Positions 1 to 45,492 of a DNA stretch of 45,492 nucleotides are shown here, in pieces. Source of the stretch: an uncultured Lachnospiraceae bacterium. GTDB lineage: Bacteria > Bacillota > Clostridia > Lachnospirales > Lachnospiraceae. The DNA is taken from the NCBI GenBank assembly GCA_905193085.1, contig CAJJNI010000001.1, forward strand, positions 1-45,492. The letters run 5' to 3'. Made by a program: the position numbers and the translations under genes. Under the pieces are notes generated by a model. It ran no database searches and was not told the origin of the DNA. It saw only the letters and a list, made by a program, of their open reading frames with translations. Positions within the stretch are counted from its first letter, which is position 1. Each line of letters starts with the position of its first letter.

Positions 1-54
1 ACCCACCTATGAGCAAGCTCATGTGGGTTTAGACCTTTTGACCCTGGCATCATA
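1..54 (+). repeat. Left copy of a perfect 54-bp direct repeat, cut by the window edge; identical to 14897..14950
   Basis: Base-by-base comparison. ACCCACCTATGAGCAAGCTCATGTGGGTTTAGACCTTTTGACCCTGGCATCATA occurs at both sites, and identity stops at the same base (55 vs 14951). It contains the hairpin ACCCAC-CT-ATGAGC / GCTCAT-GTGGGT. Confidence 0.9.
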
Positions 55-103
55 ATAAGTAACATCCTGATTAAATATATCACAACAGTCAGGCAGATAC
101 AAT

Positions 104-132
104 TCATTTTTTTACGGAAATATACATATATT
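104..132 (+). promoter_or_regulatory. Possible sigma-E-type (mother-cell) promoter upstream of the bofA-like gene
   Basis: TCATTTT, 14-nt spacer, CATATATT. This resembles the Bacillus sigma-E consensus (xCATATT-N14-CATACAxT). The match is weak and judged by eye only. Confidence 0.3.
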
Positions 133-167
133 AAAAAAAATGTTACAACAATAAGGTAAGTGATTTT

Positions 168-362
168 GTGAAAATTTTAAAGGGACTGTTTAAGATTATA
201 ATTCGTCTTGGATTTGGAACTTTTGGTATATACATATTAAACACAATTCTTTCATTGACGGGTTTTTCTGTAAGTGTGGGAATTAATTTATACACAATCG
301 GACTTCTTGCAGTTATGGGTCTTCCTGCTCTTATTATCTGTTATGGAATGCTATCAATATGA
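168..362 (+). CDS. bofA: BofA-like small integral membrane protein (inhibitor of pro-sigma-K processing family)
   Basis: 64 aa with two TM segments. The C-terminal half LNTILSLTGFSVSVGINLYTIGLLAVMGLPALI resembles the BofA pattern LN..G..IPINL.T....G.LG.PG. GTG start 9 nt after AAGGTA. Confidence 0.55.
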   Translation: MKILKGLFKIIIRLGFGTFGIYILNTILSLTGFSVSVGINLYTIGLLAVMGLPALIICYGMLSI

Positions 363-523
363 CGAATAATGTGTTAAAAAAGTGCACAAAATTTCAGTGC
401 CGAATTTGTTACATTTTAACAATGCATATACCGAGTGATTCTACATAATATCAAAAAATCAATACAAAGTAAAAATGCAAATTTGTATGCAATGTCAAAA
501 ATAAAAAATTTGATTTAAAACGC

Positions 524-552
524 TTTACAAAATCTGACAATTTTTTTATAAT
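524..552 (+). promoter_or_regulatory. Sigma-A-type promoter for the Tad/Flp operon
   Basis: TTTACA (524-529), 17-nt spacer, TATAAT (547-552). It lies about 45 nt upstream of the GAGGAGGGG RBS at 591-599. Confidence 0.6.
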
Positions 553-601
553 GCAGTCACATGAAAGATATCTTGATTGAACAAACAGATGAGGAGGGGT
601 A

Positions 602-1120
602 ATTTTAGAAAGTTGTAAAATTGTATTTTTAATTATTATTTTAGTAAGCAGTATAATAGTTGATTTAAAGACTGACAGGATAAGCAACAGAATTATTATT
701 TCAGGTCTGGCAGTTGCATTGGCAGATTTATTTATTCATTTTAGTTTATCGAAATTTATTTATGTGGGGTTTGGTTTATGTATTCCGGTTATATGTTTAC
801 TTCCTTTATTTTATTTTCATATGCTGGGGGCAGGAGATATTAAGCTGTTAGCAGTAACAGGAGCTTTTCTTGGCTGGAAAAGTCTTGTTGTATGTTTTAT
901 GGGGGCGTTATTTGTTGGGGGAATAATTTCTGTGTACAAAATGTGCAGATATCATATTTTTCAAAAGCGTTTCGCTTATTTTTCTCATTATATGAAAATG
1001 TATTTAAAAACAGGCTGTGTTAAGCCATATTATGACAGTAGTCTGGAAGCTGGTGCAAAAGTTCATTTTTCTGTTGCTGTAACTATAGCTGTTGTGCTGT
1101 ATTTGATTGTTGTAAAGTAA
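602..1120 (+). CDS. tadV: A24-family prepilin peptidase (TadV/CpaA-like), copy 1; 5' end uncertain
   Basis: Second catalytic motif GAGDIKLL lies in the tracked ORF (719..1120). The same frame stays open back to 593 and encodes ILESCKIVFLIIILVSSIIVDLKTDRISN, which is a TM helix plus the first catalytic Asp motif (D....I.N). No ATG/GTG/TTG lies between the RBS (591-599) and 719, so an ATT start (602 or 620) is inferred. Confidence 0.7.
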   Translation: MLESCKIVFLIIILVSSIIVDLKTDRISNRIIISGLAVALADLFIHFSLSKFIYVGFGLCIPVICLLPLFYFHMLGAGDIKLLAVTGAFLGWKSLVVCFMGALFVGGIISVYKMCRYHIFQKRFAYFSHYMKMYLKTGCVKPYYDSSLEAGAKVHFSVAVTIAVVLYLIVVK

Positions 1121-1125
1121 ATGAA

Positions 1126-2130
1126 ATGGGGTGGGATTATTTATTGAAAAAGAAAATTGGTATATTTGAGGAGGTTGCGTACTCATACCGTCTGATGCAG
1201 AGACTTAATCAAAAAGTGGATTCTTCTTTTGTAGTATACAGCTTTTCTGAGAAAGAGAGCATGGAAGATTTCCTCAATGAAAATTCATTGAGCGTACTTC
1301 TTGTAGGAGAAGACTATTATGATGGTTATCTGGAAGATTGCGATATAAGTAACATTATAATACTCAGCGAAGATAAAGAGCAGATTAAAGACAGACCATG
1401 TATATATAAATATCAGGCGGCAGGAAGTATTTTAAAAGAATTAAAGCTGAAATTAAATATGACAATAGGGTGTGGTATCGACAATGAGTCTGCTGTGAAA
1501 ATAATAGGAGTATATTCTCCTGTTGGAATGTGTGTGAAAACAGGCCTTGCTGTAAATTTATCAAAGAAGTTAGGAGAAACTAACAATGTTCTTTATTTAA
1601 ATTTGTCACCGTTTTGTGGCACAGAGCTTATTGAAATGTTAAGTGGAGAGAAAAAATCAGATGAATTTGCACAAAAGTGGTCGCTGTCAGATGTATTTTA
1701 TTATGCGGAACAGGGGGGTGATTACGGGGAAATATTTGCAAAGTCAATTGCAGAGTGTGGTGGAGTTAAATTGTTTTTGCCGATGGAGTCTCCGGTAGAT
1801 TTGCAGAGTGTTGAGCTGGAGAAATGGAATGACTTTTTCATGAGTTTAAACAGGGGTGATATAGCGCAGATGATAGTTGTTGATTTTGATGAGACAGTCA
1901 GCTGTTATCTCCAGTTATTTGAGCTGTGTGAAAAGATATATATGCCTGTGGCAAAACATTATTATGCTGAACAAAAAGTTAAGAATTTTGATGCATTTAT
2001 AAAAAGGTGTATGACCGGGGAAGTTGGCAAAAAAATACACAGAATATTTATCGGGGAAGATATTCCTGATGACAGTTCTTTTGAAAACTATATAAAAAGT
2101 ATTGTAAAGGGACTGATAAATGATGGATAG
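1126..2130 (+). CDS. TadZ/CpaE-like pilus assembly protein (ParA/MinD fold with degenerate P-loop, receiver-like N-domain)
   Basis: Sits immediately upstream of cpaF. The stretch IIGVYSPVGMCVKTGLAVNLSKKLGE occupies the place of the deviant Walker A (KGGxGKT). An alternative TTG start at 1144 lies 8 nt after GGGGTGGG. Confidence 0.55.
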   Translation: MGWDYLLKKKIGIFEEVAYSYRLMQRLNQKVDSSFVVYSFSEKESMEDFLNENSLSVLLVGEDYYDGYLEDCDISNIIILSEDKEQIKDRPCIYKYQAAGSILKELKLKLNMTIGCGIDNESAVKIIGVYSPVGMCVKTGLAVNLSKKLGETNNVLYLNLSPFCGTELIEMLSGEKKSDEFAQKWSLSDVFYYAEQGGDYGEIFAKSIAECGGVKLFLPMESPVDLQSVELEKWNDFFMSLNRGDIAQMIVVDFDETVSCYLQLFELCEKIYMPVAKHYYAEQKVKNFDAFIKRCMTGEVGKKIHRIFIGEDIPDDSSFENYIKSIVKGLINDG

Positions 2131-3331
2131 AAATACATTTGATAAATGTAGAAGAGAGTTAAGAAAAATTGTTCTGTCAAAAATAGATTGTTTTAATGAT
2201 ATAGAAGATGAGGAAGTGTATAAGTGGATAGATGAAGCGCTTATGGAGAAATGCAGAACCGTATATTTATCTATTTCTGACAGAAAACAATTGAGGCTTG
2301 AAATTTTCAATTCGTTAAGAAAGCTTGATGTACTTCAGGAAATAGTTGACTGTCCGGATATTACGGAGATTATGGTGAATGGAACGGAGCATATATTTAT
2401 AGAAAAAGCGGGTCAGATATATGAATGGGACAGACATTTTGAAAGTCATGAAAAGCTATGGGATGTGATACAGCATATAGTATCAAAAACAAACCGTATT
2501 GTAAATGAATCATCTCCGATAGTTGATACAAGACTTGAAAATGGTTCGAGAGTAAATGTTGTACTGCCGCCAATAGCAATAAATGGTCCGATTGTCACCA
2601 TAAGAAGATTTCCGGAAGAGGCAATTACAATGGAAGGATTGCTTAAGCTTAATTCAATTGATGAGCCTACAGCGTATTTTCTGGAAAAGCTTGTCAAAGC
2701 AAAATATAACATAATCATAAGTGGAGGAACCGGTTCGGGGAAGACAACTTTTTTGAATGTACTTTCAGAGTTTATTCCTAAAGATGAAAGAATAATAACA
2801 ATAGAAGATGCTGCCGAACTTCAGATAAGAGGGATTGCAAATCTTGTAAGGCTCGAAACCCGTAACGCAAATTCAGAAGGAAAAAATGAAATTGGAATGA
2901 GGGAGCTTATAAAAAGTGCCTTGCGAATGCGCCCGGACAGAATAATTATTGGAGAAACAAGGGGAGCTGAGTGTGTGGAACTTCTTCAGGCAATGAATAC
3001 AGGGCACGATGGGTCAATATCAACAGGGCATGCCAACAGTGCGTCTGATATGCTTGCCAGAATGGAGATGATGGTTCTTATGGGTATGGATATACCACTT
3101 GTAGCAGTTCAAAGACAGATTGCATCTGCTATAGATATTATAATTCATCTGGGAAGAATGAAAGATAAAAGCCGTAAAGTTCTGGAAGTTGTTGAGGTGG
3201 AGGGGTATAAGAATGGTGAATTTATGTTGAATCCTTTAGTAAAGTTTGTTAGTGAAGGGGAAAAGAATAATAAAATATATGGGAAATATGAGGTGTGCGG
3301 ACAACTTAAAAATGACTTTAAGTTAAATTAA
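2120..3331 (+). CDS. cpaF: CpaF/TadA secretion ATPase (VirB11/GspE superfamily)
   Basis: Walker A GGTGSGKTT, Asp box IITIEDAAEL, RPDRIIIGETRGAE and His box GHDGSISTGHANS. Overlaps the upstream gene by 11 nt. Confidence 0.93.
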   Translation: MMDRNTFDKCRRELRKIVLSKIDCFNDIEDEEVYKWIDEALMEKCRTVYLSISDRKQLRLEIFNSLRKLDVLQEIVDCPDITEIMVNGTEHIFIEKAGQIYEWDRHFESHEKLWDVIQHIVSKTNRIVNESSPIVDTRLENGSRVNVVLPPIAINGPIVTIRRFPEEAITMEGLLKLNSIDEPTAYFLEKLVKAKYNIIISGGTGSGKTTFLNVLSEFIPKDERIITIEDAAELQIRGIANLVRLETRNANSEGKNEIGMRELIKSALRMRPDRIIIGETRGAECVELLQAMNTGHDGSISTGHANSASDMLARMEMMVLMGMDIPLVAVQRQIASAIDIIIHLGRMKDKSRKVLEVVEVEGYKNGEFMLNPLVKFVSEGEKNNKIYGKYEVCGQLKNDFKLN

Positions 3332-3383
3332 AAATGAAAAAAAGAGAAGTATTCAGGAAGGCTTATTGTTTGAGGGGGATAGT

Positions 3384-4145
3384 ATGAAAAAAAGTGCTCT
3401 GAAATATGTTGATTATAATCATATTAAATTTACTTATATGCAGTTATTTATGGAATGTTTTAAGGGTATTTGTCTTATTGCAGTAATCAGTTATCTGTTT
3501 TACCGCTCGGTTATTGCATTTGTATTTTGTCTTCCGTTGCTTGTATTGTTTTTAAAATATCAGAAGACAAAATTTATAAATGAAAGAAAACAAAATCTTC
3601 AGATACAGTTTAAAGAAGGAATAACTGTTCTTTTATCAGGACTTGAAGCCGGGTATTCAATAGAAAATGCATTTGAAGATGCCTGCGGTGAATTAAGACA
3701 GATGTATGAAAAAGAGACAGATATAGAAAAAGAATTTCAGAATATATGCTGTGGTGTAAGGTTAAATGAACCGATTGAAGAAATGATAATGAATTTTGCA
3801 TCAAGAAGTCATATAGATGATATTAAAAGTTTTGCACAGGTATTTATGATTGCAAAGAAAAGGGGTGGAGATATGCCTGCTGTTTTAAAATCATCTATAG
3901 GAACTATTCAGGAAAAGTTAGAGGTAAGGCAGGAAATAGATACGATATTATCAGGCAAAAAATTAGAACATAGTATTATGTCTGTTGTACCGGCGGCAAT
4001 ATTGTTTTATGTAAACCTTACATCACCGGAATTTACAGAAGTGTTATATTCCTGTATTGCCGGAAGAATTGTTATGACAATATGCCTTATAGTATATATT
4101 ATTTCCATAATTGTTGGAAGAAAAATAGTTGATATTGAAATCTGA
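3384..4145 (+). CDS. tadB: TadB-like inner-membrane platform protein (T2SS F-domain family)
   Basis: Position after cpaF. N-terminal TM pair, a cytoplasmic helical domain (FAQVFMIAKKRGGDMPAVLKSSIGTIQEKLEVRQEI) and C-terminal TMs. ATG at 3384 follows GAGGGGGA; the tracked TTG at 3366 is less likely. Confidence 0.8.
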   Translation: MKKSALKYVDYNHIKFTYMQLFMECFKGICLIAVISYLFYRSVIAFVFCLPLLVLFLKYQKTKFINERKQNLQIQFKEGITVLLSGLEAGYSIENAFEDACGELRQMYEKETDIEKEFQNICCGVRLNEPIEEMIMNFASRSHIDDIKSFAQVFMIAKKRGGDMPAVLKSSIGTIQEKLEVRQEIDTILSGKKLEHSIMSVVPAAILFYVNLTSPEFTEVLYSCIAGRIVMTICLIVYIISIIVGRKIVDIEI

Positions 4146-5524
4146 TGGGAGGAGATTTTATTAAGAGCACAATTTTTGATAAGCTGGGAGAAAAAACATA
4201 TTGTTTAATTAGAAAGTATAAATTATTCGACAGTTATTTCTTAAAAATGGGAGATAAACTTAAAGTGGTTCATGCTGAAAATACACATAAAGATTTGTTA
4301 AAGTCGTATATGGCACATAAATTTAAGCTTATATATGAATTTATGATTGTGGGAGTATTTCTTGTGATATTGGCATTTAATGTGTTTTATTCAGAGAAAG
4401 GTATTACCGAATTAGAGCGGCAGGATTTATGGGGGGAAGATGAGGAAAGACAATTACTTGCAAAGACGGAAGATGGCGAAAGTCTGGTAGATATTACAGT
4501 TTCACATAAACAGGTTTCAGAGGATACAATGCGTCTTATTATGGAAGAAAAAGCAGAACAGCTTGAATCGTATATTTTAGGTGAAAACAAATCAACAGAC
4601 AGTATAAGTTCTGATTTAAATCTTATTACAAAGGTTCCTGACACAGATATCGATGTTTGCTGGGAGATTGAAGAAAATGATGTGCTTAACTCTGACGGAA
4701 GCGTGGTACAGGAAAATCTTAATCAAGACGGAGCTTTGGTAAAGCTTAAGGCGGTATTAAGCTTTAAAGAAATTACAACGGAAAATGAATTTTTTGTAAA
4801 TGTAGTACAACCTGAGTGTAGTGATTTGGAAAAAGAACAGTTAAAGCTTGTTAATATTCTTAAAGAGGCAGATGAAAATACCGTATCAGAAGACCGTCTT
4901 GTGCTGCCCGGGAAAGTAGATAATAAAAACATAACATATACTGCTGTAGATAATAAAAATAATATTTGGATTATTCCTGTAATGATGTTAATCTGTATTC
5001 CATTATTATTTTTATCTGAAGATGAGAAACTTAATAAGCAGAAGAAAGTAAGAGAAAATCAGATGCTTGCAGATTATCCGGATATTGTTAATAAATTAAT
5101 TTTGTATCTTGGTGCAGGACTTACAATACAGGGAGCTTTAGATTTAATATCCCGAAATTATCTTGCGCAGAAAAAACAAAATAAAACATACAAAAGGTAT
5201 GCGTATGAAGAGGTGATGTATGTCTGCAGAAAAATTCAGGGTGGTGCAGGTGTTACAGAAGGGCTTGAAATTTTATCACAAAGATGTGCTGTAGCACCGT
5301 TTAGAAAGTTATGTATGATTCTTATGCAAAATATGAAAAAAGGTTCGGGTGAACTTATAGCACTGCTTCATCATGAAGCCGCAGGTGCTTTTGAAGTAAG
5401 AAAAAATTCTGCGAGAAAAATGGGAGAAGAAGCCGGAACAAAGCTGTTATTTCCAATGATTATGTCATTGGGAGTAGTAATTATAATTTTAATTGTTCCG
5501 GCATGGATGACATTTCAGGTATAG
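4145..5524 (+). CDS. tadC: TadC-like platform protein carrying an insert of about 190 aa between TM1 and TM2
   Basis: The C-terminal 170 aa has T2SS-F character (LADYPDIVNKLILYLGAGLTIQGALDLIS ... GEEAGTKLLFPMIMSLGVVIIILIVPAW). Start overlaps the tadB stop (ATGA). Confidence 0.75.
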   Translation: MGGDFIKSTIFDKLGEKTYCLIRKYKLFDSYFLKMGDKLKVVHAENTHKDLLKSYMAHKFKLIYEFMIVGVFLVILAFNVFYSEKGITELERQDLWGEDEERQLLAKTEDGESLVDITVSHKQVSEDTMRLIMEEKAEQLESYILGENKSTDSISSDLNLITKVPDTDIDVCWEIEENDVLNSDGSVVQENLNQDGALVKLKAVLSFKEITTENEFFVNVVQPECSDLEKEQLKLVNILKEADENTVSEDRLVLPGKVDNKNITYTAVDNKNNIWIIPVMMLICIPLLFLSEDEKLNKQKKVRENQMLADYPDIVNKLILYLGAGLTIQGALDLISRNYLAQKKQNKTYKRYAYEEVMYVCRKIQGGAGVTEGLEILSQRCAVAPFRKLCMILMQNMKKGSGELIALLHHEAAGAFEVRKNSARKMGEEAGTKLLFPMIMSLGVVIIILIVPAWMTFQV

Positions 5525-5540
5525 GTAAGGGGGATTATTT

Positions 5541-5759
5541 ATGTTAAGGAATAATTTAATTTGTACAATGTATAACAGAAAAAGAAATATAATTAAGCTT
5601 TTATCTGATTTTATTAAGGAAGAAGATGGAATTGGAGTTGTTGAAATTATACTGATATTAGTAGTTTTGATAAGTCTTGTGTTGATTTTTAAAAGCAAAA
5701 TAACAAACCTTGTGAATTCTATATTTACAAAAATTACTAATAATGCAAATCAGGTTTAG
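5541..5759 (+). CDS. flp: Flp-family type IVb pilin precursor
   Basis: Charged leader ending EEDG, then IGVVEIILILVVLISLVLIF. This gives Gly at -1, Glu at +5 and a hydrophobic helix, which is the Flp processing-site architecture. The mature peptide would be about 42 aa. RBS AAGGGGGA. Confidence 0.8.
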   Translation: MLRNNLICTMYNRKRNIIKLLSDFIKEEDGIGVVEIILILVVLISLVLIFKSKITNLVNSIFTKITNNANQV

Positions 5760-5781
5760 ATAAGAGTCTGGAGGAGTTGAT

Positions 5782-7308
5782 TTGAGGCGGGGAGAATTAA
5801 CAGTTTTTTTTGCAATGGTATTTATACTGATAGTTGCATTGCTGTCTTCTCTTGTTGAAGTATCAAGGCGGCAGGGAGTGCGTATGCAGGTCGTGACTGC
5901 AACTGATGCGGCATGTGAGTCTGTGTTTGCAGAGTATGATACAAAAATGCTTGAAAAATTTAAAGTGTTTTTTTATGACGGTGCTTATGGGGCAAATGAC
6001 AGTATTGAAAATAATATTTTAAGTAAGGTTGGCAGTGATATAAATATAATGCTTAATCCACAAGATGAAATGATGGGTTCATATACAGATTTATATAAAA
6101 TATCTGTAAATGACAGTGAATTAAAATCGGTAGTGCTGGCAACAGATGATGAGGGAATGGTATTCAGGGAACAGGCAATTTTATCAGTAAAGGACAGATA
6201 TGGAATTTCATATGCCGAAGATTTACTGTCAAAAACTGATATTCTTAAGAAAAACATAGAAGATGGAAATTCTTATAAAGAGGCGGAAGAGAGTAATAAT
6301 GAGCAGATTAAATCTTTTGAGGAGCAAAAGACCCAGATAGACAAAGAGAATAAAGAGGCAGCGAAGCAGGCTGCGGCCAATGAAAATCCGGCTGCGGCAG
6401 TCGAAGTAAAAAAATCTCTTGGAATATTAGAACTTGTAAAGCCGGATAATTATACGGTGTCGCAGATGCAGATAGATACATCAGTTATGCCATCAAAAAG
6501 ACAGTTGAATAAGGGGAGCGGTATGAAATCTTATTCAGAAGATGTATTATCTGATGTGCTGTTTAATGAATATTTATTTAATACATTCAGTTGTGCTGTC
6601 ATGGGAGAAGCTGAACAGGAAAATAAACAGCAGAATACACAGACGAATTTACAGAGCAATATTTTAAATTATCAGTTGGAATATCTTCTTTCCGGAAAAG
6701 AAAATGATACAGATAATTTAAAAGCTGTAGCAGAGAAATTGCTTTTAATCAGAGAGGGGGCAAATTTTGCATATTTACTTACTGATGGAATTAAAACTGC
6801 GCAGGCGGAAACTCTGGCTGTGACATTAGTTGGATATACAGGACTTGTACCTCTGATTGAAGCAACTAAATATGCAATTCTTGCTTCATGGGCTTTTGCT
6901 GAAAGCTGTTATGATGTAAAAAGATTACTGTCGGGTAAAAAAGTTTCTGTCATAAAGAACAGTGCTAACTGGCAGCTTGAATTGTCTAATATATCAAACT
7001 TAACTTCGCAGGAATTAAAAGATGATAGTGATGGAATTACATATATGTCATATTTGAAGCTGTTGTTGTTACTTGAGCCGCAGAGAAATATTGCAAAAAG
7101 ATGTATTGATATGGTTGAGATGCTTATGTGCGTTGAGGAATTTTATGAGGAATTTAAATTAGATGCAATGATATGTGAAATGAAATTAAAAATTAAATTT
7201 TATTCAGACAGTGTATTTTATATGTTTCCATTTATGCATAAATATATCTGGAATCCTACAAGTGTATATATTGCAGAGAGAAATTATTCATACAATATGT
7301 GGCGTTAG
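5782..7308 (+). CDS. Large TadE/TadG-like pilus-associated protein (N-terminal pseudopilin-like anchor, coiled-coil/acidic middle)
   Basis: The N-terminus RRGELTVFFAMVFILIVALLSSLVEVSRRQG is TadE-like. Located in the Tad operon. TTG start after GGAGGAG. Confidence 0.55.
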   Translation: MRRGELTVFFAMVFILIVALLSSLVEVSRRQGVRMQVVTATDAACESVFAEYDTKMLEKFKVFFYDGAYGANDSIENNILSKVGSDINIMLNPQDEMMGSYTDLYKISVNDSELKSVVLATDDEGMVFREQAILSVKDRYGISYAEDLLSKTDILKKNIEDGNSYKEAEESNNEQIKSFEEQKTQIDKENKEAAKQAAANENPAAAVEVKKSLGILELVKPDNYTVSQMQIDTSVMPSKRQLNKGSGMKSYSEDVLSDVLFNEYLFNTFSCAVMGEAEQENKQQNTQTNLQSNILNYQLEYLLSGKENDTDNLKAVAEKLLLIREGANFAYLLTDGIKTAQAETLAVTLVGYTGLVPLIEATKYAILASWAFAESCYDVKRLLSGKKVSVIKNSANWQLELSNISNLTSQELKDDSDGITYMSYLKLLLLLEPQRNIAKRCIDMVEMLMCVEEFYEEFKLDAMICEMKLKIKFYSDSVFYMFPFMHKYIWNPTSVYIAERNYSYNMWR

Positions 7309-7330
7309 TTTTTATGGGAGGTGAATAAGG

Positions 7331-8254
7331 ATGCCCTTTTTCGAAAATAAATCAAATTCTATTAATTTTTACTCTCTGTTTAATTATAGCAAAACTCCCC
7401 TTCGTATTTTTATACATTCTAAAAAAGTGCTGATACGAAAAAGGGTATCCTTATTTGCCTTGTGTAAAAAAGCGTCATTGACAGTTGAGGCAGCATTAAT
7501 TTTTCCGTTTTTTGTATGTGCATGCATAATGATTCTATATTTTGGAGAGTTATTCAGGCTTGAGACAAGAATTACACAGGAGCTTTATAATTCTTCAAAA
7601 ACATATGCACAGTATGCGGGGCTGCTTGCAAATGGAGATATGGAAGAGAGTCAGTTAATGAAAGCAGGTATTTCTGGTATTGGTATTTACCAGATATCGC
7701 AGTCATTTAAAAATAATCTGGGTGAAGAGTTTAATGACAAATTTCTTATGACTAAAGGAAACTTATCATATTCTTTTTTACATTCAAAGATTGATGAGGA
7801 TTATGTTGATTTGGTGGTAACATATCGTGTTAAATTTAATATTCCGCTTTTATCATTTAAGGCAATTCCGATAGTTCAAAGATGCAGATTCAGTTCATGG
7901 AGTGGAAGACAGAGAATAAAGAAGTCAGGTGATGATGATACAATAGTCTATGTTACCTCAACCGGAACAGTTTATCATAGAAGCAGGGATTGTACATATA
8001 TTAGATTGTCAATACAGAATGTAAAGTACAGTGATGTCGGTTCAAAGAGAAATGAAAGTGGAGCAAAATATTATCCATGTGAAAAATGTTTCAAAAAAAC
8101 CACTTTGGGAGAGGTGGTTTACATAACGAATACAGGAACAAGATATCATAATAATATAAATTGCAGTGAGCTTAAAAGAACTGTACATGAAGTAAGATTA
8201 TCTGATGTGAAAGATACAAAAAGACCATGTAACAAATGTGGAAATTCAGAATAA
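7331..8254 (+). CDS. TadE-like pseudopilin fused to two C-terminal His/Cys3 zinc-ribbon-like modules
   Basis: TadE-like segment KKASLTVEAALIFPFFVCACIMILYF. Two repeats of VY(V/I)T.TGT.YH-x4-C ... PC.KC occupy residues 205-253 and 261-303. ATG follows GGGAGGTG. Confidence 0.7.
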   Translation: MPFFENKSNSINFYSLFNYSKTPLRIFIHSKKVLIRKRVSLFALCKKASLTVEAALIFPFFVCACIMILYFGELFRLETRITQELYNSSKTYAQYAGLLANGDMEESQLMKAGISGIGIYQISQSFKNNLGEEFNDKFLMTKGNLSYSFLHSKIDEDYVDLVVTYRVKFNIPLLSFKAIPIVQRCRFSSWSGRQRIKKSGDDDTIVYVTSTGTVYHRSRDCTYIRLSIQNVKYSDVGSKRNESGAKYYPCEKCFKKTTLGEVVYITNTGTRYHNNINCSELKRTVHEVRLSDVKDTKRPCNKCGNSE

Positions 8255-8288
8255 AGAGGGGGGATGAACAATATATAAGCATATTATT

Positions 8289-8705
8289 TTGATTAAATTT
8301 ATAAGTCTTATGCTAATGCTTATACCTGAAATGATATTGGATATAAGAACGAAAAAAATATGGGTTCCATGGATTGTTATTTTTTTCATTGAGGCAGTAA
8401 TACTTGCCATTATGCGTATTATTGGATGGGGAGAATTACTGTATGGAATTATACCGGGAATTTTGTTAGTTATAATAAGTATATTAACAAGAGGGGCAAT
8501 TGGATTGGGGGACGGATATATAGTATGTGTAATAGGAAGTTTGTTTGGTCTGGAAAATACAGTGGCAGTGCTTGTTATTGCTATGCTGATATCTGCTTTT
8601 GCAGGAGGAATACTTATGTTAATAAGACATTGGAAAAGAAAAGATACAATTCCTTTTGTTCCATTTCTACTCATAGGGGTAATGCTACAACTTCTGAATT
8701 TGTAG
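8289..8705 (+). CDS. A24-family prepilin peptidase (TadV-like), copy 2
   Basis: Both Asp motifs are present: EMILDIRTKKI and GAIGLGDGYIV. Polytopic membrane protein of 138 aa. TTG start with no nearby RBS; the AGAGGGGGG at 8254-8263 instead serves a 4-codon ORF (ATG AAC AAT ATA TAA). Confidence 0.7.
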   Translation: MIKFISLMLMLIPEMILDIRTKKIWVPWIVIFFIEAVILAIMRIIGWGELLYGIIPGILLVIISILTRGAIGLGDGYIVCVIGSLFGLENTVAVLVIAMLISAFAGGILMLIRHWKRKDTIPFVPFLLIGVMLQLLNL

Positions 8706-8749
8706 ATGATAAAAACAAAACATTTGCAGATGCATTTTATACGGTTGAA

Positions 8750-9163
8750 ATGTCTCTTCTTATGCCTTTATTGATTGGCATTATTACAATGATGATGTAT
8801 TTGGGGTTTTATGTTAATGACAGAATGGTTTTAGAAGAGGCTGCTAAAGAGACTGCGGTATACTGTGCTTCAAATTTCCCGGATGACATTGAAAATATAA
8901 ACAAGATAGCGGGACAGAAATTTAATGACAATATTAGTAGAAGATTGTTTTCGGTAAATAACATAAGTTATACCGCTCAGGAAAATAATGACTGCATAAA
9001 TGTAAAAGTAAAAGCAGATTTTATAATTCCTGTGTTTGCTCAATTGAGAAAAGAGTTGTTTGGTTCTGATATTAAAATAGAAGTTGAAGGACAGGGAGTT
9101 GTGACAAGGCCTGTCAGGACAATTTGGAAAACAAAAATAATAGAAAAAATTTTAGATAACTGA
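8750..9163 (+). CDS. TadE-like pseudopilin; true start probably upstream of 8750
   Basis: The frame-2 ORF encodes ..FADAFYTVEMSLLMPLLIGIITMMMYLGFY, a TadE TVE motif plus TM helix. The first in-frame ATG is at 8750, inside the motif. The tracked 8426 start overlaps the peptidase gene and is not credible. Confidence 0.6.
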   Translation: MSLLMPLLIGIITMMMYLGFYVNDRMVLEEAAKETAVYCASNFPDDIENINKIAGQKFNDNISRRLFSVNNISYTAQENNDCINVKVKADFIIPVFAQLRKELFGSDIKIEVEGQGVVTRPVRTIWKTKIIEKILDN

Positions 9164-9177
9164 AAGGGGAGAGTAAG

Positions 9178-10449
9178 GTGAATGCCGAGTATGTAAGAAA
9201 TCTGAATCATAATTATATTAAGGTAAAATCTGAAGATGATTTTTTTGAATATCAATTGCAGATGATTATGAGAAATGAGATAGAGGGTTTATTGAGCTGT
9301 AAGGTTGAGAGAAGTAATAATGAAGTATATTTTTTATATGAAATAAATTCAAAACTGCCATTTGTACAGGTGTTTGAGAGAAAGAAAATGAATATGGAGG
9401 CTTTTAGTGCACTTGTTTTATGTCTGAAAAATGCAGTTGAAAATGCAAGTGAATATTTACTTGATGTAAACAGTATAGTGCTTACTCCTGAATATATTTA
9501 TATGAATCCGGAGACAAAGGAAGTAAGTCTGCTTTATGTTCCGGGAATGTGGAGTGATATAAAGGAAGAATTCAGGGAACTTACAAGGCAGCTGCTTGAA
9601 TGGATAGATTATGATGACGATGCAGTTGTAAAGGCAGCATATCAGTTAAATAACAGTACGGTAGAGGAAAATTATTCATTTGAAGAAATTTTAAATAATA
9701 TATTGTTTAAAGATGATGAGAAATCTGACAGTGAGACAGATAATAAATATGATGATGAAATAAATTATGAAAATACTGAAAAACAATATGAATATAGTAA
9801 CAAACATAGCAAGTCGGAAAATTATATAAATCAACAAGACTCTGGACCTGATAATTATAATTTATATGAAGATGATATTGATGCCGAAGATGAACGCCGG
9901 CAATCTATATTGAAAAAGATAACGACGCCTGTTATACAGGCTGCGGGAAGTTTTTTAAAGAATCTTGAACTGTTTCATAAAGATAATGAAGAATATATTG
10001 ACAATGAAGATGGTGAAGAAGAGTTTTATGAGCAGCCGGCTAAAAAAATTATTAGTTATTCTTCTTATACTCAGAATTACAGAAACTATGATATAGCGGC
10101 TGAAGAAGGAACATATGGAAATACGGTTCTTTTTAAAGAGAATAAGGACAGAGGGAAAATTATTGTTCCGATTAATGCTGATAAATATAATTCATTTGAG
10201 TTAAATATATTTCCTTTTATTATAGGTAAGCTTGTGGAGGCGGTAGATGGAGTTATAGAAGATGACTCTGTAAGCAGAATACATGCAAAAATAGAAAAGA
10301 GTGACGGACAATTTTATTTTGTAGATTTAAATTCTACAAACGGTTCGTTTGTTAATGGACAGAGTGCTCCACCAAACAGCAGAGTAAAACTCAATGTTGG
10401 AGACAGGATACAGTTTGGTCATGTAGAATATAAATTTGAAAATATATAA
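9178..10449 (+). CDS. FHA-domain protein, last gene of the Tad cluster
   Basis: C-terminal FIIGKLVEAVDGVIEDDSVSRIHAKIEKSDGQFYFVDLNSTNGSFVNGQ...GDRIQFG is a canonical FHA signature (G-R/K...S.xH...NGT/S). Acidic, Tyr/Asn-rich linker. GTG start after AAGGGGAGAG. Confidence 0.8.
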   Translation: MNAEYVRNLNHNYIKVKSEDDFFEYQLQMIMRNEIEGLLSCKVERSNNEVYFLYEINSKLPFVQVFERKKMNMEAFSALVLCLKNAVENASEYLLDVNSIVLTPEYIYMNPETKEVSLLYVPGMWSDIKEEFRELTRQLLEWIDYDDDAVVKAAYQLNNSTVEENYSFEEILNNILFKDDEKSDSETDNKYDDEINYENTEKQYEYSNKHSKSENYINQQDSGPDNYNLYEDDIDAEDERRQSILKKITTPVIQAAGSFLKNLELFHKDNEEYIDNEDGEEEFYEQPAKKIISYSSYTQNYRNYDIAAEEGTYGNTVLFKENKDRGKIIVPINADKYNSFELNIFPFIIGKLVEAVDGVIEDDSVSRIHAKIEKSDGQFYFVDLNSTNGSFVNGQSAPPNSRVKLNVGDRIQFGHVEYKFENI

Positions 10450-10517
10450 ATATTAAAATAAAATTATTCCTTAATTATTTCAAAATTGTTATATTTGTTT
10501 ATTTATAATTTGTAAAA

Positions 10518-10526
10518 TGGTATAAT
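10518..10526 (+). promoter_or_regulatory. Extended -10 promoter element (TGgTATAAT) upstream of the dockerin protein gene
   Basis: TGGTATAAT at 10518-10526, about 65 nt upstream of the TTG start. The -35 is weak. Confidence 0.45.
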
Positions 10527-10590
10527 AGGCTATTGGTTAAGGTAAGTTTGTTACAAGATGATTTTTCATAATAAATAGGAGGAATAATTA

Positions 10591-13500
10591 TTGAGAAAAG
10601 AAAAAAATGTTAAGAACAGAGCAATGAGACGTAAAATGTTAAAAAAATCAGGAAAGAAACTTCTGGCTGCGGCACTTAGTGCAGCAATGTTGTCTATGGG
10701 AATTTATCCGGCGGGTTTCCCTGTTAATGTAAGTGCAGAAGAGGCGGTAGCACAGGTGGCAGATGCGGTTGCTTATAAGGCAAAGGTCGATATCAGTAAG
10801 CTTTCACCGATAAATGGTGTTATTACATATGATATTACAGAAGACGGAAATTACTACTTTGAGGGAAGTAATAACTTTAATGAATCCTACATACCTACAA
10901 GTATTATAGTTGCTCCGGGAGTTAAGGCAGGTATTTATTTTGATGGTGTTGATATTGAAAATTATGATGGTGAGATAGCAGGTTGTGGTGGTTCCATGTA
11001 TATAGAGGGGACAACTCCTGTATATATATCAGAATATGCACAGGTTTCATTACATACACTCAATAAATCGACTATTAAGCTGGCAGACAATGCTTCAGCA
11101 ATAGTTGTCAGCAAAAATGCATATTGTGAAATTAATGATGATTTAGAATTAGATGTTGAAACGGATTGTTATTCTACAGGCATAGATGTTGCCGGAACTT
11201 TTGAAATGAATGGAGGAATATTGTATATTGAGGGAGACGGTGGTTCTGTAGGTATAGGTGTTTGTGATATATATGCTACAGAGGATTATTCTGACAGTAA
11301 CATTATTATAAATGATGGAACACTTGATATCTATACGGTGAATGCTCCGGCAATAGGAGTATATGCAGGTTATGAGAGTTCTGCTGATAAAAAATATAAT
11401 TTTGGAAACATTGAGATACATGGTAGTCAGATAGTTGCAAATACGACAGGTGGAGTTTCAACGATTGGAGTACGTGATTATGATTACAGCAAAGTTTACA
11501 GTGAATGCAACGGTATAATTATAGATGGTGGAAATTTAACTTTAGAGCAAAACATTTGGCGTGGTGATGGAAATAAACCGGCTGTTTATCCGGGCAAAGA
11601 AGTTACAGATGGTGCAGTTGTAATAGCGGGTGGAAATATATATAATACTGTATCTGATTTGTATGATGAAAGTTTAAGTTCTGAAATAAAAATAAAAGAC
11701 AGGTTTGGAGGTAATGATGTATCTCGTAAAGTCCTTACATTGTCTGAACAGACAGAGCGTGAAATAATAAATATTACTTCATGCGATGCAGATGGCAATT
11801 CATATTACTATGGAAATAATGATATGAAAACAGATAAGGAAGGAAAATTATATACATATCTTTCAGATGGAATGACAACTGTTCAGGTTGCATTGTCTGA
11901 TAGAAGCATTATGGAAGGAACCGTTTCAGGAGATGCAGCAGAACTTTCCCTGATTGAAGATAAATCAAATGTTCCGGTATTTTCAAAATCACATTATAGT
12001 TTCAATTATAATGATGAATTGACAATTGATACACCAACAGTTGGCGCAGATTGTGATATTTCATATAGCTATGCGGAAAAGAAGACACCTGATGCGGCAC
12101 CTCAGGATAATACACAGTGGACAAAATTATCATCGCTTTCAGATGTTAAATCATTAAAAACGGGTGCATATTGGCTTAAAGCTTCGTCTTCTGATGCTCA
12201 GGCAGGTGGTGTGACTTACAGGGCAGCGGATACAATTGTTTCAGTAAATGTGAAATCGTGTAATAATCATATGTGTGATAACTGGGTTGTTAATGAAGAA
12301 AATGATGCCGTAGAGACAGCAGTATGCTCCATATGTGGAGAGACTGTTTACAGAACACATGATTATTCAGATAAAACAGGAGTATGTAAGAACTGTAAAT
12401 ATAAATGCAGGCATACATCATTAAAGTATGAATATCAGACAGAAAAGTCGCATGAAATCGTATGTCGTGCATGTGGATATTCAGAATCCGTGGAACATAA
12501 CTGGCAGGAGAATCTTGGCACAGTAAAAGAAGCGGGATATACTTTTGCGTATGATGAAGAGAGCTCTTCGTGGATTAGTGATACATCTTGTATTGATAGT
12601 TCTACTGCAAAGACAGTGTGGATATTTGATATGGAACAGGAAGGTACAGTGTCATTTGAGTGGGGTGTGTCCAGTGAAGAAAATTATGACTATTTGAATG
12701 TTTTTCTTGATGAAGATAGCGTTTATGAACAGAAAATAATAGATAAAAAATCTGGTAATGAGTCATCTGGATATATAACTGGTGAGGCTGTAACACCAGA
12801 ATTAACTGCCGGGCAGCATATGCTGACAGCGTATTATGTTAAAGATAGTGGCACCAGAGAGGGTTTAGATAAAGCATATATTAAGTTTTCATCTGATTTT
12901 AAATATTCAGAGGTAAAAGGAAATACTAATACTTCAAATTCAGGATTTGAGTATGATGAAGAGAGACAAAGATGGACATGCAATGGTTACCAAGAAGATA
13001 ATGATGGAAACAATAGTAAAAAAATCGGTTTAACTATAACCTGTGAAGAAGACTGTAAATTGCCATTTCATATCGGATTGCCTCAATGTGGTGAAGTTTA
13101 TATGAGTTCAAATAGTTTAGAAAGGTCTTTGAATTCAAATGATGAAATGCTCTGGATTAATTTTAATAAGGGAAATAATAATTTATTCTTTGAATGGTAT
13201 TGGGAACCGGAAGATGCGGAAGCGGCATCTAATGAAGCGTTTTATATAGAATACATTCCGGCAGCTTCACATATATGTGTTGATTGTGGATATTTAGACG
13301 ACCATGAATATTCTTCAGAATGTGATGAGGACTGTAATATTTGCGGACAACTTCGCACACCTTCTGAAACACATAAGTACAGTTCAGATTGTGATACAGT
13401 CTGCAATGATTGTGGTTATCAGAGGAAAGTACAGGCAGAACATCAGTTCGGCGCAGACGGCAAGGCTGATAAATGCGATAATTGCGGTGTTTTGAATATT

Positions 13501-14724
13501 GCGGGTATGAAGTTTGATAATGATAAGCTCAGGCTTATATACAATGCCAAAGAACAGTGTCCGGAAATTGTATTAAAGGATTCAGAGGGAAATGTTATTT
13601 CTTCGGATAAATACAGTGTTGAAATTACATCTGAATCAGCAGTTTCAACAGAAGATGGTTATACATTTACAGTAAGCGGAAATGGTGTAGATGCTGTTGG
13701 AAGCCAGTCTGGAAAATGGAGTATAGAATATCTTTCTACAGATGCAGAAGCAATAGCCGAAGGCACAAAAAAGACTGACAGTGAATGGTTTAACTCAGAT
13801 GTCAAAATTAAAGCACCAACAGGCTATTTAATTGCAAACAGCAATGGCGCTGATGCTGTCTGGACAGATTATCTTGAACAGGATAGACGTAGTGCAGCAA
13901 TTGTTGTAAGTGAAGATGGAAGCACTTATATAACATATTATCTTAAAAATATTTCAACAGGCGGAATCACAGATGCAAAATCTGTTTTAATTAAGAAAGA
14001 TTCATCTGTTACAACATTTGAAGTAAAAACTGCTACAGGAGAAGCAGCAGGTCTTGCGTCAGATGATGACAGTGTCAGAGTAACTTTCTTTGCAGAAGAT
14101 TTACTCAGCGGTATTGATAATGTTAAGTATTCTCTTGATGGTAAAGACGAAGTGAGTGTTGTAAGTGGAGACAGTATACTTATTACAGCACCGGGAGTAC
14201 ATGTGTTGACTGCAACAGCAAGTGATAAGGCAGGAAATATTGCTTCAAGTCAGATACAATTTACAATTTCAGAGAAACCGGACGAGACACCAAACCCAGG
14301 TGAAACACCAAGCCCAGGCGAGACACCAAACCCAGGTGAAACAGAGAAACCAGGCGAAACACCAAACCCAGGTGAAACAGAGAAACCAGGCGAAACACCA
14401 AACCCAGGTGAAACAGAGAAACCAGGCGAAACACCAAACCCAGGTGAGACACCAAGCCCAAGTGAAACACCGAAGCCGAGTGAAACTCCAACTCCAAGTG
14501 AAACACCAACCCCAGCTACTCTGGCGGGAGATGTTGACTGTAATAATAAGGTTGATTTAAATGATGCCATAATCGTATTAAAACTTGCATTAGGTATACC
14601 TGTTGAAGTAACAGAACAGGGTAGGGTAAATGCAGATTATGACGAGAATGGAAAGATAAATCTCAGTGATGCTCAATATACGCTCAAAGCAGCTTTGGGA
14701 ATTAAAGTTAATTTATCAAAGTAG
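10591..14724 (+). CDS. Very large secreted multidomain protein with C-terminal type-I-like dockerin
   Basis: Signal peptide (KKLLAAALSAAMLSMG...VSA/EE). Beta-helix-like G/D/I-rich repeats in residues 90-330. Two CxxC-rich clusters, beta-sandwich and Ig-like segments, and a PGETPN/PGETEK linker. Duplicated Ca-binding dockerin segments GDVDCNNKVDLNDAIIVLKLALGI and NADYDENGKINLSDAQYTLKAALGI. TTG start 8 nt after AGGAGG. Confidence 0.85.
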   Translation: MRKEKNVKNRAMRRKMLKKSGKKLLAAALSAAMLSMGIYPAGFPVNVSAEEAVAQVADAVAYKAKVDISKLSPINGVITYDITEDGNYYFEGSNNFNESYIPTSIIVAPGVKAGIYFDGVDIENYDGEIAGCGGSMYIEGTTPVYISEYAQVSLHTLNKSTIKLADNASAIVVSKNAYCEINDDLELDVETDCYSTGIDVAGTFEMNGGILYIEGDGGSVGIGVCDIYATEDYSDSNIIINDGTLDIYTVNAPAIGVYAGYESSADKKYNFGNIEIHGSQIVANTTGGVSTIGVRDYDYSKVYSECNGIIIDGGNLTLEQNIWRGDGNKPAVYPGKEVTDGAVVIAGGNIYNTVSDLYDESLSSEIKIKDRFGGNDVSRKVLTLSEQTEREIINITSCDADGNSYYYGNNDMKTDKEGKLYTYLSDGMTTVQVALSDRSIMEGTVSGDAAELSLIEDKSNVPVFSKSHYSFNYNDELTIDTPTVGADCDISYSYAEKKTPDAAPQDNTQWTKLSSLSDVKSLKTGAYWLKASSSDAQAGGVTYRAADTIVSVNVKSCNNHMCDNWVVNEENDAVETAVCSICGETVYRTHDYSDKTGVCKNCKYKCRHTSLKYEYQTEKSHEIVCRACGYSESVEHNWQENLGTVKEAGYTFAYDEESSSWISDTSCIDSSTAKTVWIFDMEQEGTVSFEWGVSSEENYDYLNVFLDEDSVYEQKIIDKKSGNESSGYITGEAVTPELTAGQHMLTAYYVKDSGTREGLDKAYIKFSSDFKYSEVKGNTNTSNSGFEYDEERQRWTCNGYQEDNDGNNSKKIGLTITCEEDCKLPFHIGLPQCGEVYMSSNSLERSLNSNDEMLWINFNKGNNNLFFEWYWEPEDAEAASNEAFYIEYIPAASHICVDCGYLDDHEYSSECDEDCNICGQLRTPSETHKYSSDCDTVCNDCGYQRKVQAEHQFGADGKADKCDNCGVLNIAGMKFDNDKLRLIYNAKEQCPEIVLKDSEGNVISSDKYSVEITSESAVSTEDGYTFTVSGNGVDAVGSQSGKWSIEYLSTDAEAIAEGTKKTDSEWFNSDVKIKAPTGYLIANSNGADAVWTDYLEQDRRSAAIVVSEDGSTYITYYLKNISTGGITDAKSVLIKKDSSVTTFEVKTATGEAAGLASDDDSVRVTFFAEDLLSGIDNVKYSLDGKDEVSVVSGDSILITAPGVHVLTATASDKAGNIASSQIQFTISEKPDETPNPGETPSPGETPNPGETEKPGETPNPGETEKPGETPNPGETEKPGETPNPGETPSPSETPKPSETPTPSETPTPATLAGDVDCNNKVDLNDAIIVLKLALGIPVEVTEQGRVNADYDENGKINLSDAQYTLKAALGIKVNLSK
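14284..14513 (+). repeat. In-frame tandem repeat encoding the Pro/Thr/Glu linker
   Basis: Three perfect 36-bp units (14332..14367, 14368..14403, 14404..14439: CCAGGTGAAACAGAGAAACCAGGCGAAACACCAAAC) sit inside a degenerate 18-bp periodicity. Confidence 0.9.
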
Positions 14725-14778
14725 TTTTAAAATTTAATATAATATTATATAAAGATGTCTGGGGCAAAAGTCCCCAAT

Positions 14779-14950
14779 TATGATGCCTACGGATTGCTCC
14801 GCACTATGTGCTCCCGCACCTCTACCCAATATTCGCATATCGTGGGATTAACATCCCACTTTTATGCTCATATCGGGGCGGGTCACAAAGTCTTTCACCC
14901 ACCTATGAGCAAGCTCATGTGGGTTTAGACCTTTTGACCCTGGCATCATA
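14779..14950 (+). ncRNA. Candidate structured element of about 172 nt: 6S-like rod-shaped sRNA or MITE-like repeat; identity unresolved
   Basis: Clearly GC-richer than its flanks. TATGATGCC (14779-87) pairs with GGCATCATA (14942-50). CCCGC (14813-17) pairs with GCGGG (14878-82). GCATA (14835-39) pairs with TATGC (14863-67). Apical hairpin GTGGGAT-TAAC-ATCCCAC (14842-59). A 28-nt side hairpin lies at 14897-14924 in the 3' strand of a large internal loop. The last 54 nt are repeated at 1..54. Confidence 0.35.
14897..14950 (+). repeat. Right copy of the 54-bp perfect direct repeat
   Basis: Identical to 1..54. Confidence 0.9.
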
Positions 14951-14964
14951 TAAAATCTAAATGT

Positions 14965-15000
14965 ATACACCAGCCTGTGTTTATATGGCTGGTGTATTTA
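14965..15000 (+). terminator. Rho-independent terminator-like hairpin downstream of the dockerin gene and structured element
   Basis: Perfect 11-bp stem ATACACCAGCC (14965-75) / GGCTGGTGTAT (14987-97), 11-nt loop, followed by TTTA. It lies inside the N-terminus of the tracked ORF 14961.., arguing against that start. Confidence 0.6.
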
Positions 15001-15029
15001 CTAATATGATGAAAGAGAGGTCAATGCCT

Positions 15030-15938
15030 ATGGTGGATAGGAGTTATCCTGATAAAACATCAGTAAATATTTGTTTTACATGTAATCAGAAATATATTCC
15101 ACATTGTGAGACTGCAATATATTCCTTGCTTTGTAATGCATCAGAAGAGCGGTATTATGATATACTTATCCTTCATAAAGATATTAACAGTCGTTGGCAG
15201 GACAGGGTGAAACAGCTTGAAATGCTTTTGCCTCATGCAACTATCCGTTTTGTTCATATTAAAGAACCATATCTTATAAAAAAATATAAGACGCCCGGGT
15301 ATCTGTCAATTGAATCAACATACCGTCTGTTGTTGTTATCACCAGATTATGGTCAGTATGACAGAATGATATATATGGATAGTGATGTTATAGTAGAGGG
15401 GGATATTTCAGAACTCTTTGATTTGGATTTACAGTCAAATGCAATTGGAGCAATGGAATGTCTTGTAAGCCGGTATGATTCTTATTTAAAGCGTGCATTA
15501 TTTGCAGATAATAAGCCATACAATATTGATGCCTATAAGAGAAATGTACTTAAATTAAGATTTCCAGATAAATATTTTCACAGTGGTGTGATTTTGTTTG
15601 ATTTAAATAAAGCAAGACAGATTGCTGATGAGCAGCGGCTTATTGAAATACTCACAACCCATTATTATCAGGGTGGAGATAAGGAAACACTTAATATTGC
15701 TTTTAATGAGTCAGTATATTTAATAGAACCAAAATGGAATTATCTTAATGCATTAGAACTTCTGAAAAATAATAAAGATAAAAATGTATCAGATATGTAC
15801 AGTGATATATCAGATGAGAAAGCAATAATACATTATGTTGGAGTGGCTAAACCGTGGGATACAGAAGTAGTTTTAGGAGAACATTACAATAAGTATCGAA
15901 AATTATGTGATGAATATATCCGGACTAAGAAAATTTAA
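15030..15938 (+). CDS. Family 8 glycosyltransferase (LPS galactosyl/glucosyltransferase-like, GspA-like)
   Basis: YMDSDVIVEGD (DxD motif) and FHSGVILFDL are typical GT8 motifs. The ATG at 15030 is chosen because it lies 9 nt after AAGAGAGG; ATGs at 15006 and 15024 are alternatives. Confidence 0.75.
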   Translation: MVDRSYPDKTSVNICFTCNQKYIPHCETAIYSLLCNASEERYYDILILHKDINSRWQDRVKQLEMLLPHATIRFVHIKEPYLIKKYKTPGYLSIESTYRLLLLSPDYGQYDRMIYMDSDVIVEGDISELFDLDLQSNAIGAMECLVSRYDSYLKRALFADNKPYNIDAYKRNVLKLRFPDKYFHSGVILFDLNKARQIADEQRLIEILTTHYYQGGDKETLNIAFNESVYLIEPKWNYLNALELLKNNKDKNVSDMYSDISDEKAIIHYVGVAKPWDTEVVLGEHYNKYRKLCDEYIRTKKI

Positions 15939-15942
15939 AATT

Positions 15943-15984
15943 AACAGCTCCATCTACTACTATAAAATAATATATGGAGCTGTT
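15943..15984. terminator. Hairpin between convergent genes (GT8 and porB), probably a bidirectional terminator
   Basis: Perfect 11-bp stem AACAGCTCCAT / ATGGAGCTGTT with a 20-nt loop and T-rich flanks on both strands. Confidence 0.55.
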
Positions 15985-16040
15985 GTAATATGTATTATTT
16001 AGTTGTCTGTTAATTATATAAATTTATAATCTGTTGTTTT

Positions 16041-16967
16041 TTAGAGTGCTGCAAGGGCGAGTAATTCTTCCCACTGTGCATCTACATCTGCCTGAATAAT
16101 TTTGATTGCTTCTTCGTTTTTAAGAATATGTTTAAATCTTCCCTGGGCTTCAATCCAATCTGTTATCGGTCGTTTTTCTTTTGGCATGTATGTAATCTTG
16201 TATTTTCCATTTTCGATTTCATACAATGGCCAGAAGCATGTCTCAACAGCAATTTTACATAAATCCATCATCTTAGGTGTGTCATATCTCCAGCCACGAG
16301 GACAAGGAGAAAGTACATTTAAGAAGCAAGGACCTTCTGTGTAGATTGCTTTTTCAGATTTCTCATATAAATCCTTAAAGTTACCAAAAGGTGCTGACTG
16401 TGCAATATATGGAAGGTTGTGGGCTGCCATTACTTTAGTAAGCTCTTTTCTTCCCTGTTGTTTACCGTTTACAACTTTACCTGCCGGAGAAGTTGTTGTG
16501 TCAGCATATCTTGGTGTTGCAGAGGAACGCTGGATACCTGTATTCATGTAAGCTCCGTTATCGTAGCAGACATAAACCATGTCATGTCCTCTTTCCATTG
16601 CGCCTGATAATGACTGAAGACCGATATCATATGTACCGCCATCGCCACCAAAAGCTATGAATTTATATGTGTCAGTTATTTTACCTGTTTTCTTTAAGTT
16701 ACGATAAGCTGCTTCAATTCCGGCAGCATTTGCACCTGCATTTTCGAATGCTGCATGATAGAAAGAATCTTCCCATGCTGTATATGGATATGTGAAAGTT
16801 GATACTTCAAGACAGCCTGTAGCAGATGTGATAACTGCTTTGTCTTCTTCTTTCAATGCTCTAAGTACCGTACGTACAACAACAGGAGCTGCACAGCCGG
16901 CACACATTCTATGACCACCTGTTAATCGTTCAGGTTTGTTTGATACTTCTTTTAAATTATATGCCAT
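16041..16967 (-). CDS. porB: 2-oxoacid (pyruvate/ketoisovalerate):ferredoxin oxidoreductase, beta subunit (TPP-binding)
   Basis: GCAAPVVVR and GGDGGTYDIGLQSLSGAMERGHDMVYVCYDNGAYMNTG (TPP motif). Operon context. Confidence 0.88.
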   Translation of the reverse strand: MAYNLKEVSNKPERLTGGHRMCAGCAAPVVVRTVLRALKEEDKAVITSATGCLEVSTFTYPYTAWEDSFYHAAFENAGANAAGIEAAYRNLKKTGKITDTYKFIAFGGDGGTYDIGLQSLSGAMERGHDMVYVCYDNGAYMNTGIQRSSATPRYADTTTSPAGKVVNGKQQGRKELTKVMAAHNLPYIAQSAPFGNFKDLYEKSEKAIYTEGPCFLNVLSPCPRGWRYDTPKMMDLCKIAVETCFWPLYEIENGKYKITYMPKEKRPITDWIEAQGRFKHILKNEEAIKIIQADVDAQWEELLALAAL

Positions 16968-16980
16968 TTTTTGCTACCTC

Positions 16981-18159
16981 CTATTCTTCTGCTAATCCGA
17001 GATAACGGTAAACATTATCTGTTTTGCCAGCAGCAGCAATTTCAGCTAAATCATTGTATACAGATTCAAGGTCAGTTGTCTTAACATCACGACCCCCAAG
17101 ACCATAAATGTAATTTACTGCAACCGGTCTCTTTTCCAAATCATAAAGAGCACTGCGTACTTCGAGGAATAAAGGTGCACCTGCATCATTTAAGCTGTGA
17201 GCTTTATCCATGACAGCAACAGCAGTTACATTTTTTAATGCCTCTGCAATTTCTTCTTTCGGAAATGGACGGAAAGCACGAATCTTTAAAAGACCTGCTT
17301 TGACACCTTTTTCTCTTAACTGGTCAACAACATATTTTGCTGTACCGGCAGAAGAACCAATGATAACCATAGCAATTTCGGCATCGTCTAACTTGTAACT
17401 TTCAAATAAATCATAATGTCTTCCTGTGAGTTTTTCATACTCGGCAGAGTATTTGAGAAGTGCAGCTTTTGCATTTTTCATTGCTTCAGCCTGAAGACGT
17501 TTAGTTTCAAAATGATATGTGTGGTGTGCAAATGGACCGTATGCAACAGGACTCTTTAAAAGAGCATGCTCCGGATTGTATTCGCCTACAAATTTCTTAA
17601 CAACATCATCTTCCAGTAATTCAATGTTTTCTACAGAATGAGAAGTGATGAAACCATCATAACAGTTCATGAATGGAAGTTTAACAGATGGATCTTCGGC
17701 AACTTTAGTACCAATGATAAAGTTGTCATAAGCTTCCTGATTGTTTTCGCTGTATACCTGAATCCAGCCTGCGTCTCTAAGACCCATTGAATCAGAGTGG
17801 TCACAGTGGATATTAAGAGGTCCTGAAACGGTTCTGTTTACACAGCTCATAATAATTGGAAGTCTGCTTGAAGCAGCAATATAAAGCATTTCATACATGT
17901 ACTGAAGACCGTTTGAAGATGTAGCTGTCATAACACGGGCTCCAGCGGCTGATGCAGCTACTGATGCAGACATTGCTGAATGTTCAGATTCAACAGGAAT
18001 AAATTCTGTGTCAACTAATCCATCATTTACAAAACTTGCAAAATACTGTGGCACTTCTGTTGAAGGTGTAATCGGGAATGCTGCCACAACACCCGGATTA
18101 ATCTGGCGCATTGCTATAGCAACGGCCTCATTTCCTGATAATTTATCGCGTTTACCCAT
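16981..18159 (-). CDS. porA: 2-oxoacid:ferredoxin oxidoreductase, alpha subunit
   Basis: N-terminal LSGNEAVAIAMRQINPGVVAAFPITPSTEV and ESEHSAMSA are typical of PorA/VorB. Operon context. Confidence 0.88.
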   Translation of the reverse strand: MGKRDKLSGNEAVAIAMRQINPGVVAAFPITPSTEVPQYFASFVNDGLVDTEFIPVESEHSAMSASVAASAAGARVMTATSSNGLQYMYEMLYIAASSRLPIIMSCVNRTVSGPLNIHCDHSDSMGLRDAGWIQVYSENNQEAYDNFIIGTKVAEDPSVKLPFMNCYDGFITSHSVENIELLEDDVVKKFVGEYNPEHALLKSPVAYGPFAHHTYHFETKRLQAEAMKNAKAALLKYSAEYEKLTGRHYDLFESYKLDDAEIAMVIIGSSAGTAKYVVDQLREKGVKAGLLKIRAFRPFPKEEIAEALKNVTAVAVMDKAHSLNDAGAPLFLEVRSALYDLEKRPVAVNYIYGLGGRDVKTTDLESVYNDLAEIAAAGKTDNVYRYLGLAEE

Positions 18160-18476
18160 TATTCTGCCTGACCTCCTTCTACATATTCAAGAGCACCGAA
18201 TGGACATACATTACAACAAATTCCGCAGCCCTTACAGTGGTCATAGTCAATTCCTGCCATTTTGCCATCTTTTAAAATGATTGAAGAATCAGGACAGACA
18301 GGGAAACATAATCTACAGTCTTTACATTTCTCAGCATCAAATACAGGACGGTTTGCTCTCCAGCCGCCTGTTATGTAATATTTGGCATTACCGCCTGTTG
18401 GAATAATTCCGCCAGGAGTTGTCTGTTGCCACGGTGTTAATGGATCAACTATCCATTTTTCTTTATCTACTGCCAT
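18159..18476 (-). CDS. porD: 2-oxoacid:ferredoxin oxidoreductase, delta subunit (2x[4Fe-4S] ferredoxin)
   Basis: Two cluster motifs, CKDCRLCFPVCP and CKGCGICCNVCP. 105 aa. Confidence 0.88.
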   Translation of the reverse strand: MAVDKEKWIVDPLTPWQQTTPGGIIPTGGNAKYYITGGWRANRPVFDAEKCKDCRLCFPVCPDSSIILKDGKMAGIDYDHCKGCGICCNVCPFGALEYVEGGQAE

Positions 18477-19051
18477 TAGCCCTTAACCTCCTTTAAGGCA
18501 AGTTTAACAGCTTCCATATTAGGAGCGATTACTGCCGGTTTTGTCTTGAATTTGTGGTTGAAAGATTTTTCCATTGAAGTAATGAAAACATCTTCGTCCA
18601 TTATATTTGCAACTTTTACAACTGCAGCAAGCATAGGAGTATTTGGGAAATATCTTCCTAATGTTTTCATGGAAATATCTCTTGCATCAATTGTATAGAT
18701 TTTTCCTTTGTAATGTGAGAGTTTTTCTTTGAAAGCCTCAGGACTTTTATCAGAATTGATAATAATGGCACCTGTATCTTTAGCACCTGCGGCTACATCA
18801 ACAACATCAATTAATGTTTCGTCAACTATAACGACGAAATCCGGGTCATAAATGTTGGAATGAACAGTGATTGGTGTGTCACTGATACGGTTGTATGCGG
18901 TAATTGGCGCACCCATACGCTCAGGACCATATTCAGGGAATCCCTGAACATATTTTCCAGTGTCAAATGCAGCTTCAGCTAATAATAAAGAAGCAGTTTT
19001 GGCACCCTGACCTCCGCGGCCATGCCAGCGGATTTCTAACATGTTACTCAT
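18476..19051 (-). CDS. porG: 2-oxoacid:ferredoxin oxidoreductase, gamma subunit
   Basis: RWHGRGGQGAKTASLLLAEAA near the N-terminus. 191 aa, first gene of the operon. Confidence 0.88.
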   Translation of the reverse strand: MSNMLEIRWHGRGGQGAKTASLLLAEAAFDTGKYVQGFPEYGPERMGAPITAYNRISDTPITVHSNIYDPDFVVIVDETLIDVVDVAAGAKDTGAIIINSDKSPEAFKEKLSHYKGKIYTIDARDISMKTLGRYFPNTPMLAAVVKVANIMDEDVFITSMEKSFNHKFKTKPAVIAPNMEAVKLALKEVKG

Positions 19052-19096
19052 CGGTTTTGTCCTCCTTTATTGATAAAAATTACCATATTACATTTA

Positions 19097-19125
19097 ATTT
19101 TAGCATTGTTGAAAAAAATCGTCAA
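19097..19125 (-). promoter_or_regulatory. Sigma-A-type promoter for the por operon
   Basis: On the minus strand: TTGACG, 17-nt spacer, TAAAAT. It overlaps the stop codon of the upstream MCP gene. Confidence 0.55.
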
Positions 19126-20846
19126 TAGTGGAAATGTTTTATGCTTGCTTCAAGGTCGTTAGCAATATTTTTTAATCCTTTCGTACTATCTGTTACCTGA
19201 GTGAAGTTATCAGTTACAGTTGAGGCTGTTGCGCATACTTCTTCTGTGGTTGCAACATTATCACTCGCAATGTTGAGCAGCTTTTCTACTGTCTGTACGA
19301 TTTCATTGCGTGAGGAATCAAGATATCGGATGCTGTTTTCAATTGAATTCATGCTTTGCATTGACTGGTTTAGTTTTTCAACAACTTCCGCGGTCATGTC
19401 CTGTGTCTGTTTCATATTAAGTGTCTGTGACTGCATTGTCTGGGTTACTTTAGATATTGTTTTGACTGAGGCATCGGAATCCTGTGTAAGCTGAAGTATA
19501 ATGCCATTTATTCTTTCACTTGAATCGCTTGACTGTGCGGCAAGTTTTTGAATCTGTTCAGCAACTACTGCGAAACCTTTGCCGCTTTCTCCGGCGCGTG
19601 CTGCTTCGATGCTTGCATTAAGGCTTAGAAGGCTTGTTTCATCAGCAATTGATGAAATGATTTCAGTTACTGCTTTGATTTTTTGAACAGAGTCATTAGT
19701 TTTAAGAGTCTGATGTGATATTTCATTAATCAATGTTTGAACATCATTATTAGATTTAAGAAGCTTTTCTATAGTCTCAACTGTAAGCTTTTCAGAGTCA
19801 TGCATTGCAGTTGTATTTTGTTTCATTTCCTGCATTTCTAATGTTGTCTGCTGAATTTTGTTTCCCATTTCCTGGATATTCTGTGCTGCAGCATTAGAAA
19901 TGTCTGCCTGAATATTAGCACTGTCTGAAATGGAGTGAACTGCATCGGACATATCCTGTAATGATGCGGTTGTAGTAGTGGCAGTATCTTCAAGTGTTGC
20001 AGAGGATTCAAGTACATATGCTGCATTTTGGGCAATGTTTTCGATACTGTGATTCATTTCTGTTTGAAGTGTTGCTATTGCATTAGATAAATCACCAAGT
20101 TCATCTTTTCGGCGCAGAAGTGAGCCATCTATTGATGTTTTTAAATCTCCTGTTGCAGTCTGCTGAACTGAAGAAATACTCTTTTTAAGAGAGCGGGTAA
20201 TTGACATTGAAAAAATAAATGCTACAACTATAGAAATAAGCATTGTGACTATAATTACTATACTTATAGTATTTGCAATCCGGTTTATTGTTGTATCATT
20301 TCTGGCCTTGTCTGAACCTACAAAAATCATGCCTATAGGTGATGAAGAGGAGTCAGATGTTACAGGTACATAATAGCCATAGTAAAGAGTTCCATCAATT
20401 GAGACTGAATCGCTGAAATATTCTTCGCCCGATTCGAGAACCGTTTTTTTGATGTTATCTCCGGCAGGAGAACCTAAGATTCGGTTACCGTTTTCATCTT
20501 TTGCAGAGGTCATTATTCTGGTGTCATTATAGAAGAAAGTAACTTCCATTCCGGTTTTTTCTTTGATGCTGTCAACAATTGATTCAGATTTTGAAATATT
20601 GTAGCTTCCTTTCCATATGTCCCCATTTTCAGCCTGAATATAATCACCTGAGTTCTGGTCGTATGCAGCAAATGTTGCTGTCGCAGCACCCTTTAGGGAT
20701 TGTTCAACTTCTGATATAAGGGATTGCTTAACTATAGTGTTAGTCAGTATAAGGGTTATTACAGCGAGAAGAAAAATAGGTGTTGTTGTTAATATGAATA
20801 ATTTGGTTTTAAAATTAAGTTTTAATTTGAATTTTTTATTTTTCAT
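19122..20846 (-). CDS. Methyl-accepting chemotaxis protein with an extracytoplasmic Cache-like sensor of about 160 aa, plus HAMP
   Basis: Highly conserved signalling hairpin [37 protein letters not shown]. Two TM segments flank the sensor domain. RBS AGGGGAGG. Confidence 0.92.
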
Positions 20847-20861
20847 AGTATACCTCCCCTT

Positions 20862-22043
20862 TTATTCTACAACTTTAACATTTTTGTAATACCAGTTGAT
20901 GCCGCCTGTTATAGTTTCATCATCTAGAGTGCTGCCGGCTTTACCAACTGTTTCGCCTGTATTGGTTGTTATTTCACCATCAAAAACATTAAAATCACCT
21001 GATAAAATCCGGGCTTTGGCATCATCGACTGCTTCCTGTGTCCCCTTTGTACAAAAATCAGCAAGTGAAGTAATGCCAACTAATCCTTCAGACATTCCAC
21101 CATAGTAATTTTCGCCTGTCCATGTTCCATCTATAAGACTTTGAACTGTGTATGTATAGTAGGCACTCCAATTCCAGATTACACTGCAAAGACATGAGTC
21201 AGGAGTTTCTTTCTGCATGTCAGAGTTGTAACCGATACCGTATACACCGGCTTTCTGGGCCAGGGTCTGTGGATATGGTGTATCGCAGTGCTGTGCCATG
21301 ACATCACAGCCCATATCAAGAAGTGTCTGTGCGGCAGCTGCTTCACCGTCCGGGTCATACCAGCTGTTTGTAACTTTAACATATACAACAGCATCAGGAT
21401 TAACTGAGGCGATTCCCATTGCAAATGCATCTATGCCTCCGGTAACTTCTGAATTTGATGAATCCTGTGCTGCCACATAGCCAATTTTATTTGTTTTTGT
21501 ATTAAGTCCGGCAACAATACCGCTCAAATATCTTGCCTGGTAAATTCTGCCAAAGTAGTTTGTGAAATTTTTACCATTGCTTTTGTAGCCTGTTCCATGA
21601 CAGAAATAAATGTCAGGGTACTTTTCGGCAAATTCTTCTGTAGCGTCCATGTATCCCCAGCTTGTTGTAAATATGATATTACAACCTTCATCGATGCAGT
21701 CCTGAATTGCTTTGTCGGTGTCTTCTTTGCTTGAATCATCAACATTGACCTTTCGTATTATCTGACTGTCAGATAAGCCTAAATTTTCCTGCATTCCCTG
21801 TATGCCCAAATCGTGAGTGTAGGAATACCCGCTCCCTTCAGCGGGGTCGGACAGATGAATAACGCCGATTTTAATATCTTCCTTGGCAATTTTTTTCGAA
21901 GTAGCTTCGGTTGATGCAGAAGAATTCCGGTTTTCATATCCGACATTGGTTGCGTAGTCGTCGAGTTCTGATTTTTTACCGCAGGCTGTTAATTGCAACA
22001 GCATTAGTATCGTTAAAATCATACATAAAAGTTTTTTCCTCAT
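20862..22043 (-). CDS. BMP-family (PnrA/Med-like) substrate-binding lipoprotein
   Basis: Lipobox LLQLTAC. Periplasmic-binding-protein-like sequence with IGYVAAQDSSNSEVTGGIDAFAMG and NSWYDP. Ends 15 nt before the MCP start. Confidence 0.7.
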   Translation of the reverse strand: MRKKLLCMILTILMLLQLTACGKKSELDDYATNVGYENRNSSASTEATSKKIAKEDIKIGVIHLSDPAEGSGYSYTHDLGIQGMQENLGLSDSQIIRKVNVDDSSKEDTDKAIQDCIDEGCNIIFTTSWGYMDATEEFAEKYPDIYFCHGTGYKSNGKNFTNYFGRIYQARYLSGIVAGLNTKTNKIGYVAAQDSSNSEVTGGIDAFAMGIASVNPDAVVYVKVTNSWYDPDGEAAAAQTLLDMGCDVMAQHCDTPYPQTLAQKAGVYGIGYNSDMQKETPDSCLCSVIWNWSAYYTYTVQSLIDGTWTGENYYGGMSEGLVGITSLADFCTKGTQEAVDDAKARILSGDFNVFDGEITTNTGETVGKAGSTLDDETITGGINWYYKNVKVVE

Positions 22044-22097
22044 AAAATGTCGCTCCTTCTCTTTTAATAAAATATTTATAAAGAATATTATGAAAAT

Positions 22098-22126
22098 ATT
22101 ATATCAAAATTAAGGGGACATGTCTA
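22098..22126 (-). promoter_or_regulatory. Sigma-A-type promoter for the BMP-MCP unit
   Basis: On the minus strand: TAGACA, 17-nt spacer, TATAAT. Short leader with no room for a riboswitch. Confidence 0.5.
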
Positions 22127-22170
22127 TGTGATTTTGCCTGTTTTGATGTTGAGAAAATACATGTTATTTA

Positions 22171-22198
22171 TTGACACCGGCTGTCAATCCATTATACT
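22171..22198 (+). promoter_or_regulatory. Sigma-A-type promoter for the K+ channel gene
   Basis: TTGACA, 16-nt spacer, TATACT. The -35 lies within the inverted repeat TGACA-N5-TGTCA. Confidence 0.5.
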
Positions 22199-22278
22199 TA
22201 AAATATGTGGTTAAATTTATGGCAGGGATAGATTCTGTATTTCCTGTTAAATTTAGCAGATGATGGGAGAATGTGTTT

Positions 22279-22701
22279 ATGAAAAAAATGAGAATATTAT
22301 GGCAGGTTATTAAACAGACAAGGTCTGATGAAATAATATTGTCATATTTAATGTTTGTTTTTATTGATGCCCTTGTTATTTTTCTTGTCGACCCGGCTAT
22401 TAAATCTTATGGCAATGCCCTGTGGTATTGTTGTGTGGTTATTTTTACTGTAGGTTTTGGAGATTTAGTGGCTACGGTTCTTTTATCAAAAATTGCAACT
22501 ATCGTACTCATGATATATTCTGTACTGGTACTGGCAATTGTAACGGGTGTGATAGTAAATTTTTACAGTCAGCTTATCCGTATAAGGCAGGAAGATACAA
22601 TGGAAGCATTTGTTTATAAATTAGAGAATTTACCGGATTTGTCCAAAGAGGAATTAAAAGAGTTATCTCTAAGCGTAAAACGCTTAAGAAAAAATAAATA
22701 G
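22279..22701 (+). CDS. Small two-TM potassium channel family protein
   Basis: Selectivity filter FTVGFGD between two TM helices. ATG at 22279 lies 8 nt after GGGAGA. Confidence 0.8.
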   Translation: MKKMRILWQVIKQTRSDEIILSYLMFVFIDALVIFLVDPAIKSYGNALWYCCVVIFTVGFGDLVATVLLSKIATIVLMIYSVLVLAIVTGVIVNFYSQLIRIRQEDTMEAFVYKLENLPDLSKEELKELSLSVKRLRKNK

Positions 22702-22784
22702 GAGGTGCACAATAATTAAAAAGGTAAAGGAAAAACAAAAAGAATGAAGAGGCAGGCAAGCGAAAAAGAAGAGGAGGCAAAAAA

Positions 22785-24734
22785 ATGAATTTAAAAAAGA
22801 GTAAAGAGAAAGTTATGAAAAGTTCTATATTTAACAAGATGATTGTAAGTGTATTCATTATGGTAACGGCTTTTGTAATGAGTACATCAGCATTTGGTGC
22901 AGAAGAAAAAGAGGCAATAGTCCTTTTTACAAATGATGTGCACTGTGCAATTGAAGGTTATTCAAAATTAGCGGCTTATAAGGCACAATTAGAGGAATCT
23001 GGAAATGATGTTGTTGTGGTAGATGCAGGAGATGCCATTCAGGGTGAAGCTATTGGCACTCAGACACAGGGAAAGGCCATAATTGATTTGATGAATGAAG
23101 TTGGTTATAAATATGCAGTTCCGGGAAATCATGAATTTGATTACGGAATGGATACATTTCTGGAACTCGCATCTTCTGAAAACAGTAAGTTTGAGTATTT
23201 AAGCTCTACATTTGTCGATTTGCGCACAAATGAAACAGTGTTTAAACCATACGATATAACTGAAATTAATGGTATGAAGGTGGCATTTGTCGGCATATCA
23301 ACACCGGAAAGTTATACAAAGTCAACACCTGTTTATTTCCAGGACGAAAATGGAAATGATATATATAATTTTTCACAGAACGATTTTTACGGAGCAATTC
23401 AAAAGGCTGTTGATGCGGCAAGAGCAGAAGGTGCCGATAAAGTTATAGCAGTGGGGCATCTTGGAGTCAGCGGAACAACTGACAGTTGGAAGTCTACTGA
23501 TGTAATTGCAAATACAACAGGAATAGATGTGTTTATTGATGCACATTCACATGAAGTCATTGAAGCAACAACAGTTGATAATAAAAATGGTGAAAAAGTG
23601 CCATTATCTTCTACAGGTACAAAATTCCAATATATCGGACAGTTGGAATTAAAGTCTGATGGAGAAGAGGTAATTAATTTGATTTCTCCGGATACAATTG
23701 ATATCAACAGTTCAGATGCAGTGAAAACTGCATACAGCAGAGTTCAGAAAAAAGTGGATGATTACAATGCACAGATACAGTATTTATATGAAAAAATCGG
23801 TACAGCAGAAGTTGAGCTTACATTAAATGACCCTGATAGTGGTGAATGGGTAATTCGTACACAGGAAACAAATGTTGGTGATTTTGTTTCAGATGCCTAT
23901 CGTATAATGACAGGAGCTGATATTTCACTTGCAAATGCCGGAGGAATACGTGCTTCTGTAGATAAGGGTGATGTAACAAGAAAGACATTTATAGATATCA
24001 ATCCGTGGAATAACCCTATGTGTGTGGTTTCAGCTACAGGACAGGATATTCTGGATGCTTTAGAGTTTGGTGCAAGAAATCTTCCTGAAACATGTGGTGG
24101 CTTTTTACATACTTCAGGTTTAACTTACGAAATACATACTTATATAGACAGCCCGGTTATTTTAGATGAACAGGGCAGTTTTAAAGAAATTGACAAATCA
24201 AAACAACGAAGAGTCGCTAATGTAAAAATAAACGGAGAGGCAATTGACCCTGAAAAGAAATATACAGTTGCATCAACATTTTATTTGTTAAAACAGGGCG
24301 GTGACGGATTTACAATGTTTGCAGATTCAGAGATTGTAAAACAGGAAGGACTTTCAACAGATTCTGATATGTTAATTCAGTATTTTACAGAAAAATTAAA
24401 CAGTGTTATTTCAACTGAAAAATACGGAAATCTCAGAGGCGAAGGAAGAATAGTAATTTATAAGAATAAAGCAGATGTTCCTGTTAAATCAGAAGATGGT
24501 AAAGGGGAATTAAAGGAAAATAAGGAAGATACAGCTAGAATAGAAAATACAGCTAAAACGGAAGATTCTGTTAAAAAAGAAAATAAAAATATAAAAACAA
24601 ATGAATCAAAAGTATCAGAAGCAAAAGCACCTGATACTAAAGATGCAGACAATGTTGCGCTGTGGATATTAATTGCAGCTGTCAGTGTCAGCATTGCCGG
24701 TTATAGTTTGAAGAGCTCAAGGCATTTAAATTAA
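22785..24734 (+). CDS. Secreted bifunctional metallophosphatase/5'-nucleotidase with C-terminal membrane anchor
   Basis: LFTNDVHC, DAGDAIQG and GNHEFDYG metallophosphatase motifs, then a 5'-nucleotidase C-domain. Signal peptide, a Lys/Glu-rich tail, a terminal TM helix and KSSRHLN. No LPXTG seen. Confidence 0.85.
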   Translation: MNLKKSKEKVMKSSIFNKMIVSVFIMVTAFVMSTSAFGAEEKEAIVLFTNDVHCAIEGYSKLAAYKAQLEESGNDVVVVDAGDAIQGEAIGTQTQGKAIIDLMNEVGYKYAVPGNHEFDYGMDTFLELASSENSKFEYLSSTFVDLRTNETVFKPYDITEINGMKVAFVGISTPESYTKSTPVYFQDENGNDIYNFSQNDFYGAIQKAVDAARAEGADKVIAVGHLGVSGTTDSWKSTDVIANTTGIDVFIDAHSHEVIEATTVDNKNGEKVPLSSTGTKFQYIGQLELKSDGEEVINLISPDTIDINSSDAVKTAYSRVQKKVDDYNAQIQYLYEKIGTAEVELTLNDPDSGEWVIRTQETNVGDFVSDAYRIMTGADISLANAGGIRASVDKGDVTRKTFIDINPWNNPMCVVSATGQDILDALEFGARNLPETCGGFLHTSGLTYEIHTYIDSPVILDEQGSFKEIDKSKQRRVANVKINGEAIDPEKKYTVASTFYLLKQGGDGFTMFADSEIVKQEGLSTDSDMLIQYFTEKLNSVISTEKYGNLRGEGRIVIYKNKADVPVKSEDGKGELKENKEDTARIENTAKTEDSVKKENKNIKTNESKVSEAKAPDTKDADNVALWILIAAVSVSIAGYSLKSSRHLN

Positions 24735-24735
24735 A

Positions 24736-24764
24736 CTTTACATTCAGATTAATAAATGATAAAA
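24736..24764 (+). promoter_or_regulatory. Sigma-A-type promoter for nifJ
   Basis: TTTACA, 17-nt spacer, TAAAAT, about 50 nt upstream of the ATG at 24815. Confidence 0.55.
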
Positions 24765-24814
24765 TGTATCATAGATATGGGGTCGTACCCACATTCAAAA
24801 AGGAGGAAACATTA

Positions 24815-27800
24815 ATGTCTAGAGCAAAACAATCTATGGATGGTAATCAGGCAGCTGCTCATGTAGCTTATGCATTTACAGAAGTTGCCGGTATCTATCC
24901 TATTACCCCTTCAAGTCCTATGGCTGACTTTGTAGATCAGTGGTCTGCACAGGGACTTAAGAACATTTTTGGAAATACTGTTAAAGTAGTTGAGATGCAG
25001 TCAGAAGCAGGTGCAGCCGGAACAGTTCATGGTTCACTTGCAGCAGGTGCAATTACTACAACATTTACAGCTTCTCAGGGTCTTTTACTTATGATCCCTA
25101 ATATGTATAAAATAGCAGCAGAGCAGTTACCTTGTGTATTTGATGTATCAGCAAGAACTGTTGCAACACAGTCTCTTAACATTTTTGGCGATCACAGTGA
25201 TGTGTACGCCTGCCGTCAGACAGGTTTCGCCATGTTAGCTGAGACTAACCCACAGGAAGTTATGGACTTAAGTCCGGTTGCTCATTTATCGGCAATTGAA
25301 GGTAAAGTTCCATTTATTAACTTCTTTGATGGTTTCCGTACTTCTCATGAAATTCAGAAAATTGAAAAATGGGATTACGAAGATTTGAAAGAAATGTGTA
25401 ACATGGACGCTGTTAAAGCATTCCGTGAACATGCACTTAATCCAGAACATCCGGCAATGCGTGGTTCACATGAGAACGGTGATGTATTCTTCCAGCACCG
25501 TGAAGCATGTAATTCAGTATATGATGCACTTCCGGCTGTTGTTGAGAAATATATGAAGAAAGTCAACGAGAAACTCGGTACAGATTATGATTTGTTTAAT
25601 TACTATGGTGCAGCAGATGCTGAGAGAGTAATTATTGCAATGGGTTCAATCTGTGATGTTGCTGAAGAGGTAATTGATTATCTTACAGCAGCAGGCGAGA
25701 AAGTTGGTCTCGTAAAAGTTCGTCTGTATCGTCCATGGGTACCAGAAGGACTTTTGAAAGTTATTCCTAAGACTGTTAAGAAGATTGCTGTTCTTGACAG
25801 AACTAAAGAGCCTGGTTCATTAGGCGAGCCGCTTTATCTTGATGTTGCAGCTACACTTCATGAAGCAGGAATGAATGATGTTGTATTAACAGGCGGCCGT
25901 TATGGTCTTGGTTCTAAAGATACTCCACCTTCAAGTGTATTTGCAGTATACAAAGAATTAGAGAAAGATGAGCCTAAGAAGAGATTTACAATCGGTATCG
26001 TAGATGATGTTACAGAACTTAGTCTTCCGGAAGTTAAGCCGGCTCCTATAACATCTGCTAAGGGTACAGTTGAATGTAAATTCTGGGGTCTTGGTGGAGA
26101 CGGTACAGTAGGTGCCAATAAGAACTCAACTAAGATTATCGGTGACCATACAGATAAATATATTCAGGCATATTTCCAGTATGACTCAAAGAAGACAGGT
26201 GGTATTACAATTTCACATCTTCGTTTTGGTGATAAGCCAATTAAGAGTCCATACTATATTAATCAGGCCGATTTCGTTGCATGCCACAATCCTTCTTATG
26301 TTGTTAAAGGATTTAAGATGGTTCAGGATGTTAAACCGGGTGGAACATTCATGATTAACTGTCAGTGGACAGATGAAGAATTAGATAAGCACATGCCTGC
26401 AGCAGCTAAGAAATATATTGCTGACAATAATATTCAGTTATATACAATCAATGCTATTGATAAAGCTATTGAAATTGGTATGGGTAAGAGAACTAATACA
26501 ATTTTACAGTCTGCATTCTTTAAGCTTGCTAATGTAATGCCAATTGATGATGCGGTTGAATTTATGAAAGCAGCAGCTAAGAAATCATACGGTAAAAAAG
26601 GTGATGCAGTAGTTGAAATGAACTACAAAGCAATTGATGCCGGTGTAGATGCAGTTCATAAAGTTGAGATTCCTGCAAGCTGGGCTAATCCGGAAGCAGA
26701 TGCTCCTGCCGCTGAAATTTCAGGTCGTCCGGGAACAGTTAAGATGGTAAAAGAACTCTTAAATCCTATTTCACTTATGGACGGAGACAGTTTACCGGTT
26801 TCTGCTTTTAAAGATATTGCAGACGGACAGTTCGAGACAGGTGCTTCAGCATATGAAAAGCGTGGTACAGCAGTTATGGTTCCTGAATGGGACCCAACAA
26901 CATGTATTCAGTGTAATAACTGTGCATTTGTATGTTCACATGCTACAATTCGTCCATTTATGTTAAGTGCAGACGAAGAAAAAGCTGCTCCTGAAGGAAT
27001 TAAATTAGCAGATACTAAGCCAAAGGCTTCTGATTATAAATTTACAATGAGTGTTTCTCCATTAGACTGTATGGGTTGTGGAGAATGTGTAACTGTATGT
27101 CCTATGGCAGCTAAGGGTGCTATCAAGATGGTTCCACAGGAAACACAGGCAGAACAGCAGCCTGTATTTGATTATCTTGTAGCTAATGTAAGCAAGAAAC
27201 CTGGAACTCCAGCAGATACAACTGTTAAGGGTTCACAGTTCAATCAGCCACTCTTAGAGTTCTCAGGAAGCTGTGCAGGTTGTGCAGAGACATCTTATGC
27301 AAGACTTGTTACACAGTTATTTGGTGAACAGATGTATGTTTCAAACGCAACAGGTTGTTCTTCAATCTGGGGTGGTCCTGCAGCAACATCACCATACACA
27401 GTTAACAAAGATTCTCTTAAGGGACCGGCATGGTCTAACTCATTGTTTGAAGATAATGCTGAACATGGATTTGGTATGTATCTTGGACAGAAGACAATTC
27501 GTGAACAGGCAATTACACTTGTAGAAGAAATTGCAGCTTCAGATAAAGCTACTGATGAATTTAAGGCAGCAGCAGCTAAGTTCATGGAGACAAAGGATAA
27601 GACAAAAGAAAATACACCGGCAGCAGAGGCACTTATTGCAGAGCTTGAGAAAGCAGCAGCAGCCGGATGTGATAAATCAAAAGAAGTTCTTGAAAAGAAA
27701 GATTACCTTGCTAAGAAGTCTGTATGGATATTCGGTGGTGACGGTTGGGCATACGATATCGGATTTGGTGGTCTTGACCATGTATTAGCAGCAGGTGAAA

Positions 27801-28369
27801 ATGTTAATGTAATGGTATTTGATACAGAAATGTATTCTAATACAGGTGGTCAGGCATCTAAAGCATCTAATATCGGTGAAGTTTGCCAGTTCGCTGCAGC
27901 AGGTAAAGACATTGGAAAGAAGAGCCTTGCAGAAATTGCAATGAGTTATGGTTATGTATATGTTGCCCAGATAGCTCTTGGAGCTAATCCTGCACAGGCA
28001 GTTAAAGTTATTGCAGAAGCAGAAGCTTATAACGGACCATCTCTTATTATTGGATATGCACCATGTGAACTTCATGGTGTTAAGGGTGGTATGAACCATT
28101 GTCAGGACGAGATGAAGGCAGCAGTAGCAGCAGGTTACTGGAACTTATTCTCATTCAACCCAACACTTAAGGCAGAAGGTAAGAATCCATTTACTCTTAC
28201 TTCAAAACCTGGTGATGGAACATATCAGAACTTCCTTAATAATGAGACTCGTTATACTCGTTTACAGCGTTCATTCCCAGAAAGAGCAGAGAAATTATTT
28301 GCTGCATCTGAGAAAGCTGCACAGGAAAGATATGAACATTTATTAAAATTGGTAGAGCTTTACAAATAA
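24815..28369 (+). CDS. nifJ: Pyruvate:ferredoxin (flavodoxin) oxidoreductase, single-polypeptide type
   Basis: About 1184 aa. N-terminal MDGNQAAAHVAYAFTEVAGIYPITPSS, ferredoxin domain CIQCNNCAFVCSHATIRP / CMGCGECVTVCP, and TPP motif GGDGWAYDIGFGGLDHV. Start MSRAKQ follows AAAGGAGGA; the tracked 24764 start is upstream of the RBS. Confidence 0.95.
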   Translation: MSRAKQSMDGNQAAAHVAYAFTEVAGIYPITPSSPMADFVDQWSAQGLKNIFGNTVKVVEMQSEAGAAGTVHGSLAAGAITTTFTASQGLLLMIPNMYKIAAEQLPCVFDVSARTVATQSLNIFGDHSDVYACRQTGFAMLAETNPQEVMDLSPVAHLSAIEGKVPFINFFDGFRTSHEIQKIEKWDYEDLKEMCNMDAVKAFREHALNPEHPAMRGSHENGDVFFQHREACNSVYDALPAVVEKYMKKVNEKLGTDYDLFNYYGAADAERVIIAMGSICDVAEEVIDYLTAAGEKVGLVKVRLYRPWVPEGLLKVIPKTVKKIAVLDRTKEPGSLGEPLYLDVAATLHEAGMNDVVLTGGRYGLGSKDTPPSSVFAVYKELEKDEPKKRFTIGIVDDVTELSLPEVKPAPITSAKGTVECKFWGLGGDGTVGANKNSTKIIGDHTDKYIQAYFQYDSKKTGGITISHLRFGDKPIKSPYYINQADFVACHNPSYVVKGFKMVQDVKPGGTFMINCQWTDEELDKHMPAAAKKYIADNNIQLYTINAIDKAIEIGMGKRTNTILQSAFFKLANVMPIDDAVEFMKAAAKKSYGKKGDAVVEMNYKAIDAGVDAVHKVEIPASWANPEADAPAAEISGRPGTVKMVKELLNPISLMDGDSLPVSAFKDIADGQFETGASAYEKRGTAVMVPEWDPTTCIQCNNCAFVCSHATIRPFMLSADEEKAAPEGIKLADTKPKASDYKFTMSVSPLDCMGCGECVTVCPMAAKGAIKMVPQETQAEQQPVFDYLVANVSKKPGTPADTTVKGSQFNQPLLEFSGSCAGCAETSYARLVTQLFGEQMYVSNATGCSSIWGGPAATSPYTVNKDSLKGPAWSNSLFEDNAEHGFGMYLGQKTIREQAITLVEEIAASDKATDEFKAAAAKFMETKDKTKENTPAAEALIAELEKAAAAGCDKSKEVLEKKDYLAKKSVWIFGGDGWAYDIGFGGLDHVLAAGENVNVMVFDTEMYSNTGGQASKASNIGEVCQFAAAGKDIGKKSLAEIAMSYGYVYVAQIALGANPAQAVKVIAEAEAYNGPSLIIGYAPCELHGVKGGMNHCQDEMKAAVAAGYWNLFSFNPTLKAEGKNPFTLTSKPGDGTYQNFLNNETRYTRLQRSFPERAEKLFAASEKAAQERYEHLLKLVELYK

Positions 28370-28389
28370 TATAGTTTACCGAAAATGAC

Positions 28390-28435
28390 GAATCACTGTG
28401 GGCATGTATTTTGTTCACAGTGATTCTTTTGGTTT
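28390..28435 (+). terminator. Rho-independent terminator of nifJ
   Basis: Perfect 11-bp stem GAATCACTGTG / CACAGTGATTC followed by TTTTGGTTT. Confidence 0.85.
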
Positions 28436-28441
28436 ATAAAG

Positions 28442-28545
28442 AATTAACAGATGTAGCAGTAGTCTGATAAATTAGTAGCGTGGATTTATACATAATTAGC
28501 AGATGTAGCAGTAGTCTGATAAATTAGTAGCGTGAATTTTATATA
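28442..28545 (+). repeat. Two tandem 52-bp copies in the cyclophilin gene upstream region
   Basis: AATTA(A/G)CAGATGTAGCAGTAGTCTGATAAATTAGTAGCGTG occurs at 28442 and 28494 with 40 of 41 bases identical. Each copy is followed by an A/T-rich -10-like tail (GATTTATACAT / AATTTTATATA). Confidence 0.85.
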
Positions 28546-28568
28546 GTTTAAAAGGAGACAGTAATTAG

Positions 28569-29264
28569 ATGAAGAAATTAAAAATATTTAGTCTGGTATT
28601 AATGATTATTACAATTGCCGGAATTTGTTTGACCGGTTGTGGCAAAGCAAAGGTTCCTGAACCGACAGGCGAGACATCGGAAGAAGTACAGACTGACGAG
28701 CCGCAAAAAGGTGATGAAATAGCAGTTTTTCATATCGAAAATTATGGAGATATAACTGTAAGATTATTTAAAAATGCAGCGCCTAAGGCTGTAGAAAATT
28801 TTGTGACACATGCAAAAGAAGGTTATTATGATGGAGTTATTTTTCATCGTGTAATCAATGATTTTATGATTCAGGGTGGAGACCCGACAGGAACAGGTAC
28901 CGGTGGTGAGAGCATCTGGGGAAGTGAATTTGAAGATGAAATAGTGGACAATATTTTGCCAATCCGTGGTGCTTTATGCATGGCAAATCGTGGAGCGGAT
29001 ACTAACGGAAGCCAGTTCTTTATCGTACAGGCAAAAGCATCAAATCTTGATACAGTCAATTCAGATTCTTTAACAGATGAGCAGAAAAAGATGTTTGAAG
29101 AATATGGTGGAACACCACATCTTGTAGGCGGTTATACTGTATTTGGACAGGTGATAGATGGAATGGACGTGGTTGATGCAATTGCGGCAACTTCAACAGA
29201 CAGTAATGATAAACCACTTGAGAATGTAATTATTACAAATATAGAAATTAAAGAGTATGAGTAA
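28569..29264 (+). CDS. Cyclophilin-type peptidyl-prolyl cis-trans isomerase, lipoprotein
   Basis: Lipobox [32 protein letters not shown] and GSQFFI are cyclophilin signatures. Confidence 0.92.
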
Positions 29265-29301
29265 TAAATGATAAAATTAAACAGTGATTAAATTAAAAAA
29301 T

Positions 29302-29358
29302 AAAACCCTTTGACAGAGGAAATTTAGAATTATTCTAAATTGTCTGCCAAAGGGTTTT
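29302..29358. terminator. Bidirectional terminator between convergent genes
   Basis: Long hairpin AAAACCCTTTGACAG ... CTGCCAAAGGGTTTT with one mismatch, plus inner stem AATTTAGAA / TTCTAAATT. A-run upstream and T-run downstream. Confidence 0.8.
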
Positions 29359-29362
29359 TATT

Positions 29363-31375
29363 TTAATAATTATCCAGATTAAGTGAATTGTCTATATCAT
29401 AACTGTATGAATCATCAGAACTATTTGTTGAAGAATCAGAATCATCATAATTAAAGTAGCTGTCATATGAGTCATCGTTCCATAAATCATCATAGTCATA
29501 ATCATATGAGTCATCGTCCCATAAATCATCATAGTCATAATCATATGAGGTATCGTCTGAGCCAAGACCTGCATAAGATGCTGCACCTTCAATAAATGAT
29601 GTTATGTCATCAGCTGAAATATCAATTCCTGTTGCTTTTGAAAGATTCTTGGCAAATGCATCAAGGTCAATATCTTCTACATATTCTTGAAGGTCATCTT
29701 CATCTGTAACTGAATAAATTTTATCGCTCTTTGAAGGTTTCAAAGTATCAAGCTTTTTGCCTTCGCTTGCTGTGAGCTTAATGCGTGCCCATTCTTCGCT
29801 GTCTGATGCAACGGCCATTTCTACAGTTGATGATTTGTCATCAGAAGAAACATCTACTAATAGTTCATAACCTGAAATTTCGCTTATAGCATCTGATTTA
29901 AGCTTGAAAGAACCATTTAAGTTACCTGCTTTAACATTTTCAACATTTAAATCTGAGATTTCCAATGAAAGAATGTCGTTACCTGATTTTGCAAGCTCAG
30001 ATTCTTTGGCTAGTTCATCTGCAACATCTAATGTAAATGAACCGTTCATTACATTGTTCTTAATTGTTCCGCCACCTTCTAAATTGAACATTTCTGTTCC
30101 TGAAGCTTCGGCACTGAGCAGATATCCGAATTTAGAACCGCTCTGTGGCATAAGGCATGTAATATTTATATCCTGTGACTCAACTGACATATTAACTTCT
30201 TCACCGATAATTTCGCCTTTGGCATTAACATAGAATGTCATATCCATATCCATGTCTAAGTCTTTAAATTCATCTTTGCTGTCTTTGATTTCATCAAGAG
30301 TGTCTTCGAGTCCATCAACAAAATCATTATATGTATCTTTATCAATTGCGGAAATAATATCTTTAATGTCTTCATCTTCAGATAAAGTTTCAAGAATATC
30401 ACAAGCTACATCATATGAATATGTTCCATCTAAATTAGCAGTTAAAGCAGTACATTTAGAAGATACGCCATTTGCCTTTATAGTTTCAGTTGATTTTGTA
30501 ACATCATCAATATTGTCATAGGCAATGTCTGAGTATTTAGTTAAAATATTAGAAACTGCCTCGGCATCAGGGAGTATTTCTGTCAACTGTGAAGCTGCTT
30601 CACTGAATTGGTCAGTGTAGTCTTCTAATTCATCACTTGTTTCTTCGATAGCATCTGAAAAATCAATATATCCTTCTGAAAGTTCAGGAATCTGTGCATA
30701 TCCTTTTTTATTTTCGAGGTCAACAGAAGCCTTTAGAGTTGCAACAGTAGTATCATTGACACTTGCAGCAACTTCCATGTTCTGTACTTCACCATCAAGA
30801 TTTGTGTTTACTTCGATGGCAGCATTGTCAAGTTTTTTCAAATCAGGAGATAAAAGACCTATTAAAGGTTTTAATGCACTTCCTGCTGAAAGCTCAATTT
30901 TAACATTGCCGCTTAAATTATCAGTATCTACAGTTTCAAGGTATTTCGAATAGTTGCTGTTAAAAACTTCAATGTTATCCTCTACATTTTGTTTGGCAAC
31001 ATATTTCAGATATGATTCCGGACTTGAAAAATTCTTATGTATAAAGTTTGAAAGTTGTCCGGTTGCTGCTAATGCTACACCTGTTCCGGCAATTGCAATA
31101 ACTGCAATACCACATATAGCACCAATAATTTTTCCCGCTTTCTTTTTTTTCTTCGGTGGAACCGGAGCCTGAGAGTTATCAAACTGAGAAGCCTGCTGAG
31201 CCTGAGAATTGTCAAACTGAGAAGCCTGCTGAGCCTGAGAGTTATCAAACTGAGAAGCCTGCTGAGTCTGAGTATTATCTTGCTGTATCGGCTGTTCATT
31301 TTCTACTTTTGTACCACATACACCGCAAAATAGTGCATTGTCTTGTAGTTCATTTCCACAATTTTTGCATTTCAT
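29363..31375 (-). CDS. Zinc-ribbon, single-pass membrane protein with a large extracytoplasmic domain and repeat-rich termini; function unknown
   Basis: MKCKNCGNELQDNALFCGVCGTKV zinc ribbon, 3x QQASQFDNSQA, KKKKK plus a TM helix (IIGAICGIAVIAIAGTGVALAA), an acidic ectodomain of about 480 aa, and a C-terminal DDSYDYDYDDLW(D/N) x2. Confidence 0.6.
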   Translation of the reverse strand: MKCKNCGNELQDNALFCGVCGTKVENEQPIQQDNTQTQQASQFDNSQAQQASQFDNSQAQQASQFDNSQAPVPPKKKKKAGKIIGAICGIAVIAIAGTGVALAATGQLSNFIHKNFSSPESYLKYVAKQNVEDNIEVFNSNYSKYLETVDTDNLSGNVKIELSAGSALKPLIGLLSPDLKKLDNAAIEVNTNLDGEVQNMEVAASVNDTTVATLKASVDLENKKGYAQIPELSEGYIDFSDAIEETSDELEDYTDQFSEAASQLTEILPDAEAVSNILTKYSDIAYDNIDDVTKSTETIKANGVSSKCTALTANLDGTYSYDVACDILETLSEDEDIKDIISAIDKDTYNDFVDGLEDTLDEIKDSKDEFKDLDMDMDMTFYVNAKGEIIGEEVNMSVESQDINITCLMPQSGSKFGYLLSAEASGTEMFNLEGGGTIKNNVMNGSFTLDVADELAKESELAKSGNDILSLEISDLNVENVKAGNLNGSFKLKSDAISEISGYELLVDVSSDDKSSTVEMAVASDSEEWARIKLTASEGKKLDTLKPSKSDKIYSVTDEDDLQEYVEDIDLDAFAKNLSKATGIDISADDITSFIEGAASYAGLGSDDTSYDYDYDDLWDDDSYDYDYDDLWNDDSYDSYFNYDDSDSSTNSSDDSYSYDIDNSLNLDNY
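29464..29541 (-). repeat. Two in-frame 39-bp tandem units (DDSYDYDYDDLWx)
   Basis: 29464..29502 and 29503..29541 differ at one base. A partial third unit follows. Confidence 0.85.
31168..31266 (-). repeat. Three in-frame 33-bp tandem units (QQASQFDNSQA)
   Basis: Units at 31168, 31201 and 31234. The first and third are identical and the second has 2 mismatches. Confidence 0.9.
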
Positions 31376-31578
31376 AAAATTATCCTCCCTTGTAATTTAC
31401 AAATATGTATAATTTTAACATATATGACTGTTAAAAACAAGAATATTGTGTTTTTGTGTGTATCATGTTAGACTAAATATATCGTGTATAGATGACAGTG
31501 GCATAAGGTCTAAATCCACAGATGCCTGTGCATGTATGGTTGAATGATTATGTATTGGAACAGGACGGAAAAAATTTT

Positions 31579-32289
31579 ATGTACTTAAAGGTTGAAAATA
31601 TAAGTAAAAAATACGGAAGAAAAAGTGTTTTGGAAAAAGTTGGTTTTGAAGCCGGGGAGGGTGAGTGTTTAGGTATTCTCGGCGCAAATGGTTGTGGCAA
31701 ATCTACGCTTTTATCAATACTGGCAGGAGTTCTAAAGGCTGATGAAGGAAGTTTTTTTGTAGATGGTGAGAATGTTTTCAGTAAAACATCGCCCTCGGAT
31801 AATGTTGTAGGTTATGTTCCGCAGCAGCCGCCTCTTATGGAAGAGTTATCAGCAAAAGATAATTTAAAATTATGGTATTGCAATTCTGTGCTTGATATGA
31901 AAAAAGAATTAAACAGTGGAATCCTTGCGATGCTTGGTATCGATGAATTTTTAAATGTCAGAGTTTCAAAAATGTCGGGTGGAATGAAGAAGCGGTTAAG
32001 TATAGGTTGTGCGGTTGCGAATAATCCACATATTTTGATTCTTGATGAGCCCGGAGCTGCGCTTGATTTGGTTTGCAAAGAGCGCATTTACAGTTATCTT
32101 AAAGATTTTAAATCAAAAGGTGGAATAGTTTTAATTTCTACACATGAAGAACATGAGATAAATTTGTGCAGCAGACATTATATGCTAAAAAACAAAAAGC
32201 TGACCCGGTTTGAGTATGATGGAAATATACACAGGCTTGTTGGCTGTCTGGGTGCAACTGATGATTTAAAAACTGTAAAGGAACAATAG
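31579..32289 (+). CDS. ABC transporter ATP-binding protein (ABC-2 type)
   Basis: Walker A GANGCGKST, signature MSGGMKKRLSI and Walker B ILILDEP. The ATG at 31579 (MYLKVENISKKYG) is preferred to the tracked 31522. Confidence 0.9.
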   Translation: MYLKVENISKKYGRKSVLEKVGFEAGEGECLGILGANGCGKSTLLSILAGVLKADEGSFFVDGENVFSKTSPSDNVVGYVPQQPPLMEELSAKDNLKLWYCNSVLDMKKELNSGILAMLGIDEFLNVRVSKMSGGMKKRLSIGCAVANNPHILILDEPGAALDLVCKERIYSYLKDFKSKGGIVLISTHEEHEINLCSRHYMLKNKKLTRFEYDGNIHRLVGCLGATDDLKTVKEQ

Positions 32290-32293
32290 AAAG

Positions 32294-33616
32294 ATGTTAT
32301 TTGAATATTTTAAATTAGAATGCAAGAGAATATTGCGGCTTTTTCCTAAAATATTGGTGGTAAATGCAGTTATAATAATGCTTCTTATCGGAGCTGTGGC
32401 AGCATATAATTCCGGAATGTTTACTACAAAAGATAAAGTTTCCGGTATGAAAGTAGGAATGGTTTTTGGTGAGAATGACAGACAATTTATAGAGTTCGGT
32501 CTTTATTTTCTTGAGCATACAGATGAGATAAAATATGTGTGTAAATTTGTAGAAGTTTCAGAAGAAAAAGGTAGAAAAATGTTGGAAAAAGAAGAAATAG
32601 ATGCACTTATTATTGTTCCTGAAAATTATGTCACAAGTGTTTATTATGGAGAGGAAGAGCCTTTAACATTATGCTTCGGTACTGCACAGTCCGGTATATC
32701 AAGTCTTTTACTTGGGCAGCTTTCTGATGCCATATCAGAATATATGATGCAGGCAAAAGCTGGTGTGTATGCAATGCAGGATATGTATGATTCATGGCAT
32801 CTTAAATACAGTTCTGATGCAGATGAACTTACTGCACGGTTTATGATGAAGATTTTTGACAGAAAAGGAATGATAAATGTGCAGACTGTTTCATCTACGG
32901 GAACCGAGAATCCTGTAATTTATTATATAACTGCCGGGTTTGTTTTATTATCGTTTATGTGGGGACTGAACTGCGGAAGTGTGTTTGGCAAAAATGAAGA
33001 GGTAATGCAGCAATTGTTAAAACGAAGAGGATTATCGCAGTCAAAACAGTTTTTGGGAAAATATGGGGCTGTTTTCATATTGTTTTTTCTAAATTATCTG
33101 CTGATAGCACTTGCTTTTGGAGTTATTGCTGTTGTTTTTTCAAAATATTCAGTACAGATAGATATTGAATCAGCTGCTAAAGAAATTAAATACATAAAAC
33201 AATTGGTTGACATAATGATGGCTGATGGTATAGGGATTTTTATAAAAATCACGCCGGTGTTGCTGCTTTTAAGCAGTTTTGTAATATGCATTTATGAGGC
33301 TTTCAATGATGGCATAAATGGAATGCTGTTTATATTTTTAAGTGTTGTTATTATGGCATTTTTAGCAGGCTTTTTTTACCCGGCATCATATTTTCCGATG
33401 TGGGTTCAAAGAGCGGGAAAGTGGCTGCCGACAGGTATTATCTTGGAGTACATAACACATTGCATAATGGGTGACAAAATAATAAATTGTCTGATTAAAG
33501 TTGTAATTTATTCCGGGATTTTTGCAGTTATATATAGAATTTTATTGTTGTACAAATGTAGTAAATTATATAATCTGACAGATTTTACAGGAAATGTATC
33601 AGGAGGTTCAGAATGA
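32294..33616 (+). CDS. ABC-2-type transporter permease with a large extracytoplasmic loop after TM1
   Basis: N-terminal TM, a loop of about 170 aa, then 5 C-terminal TMs. Follows the ATPase by 4 nt. Confidence 0.65.
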   Translation: MLFEYFKLECKRILRLFPKILVVNAVIIMLLIGAVAAYNSGMFTTKDKVSGMKVGMVFGENDRQFIEFGLYFLEHTDEIKYVCKFVEVSEEKGRKMLEKEEIDALIIVPENYVTSVYYGEEEPLTLCFGTAQSGISSLLLGQLSDAISEYMMQAKAGVYAMQDMYDSWHLKYSSDADELTARFMMKIFDRKGMINVQTVSSTGTENPVIYYITAGFVLLSFMWGLNCGSVFGKNEEVMQQLLKRRGLSQSKQFLGKYGAVFILFFLNYLLIALAFGVIAVVFSKYSVQIDIESAAKEIKYIKQLVDIMMADGIGIFIKITPVLLLLSSFVICIYEAFNDGINGMLFIFLSVVIMAFLAGFFYPASYFPMWVQRAGKWLPTGIILEYITHCIMGDKIINCLIKVVIYSGIFAVIYRILLLYKCSKLYNLTDFTGNVSGGSE

Positions 33617-34803
33617 GAAAAATTTTTCTTGCTTTTTTGCTGTTTCAGAAAAGAATTGTTAAAAAGCCTGTTTTTATTATTACAATCATTCTTATTCCGC
33701 TTCTTATGATTATGCTTGCTGCATTTTCTGTGCAAAAATCAGCACTCGTTGAAGTTGCGGTATTTTCAGAGCAAAATAAGAGTGATTCAGACAGTCTTTT
33801 AAAGGATATTTTAGAAAGTTCAACGCAGGTAATTTCTTTTTATGAGTGTGGGAGTGTCAAAGAGGTTAAGCAGAATGTGATTACCGGAAAGGCAGAGTGC
33901 GGTTATATTATTCCGGCAGATATAGATGATTTTGCAAAATGGTATTACACAGATGATAAAACGATTGATTCTAAAGATAATATAAAGGTTCTTTTGAAAG
34001 ATTCTTCTGTTACTACAAGAGTAGTAAATGAAATTGTTTTAGAGAAAATTTTTTCAAGAAGTGCATATAATATTGCAGAAAATTTTCTTCGGGAAAAACA
34101 TGAGCAAAAAATACAAACTGATGGAGCATCTGCAAGATTTAGAGAATTATATGAAAAAAACAGTAATAAACAGATGATGTTTAAATTTGAATACGCAGAC
34201 GGTTCTGATAACAGTCTGTTAAATGATACATATAACAATTATTACATGCTGCCTGTAAGAGGTATTCTTGCGGTTCTGATTTTAATGTCAGGTTTAGCGG
34301 GCGTGTTAATGCTTAACAGAGATGATGAAAAAGGTGTGTGGGGAATGATACGACGGAATCGTAGGTCTTCATTTGATTTTTTCTATATATTTTCATCACA
34401 GTTTCTTGTCGCTGTATGTAGTTTTGCGGCAATTATGTGCACAGGATTAGCGGTTAGTTTTGTGTGGGAGTTGTTTATTTTGCTGATATATAGTCTGCTG
34501 GTCACATCATTTTGCAATATTCTGAGAATGATAATAAAAAATCAGTATACATTCTGCTCAGTTATTCCGGTGTTAATATTATTAAGTCTTTTGGTTTGTC
34601 CTGTATTTATAGATTTGGAAAATATAAGTGGAATTATAGGTGTTATCAGAAAACTTCTTCCTGTAAGTTATTATCTGGAGTCTGTTCACAGTTTGAGATT
34701 GTTTGTAAGAATGATAGCTGTAACAGCAGTTTTATGCATGTTACAGCTATTCCTTCCAATTATATCAGACAAATGTAAGTTTAAACTTACATGTAGATGT
34801 TAA
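33613..34803 (+). CDS. Second ABC-2-type transporter permease, same architecture
   Basis: N-terminal TM, a loop of about 180 aa and C-terminal TM bundle. Start overlaps the upstream stop; RBS GGAGG. Confidence 0.65.
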   Translation: MRKIFLAFLLFQKRIVKKPVFIITIILIPLLMIMLAAFSVQKSALVEVAVFSEQNKSDSDSLLKDILESSTQVISFYECGSVKEVKQNVITGKAECGYIIPADIDDFAKWYYTDDKTIDSKDNIKVLLKDSSVTTRVVNEIVLEKIFSRSAYNIAENFLREKHEQKIQTDGASARFRELYEKNSNKQMMFKFEYADGSDNSLLNDTYNNYYMLPVRGILAVLILMSGLAGVLMLNRDDEKGVWGMIRRNRRSSFDFFYIFSSQFLVAVCSFAAIMCTGLAVSFVWELFILLIYSLLVTSFCNILRMIIKNQYTFCSVIPVLILLSLLVCPVFIDLENISGIIGVIRKLLPVSYYLESVHSLRLFVRMIAVTAVLCMLQLFLPIISDKCKFKLTCRC

Positions 34804-34917
34804 ATGGTTATTGATACTTATTTAAGTCGATTTTCAAAATTTGTAGTTATTACACAGAATGTCTGTTGGGAAAACTAAATGCATATCCCCTATATGGTGT
34901 CGCATTCAGTGTTGTAG

Positions 34918-35466
34918 TTATTGTTCAAGCTGTCTGCCGAGAAAACCAGCCGCACTTGCTGCAAGTTTTTGTTCAACTTCGCCCATTTTGCTGCGGGAAT
35001 CTTTTCCGAGCAGACAGACAGAGCCGATTGCATCACCTTCACATATAATCGGGCTTATTGTTTCACAGGGATATTCTTCCGGTATCCCTTCTGTAATTTT
35101 TACATATTTTTTCTCGTCTTTAGATGCTGTAATAAACTTTCTGTCGTTAATTGCATTATCAAGCTGCTTGCTTATTTCCTTACCGAGAAAATCTTTTTTT
35201 GAGCCGCCTGAAATGGCAATAACCTGGTCTCTGTCTGTGATACAGACAATGTGACCGCTTGTCTGTGCAAGAGAGTCAGCATACTGTTGCGAAAAAAGAC
35301 TCAATTCCCCAATAGGTGAGTATTTCTTAAGTATAATTTCGCCTTCGCGGTCAGTAAAAATTTCAAGAGGGTCGCCCTCTCTGATTCGTAAAGTGCGTCT
35401 GATTTCCTTTGGAACAACAACTCTTCCTAAATCATCTATTCTTCTGACAATACCTGTGGCCTTCAT
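34918..35466 (-). CDS. spoVT: Stage V sporulation protein T (AbrB-family SpoVT: swapped-hairpin DNA-binding domain plus GAF-like domain)
   Basis: MKATGIVRRIDDLGRVVVPKEIRRTLRIREGDPLEIF is the SpoVT/AbrB N-domain almost verbatim. 182 aa, matching the length of SpoVT. Confidence 0.9.
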   Translation of the reverse strand: MKATGIVRRIDDLGRVVVPKEIRRTLRIREGDPLEIFTDREGEIILKKYSPIGELSLFSQQYADSLAQTSGHIVCITDRDQVIAISGGSKKDFLGKEISKQLDNAINDRKFITASKDEKKYVKITEGIPEEYPCETISPIICEGDAIGSVCLLGKDSRSKMGEVEQKLAASAAGFLGRQLEQ

Positions 35467-35514
35467 AAATTTTCCTCCAATGCTTTATTTCATGCTATAT
35501 ATTAGCTTTGGAGT

Positions 35515-35543
35515 TAGTATGTGGAAATTTTGGGGAATTATTC
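35515..35543 (-). promoter_or_regulatory. Forespore (sigma-G/sigma-F-type) promoter upstream of spoVT
   Basis: On the minus strand: GAATA, 17-nt spacer, CATACTA. This matches the sigma-G consensus GHATR-N17/18-CATxxTA. spoVT is sigma-G-dependent in Bacillus. Confidence 0.55.
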
Positions 35544-35592
35544 GTGGTAAAATGGAAATTAACATTCATTATTATTTATAAAAACCTGAAAT

Positions 35593-36690
35593 TTATTCCC
35601 CAAGCATATAGTGTCCATATGCATTTGCACCCATTATTGCAGCATATGTAGTCTCAGGTGTAACTTCAAATGGCATGTTGTGAAGAGTGTCATTTTCTGC
35701 TGCGGCAGCTTTGGCAACAGCCATGATTTTCTCTTCTGTAATTTCTTTGATGCCTAATTCTTCCAATGTAACAGGAAGTCCTATTTCGATACAGAATCCA
35801 ATAATTTCTTCTAATTCATCAGTAGGTATATTTTCTAAAACTAACTGTGCAATAGTTCCGAAAGCAACTTTTTCACCGTGATACATGCTGTGGCAGTCCT
35901 CTAAAACTGTTAAACCGTTATGGATTGCGTGTGCGCCTGCAAGACCGGCACTTTCAAAACCGATACCTGATAATAAAGTATTTGCTTCGATAATTTTCTC
36001 AACTGCCGGTGTGCATACGCCGGCTTCAAGTGCGCATTTTGCTTTGATTCCTTCTTCCATAAGAGTGTTGAAACAAAGCTCAGCTAATGCCATTGCAGCA
36101 CTTGTAGTTTTTCCACCGGCACATGAAGTTGCGTTTGACCTTGAGCATGCACGGGCTTCAAAATAAGTAGCAAGTGCATCACCAATTCCTGAAACAGTAA
36201 GACGAACCGGAGATTTTGTTATAATATCAGTGTCCATCATGACGAGATTTGGATTAGCCGGAAGGAAGAGATATTCTTCAAATACACCTTCTTCAGAGTA
36301 AATAACAGATAATGCGCTGCAAGGAGCATCTGTTGAAGCAATTGTAGGACAGATTACTACAGGTGTTTTTGAATAATATGCAACAGCTTTAGCTGTATCA
36401 AAGATTTTACCGCCGCCTATACCGATAATTAAATCACAGTTATTCTGTGTCATGATACCTTTAAGGCGTTCGATTTCTTTTTTAGAGCATTCACCATTGA
36501 AAATTTCAGAAATGTATTCGCATGATGCTGCTTTAAAACTTTCTTCGATAATAGTGCCAATTCTCTTTAAACCACCGGCACTAATCAGGATAAGTGCTTT
36601 TTTTCCGTAAGCTTCAGCGTAAGTACCTAATTTCTTCATTTCCCCTGCACCCTGTACATACTTGCTTGGACTAATTAAGATTTTTGCCAT
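35593..36690 (-). CDS. gldA: Glycerol dehydrogenase (iron-containing ADH family)
   Basis: MAKILISPSKYVQGAGEM, GGGKIFDTAKAVA, AGAHAIHNGLT and HGEKVAFG. 365 aa. Confidence 0.85.
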   Translation of the reverse strand: MAKILISPSKYVQGAGEMKKLGTYAEAYGKKALILISAGGLKRIGTIIEESFKAASCEYISEIFNGECSKKEIERLKGIMTQNNCDLIIGIGGGKIFDTAKAVAYYSKTPVVICPTIASTDAPCSALSVIYSEEGVFEEYLFLPANPNLVMMDTDIITKSPVRLTVSGIGDALATYFEARACSRSNATSCAGGKTTSAAMALAELCFNTLMEEGIKAKCALEAGVCTPAVEKIIEANTLLSGIGFESAGLAGAHAIHNGLTVLEDCHSMYHGEKVAFGTIAQLVLENIPTDELEEIIGFCIEIGLPVTLEELGIKEITEEKIMAVAKAAAAENDTLHNMPFEVTPETTYAAIMGANAYGHYMLGE

Positions 36691-36749
36691 ATGATTTTCC
36701 TCCTTATTTTAACTTCCTGTTGTGAAAAGTTAATAAAATTTATAGCTTT

Positions 36750-36778
36750 ATTATAGAAAATTGTGTCAGATTTTTCAA
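36750..36778 (-). promoter_or_regulatory. Sigma-A-type promoter for gldA
   Basis: On the minus strand: TTGAAA, 17-nt spacer, TATAAT. Confidence 0.6.
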
Positions 36779-36805
36779 GAGAAATTTTATTAATAATAAG
36801 CTGAT

Positions 36806-39109
36806 TTATCTTATGATTTTTTGTCTGAAAAACTCCATTACTTTCGTGAGCCATCTCATTATTGTAATCTCAGCAATTGCAAAAACTATGCAAAGTGCAG
36901 CATATTGCAATGAAAGGTCTTCGATTGCAAATAATGAATACAGACAGGTTGAACAGCCTAAGAATCCTGCAATACATAAGACGAATACGGAACCCCGGTA
37001 TTTGTTCTGCGGGATACAAAGCTCATAAAGTATAATAAAGCCGACAATAGAGAGCAGGTAAGTGCTTGCTGTTCCTATACCGTCTTCCGGAAGATTAAAT
37101 AATTTGGAAAATACGACTAAGGCGGCTATTGATACAAATGAAGTTATTGCGGCAGGCAGCGCCCTGATTATTGTCTGTACTATAAAGCGGCCATGTTGTT
37201 TTGCTTCATTGCGTTCAAGCGCAAGGAAGAACGATGGGATACCGATATTAAACATAGAAACCAATGAAACCTGTGATGGCTGCAAAGGGTAGGTAAACGA
37301 GTTGATAATCGAAAATACCGCAAGGAACAGTGAAAACATATTTTTGTATAAAAACAGTGTTGATGAGCGGGTAATGTTATTGATGTCTCTGCGTCCTTCT
37401 GCAACAATTTCCTTAAGGTGTGAGAAATCTGAATCCATAAGGACAACCTGTGATGCTTCTCTTGCGGCATCGCTTCCTGTTCCCATTGCAATAGAGCAAT
37501 CGGCTTCTTTCATTGCAAGAATATCATTAATTCCATCTCCGGTCATTGCAACTTTAAGTTTCTGTTCCTGGAGTGCCTCTACAATTTGTTTCTTCTGTTC
37601 AGGTTTTACCCTTCCAAAAACAGTGTATCTTTTTACTGCATGGAAAATATCTTCCTTAGAGGAAAGCGTTGTGGCATCTATATAAAATTCAGAATGTTTA
37701 ATTCCGGCTTTCTGAGCTACCGTGGAGACTGTCATGGGATTGTCACCTGAAATTACTTTAATATCAACACCCTGTTCTGCAAAATAATTAAATATTTCAC
37801 GGGAGTTTTCACGTACTTCATTTTCAAGGCTGATAAATATAAGGGGTGTTGATTTGTCGTCTTCTATCGCAACAAAAGCTAAAACTCTCTGTCCACAGCC
37901 TGTCCTCTGTTCAAGAAGAAGTCTGTTGGCATTTAAGTCATCTTCTGATAATAATATTTCAGGAGCGCCGAGGCGGTATTCATGATTTTTCGTTTTTACA
38001 GATGAATATTTCGTGCGGGAGGAAAATGCACTTGTTGAAACAGCGTCAAGTTTATCTGTTCCGGTAAAATATTCTTTTAATGCCGTCATGGTTAAGTTAG
38101 TGTCGTCCATCGTGTTGATATATCTGTTTAAAATATTTGTATATTTGTTAAAATCTTCGTTGGAAATATCTGCAGGAGAAAATACTTCCTCGACAGTCAT
38201 TTCATTTCTTGTAATAGTTCCTGTTTTGTCGACACATAACACATCGACTCGTGCAAGAGTTTCGATACTTCGCATATCATGGAGAAGAACATGCCGTTTT
38301 CCAAGCCGGATAGCACTAAGAGCCAGCGCACCTGTTGTAAGAAGATACATTCCTTCTGGAATCATTCCGATTACAGCTCCGACCATTGAAACAATAGATT
38401 CGCTGAAAGAATTTCCGTTTATAATGCTCTGGACAAACAAAAATATTCCTATAGGAATAATAAGAATACCTGCAATTTTGATAATAGATTCAATATCATT
38501 TATCATTTCAGATTTCTTATCGTGCACTTTTTTTGCTTCACTCATAAGTTTTGCCGCATATGAATTTTTACCAACACTTGTCAGTGTCATATAACAACTT
38601 CCGGCAACAACAAAGCTTCCGGATTTTAATTCTGAACCTTGTCTTTTTTCAACTTCATCGGCTTCTCCGGTAAGAAGAGATTCATTTACGAGTGCAAATC
38701 CGTCTTCAACATAACCGTCAGCAGGTATCTGCTGGCCTGATTTAATCAGGACAAGGTCACCTAAAACAAGCACATCTGACGAACAGTTTTCAGCCTGTCC
38801 GTTTCTGATTACTGTGTATGTTGATTTGTCCAGTAATGACAATTTGTCGAGGATTTTTTTGGCTTTTAACTGCTGGAAAATTCCGATTACAGTATTGGCG
38901 ATTACTACCGGAAGAAAAGTAAGGCTTCTGAAAGAGCCGGCAATAATAACTAAAACTGCAATTGCTGCAAAAATTGCATTAAAATAAGTAAATATATTTT
39001 CTCTGACGATTTCTTTAACTGTTTTATCTGAAGTATCGGGTATATAATTGATGTTTCCAGCTTGTGTCTGTTTGTAGACTTCCTGTGAGGTGAGTCCGGC
39101 ATGTTTCAT
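36806..39109 (-). CDS. Cation-translocating P-type ATPase (P2-like, substrate unassigned)
   Basis: Phosphorylation site DKTGTIT, hinge TGDGINDILAMKEAD, TM4 IPEGM and TGEAD actuator motif. Confidence 0.88.
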   Translation of the reverse strand: MKHAGLTSQEVYKQTQAGNINYIPDTSDKTVKEIVRENIFTYFNAIFAAIAVLVIIAGSFRSLTFLPVVIANTVIGIFQQLKAKKILDKLSLLDKSTYTVIRNGQAENCSSDVLVLGDLVLIKSGQQIPADGYVEDGFALVNESLLTGEADEVEKRQGSELKSGSFVVAGSCYMTLTSVGKNSYAAKLMSEAKKVHDKKSEMINDIESIIKIAGILIIPIGIFLFVQSIINGNSFSESIVSMVGAVIGMIPEGMYLLTTGALALSAIRLGKRHVLLHDMRSIETLARVDVLCVDKTGTITRNEMTVEEVFSPADISNEDFNKYTNILNRYINTMDDTNLTMTALKEYFTGTDKLDAVSTSAFSSRTKYSSVKTKNHEYRLGAPEILLSEDDLNANRLLLEQRTGCGQRVLAFVAIEDDKSTPLIFISLENEVRENSREIFNYFAEQGVDIKVISGDNPMTVSTVAQKAGIKHSEFYIDATTLSSKEDIFHAVKRYTVFGRVKPEQKKQIVEALQEQKLKVAMTGDGINDILAMKEADCSIAMGTGSDAAREASQVVLMDSDFSHLKEIVAEGRRDINNITRSSTLFLYKNMFSLFLAVFSIINSFTYPLQPSQVSLVSMFNIGIPSFFLALERNEAKQHGRFIVQTIIRALPAAITSFVSIAALVVFSKLFNLPEDGIGTASTYLLSIVGFIILYELCIPQNKYRGSVFVLCIAGFLGCSTCLYSLFAIEDLSLQYAALCIVFAIAEITIMRWLTKVMEFFRQKIIR

Positions 39110-39233
39110 TTCGTCACTCCCTTAAGTTTGATAAGTTAATTTTACCAATTGAAGAATAATATTACAATAGGAACAGCACTTTATAATCATGAACTTTTTG
39201 TGTCTGGATTATCAGTAAAATGTATTCTATGTT

Positions 39234-39286
39234 GAAAAAAAGCGAACTGATAATTTTGTAATAAAATTACAGTTTATCAGTTCGCT
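39234..39286 (-). terminator. Rho-independent terminator of the transglutaminase/GGDEF-EAL operon
   Basis: Perfect 13-bp stem AGCGAACTGATAA / TTATCAGTTCGCT followed on the minus strand by a T7 run. Confidence 0.85.
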
Positions 39287-39325
39287 GAAAATATTCTAAA
39301 TATGTAGTTTGTAAGCTGATAAAAG

Positions 39326-41722
39326 CTATCTGTTTAGATATTTCTTTTCAAATTCTTCAACCGTAATTGGTTTCGAGAAATAGTAACCCTGGAAAATATC
39401 GCTTCCCATTTCTGTAAGGTTGTCCACCTGTTCTTTTGTCTCAACACCTTCGGTAACAACTTCCATGCCAAGTTTCTTAATCATTGAAATAATGAAATCA
39501 AGAATAAGCTCGCTTCGCTCCATGCGTTCAGAATTAGTATTACTTAAAAATCCCATATCAATTTTGACGACATCGACATCAATATTTTTCAACATATTTA
39601 ATGATGAATAGCCGCTTCCGAAATCATCAATTTCTATTAAAAATCCATAATCTCTTAATCGTTTAAGCAGGGAAAGCTGATTCTGCATTTCTGTCATAAG
39701 AGCAGTCTCTGTTATTTCAAGCTTTAATTTCAGATGATTTATGTCGTATTTTTCTACAATAGATGTCAGTTCTTCGTAAATATCCATGTAGTAGAAATCT
39801 TTTGCTGAAATATTTACTGAAATATATAAATCTTCGTTGCCGGATTTTTTCCATTCGGCAAGCTGTTTTGCTGCCATATCCCACATGTAGCGGTCAAGTC
39901 TGAAAATATGCCCCGTTTTTTCGAAAATTTCAATAAATTCACCTGGGAAAATCAGTCCTTTTTCGGGGTGGTTCCATCTGACTAAAGCTTCTGCGCCGAG
40001 AATCCTGCCGTCGGTAGAAACCTGCGGCTGCAGATACATGCAGAATTCATGATTATCAAGAGCTTTGTCAAATTCACTTACAAGTTTTCTTTCATTTAAT
40101 GATTTCTCCAGCAGATACTGGTCATAGTAAGCAATTATTGTGTGATAGTCTTCTTTGAAAGACTCGATGGCTATTTTACACTTGTCGCACATGATGGAAG
40201 GTGCTTCTTCATAATTTTCGACATCATATACACCGATATAAATATGAAGCTGATAAAGATTATTGCTGAATTTTTCGCGCATAAGTTTAATTGTATTAAT
40301 AAATAATTCAGGATTAAACTGATTCTTTTCTATTAATATTGCAAATTCATCACCGGAAATACGACCGCTTATGCAGTCTGCAGGTAAAATTTTCTTTAAA
40401 AGTTCAGCTTCTGTAACTAATATTTCATCACCCTGTTCTGGTCCGAACAAATCGTTGTACAATTTAAAGCCTTTAACATTTGTACATAACATGTAATATT
40501 CTTTATCAGGTGATGCCTGCAGTTTACGACCGGATGTCTCGAAAAAGTATTCGCGGTTATAGAGTCCGGTCAATTCATCATGAGTCATTTTATAATGTTC
40601 TTCATTGAAGTGGTCTACTTCCGATGTTCTGTCAGACATTGAAAAATAACAGCCAAGATATATATTGTTAGAGTCTAACAGTTTTCTGTAATTGACCCGG
40701 TAAAAATGCTTTTTATTGTCAAGTATAACTTCCTGAGTCCATTCAAAATTAGTTTTGTCAGATAAATCAGTTTCTTTAGACCAGTCTTTAAATCTTTTTC
40801 CAACTGTAATATTAATTTCTGAATCTCTCAGATATTTTGAATAGTTGACAGCTGATTTATTTTTGGCACAATTCAAATAATCATGGGTTTGTTTTAATTT
40901 GGCTGATTCATCTTTAATTGTATTTAAAATAAAATTCTGAGCTTTTTCATTACAGTATACACAGTTGTTGTACAAATCAAAACAGAAAATTGCGTCATTT
41001 AAATTGGATACTGCTAATGTAAGAATGCTTGTAATAAAACCGGTTGACCTGAAAAACAATGAATAATAGCATATTGTAACAGCAAAAAGGCAGTACATAT
41101 ACAGTGAAATGTCTATCGGATAATCAAAAATTAAATATAGCCCATTACATATTATGAGAATAAAAAACAATACCAATATTGTTATGTATTTTCGCTTGTA
41201 AAGCTTAGGTGTTTTAATTGCTTTAAATACGAATGCCAGAGCACTGAGCATTACAACGGAATATGCAAATACAATATGCATATAAAAAACAGGCGTTGTA
41301 TTAGCTATGCGCCATATATTTAATTTCCCGGCAAGATTAACCTTCTGCAAATTAAAAACATGGTGCAGCCATGGATTTAACAGTAATGAAATATTATCTA
41401 TACAGGCAATAGCAATAAATATAATTACTCCCCAGGCTGTTCTGTTAAAATTACGGGTATATTTTTCTGCATAATTAAGTACGCAGATAACAAGCCAGTC
41501 AAAACTCATAAAATATAAACTGTAGATAATGCAGGAAGCTTGTTTGTCTTTGATATTCATTGAAATACCACTCAAAACAAAAGTGACTATTCCACTAAAC
41601 AATAGTAATGCAATAGAATTTGCAAGTTTATTATTATTTGTCCTGGCTTTAAAAACACATAATCCAAGAAGAAATATAATTGTTAAATAAATTAGTGCAA
41701 ATAACAAGTTCATAAGTAACAC
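39326..41722 (-). CDS. Membrane-bound c-di-GMP turnover protein: N-terminal 7TM sensor, PAS-like region, GGDEF (SGDEF variant), EAL
   Basis: DELTGLYNREYF and RISGDEFAILI (GGDEF domain). EALVRW, EIDDFGSGYSSL, TEGVE and QGYYFSKP (EAL domain). About 7 N-terminal TM helices. Confidence 0.88.
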   Translation of the reverse strand: MLLMNLLFALIYLTIIFLLGLCVFKARTNNNKLANSIALLLFSGIVTFVLSGISMNIKDKQASCIIYSLYFMSFDWLVICVLNYAEKYTRNFNRTAWGVIIFIAIACIDNISLLLNPWLHHVFNLQKVNLAGKLNIWRIANTTPVFYMHIVFAYSVVMLSALAFVFKAIKTPKLYKRKYITILVLFFILIICNGLYLIFDYPIDISLYMYCLFAVTICYYSLFFRSTGFITSILTLAVSNLNDAIFCFDLYNNCVYCNEKAQNFILNTIKDESAKLKQTHDYLNCAKNKSAVNYSKYLRDSEINITVGKRFKDWSKETDLSDKTNFEWTQEVILDNKKHFYRVNYRKLLDSNNIYLGCYFSMSDRTSEVDHFNEEHYKMTHDELTGLYNREYFFETSGRKLQASPDKEYYMLCTNVKGFKLYNDLFGPEQGDEILVTEAELLKKILPADCISGRISGDEFAILIEKNQFNPELFINTIKLMREKFSNNLYQLHIYIGVYDVENYEEAPSIMCDKCKIAIESFKEDYHTIIAYYDQYLLEKSLNERKLVSEFDKALDNHEFCMYLQPQVSTDGRILGAEALVRWNHPEKGLIFPGEFIEIFEKTGHIFRLDRYMWDMAAKQLAEWKKSGNEDLYISVNISAKDFYYMDIYEELTSIVEKYDINHLKLKLEITETALMTEMQNQLSLLKRLRDYGFLIEIDDFGSGYSSLNMLKNIDVDVVKIDMGFLSNTNSERMERSELILDFIISMIKKLGMEVVTEGVETKEQVDNLTEMGSDIFQGYYFSKPITVEEFEKKYLNR

Positions 41723-41731
41723 CTCAGTATT

Positions 41732-43261
41732 TTAAAATGATATTCCAAGAGCAAGTTTTAATGCAAGGCTTGCGTCTGTTAAAGTAAGAGTATTATCACC
41801 ATTGATGTCAGCTATGCTAAGCTGCTCTGTAGTAAAGTTTACAATATTTAATGCAGCTTTAAGTATAAGTGTAACATCAGATAATGTTACTGAGCCGTCA
41901 AAATTAACATCACCTAAAGGTGATTCATCAGGGTTTGTGTCAGATGAAAGTTTTAATGATATAAGTGAATTTATTCCGCTATAGCCCTGTGTGACACCAC
42001 AGTAGAGAGTTCCGTTATTTATTCTCAGACCTAATAAGTTCCCCTCAATTGATGGTGTTGCGACTGCGTTTGCACCTTCTGATGCAGTATAGGAGTAAAT
42101 AGTATCATTAGAATTAAAGTAAAGTGTGTTATTATATACATCTAATCCTGAAAACGCATTGAGCATGTAAGTGCCTTCCTGATTATACAGATACCATTTA
42201 TCAAAGCAGTAAACAGAATTTCCGCGGTCAGCTAAATTTCCTGAATATAAATGTGTTGTTGCATCTGAGTCGTTGTAACCAAGATAGTACCAACTGCCGT
42301 TGACATATTTATATGGAGAACAGATATTATCAGTTTTCCAGTAGTAATTATCATATTTTGTGTCAGTACACTTATAATAGCAGTTCCAGTCATAGTGTCT
42401 GTCAGAACTTGCATCAGATGTGGCAAATTTTGTGTCACTTGCAAGAAGATAATCGTGTGAAGCAAGTGAAAATTTATCTGTTACCGGGTCATCCCATGTT
42501 GCATCAAGATGATACCAGTTTCCATTAATTTTTACAACATTCCAAATGTGGCTCATTGAATCACTTGAAGCAGTTGAAACATCAATGCCGAGTTTTTTCA
42601 TTACGCTTGAAAATACAGCAGTGTATGCCTGACACACACCTTTTCCTGTGGAAAAGAAAGAATATGCATCATAATTTTTATAGTCTGTATCATATTCATA
42701 ATTTTGTGTAATATAGTCATGGACAAAAACAACTTTTTCTAAATCAGACCATGATGTATTTACTTTGTCAGTAATATCTTTAATGCCGTTATTATATACA
42801 GTCATCATTTGTGCAAGCTGGCTTCCGCTGTATTTATAAGTTGGTTCAAGTATAGATATTGCTGTGCCATCAGGTGATAAATAATAAGAATAGGAACTTC
42901 CTATATAAAATAAATCCCCACAGTTATTTACTATATCCTGATACAGCTGTTTGATTTGTGTTGGTTCAATATGAAATTTTTCTATATTAATTGACTTTTC
43001 GCTGTTGATAAGTCCGTTATAAATAGTCTCTTGAACAGAACCTGCTTCATATGAAAAAAGCTTATTTCTTAAAGTGCTTTTGCTGTTATCAAGTACATAA
43101 TCATTTTCTAATGGGACAACTGCGCCATCACTGTAAAGACTTAAAATGTCAGTGCTTTTAACTGATTCAGAAGCTGATGTAATGTTTCCGATGCTTAATG
43201 TTCCTGTAAAAAGAGAAAATCCTAATGCCAGACTCAATATTTTTCGTGTTAAATTCTTCAT
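41732..43261 (-). CDS. Secreted transglutaminase-like (Cys-His-Asp) protein with C-terminal dockerin
   Basis: Signal peptide. GVCQAYTAVF (Cys), SHIWNVVKINGNWYHLDATWDDP (His/Asp). Dockerin GDVNFDGSVTLSDVTLILKAALNI ... DINGDNTLTLTDASLALKLALGI. Ends 9 nt before the GGDEF-EAL start. Confidence 0.8.
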   Translation of the reverse strand: MKNLTRKILSLALGFSLFTGTLSIGNITSASESVKSTDILSLYSDGAVVPLENDYVLDNSKSTLRNKLFSYEAGSVQETIYNGLINSEKSINIEKFHIEPTQIKQLYQDIVNNCGDLFYIGSSYSYYLSPDGTAISILEPTYKYSGSQLAQMMTVYNNGIKDITDKVNTSWSDLEKVVFVHDYITQNYEYDTDYKNYDAYSFFSTGKGVCQAYTAVFSSVMKKLGIDVSTASSDSMSHIWNVVKINGNWYHLDATWDDPVTDKFSLASHDYLLASDTKFATSDASSDRHYDWNCYYKCTDTKYDNYYWKTDNICSPYKYVNGSWYYLGYNDSDATTHLYSGNLADRGNSVYCFDKWYLYNQEGTYMLNAFSGLDVYNNTLYFNSNDTIYSYTASEGANAVATPSIEGNLLGLRINNGTLYCGVTQGYSGINSLISLKLSSDTNPDESPLGDVNFDGSVTLSDVTLILKAALNIVNFTTEQLSIADINGDNTLTLTDASLALKLALGISF

Positions 43262-43282
43262 AATAAATTCCTCCTCATGATT

Positions 43283-45409
43283 TTATAATGAAATAATTCC
43301 TAAGGCTGCTTTTAATATAAGCTGTACATCTGATAAGTCAATTTTGCCATTGCCATCAATATCTGCTGCATCAATCTGCTGCTCTGTTGGTTCTACAATC
43401 ATCAAAGCACATTTCAAAGATAACTGTGCATCAGATAAATCAGTTTTTCCATCAAAGTTAATGTCACCTTTAACAGAAGGTGTTGGAGTATCAGTAATTG
43501 TTGGTGTAACCGTAGCCACTGGAGTATTAGTAGGAGTAACAGTCGGAGTGTCAGTAATTTCTGGAGTATTAGCAGGAGCCGAAGTCGGAGTCGGAGTGGT
43601 GGAAATTACAGGACTCGGACTGGCTGTTAATATCGGAGAAATTGTAGCCGCCGGTGTTTTGGCAGGTGGCATAGTCGGTGTCGCTGTAGCGGCAGCCGTA
43701 GCAGTCGGGGCAGCTGTAGCAGTTGGAGCAGCTGTGGCAGTCGGAGCAACTGTAGCGGTTGGAGCAGCCGATGGAGCAGCTGTAGCAGTCGGAGCAGCCG
43801 ATGGAGCAACTGTAGCGGTTGGAGCAGCCGATGGAGCAACTGTAGCAGTCGGGGCAGCTGTAGCAGTTGGAGCAGCCGATGGAGCAACTGTGGCCGATGG
43901 AGCAGCTGTAGCAGTCGGAGCAACTGTGGCCGATGGAGCAGCCGATGGGGTAACTGTAGCAGTTGGAGCAGCCGACGGAGCAGATGTAACTGTAGCGGTA
44001 GGAGCAGCTGTAGCAGTCGGAGTAGCTGTAGCAGTTGGAGTTGCCGATGGAGCAACTGTAGCCGCTGGCAGTGTGTAAGTGTATTTTGTTCCCTGACCGC
44101 TTGGTGATGAGCTTAAATTATATGTAAGTATATTGTCATTTATTCTTAAACCGTAAATGTTAAGTGACAAGCTGGCATTACAGATTGTTTTGACTTCAGC
44201 TGAAGCCGGTTCATATGAGTAAATTGTTGATGTGTTATTAAAATATAATTTTCCGTCATATACATCAAGTCCGCTGCCGCATATAGCATAGTAAGATGAA
44301 CTGTTGTCTGCATACCATTTTCCTGTATTATAAATGGTTGAAATTGAGTTGCCATCAATAGTTGATGAATAAATGTATGATGTTGAATCGTTGCTGTCGA
44401 AAGCTCCATAGTACCATTGGCCATTAATATAATTAAATGGAGTTGTAATACCCTTAGTGAGCCAGTAATAGTTGTCGTATGTAGTATCAGTACATGTATA
44501 AAGACTGGTCCAGTCGTGATGTGTGTTTGATGACGAACTGCTTGCGGCAGAAATCTGGGAATCACTTAATAACATATAATTGTGGTAAGCGAGAGAAAAA
44601 CGGTCGCTTACAGGGTCATCCCATGTTATGTCAACATGATACCATTTGCCATTTATTTTAACAACATTCCAAATGTGGTTCATGCTGTCACTCTGTGCGA
44701 CAGAAACATCAATACCCAGCTGTTCCATTAGTGCGCAGAAAAGAAGGGTATAAGACTGGCATACACCCGTTTTCTGTTTAAGAAAATTGTAAACATCATG
44801 TATTACATATGTAGTATCATATTCGAAATTCTGGGCAATATAATCGTGTATGTAGACAACTTTTTCTAAATCTGACCATGAACTGTCCACAGAATCAATA
44901 ATTGCCTGAATTTCTGAATTATAAAAATCACGCTGTGAAGTCAGAGTTGAGCCACTGCTTGAATAGTTTGGCATCAATGTTCCGATATATGTTGTACCGT
45001 TTGAGCTTACAGGGGAATAGCTGTAAGAGTATGCTACATAAAAAAGTTCAGGTGATGTGTTAATGATGTTTGTTAATATTTCCTTAAGCTCAGATGCTGA
45101 GATTTTGTAAGCTGAAATATCTATTTTGTCCTGAACATTGTATAATCCTGAATAAACAGCTTCTTCCACGGTGGAACTTGAAGATGCTAAATTTCCTTTT
45201 ATGGAATTAACCGGAGTTAAATGTTTGTATGAATTTCCGTAGTCTTCTGTTAATACAGGAAAATCTCCATAACTGTACAATTCAAGTGAATCAGAATATG
45301 TAGATGCCATGTTATTCTGTGCATATTGAGTGCCGGAAAACAGACTGCCGGCAAGAGTAATTGATAAAATAGAGCTTAAAACAAGATTTTTAATTTTAAT
45401 TGTAATCAA
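43283..45409 (-). CDS. Paralogous secreted transglutaminase-like protein with a long Ala/Pro/Thr linker and C-terminal dockerin
   Basis: GVCQSYTLLF and NHIWNVVKINGKWYHVDITWDDP. An APTATA/VAPSA linker of about 200 aa. Dockerin GDINFDGKTDLSDAQLSLKCAL ... DIDGNGKIDLSDVQLILKAALGI. Confidence 0.8.
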   Translation of the reverse strand: MITIKIKNLVLSSILSITLAGSLFSGTQYAQNNMASTYSDSLELYSYGDFPVLTEDYGNSYKHLTPVNSIKGNLASSSSTVEEAVYSGLYNVQDKIDISAYKISASELKEILTNIINTSPELFYVAYSYSYSPVSSNGTTYIGTLMPNYSSSGSTLTSQRDFYNSEIQAIIDSVDSSWSDLEKVVYIHDYIAQNFEYDTTYVIHDVYNFLKQKTGVCQSYTLLFCALMEQLGIDVSVAQSDSMNHIWNVVKINGKWYHVDITWDDPVSDRFSLAYHNYMLLSDSQISAASSSSSNTHHDWTSLYTCTDTTYDNYYWLTKGITTPFNYINGQWYYGAFDSNDSTSYIYSSTIDGNSISTIYNTGKWYADNSSSYYAICGSGLDVYDGKLYFNNTSTIYSYEPASAEVKTICNASLSLNIYGLRINDNILTYNLSSSPSGQGTKYTYTLPAATVAPSATPTATATPTATAAPTATVTSAPSAAPTATVTPSAAPSATVAPTATAAPSATVAPSAAPTATAAPTATVAPSAAPTATVAPSAAPTATAAPSAAPTATVAPTATAAPTATAAPTATAAATATPTMPPAKTPAATISPILTASPSPVISTTPTPTSAPANTPEITDTPTVTPTNTPVATVTPTITDTPTPSVKGDINFDGKTDLSDAQLSLKCALMIVEPTEQQIDAADIDGNGKIDLSDVQLILKAALGIISL
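43627..44068 (-). repeat. Low-complexity, imperfect tandem repeats encoding the Ala/Pro/Thr/Ser/Val linker
   Basis: Reiterated GCAGC(C/T)G(A/T)(T/A)GGAGCA(A/G)CTGTAGC-type units. All three forward and reverse frames are open here, which produces spurious ORFs. Confidence 0.85.
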
Positions 45410-45492
45410 TCCTTTCTTAAGTTGAATTTATATATTATTTGCTGCTGTTTTGCATTAATTTTTCTTATATTTATTCGTAAAACTTCTTAATT

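Follow-up and report, generated by a model that had tools for sequence, protein, structure and literature searches.

The window, by which we mean the whole analysed stretch of 45,492 nucleotides, begins inside one copy of a repeat, and a second copy lies beyond a bofA-like gene, a Tad/Flp pilus cluster and the gene of a 1377-aa repeat-rich protein (Table 1). These genes are arranged between the copies as an initial annotation made from the sequence alone had stated, and we agree with it that neither an integrase nor a transposase is encoded inside this module. The annotation was also right about the size of the 1377-aa protein, while its naming of the product as a dockerin protein stands only in a weakened form, as the C-terminal match to Dockerin_1 is weak and stays below the cut-off. 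The Tad/Flp cluster comprises the families Peptidase_A24, TadZ-like, T2SSE, T2SSF, Flp1_like, DUF5702 and FHA. The left copy of the repeat is found in the spacer between an FGGY-kinase gene and bofA, and the right copy in the spacer that separates the dockerin-like gene from a GT8 gene.

Table 1. Positions of the repeat copies and of the genes at the Tad locus, given as window coordinates; 5' and 3' refer to the RNA orientation of the element.
Feature	Position	Strand	Basis or remark
Left copy, 5' 53 nt only	1..53	-	identical to 14897-14949; remainder off-window
5' terminal inverted repeat of left copy	34-53	-	within the 53 nt retained
AAT, target-site duplication of left copy	54..56	.	partner off-window, L007 8728-8730
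bofA-like gene, first between the copies	168..362	+	outside the element; Pfam BofA, 31.9 bits
Tad/Flp pilus cluster	719..10449	+	Pfam families on conspecific contigs
1377-aa repeat-rich protein, weak C-terminal dockerin match	10591..14724	+	Dockerin_1, 18.5 bits, cut-off 22.9
ATA, target-site duplication of right copy, 3' side	14749..14751	.	
Right copy, complete 198-nt element	14752..14949	-	RF01699, 140.1 bits; ends by nhmmer
Right copy, 3' terminal inverted repeat and short hairpin	14752-14780		
Right copy, Rfam core	14781-14948		
Right copy, 5' terminal inverted repeat	14930-14949		
ATA, target-site duplication of right copy, 5' side	14950..14952	.	
GT8 gene	~14961-15938		lineage-specific, along with the 1377-aa gene

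In a repeat search of the window, positions 1-54 and 14897-14950 were 100% identical in direct orientation (54/54 bases), which confirms the 54-bp repeat as first described, and no other long-range perfect repeat of this size was found within the 45 kb. With approximately 1e9 position pairs and a factor of 4^-54, an exact 54-nt repeat in such a stretch is far more than chance could produce. The identity stops one base beyond GGCATCAT in both copies, and it is a coincidence that this last shared base is the start of two different target-site duplications. The length of 54 nt has no other cause than the window edge, which cuts the left copy. That the left copy is cut had been correctly suspected: all ten conspecific contigs that read through the window start (L001-L010) contain it in full, in L007 at 8731-8928. 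These contigs stem from ten independent assemblies and include a 785-kb NCBI contig and contigs of 100-190 kb, and the left copy carries sequence differences and a target duplication of its own, with AAT at both ends of the element in L003 and L007. Aligned to window positions 14745-14950, the conspecific left copies reveal the true repeat, which extends over 206 nt without gaps at 95-96% identity, with 3-4 mismatches in the 172-nt core and a longest perfect identity of 78-129 nt, depending on the strain. The truncated left copy in the window itself is matched by nhmmer at 3-60 (E 5.6e-9). The earlier proposal that the true repeat is a full element of about 172 nt is thus correct as far as the whole element is repeated, but its size is 198 nt plus the duplication.

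The right copy matches the Rfam family RF01699, the Clostridiales-1 RNA, on the minus strand over model positions 1-166 (140.1 bits, E 2.5e-32). Family membership was judged over the full model, for which the curated gathering score is 48 bits, and the right copy, the full left copy of L007 (142.4 bits) and a third, divergent copy (114.1 bits), which is found on L272 about 4.3 kb past the window end, all score far above this value. The source species has at least three element copies within about 65 kb. The minus strand of the right copy is predicted to fold with -90.1 kcal/mol (z -9.7), and the four-stem junction P1-P4 is visible in its covariance-model alignment. Among 30 diverse copies, compensatory changes occur in 29 of the 34 pairs called by RNAalifold, and on the Rfam strand G-U pairs are far commoner than A-C pairs. 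P1 was not recovered from the MAFFT and nhmmer alignments due to a misalignment of the 3' part, with misaligned P1 columns in the gut subfamily, and the pair counts of P1 and of the 3' hairpin from the nhmmer alignment were therefore set aside. The 3' tail of the element has two alternative pairing partners, the 5' end and a local mimic. The published motif is treated as an sRNA gene of unknown function and was scored as not cis-regulatory, and its description, like the Rfam model, ends at the P1 stem (Weinberg et al. 2010, PMC2864571). In the literature that we searched, the motif was described only in that study, a search for MITEs in Lachnospiraceae or Clostridiales gave nothing relevant, and no account of the motif as a mobile repeat was found.

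The unit that is conserved among the copies has a length of 185-216 nt, with a mode of 198 nt, and as its longest stop-free stretch has 68 codons, it is small and non-coding. It is bounded by imperfect 20-bp terminal inverted repeats, ATGATRCCAGGGTCAAAAGG ... CYTTTTGACCCCRACATCAT, which are complementary at a mean of 14.9 of the 20 positions, compared to 4.7 in internal controls, and positions 1-5 and 10-19 reach 80-99% complementarity. The sequence of the inverted ends is ATGATRYCRGGGTCAAAAG. A 3-nt target duplication flanks 30 of 55 independent copies, and 40 of the 55 have one of either 3 or 4 nt, with no matching duplication at the remaining 15; when the pairing was shuffled 5000 times as a null model, 6.1 copies on average and never more than 14 had one. 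The excess is far above shuffled as well as slid controls, and it includes duplications that contain G or C (GAC, TCC, GTAC, TTGC). At one locus, a filled and an empty allele can be compared: L163 lacks the element, L197 and L180 contain it, the flanks are about 93-98% identical, and L197 has a TTAT duplication. The scan for RF01699 agrees, with a single copy in L163 as opposed to two in L197. This sole filled/empty pair lies in a TA-rich variable tract, which makes its precise boundaries somewhat ambiguous. Other copies are truncated or internally deleted, and head-to-tail tandem copies occur. An autonomous partner, i.e. a transposase gene between the same terminal repeats, was found neither in the 2.4 Mb of loci that were fetched nor in plasmids, and inward-facing pairs of terminal repeats at distances of 260-5000 bp, as well as solo repeats, turned out to be only pairs of separate MITEs. 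The plasmid search gave one match on a Butyrivibrio megaplasmid, which is without annotation, and viral contigs contain a handful of element copies and no autonomous element. A relation to IS200/IS605-like PATE/REP elements, which the similar hairpins at both ends had brought to mind, was rejected because of the terminal inverted repeats and the 3-4-bp duplications. Of the properties by which a MITE is recognized, small size and lack of coding capacity, terminal inverted repeats, a short target duplication, multiple copies at unrelated sites and presence/absence polymorphism are found in this element.

Its dispersal is wide. At least 120 matches were obtained in species-representative genomes, nearly all of them of Lachnospiraceae, with at least seven loci in Muricomes intestini DSM 29489 and at least five in UMGS96, and at least 120 further matches in metagenomes represent at least 60 flank contexts from the human gut. 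The initial annotation had considered the possibility of a multicopy sequence at which assemblies break, and both parts of this idea were borne out, as the copies are dispersed and approximately 17 of 36 whole-contig metagenome matches have the element at a contig terminus. The neighbors are unrelated housekeeping genes: 150 flanking open reading frames gave 180 Pfam families, each seen at most twice, and the 25 families listed for these frames include neither a transposase nor a Tad family. Orientation counts relative to the neighbors are 31/27/28/6, and the 31 versus 27 copies in co-directional spacers indicate no strand bias; 27 copies, among them the right copy of the window, are antisense to both neighbors. 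Element-borne or outward-directed hybrid promoters were rejected, since consensus matches such as TTGACC in the terminal repeats are no commoner than in shuffled sequences. At some sites elsewhere, the same upstream flank occurs together with differing downstream flanks (L147/L157, L153/L161, L219/L156).

The three nearest relatives that we found (L143-L145) share the synteny FGGY-bofA-Tad-FHA-POR, in which the FHA gene adjoins the TPP/POR operon. They have neither the dockerin gene nor the GT8 gene, and no element was detected in these loci even at an nhmmer threshold of E<=10. They are empty at the FGGY-bofA spacer, at a divergence that is too great to define the ends at base level. As the same synteny exists in these relatives without the repeats, the presence of the Tad cluster at the locus is the ancestral state.

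What do the two copies in the window represent? With a probability of roughly 0.83, they are two same-orientation copies of a non-coding MITE-like element of about 198 bp with an RF01699 core, which inserted independently and are not the termini of a unit. The left copy is flanked by AAT/AAT and the right copy by ATA/ATA, and these separate duplications indicate independent insertions without recombination between the two. The initial annotation had instead taken the repeat pair to mark or mobilize the Tad/dockerin module, with direct repeats that serve as substrates for deletion or amplification or that delimit an island. The same orientation and the 78-129 nt of perfect identity would in principle suffice for homologous recombination, so that the RecA-mediated deletion that had been envisaged is physically possible, and the above-mentioned mixing of flanks at other sites could result from recombination between copies, or else from chimeric assembly. 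No deletion variant was seen, however, in the 20 conspecific loci that were fetched (10 per flank, several of them on the same contigs), all of which retain the covered copy together with the full module, and there are no hybrid junctions among the at least 120 metagenome matches, only one of which has the left context of the window. The two separate, matched duplications speak against any exchange between the copies, the synteny around the Tad cluster is conserved in the relatives, which have no element there, and the element is otherwise found at dozens of unrelated intergenic sites with no association to Tad genes; the last two observations are those that the initial annotation had itself named as refuting its interpretation. 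The module interpretation is thereby already largely refuted, and we regard it as very unlikely. It is even less conceivable that the left copy does not exist and that the first 54 nt of the window are k-mers spuriously carried over from the right copy. The window does start exactly 54 nt before the flanks diverge, as a k=55 graph overlap would predict, and 54 shared bases would fit the k-1 overlap at a break of a de Bruijn contig, so that the window start probably is a true contig end; but the complete left copy at the same position in ten independent assemblies, with its own differences and its own duplication, has already refuted this explanation as to the existence of that copy.

Two further interpretations were considered. 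The copies could be ordinary chromosomal sRNA genes that arose by normal duplication and are immobile, in which case the short flanking repeats would be coincidental in AT-rich DNA. Rfam lists the type of the family as "Gene; sRNA", and the strong covariation and the head-to-tail tandem copies would agree with this, but it is difficult to reconcile with an excess of duplications far over the controls, G/C-containing ones included, with 20-bp terminal inverted repeats beyond the Rfam core, with the filled/empty allele pair, and with truncated and internally deleted copies. In addition, no conserved promoter or -35 element was found upstream of the copies in one genome. We therefore consider immobile sRNA genes very unlikely. 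The other possibility is a riboswitch-like cis-regulatory leader, with the 3' hairpin and tail, complementary to the 5' end, as expression platform, in which the left copy would control the FGGY kinase gene. This copy indeed lies about 70-95 nt upstream of that gene on the same strand, the alternative pairings of the 3' tail could be taken as a switch, and the 3' hairpin of the right copy, the only one flagged by the scan, received a terminator-like call. Against this, the 3' hairpin mostly lacks a U tract, the copies show no orientation bias to downstream genes, with many antisense to both neighbors, the neighbors are functionally incoherent, and the published score also is that of a motif that is not cis-regulatory (Weinberg et al. 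2010, PMC2864571). The terminator or riboswitch-platform reading was rejected on these grounds, and a leader function is highly improbable.

When it inserts, the element duplicates an AT-rich target of 3 (sometimes 4) bp, AAT at the left and ATA at the right site, and mobilization in trans by a putative DDE-type transposase with a 3-4-bp staggered cut could account for this; the enzyme would be expected from a family with duplications of this length, such as IS3 or IS30. Both element copies were gained in this lineage, as were the dockerin-like and GT8 genes, with the Tad cluster being older, and the 54-nt length of the repeat would be an effect of the contig or window edge. The strand that folds into the conserved four-stem RNA is presumably transcribed. 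A passive MITE would not normally be expected to have such a conserved, covarying fold, which counts against our preferred explanation, and it raises the question of why a MITE would retain a covarying four-way junction. The four-stem fold, as RNA or as single-strand DNA, might be a working part of the transposition of the element or of its control, for example if it recruits or guides the transposase or regulates this enzyme in trans. We regard this as rather doubtful, but if true, it would define a new kind of structured-RNA-bearing transposon that is widespread in gut Clostridia.

We consider it very probable that the Clostridiales-1 motif as such is a MITE with 3-bp target duplications, a description that we did not find in the literature. 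Through its behavior as a transposable element, an orphan RNA motif that abounds in DNA from the human gut becomes accessible to mechanistic study for the first time, and the biology of the element is testable, as cultured multi-copy hosts such as Muricomes intestini DSM 29489, Clostridium fessum or a Blautia species exist. For the Tad pilus/adhesin locus, a tempting but wrong reading is removed, namely that of a movable or switchable cassette with repeats as its boundaries. The element is a common interspersed repeat, at which short-read assemblies of gut Lachnospiraceae also become fragmented.

The window copies share with the published Clostridiales-1 RNA the four-stem junction, the range in Clostridiales and the human gut, and the lack of a consistent 5'-UTR placement. 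Compared with that description and with the Rfam model, the conserved unit runs about 30-40 nt further in 3' direction, and the element shows terminal inverted repeats, target-site duplications and insertion polymorphism. Two same-orientation repeats around a 14.7-kb block of surface-structure genes are reminiscent of a composite transposon or an island, but there is no shared outer duplication, there are no mobility genes, the Tad part is ancestral, and the block is invariant, without presence/absence variation in conspecifics or relatives. The element also resembles the Correia/NEMIS elements of Neisseria, RUP of Streptococcus pneumoniae and ERIC/IRU of enterobacteria, which mostly duplicate TA (2 bp) and form a single long hairpin from their inverted ends. 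They likewise are non-coding repeats of small size that occur in multiple intergenic copies, have terminal inverted repeats and short AT-rich duplications, vary in presence and absence at the strain level, and can fold if transcribed. In contrast to these, the element described here duplicates 3-4 bp, and its interior forms a multi-branched fold, in which the loops are conserved and compensatory changes are abundant across genera.

The identity between positions 1-54 and 14897-14950, which the initial annotation had pointed out, holds base for base and ends at both sites one base past GGCATCAT, and a repeat search of the whole window found no second long-range perfect repeat of this size. An Rfam scan identified the right copy as Clostridiales-1 RNA (gathering cut-off 48 bits), the sole hit, with no other family above its gathering score in the whole window. 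As the right copy lies on the minus strand, positions 1-54 are the first third, read as RNA, of another copy on that strand, which the window edge cuts off. The protein encoded at 1126-2130 occurs on at least 22 public contigs, and all ten that were fetched (L001-L010; one of them, 785 kb long, is from NCBI assembly GCA_041325675.1) cross window position 1 and carry a complete element at the left site (RF01699, 142.4 bits in L007), which bears out the initial suspicion of an edge-cut left copy. Homology between the left and the right copy extends without gaps over 206 nt, at 95-96% identity; the two differ at 3-4 positions of the 172-nt core and have a perfectly identical run whose length varies by strain (78 or 129 nt). 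Since the left copy continues beyond the window, the 54-nt length is an edge effect. The first 54 bases of the window are precisely the final 54 that the two copies have in common before their flanks diverge, and as a de Bruijn assembler with k=55 leaves k-1 = 54 shared bases, we infer that the window probably starts where a contig broke at the repeat. There is no comparable repeat-overlap feature at the other window end (45492).

Coordinates of Clostridiales-1 copies and of other features in the window and in fetched loci
Feature	Sequence	Position	Strand	Remarks
Right copy, RF01699	window	14781-14948	-	140.1 bits, E 2.5e-32, full model covered
Third, divergent copy	L272 (window species)	3260-3577		RF01699, 114 bits; ~4.3 kb past 45492
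Empty orthologous site	L163	12541-12785
Elements in TA-rich tract	L180; L197	1998-2197; 1718-1914		~10% different, ~4 nt apart; tract empty in L163
Clostridiales-1-like place	plasmid NZ_CP146964.1 (Butyrivibrio fibrisolvens, 243 kb)	132011-132194		one of three, unannotated
TwoAYGGAY RNA, RF01731	L163 (gut contig also bearing a Clostridiales-1 copy)	22-191		138 bits
Tandem 18-nt array	window	14234-14521		in dockerin-like gene (10591-14724)
More 18-nt-period repeats	window	43613-44122		two adjacent transglutaminase-core/dockerin genes, far window end
169-nt repeat	window	42435-42603 / 44562-44730		74%; same two genes
Two 52-nt tandem repeats	window	28433-28536		92% identical, intergenic
IS110-family transposase gene (DEDD_Tnp_IS110, Transposase_20)	L140	20002-20927		at the DUF5702 Tad gene's place, one conspecific strain
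92-nt AT-rich indel	L133/L135	~11026-11117		TPP_enzyme_C-GT8 spacer (window 15939-16040), two strains vs rest

The right copy folds with -90.1 kcal/mol (z -9.7) on the minus strand and with -72.4 (z -8.2) on the plus strand. For 30 diverse copies, RNAalifold predicted the stems P2-P4, and 29 of the 34 pairs show compensatory changes; on the Rfam strand, G-U pairs are far more numerous than A-C pairs. The fold is thus under selection on one strand; RNA or a single DNA strand would both be compatible. The most interesting possibility is that the conserved fold is functional in the life cycle of the element.

In alignments of diverse copies, conservation runs on 3' of P1, past the Rfam model, into a 3' hairpin (consensus GGGGKCAAAAUACCUUUUGACCCC, in the window species the shorter GGGGACUUUUGCCCC / GACCC) and a tail (...AACAUCAU). 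The terminal 20 nt are an imperfect reverse complement of the initial 20 (ATGATACCAGGGTCAAAAGG vs reverse complement ATGATGTCGGGGTCAAAAGC), with a mean match of 14.9/20 versus 4.7 in controls. When element ends were set by profile alignment and the nucleotides before ATGAT were compared with those after ATCAT, 30 of 55 independent copies had a 3-nt flank repeat and 11 further copies a 4-nt one (null: shuffled pairings, mean 6.1, maximum 14 in 5000 trials; slid offsets, 1-14). These duplications are AT-rich, yet GAC, TCC, AGT, GTAC and TTGC are among them. One orthologous site, with flanks ~93-98% identical, is empty in L163 and filled in L197 and L180, all fetched loci: the filled L197 allele reads ...GTTAT[TTAT]-element-[TTAT]ATATG... 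and the empty allele ...ATTATTTATATATG..., and the number of Rfam copies is one for L163 and two for L197. The different elements of L180 and L197 suggest two independent insertions in one hotspot. The family also includes copies that are truncated, have internal deletions or stand head to tail in tandem. In the window species, on the plus strand, AAT/AAT flanks the left copy and ATA/ATA the right copy, and such separate, intact target duplications show that the copies did not come in as the ends of one unit and that no recombination between them has taken place since. Both are independent insertions of an element that resembles a miniature inverted-repeat transposable element (MITE) and bears the Clostridiales-1 fold. 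A mobilising transposase or autonomous partner was not found in 2.4 Mb of fetched loci or in plasmids.

The suspected multicopy nature of the repeat is borne out by its dispersal. A conserved 18-base motif pattern has at least 120 matches in species-representative genomes, nearly all of Lachnospiraceae, with at least seven highly similar, sharp-ended loci in Muricomes intestini DSM 29489 and at least five Clostridiales-1 loci in UMGS96. For the window's subfamily, a specific 32-mer occurs in at least 120 human-gut metagenome stretches, and the matches listed comprise 76 distinct cores at a locus GC of 34-50% and at least 60 flank contexts, with a single match in the window's own context; in ~17 of 36 whole-contig matches, the element lies at a contig terminus. 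The nearest ORFs on both sides gave 150 non-redundant proteins with 180 Pfam families, none seen more than twice, and the 25 families listed include no transposase or pilus family. Within co-directional spacers, sense (31) and antisense (27) placements are about equally frequent, and more of the spacers are divergent (28) than convergent (6). The third copy of the window species, also seen in L269-L271, has an ORF of 53 aa on one side and a gene for a TrmB-like methyltransferase on the other, and is preceded by a partial 5' duplicate; in L269/L272, not in L270/L271, part of its 3' half (110-124 nt) is repeated in tandem behind it. Three pairs of loci from different samples (L147/L157, L153/L161, L219/L156) each share one upstream flank, which an element joins to a different downstream flank in either locus; this could reflect inter-copy recombination or chimeric metagenome assembly.

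Could the pair nevertheless belong to the Tad/dockerin module, as initially proposed, and permit its RecA-mediated deletion or amplification? Recombination between both copies is physically possible and was not observed: GT8, element, dockerin-like gene and Tad cluster are present in all ten further conspecific loci fetched from the right flank (L133-L142), none of which is a deletion variant. Outside the species, the DUF5702 Tad protein has its closest homologues (57%, 51% and 50% identity) on contigs L143-L145, where the order PMT_2, MatE, FGGY, (bofA), Tad cluster, FHA protein equals that of the window species. There, the FHA gene is directly followed by the TPP_enzyme_C/POR operon; the dockerin-like and GT8 genes are absent, and nhmmer found no Clostridiales-1 sequence even at E<=10. 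The FGGY-bofA spacer of L143 (133 nt) aligns with that of the window species after removal of the element. The Tad cluster is therefore ancestral at the locus, and GT8, the dockerin-like gene and both copies of the element are lineage-specific additions. A Tad cluster kept in synteny by relatives that lack the element, and an element found in dozens of unrelated contexts, are the very observations that the initial annotation had named as refuting its proposal, and the proposed tie to the module is not supported. The dockerin-like protein, whose Dockerin_1 match is below the Pfam cut-off, has 1341, 1353, 1365 or 1377 aa by strain, in steps of 12 aa that equal two 18-nt units; its gene is split into several ORFs in L001/L133, L006 and L139, either by frameshifts or by long-read errors.

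We found no paper that calls the Clostridiales-1 motif (Weinberg et al.) mobile. Taken as given, the finding in the window is an ordinary one, a dispersed repeat of a known Rfam family, and what the analysis adds is evidence for the Clostridiales-1 family as a MITE.

Follow-up and report, generated by a model that had tools for sequence, protein, structure and literature searches.

Positions 14,754 to 14,947 on the minus strand of the window, by which we mean the whole 45,492-nt stretch of Lachnospiraceae DNA that was analysed, in all likelihood constitute one copy of a MITE family that is found in Lachnospiraceae and in related Clostridia of gut and rumen, and whose interior is the Clostridiales-1 RNA. 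Terminal inverted repeats (TIRs), copy-specific target-site duplications, unrelated flanks, empty sites and the presence of multiple copies together place the family within the definition of a MITE, its autonomous partner aside. The motif itself was already catalogued, and the recognition that this "sRNA gene" is a transposable element appears to be new with respect to the literature that we searched.

The identity of the interior is established by an Rfam scan of the whole window, which returned a single match: positions 14781-14948 of the minus strand align to model positions 1-166 of 166 of RF01699 (Clostridiales-1 RNA) with 140.1 bits, against a gathering score of 48, and E-values of 2.5e-32 and 3e-34. 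Neither a 6S model nor any other credible model was matched in this region at E<=10. Other copies of the family used for comparison score 99-157 bits with RF01699. The core in the window is a full-length, high-scoring member, and it agrees with Clostridiales-1 RNA both in its four-stem fold and in the taxa concerned (Clostridiales, human gut). The motif was originally reported as a likely non-coding RNA, neither cis-regulatory nor a switch, with no function assigned; the same report flags other motifs as repeat-associated and makes no remark on repetition or mobility for Clostridiales-1 (Weinberg et al. 2010, PMC2864571). In the literature searched, no link between RF01699 or Clostridiales-1 and mobility was found, and the other papers that name the motif are silent on its function.

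The consensus fold consists of a 7-bp closing stem, P1 (UGAUGCC/GGCAUCA), and three hairpin arms, which together create a four-way junction. This architecture is seen in the Rfam alignment, in the minimum-free-energy fold of the minus strand, and in the RNAalifold structure of 71 copies. A first-pass annotation of this DNA had described a GC-rich, strongly structured patch, and on both counts it was right: GC content is 0.49 versus 0.31-0.35 in the surrounding sequence, and both strands of 14779-14950 fold more stably than their shuffled versions (minus, -89.3 kcal/mol, z -10.6; plus, -71.6 kcal/mol, z -7.4). The individual stems that it listed also exist. Their arrangement as a rod with a central bubble gives way to P1 and three arms, and the strand that had been folded was the plus strand, whereas folding energy and G·U pairs favor the minus strand; over the whole element, the Rfam sense strand is 18 kcal/mol more stable than the other. 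An alternative pairing between TGCTCATA and TATGAGCA, proposed to produce mutually exclusive conformers, is not conserved: covariation affects the apical stem of arm A (16 sequences have UA in place of AU), and the arm-B sequence AUGAGCAU is invariant.

The RF01699 model does not coincide with the real unit, since it lacks the right terminal repeat and the hairpin associated with it. The limits of the element were drawn from the points at which the similarity among approximately 100 copies starts and stops, and from the flanking direct repeats. The features of the window are as follows.

14754..14947, minus strand: complete non-autonomous element (copy 2), 194 bp
14747..14753, no strand: first target-site duplication, ATATAAA, identical to 14948-14954 and abutting the element terminus
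14948..14954, no strand: second target-site duplication, ATATAAA, directly abutting the element
14931..14947, minus strand: left TIR, GATGCCAGGGTCAAAAG, an exact match to the family TIR consensus
14754..14770, plus strand: right TIR, GATGTCTGGGGCAAAAG when read inward, with 2 mismatches to the consensus
14759..14777, minus strand: terminal GC hairpin, in which the right TIR pairs with an internal complement, flagged by a terminator scan and present as a separate hairpin in the fold
14781..14948, minus strand: structured core, the RF01699 match, with P1 closing a four-way junction of three arms
14965..14997, plus strand: host hairpin outside the element, with an 11-bp stem (-18.6 kcal/mol, z -4.4) followed by UUUAC
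1..51, minus strand: copy 1, cut by the window start, 100% identical to 14897-14947
52..58, no strand: target-site duplication of copy 1, ATAATAA, whose partner ATAATAT lies outside the window
31491..31548, plus strand: decayed fragment of a third copy, left end and arm A (GATGACAGTGGCATAAGGTCTAAATCCAC...), nhmmer E 5e-5, profile positions 6-64

On the plus strand, the order is therefore ATATAAA (14747-14753), the element (14754-14947) and ATATAAA again (14948-14954). Read in the RNA sense, copy 2 begins with GATGCC and ends with GACATC, and matches to the family TIR consensus fall exactly at its two termini (14754-14770 and 14931-14947). Its TIRs have 14 of 18 positions in common, and the left one also supplies P1 with its 5′ strand and arm A with its base. 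In the same sense, the terminal GC hairpin resembles an intrinsic terminator, the hairpin being followed by ACAUCUUUAU. Most copies possess this hairpin, which is maintained with compensatory changes in a six-sequence alignment (A1), and variants of 182-184 bp lack it. Copy 2 has no coding capacity: the sole open reading frames span 50-57 codons and overlap the fold, and copies differ from one another by 1-nt indels. The element is preceded by the upstream gene, whose stop codon is at 14724, and followed by the hairpin at 14965-14997. The C terminus of that gene bears a weak resemblance to Dockerin_1 (E 2e-4, just under the cut-off). The hairpin had already been recognized in the first pass and does exist; it falls outside the region conserved between copies, and is hence host sequence rather than part of the element, probably the native terminator of the upstream gene.

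To define the family, a core pattern was applied to a collection of species-representative genomes, which gave at least 118 listed matches, with a bias of the pattern toward one subfamily; an iterated nhmmer profile confirmed approximately 105 of the listed loci as real. A first pattern, GCGGGAG-N9-CGGAGCA, was too loose, and almost all of the loci that it gave (L001-L120) were chance matches. Among the matches listed, the hosts of the approximately 105 relatives are nearly all Lachnospiraceae and related gut and rumen Clostridia, with Eubacterium ramulus, Blautia, Dorea and Roseburia among the carriers. Several genomes carry multiple copies with unrelated flanks (at least seven in CAVJMX01, at least six in CAAGSD01 and at least four in CAVFMZ01). 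Identity between the cores within a genome reaches a mean of 98.3% (seven copies, some of them identical) and up to 100% for individual copies, as compared with a mean of 81% between genomes. Internally deleted derivatives and mini forms composed of TIRs alone also exist, and matches of nhmmer to the ends alone turned out to be truncated or internally deleted copies. An origin in phages or plasmids was considered and dropped: the core pattern has 5 matches in 2.9 million viral contigs, relatives occur on 15 unannotated faecal "phage" contigs, and no copies were found on plasmids.

The alignment of these copies reveals where the unit begins and ends. Similarity has a sharp onset at GAT(G/A)CC, upstream of which the sequences are unrelated even within one genome. 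On the far side, an alignment of faecal contigs shows conservation running 3′ past P1, through the GC hairpin, to GACATC, with nothing conserved upstream of P1, and most copies in the profile alignment likewise continue through the hairpin to (G/A)ACATC. The family TIRs are approximately 17 bp long (GATGCCAGGGTCAAAAG and GATGTCGGGGTCAAAAG). When the left end, GATGCCAGGGTCAAAAGG, is compared with the reverse complement of the right end, GATGTCGGGGTCAAAAGC, 13-15 of 18 positions are equal. In a subfamily whose left end reads GATTACAGTG (GATTAC), the right end carries a matching GTG change, such that both ends change together.

The 7-8 nt that precede GATGCC recur immediately after GACATC and differ from copy to copy (for example, ATAGTGAT, ATCTTAAT, TTACAAA and ATTCAGAT). 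Exact flank repeats of 7 or 8 nt are present in 36 of the 51 copies with a recognizable right end, and in 44 of the 51 when up to one mismatch is permitted; by comparison, exact repeats occur in 40 of 2550 control pairings (1.6%) in which left and right flanks were taken from different copies. The duplicated octamers are AT-rich and conform to the consensus ATwnwwAT. The duplication is 7 or 8 nt long, and in one case 12 nt. Since the target duplicated is AT-rich sequence of 7-8 bp rather than TA, the IS630/Tc1 type is excluded.

Sites without the element were sought by joining the flanks of each copy around a single duplication and aligning the result by BLAST with all of the fetched sequence. 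The locus L123 is filled, with the arrangement GGTATACT-ATATTTT-element-ATATTTT-GAATG, and a region of approximately 85% identity, L166, is empty, reading GGTATACT-ATATTTT-GGATG with a single duplication. A second pair comprises L158, filled and flanked by the 12-nt duplication, and L178, empty, with a single ATTACATTATTT. Reciprocal insertions are absent from the partner genome or reduced to a 38-nt remnant. In addition, many short-read contigs that carry a downstream glycosyltransferase gene break inside the element.

The MITE interpretation had been raised in the first pass as an alternative to an RNA gene, and it holds with respect to the kind of element but not to the proposed boundaries or mechanism. 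The short inverted repeats TGATGCC and GGCATCA between TA dinucleotides, taken as the limits of an IS630/Tc1-type element, are the strands of P1. The element is 27 nt longer, extending to 14754; the right terminus of copy 2 is GACATC at 14754 rather than the P1 strand at 14781, and the flanking "TA" is part of ATATAAA. An element of this type, bounded by P1 and duplicating TA, is highly unlikely. In its favor, TA does occur on both sides of P1 in copy 2, and a minority of the family ends at the internal GGCATC. Against this, the TTTATAT that precedes GATGCC in the RNA sense recurs at 7 of 7 positions after GACATC and at 2 of 7 after GGCATC, and duplications throughout the family are 7-8 nt long and variable in sequence. 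The minority itself conforms to the same pattern: approximately 16 copies stop at P1, five of which have repeats of at least 6/7 nt at that boundary (controls, 2%), including the exact repeat ATAAATA at L189, and the core-only copies with flank repeats show 7-nt repeats, not TA. A minority of copies thus seem able to use the internal GGCATC, which is the 3′ strand of P1, as an alternative end.

The 45-kb window contains two copies and one fragment in total. The first-pass annotation had noticed that window positions 1-54 are identical to 14897-14950, and this is so. The part of copy 1 inside the window comprises the left TIR and arm A, with a match to the TIR consensus at 35-51. Other assemblies of this species (L301-L310) contain the whole of copy 1 (194 bp), which shares 96.4% identity with copy 2, scores 142 bits with the Rfam model, and has its own flanks, with an imperfect duplication (ATAATAT/ATAATAA, 6 of 7 positions). 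The fragment of the third copy sits at the annotated start of an open reading frame (31522-32289), the predicted product of which looks like an ABC-transporter ATPase from its first residues. Both copies are present in every assembly retrieved for the species, and the exact 27-mer that would represent an empty site for copy 2 is absent from the metagenome collection, so that mobility is demonstrated for the family rather than for copies 1 and 2 themselves.

The element would be mobilized in trans by a putative DDE-type transposase that recognizes GATGYC...GGGTCAAAAG ends and makes cuts staggered by 7-8 bp. IS256-like elements generate 8-9-bp duplications and have ends that begin GA or GG, and both ISL3 and IS1595 generate 8-bp duplications. 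No autonomous element or transposase with ends of this kind was found among 116 genomic loci, 120 metagenome loci, viral contigs and plasmids. Solo TIR sites within the loci were not accompanied by a transposase, TIR pairs spaced 0.3-5 kb apart yielded no partner, and neither did a BLAST search of plasmids with the bare ends. A TIR scan of viral contigs gave chance matches and one recurrent phage mini-site, again with no transposase; a TIR site beside a serine recombinase in these contigs was judged to be unrelated. The best candidate for the missing partner came from metagenomes scanned for sequences that begin with the exact left TIR and then depart from the MITE: a second repeat with the same 17-bp terminus and five different left flanks. 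Three of its contigs are 96% identical up to their ends, which lie 320-520 nt inside the repeat, and this is the pattern that a longer multi-copy element would produce. Its last 90 nt include a ribosome-binding site (RBS) and the start of an open reading frame. Nothing extended or classified this second repeat, and it has no Rfam match. The idea that the 29-residue start of the reading frame represents a TnpB-type N terminus was dropped, having found no support in Pfam, NCBIfam, the protein database or the viral contigs.

Among the matches listed, 101 of the 105 copies lie in intergenic sequence; with respect to co-directional neighbors, 34 are sense and 30 antisense; and clustering of 562 neighboring reading frames revealed no protein family that recurs beside the element. 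The biggest neighbor cluster, ABC ATPases, accounts for 7 of 116 loci, and the top eight named clusters are all housekeeping families. Two rumen genomes retain older copies downstream of groEL. In the window, the element would have landed between the stop codon of the dockerin-like gene and the terminator hairpin of that gene; given this position, the plus strand, which is antisense to the Rfam model, is most likely the one transcribed. On the minus strand of the window, there is no promoter-like site upstream of the element. The sole promoter-like site on that strand is an outward-facing hybrid, whose -35-like TTGCCC belongs to the right TIR and whose -10-like TATTAT belongs to the flank, and it is no better than chance. 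Both ends of the element contain TTGACC hexamers that face outward and may contribute to hybrid promoters. Of 15 copies that lack the right end, 10 lie in sense orientation with an RBS and ATG 17-81 nt downstream, and 1 is antisense; hairpin-bearing copies in the comparison are sense in 14 cases and antisense in 20. This orientation bias is compatible with selection against a terminator-like hairpin before genes, and also with the core now and then serving as a 5′ structure. The genes downstream of core-only copies are unrelated (MoaC, IlvD, ArgJ, PGK, ABC binding proteins, cardiolipin synthase), and the notion of a riboswitch-like regulon for these copies was consequently dropped.

The fold of the interior bears the marks of selection. 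RNAalifold analysis of 71 distinct cores recovered P1 and the three arms, with double-sided changes in 26 of 43 pairs. Paired cells amount to 96.8%, against 90.2% in shuffles, with none of 500 shuffles reaching the observed value, and cells with double-sided changes number 195, against 46 in shuffles; in a control with the register slid, 27-47% of cells are paired. Among the paired cells, G·U combinations far outnumber A·C (105 versus 19), which indicates that the constraint acts on one strand, the Rfam sense strand. Such strand-specific compensatory changes imply that a single-stranded form matters to the element. The first-pass annotation had proposed looking for compensatory base changes, copy number and TA-flanked insertions; compensatory changes and many copies were both found, and the flanks are 7-8-nt duplications in place of TA. 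Its rule that many copies inserted at TA would make the element a MITE and not an RNA gene is too simple for a MITE whose interior has strong strand-specific covariation. Because covariation of this type is unexpected for a plain MITE, an RNA role on top of mobility is likely.

The distribution of substitutions indicates at what level this constraint may operate. Paired columns carry 0.60 singleton substitutions each and unpaired columns 0.65, and in 23 of 40 cases the pair is lost. From this small sample of 79 substitutions, we infer that resident copies decay neutrally and that the compensatory pattern is carried by lineages that are still spreading. Compensatory changes in spreading lineages, together with private mutations that break pairs, argue that the fold matters to the element and not to the host at each locus; it would be kept in propagating lineages rather than in each resident copy. 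A single-stranded form, most plausibly a sense transcript that ends at the terminal hairpin, may serve the life cycle or persistence of the element. Since the terminal hairpin followed by the U-rich duplication is terminator-like, any upstream promoter would give a discrete RNA of approximately 200 nt.

One could go further and suppose that the four-way junction is a working part of transposition rather than cargo, such that a sense transcript or one DNA strand is recognized by the putative transposase or by a factor of the host, and mobilization either requires it or is controlled by it. Loss of the fold would then put an end to the spread of a lineage. We regard this proposal as rather unlikely, and it would jointly cover the strand-specific compensation between subfamilies, the free decay of residents, and the three interchangeable GATGYC ends around P1. 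If true, selection for an RNA structure would act on the non-autonomous members of a DNA transposon family.

Other explanations account for parts of these observations. Strong covariation, strand asymmetry, a terminator-like hairpin directly 3′ of P1, and extended -10-like boxes a few nucleotides upstream in some copies are what might be expected of an ordinary trans-acting sRNA gene that is multi-copy by duplication, has its own minus-strand promoter and ends at the GC hairpin, with the repeats being incidental. The conserved unit, however, starts at the first base of P1 and is preceded by unrelated sequence, so no promoter travels along with it, and none is apparent upstream on the minus strand of the window. 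Random orientation relative to neighbors and private mutations that freely break pairs also speak against an sRNA gene, and duplications, TIRs and empty sites are the products of transposition; we consider this explanation improbable. The 6S-like RNA (ssrS) put forward in the first pass, a promoter-mimicking rod that would sequester RNA polymerase, has next to no probability. It rested on the plus-strand hand fold, and the likeness is confined to a similar length and a high predicted stability. No 6S model is matched at E<=10, compared with 3e-34 for full-length RF01699, and the fold is a branched four-way junction within an element that, unlike ssrS, is multi-copy and mobile.

Host exaptation, in which the element acts in cis as a 5′-UTR stabilizer, insulator or terminator and mobility is merely its origin, is unlikely. 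The sense-oriented placement of hairpin-less copies shortly before start codons, in contrast to the mixed orientations of hairpin-bearing copies, points in this direction, as do the terminator-like hairpin and the persistence of the groEL-associated copies. Yet the downstream genes have no function in common, full-length copies show no orientation bias, singleton mutations are not rarer in stems, and the copy in the window is antisense and in a 3′ region. SINE-like retroposition through an RNA intermediate would also suit the duplications at AT-rich targets, which measure 7 or 8 nt and in one case 12 nt, and the strand-specific structural constraint in propagating lineages. This route is very doubtful, given that the ends are precise, co-varying inverted repeats, that there is neither a 3′ A-tract nor a pattern of 5′ truncation, and that mini elements consisting of TIRs alone exist; moreover, the searches found no internal promoter and no associated reverse transcriptase. 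Mobilization of the Clostridiales-1 element as a DNA transposon remains the reading that we favor.

Among known systems, the nearest functional analogue, as judged by comparison with a review's account, is the bcr1 repeat found in the Bacillus cereus group, which is non-coding, interspersed and approximately 155 bp long (Okstad 2004, Klevan 2007, Kristoffersen 2011, via review PMC3184786). As portrayed there, bcr1 is similarly a Firmicutes repeat: short direct repeats flank it, its distribution in genomes is not conserved, and compensatory changes maintain a cruciform-like fold at the RNA level (PMC3184786). The two differ in that bcr1 is described in that account with 5-bp direct repeats and two stem-loops, whereas the Clostridiales-1 MITE has 7-8-bp duplications, 17-bp TIRs and a four-way junction. 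According to the same account, bcr1 is known to be transcribed, whereas the Clostridiales-1 MITE is known here from its sequence. The interchangeable GATGYC ends also set the latter apart from bcr1, and there is no sequence relationship between them.

Correia/NEMIS elements of Neisseria, ERIC of enterobacteria and RUP of pneumococcus adopt simple long hairpin folds, and 5′-TA-3′ termini are found in Correia/NEMIS and RUP. The Clostridiales-1 MITE resembles all three in being small, non-coding, multi-copy, intergenic and foldable, with TIRs and target duplications (PMC3184786). ERIC-type elements bear a 5′-TA-3′ motif at both termini, and classical bacterial MITEs sometimes carry promoter or terminator activity (PMC3184786). 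Relative to these classical MITEs, the Clostridiales-1 element is distinguished by its 7-8-bp duplications and by a branched interior with extensive covariation.

Clostridiales-1 has been an orphan "sRNA gene" in Rfam since 2010. It abounds in gut metagenomes from humans, and metagenome studies have begun to correlate it with clinical variables. Should the motif be a transposable element, its abundance would tell how many copies of a selfish DNA are present rather than how far a regulatory RNA is expressed, and annotation pipelines would be labeling MITE copies as sRNA genes. The same elements are a source of contig breaks in gut metagenome assemblies, and their polymorphic insertions could be used as strain-tracking markers for Lachnospiraceae. 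For the biology of the family itself, the Clostridiales-1 MITE offers a clean case in which to ask why a DNA transposon keeps a branched, strand-specific fold.

The exact 17-bp terminus of the element, GATGCCAGGGTCAAAAG, also bounds a second repeat family with a different interior, found in the last 523 nt of L328, in L333 and L411, at L343 5289-5500 and at L360 566-780 (L-numbers denote the genomic, metagenome or other contig loci compared with the window). All five left flanks of this family differ from one another, and its interior is the point at which three contigs end. In L328 the repeat contains a ribosome-binding site followed by the start of an open reading frame (LYRVYKIDISPVHS...). 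What is seen here may be one end, the left, of the MITE's autonomous partner, the transposase-encoding element with the same ends.

Shortened and lengthened forms of the element itself were also recovered. Mini derivatives (L195 3738-3765, L130 6683-6716, L162 7462-7543, L331, L381 and L366) are of two kinds, some consisting of just the two terminal repeats placed back to back (GATGTCGGGGTCAAAATCCCCCGACATC), and others, of approximately 73-88 nt, retaining the ends together with arm A, one of the three hairpin arms of the RNA core. Many IMG/VR contigs contain the site seen at L130 6683-6716. In a length variant, the third arm is extended by an insertion of approximately 49 nt (…GCTATGTGCCAGTGGCACATGTCTAGCACGGACCGAAGCGGAGCGGAGA…) that resembles an additional hairpin or partial duplication; this variant occurs in the 243-bp elements of L122, L140 and L176, and also in L129, L189, L228 and L174. 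A tandem array of four partial copies occupies L138 4271-4779, with the 5′ part followed by nhmmer profile positions ~85-174 three times over, an arrangement that suggests local rearrangement or slippage inside an element.

As a repeat, the element breaks assemblies: five short-read metagenome contigs carrying the GT8 glycosyltransferase gene (L313, L314, L317, L318 and L320) end approximately 105 nt upstream of that gene, inside the element at window position ~14925. Among the matches listed, copies are most numerous in the genome CAVJMX01 (L145, L147, L166, L185, L191, L199 and L214), labelled 'Bacteroidales bacterium H4'. Because these copies, and the adjoining sequence in L166, resemble Clostridia-derived loci, this bin seems to carry a doubtful taxonomic label.

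Of 15 copies ending at P1, the closing stem of the four-way junction, and lacking the right terminal inverted repeat (TIR) and hairpin, 10 lie in sense 17-81 nt 5′ of a ribosome-binding site and start codon (L184, L175, L143, L237, L139/L204, L183, L189, L228, L179), and one lies in antisense. The genes downstream are housekeeping genes unrelated to one another. Diverged, lower-scoring copies in two rumen Lachnospiraceae genomes (L202 3251-3398 and L220 5117-5220) lie in sense directly 3′ of groEL, and may be an old insertion kept at an orthologous site.

Features of the element in the window are as follows.

1-51 (-), copy 1, cut by the window start
14754-14947 (-), copy 2
14762-14767 (-), -35-like hexamer in the right TIR of copy 2
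31491-31548 (+), third copy, a decayed left-end fragment (GATGACAGTGGCATAAGGTCTAAATCCAC...) overlapping the annotated start of ORF 31522-32289

Judged by its first residues, this ORF looks like a putative ABC-transporter ATPase.

Both TIRs of most copies contain an outward-facing, -35-like TTGACC 8 nt from the terminus. In copy 2 of the window, this hexamer and a flanking TATTAT are spaced by 17 nt with 9 of 12 matches, a single match that does not exceed chance expectation. Hybrid promoters reading from element ends into neighbouring genes are conceivable.

Copies 1 and 2, both found in every assembly retrieved, share an orientation and are separated by 14.9 kb encoding a Tad/Flp-type pilus cluster (T2SSE, T2SSF, Flp1-like and prepilin peptidases) and a 1377-aa dockerin-like protein. 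Coding regions at 14234-14521 and 43613-44122 contain 18-nt tandem repeats specifying Pro/Thr/Glu-rich linkers, for example immediately ahead of the dockerin-like module. Given the direct-repeat arrangement of the two copies, recombination between them could delete or move the bracketed pilus and dockerin-like segment.
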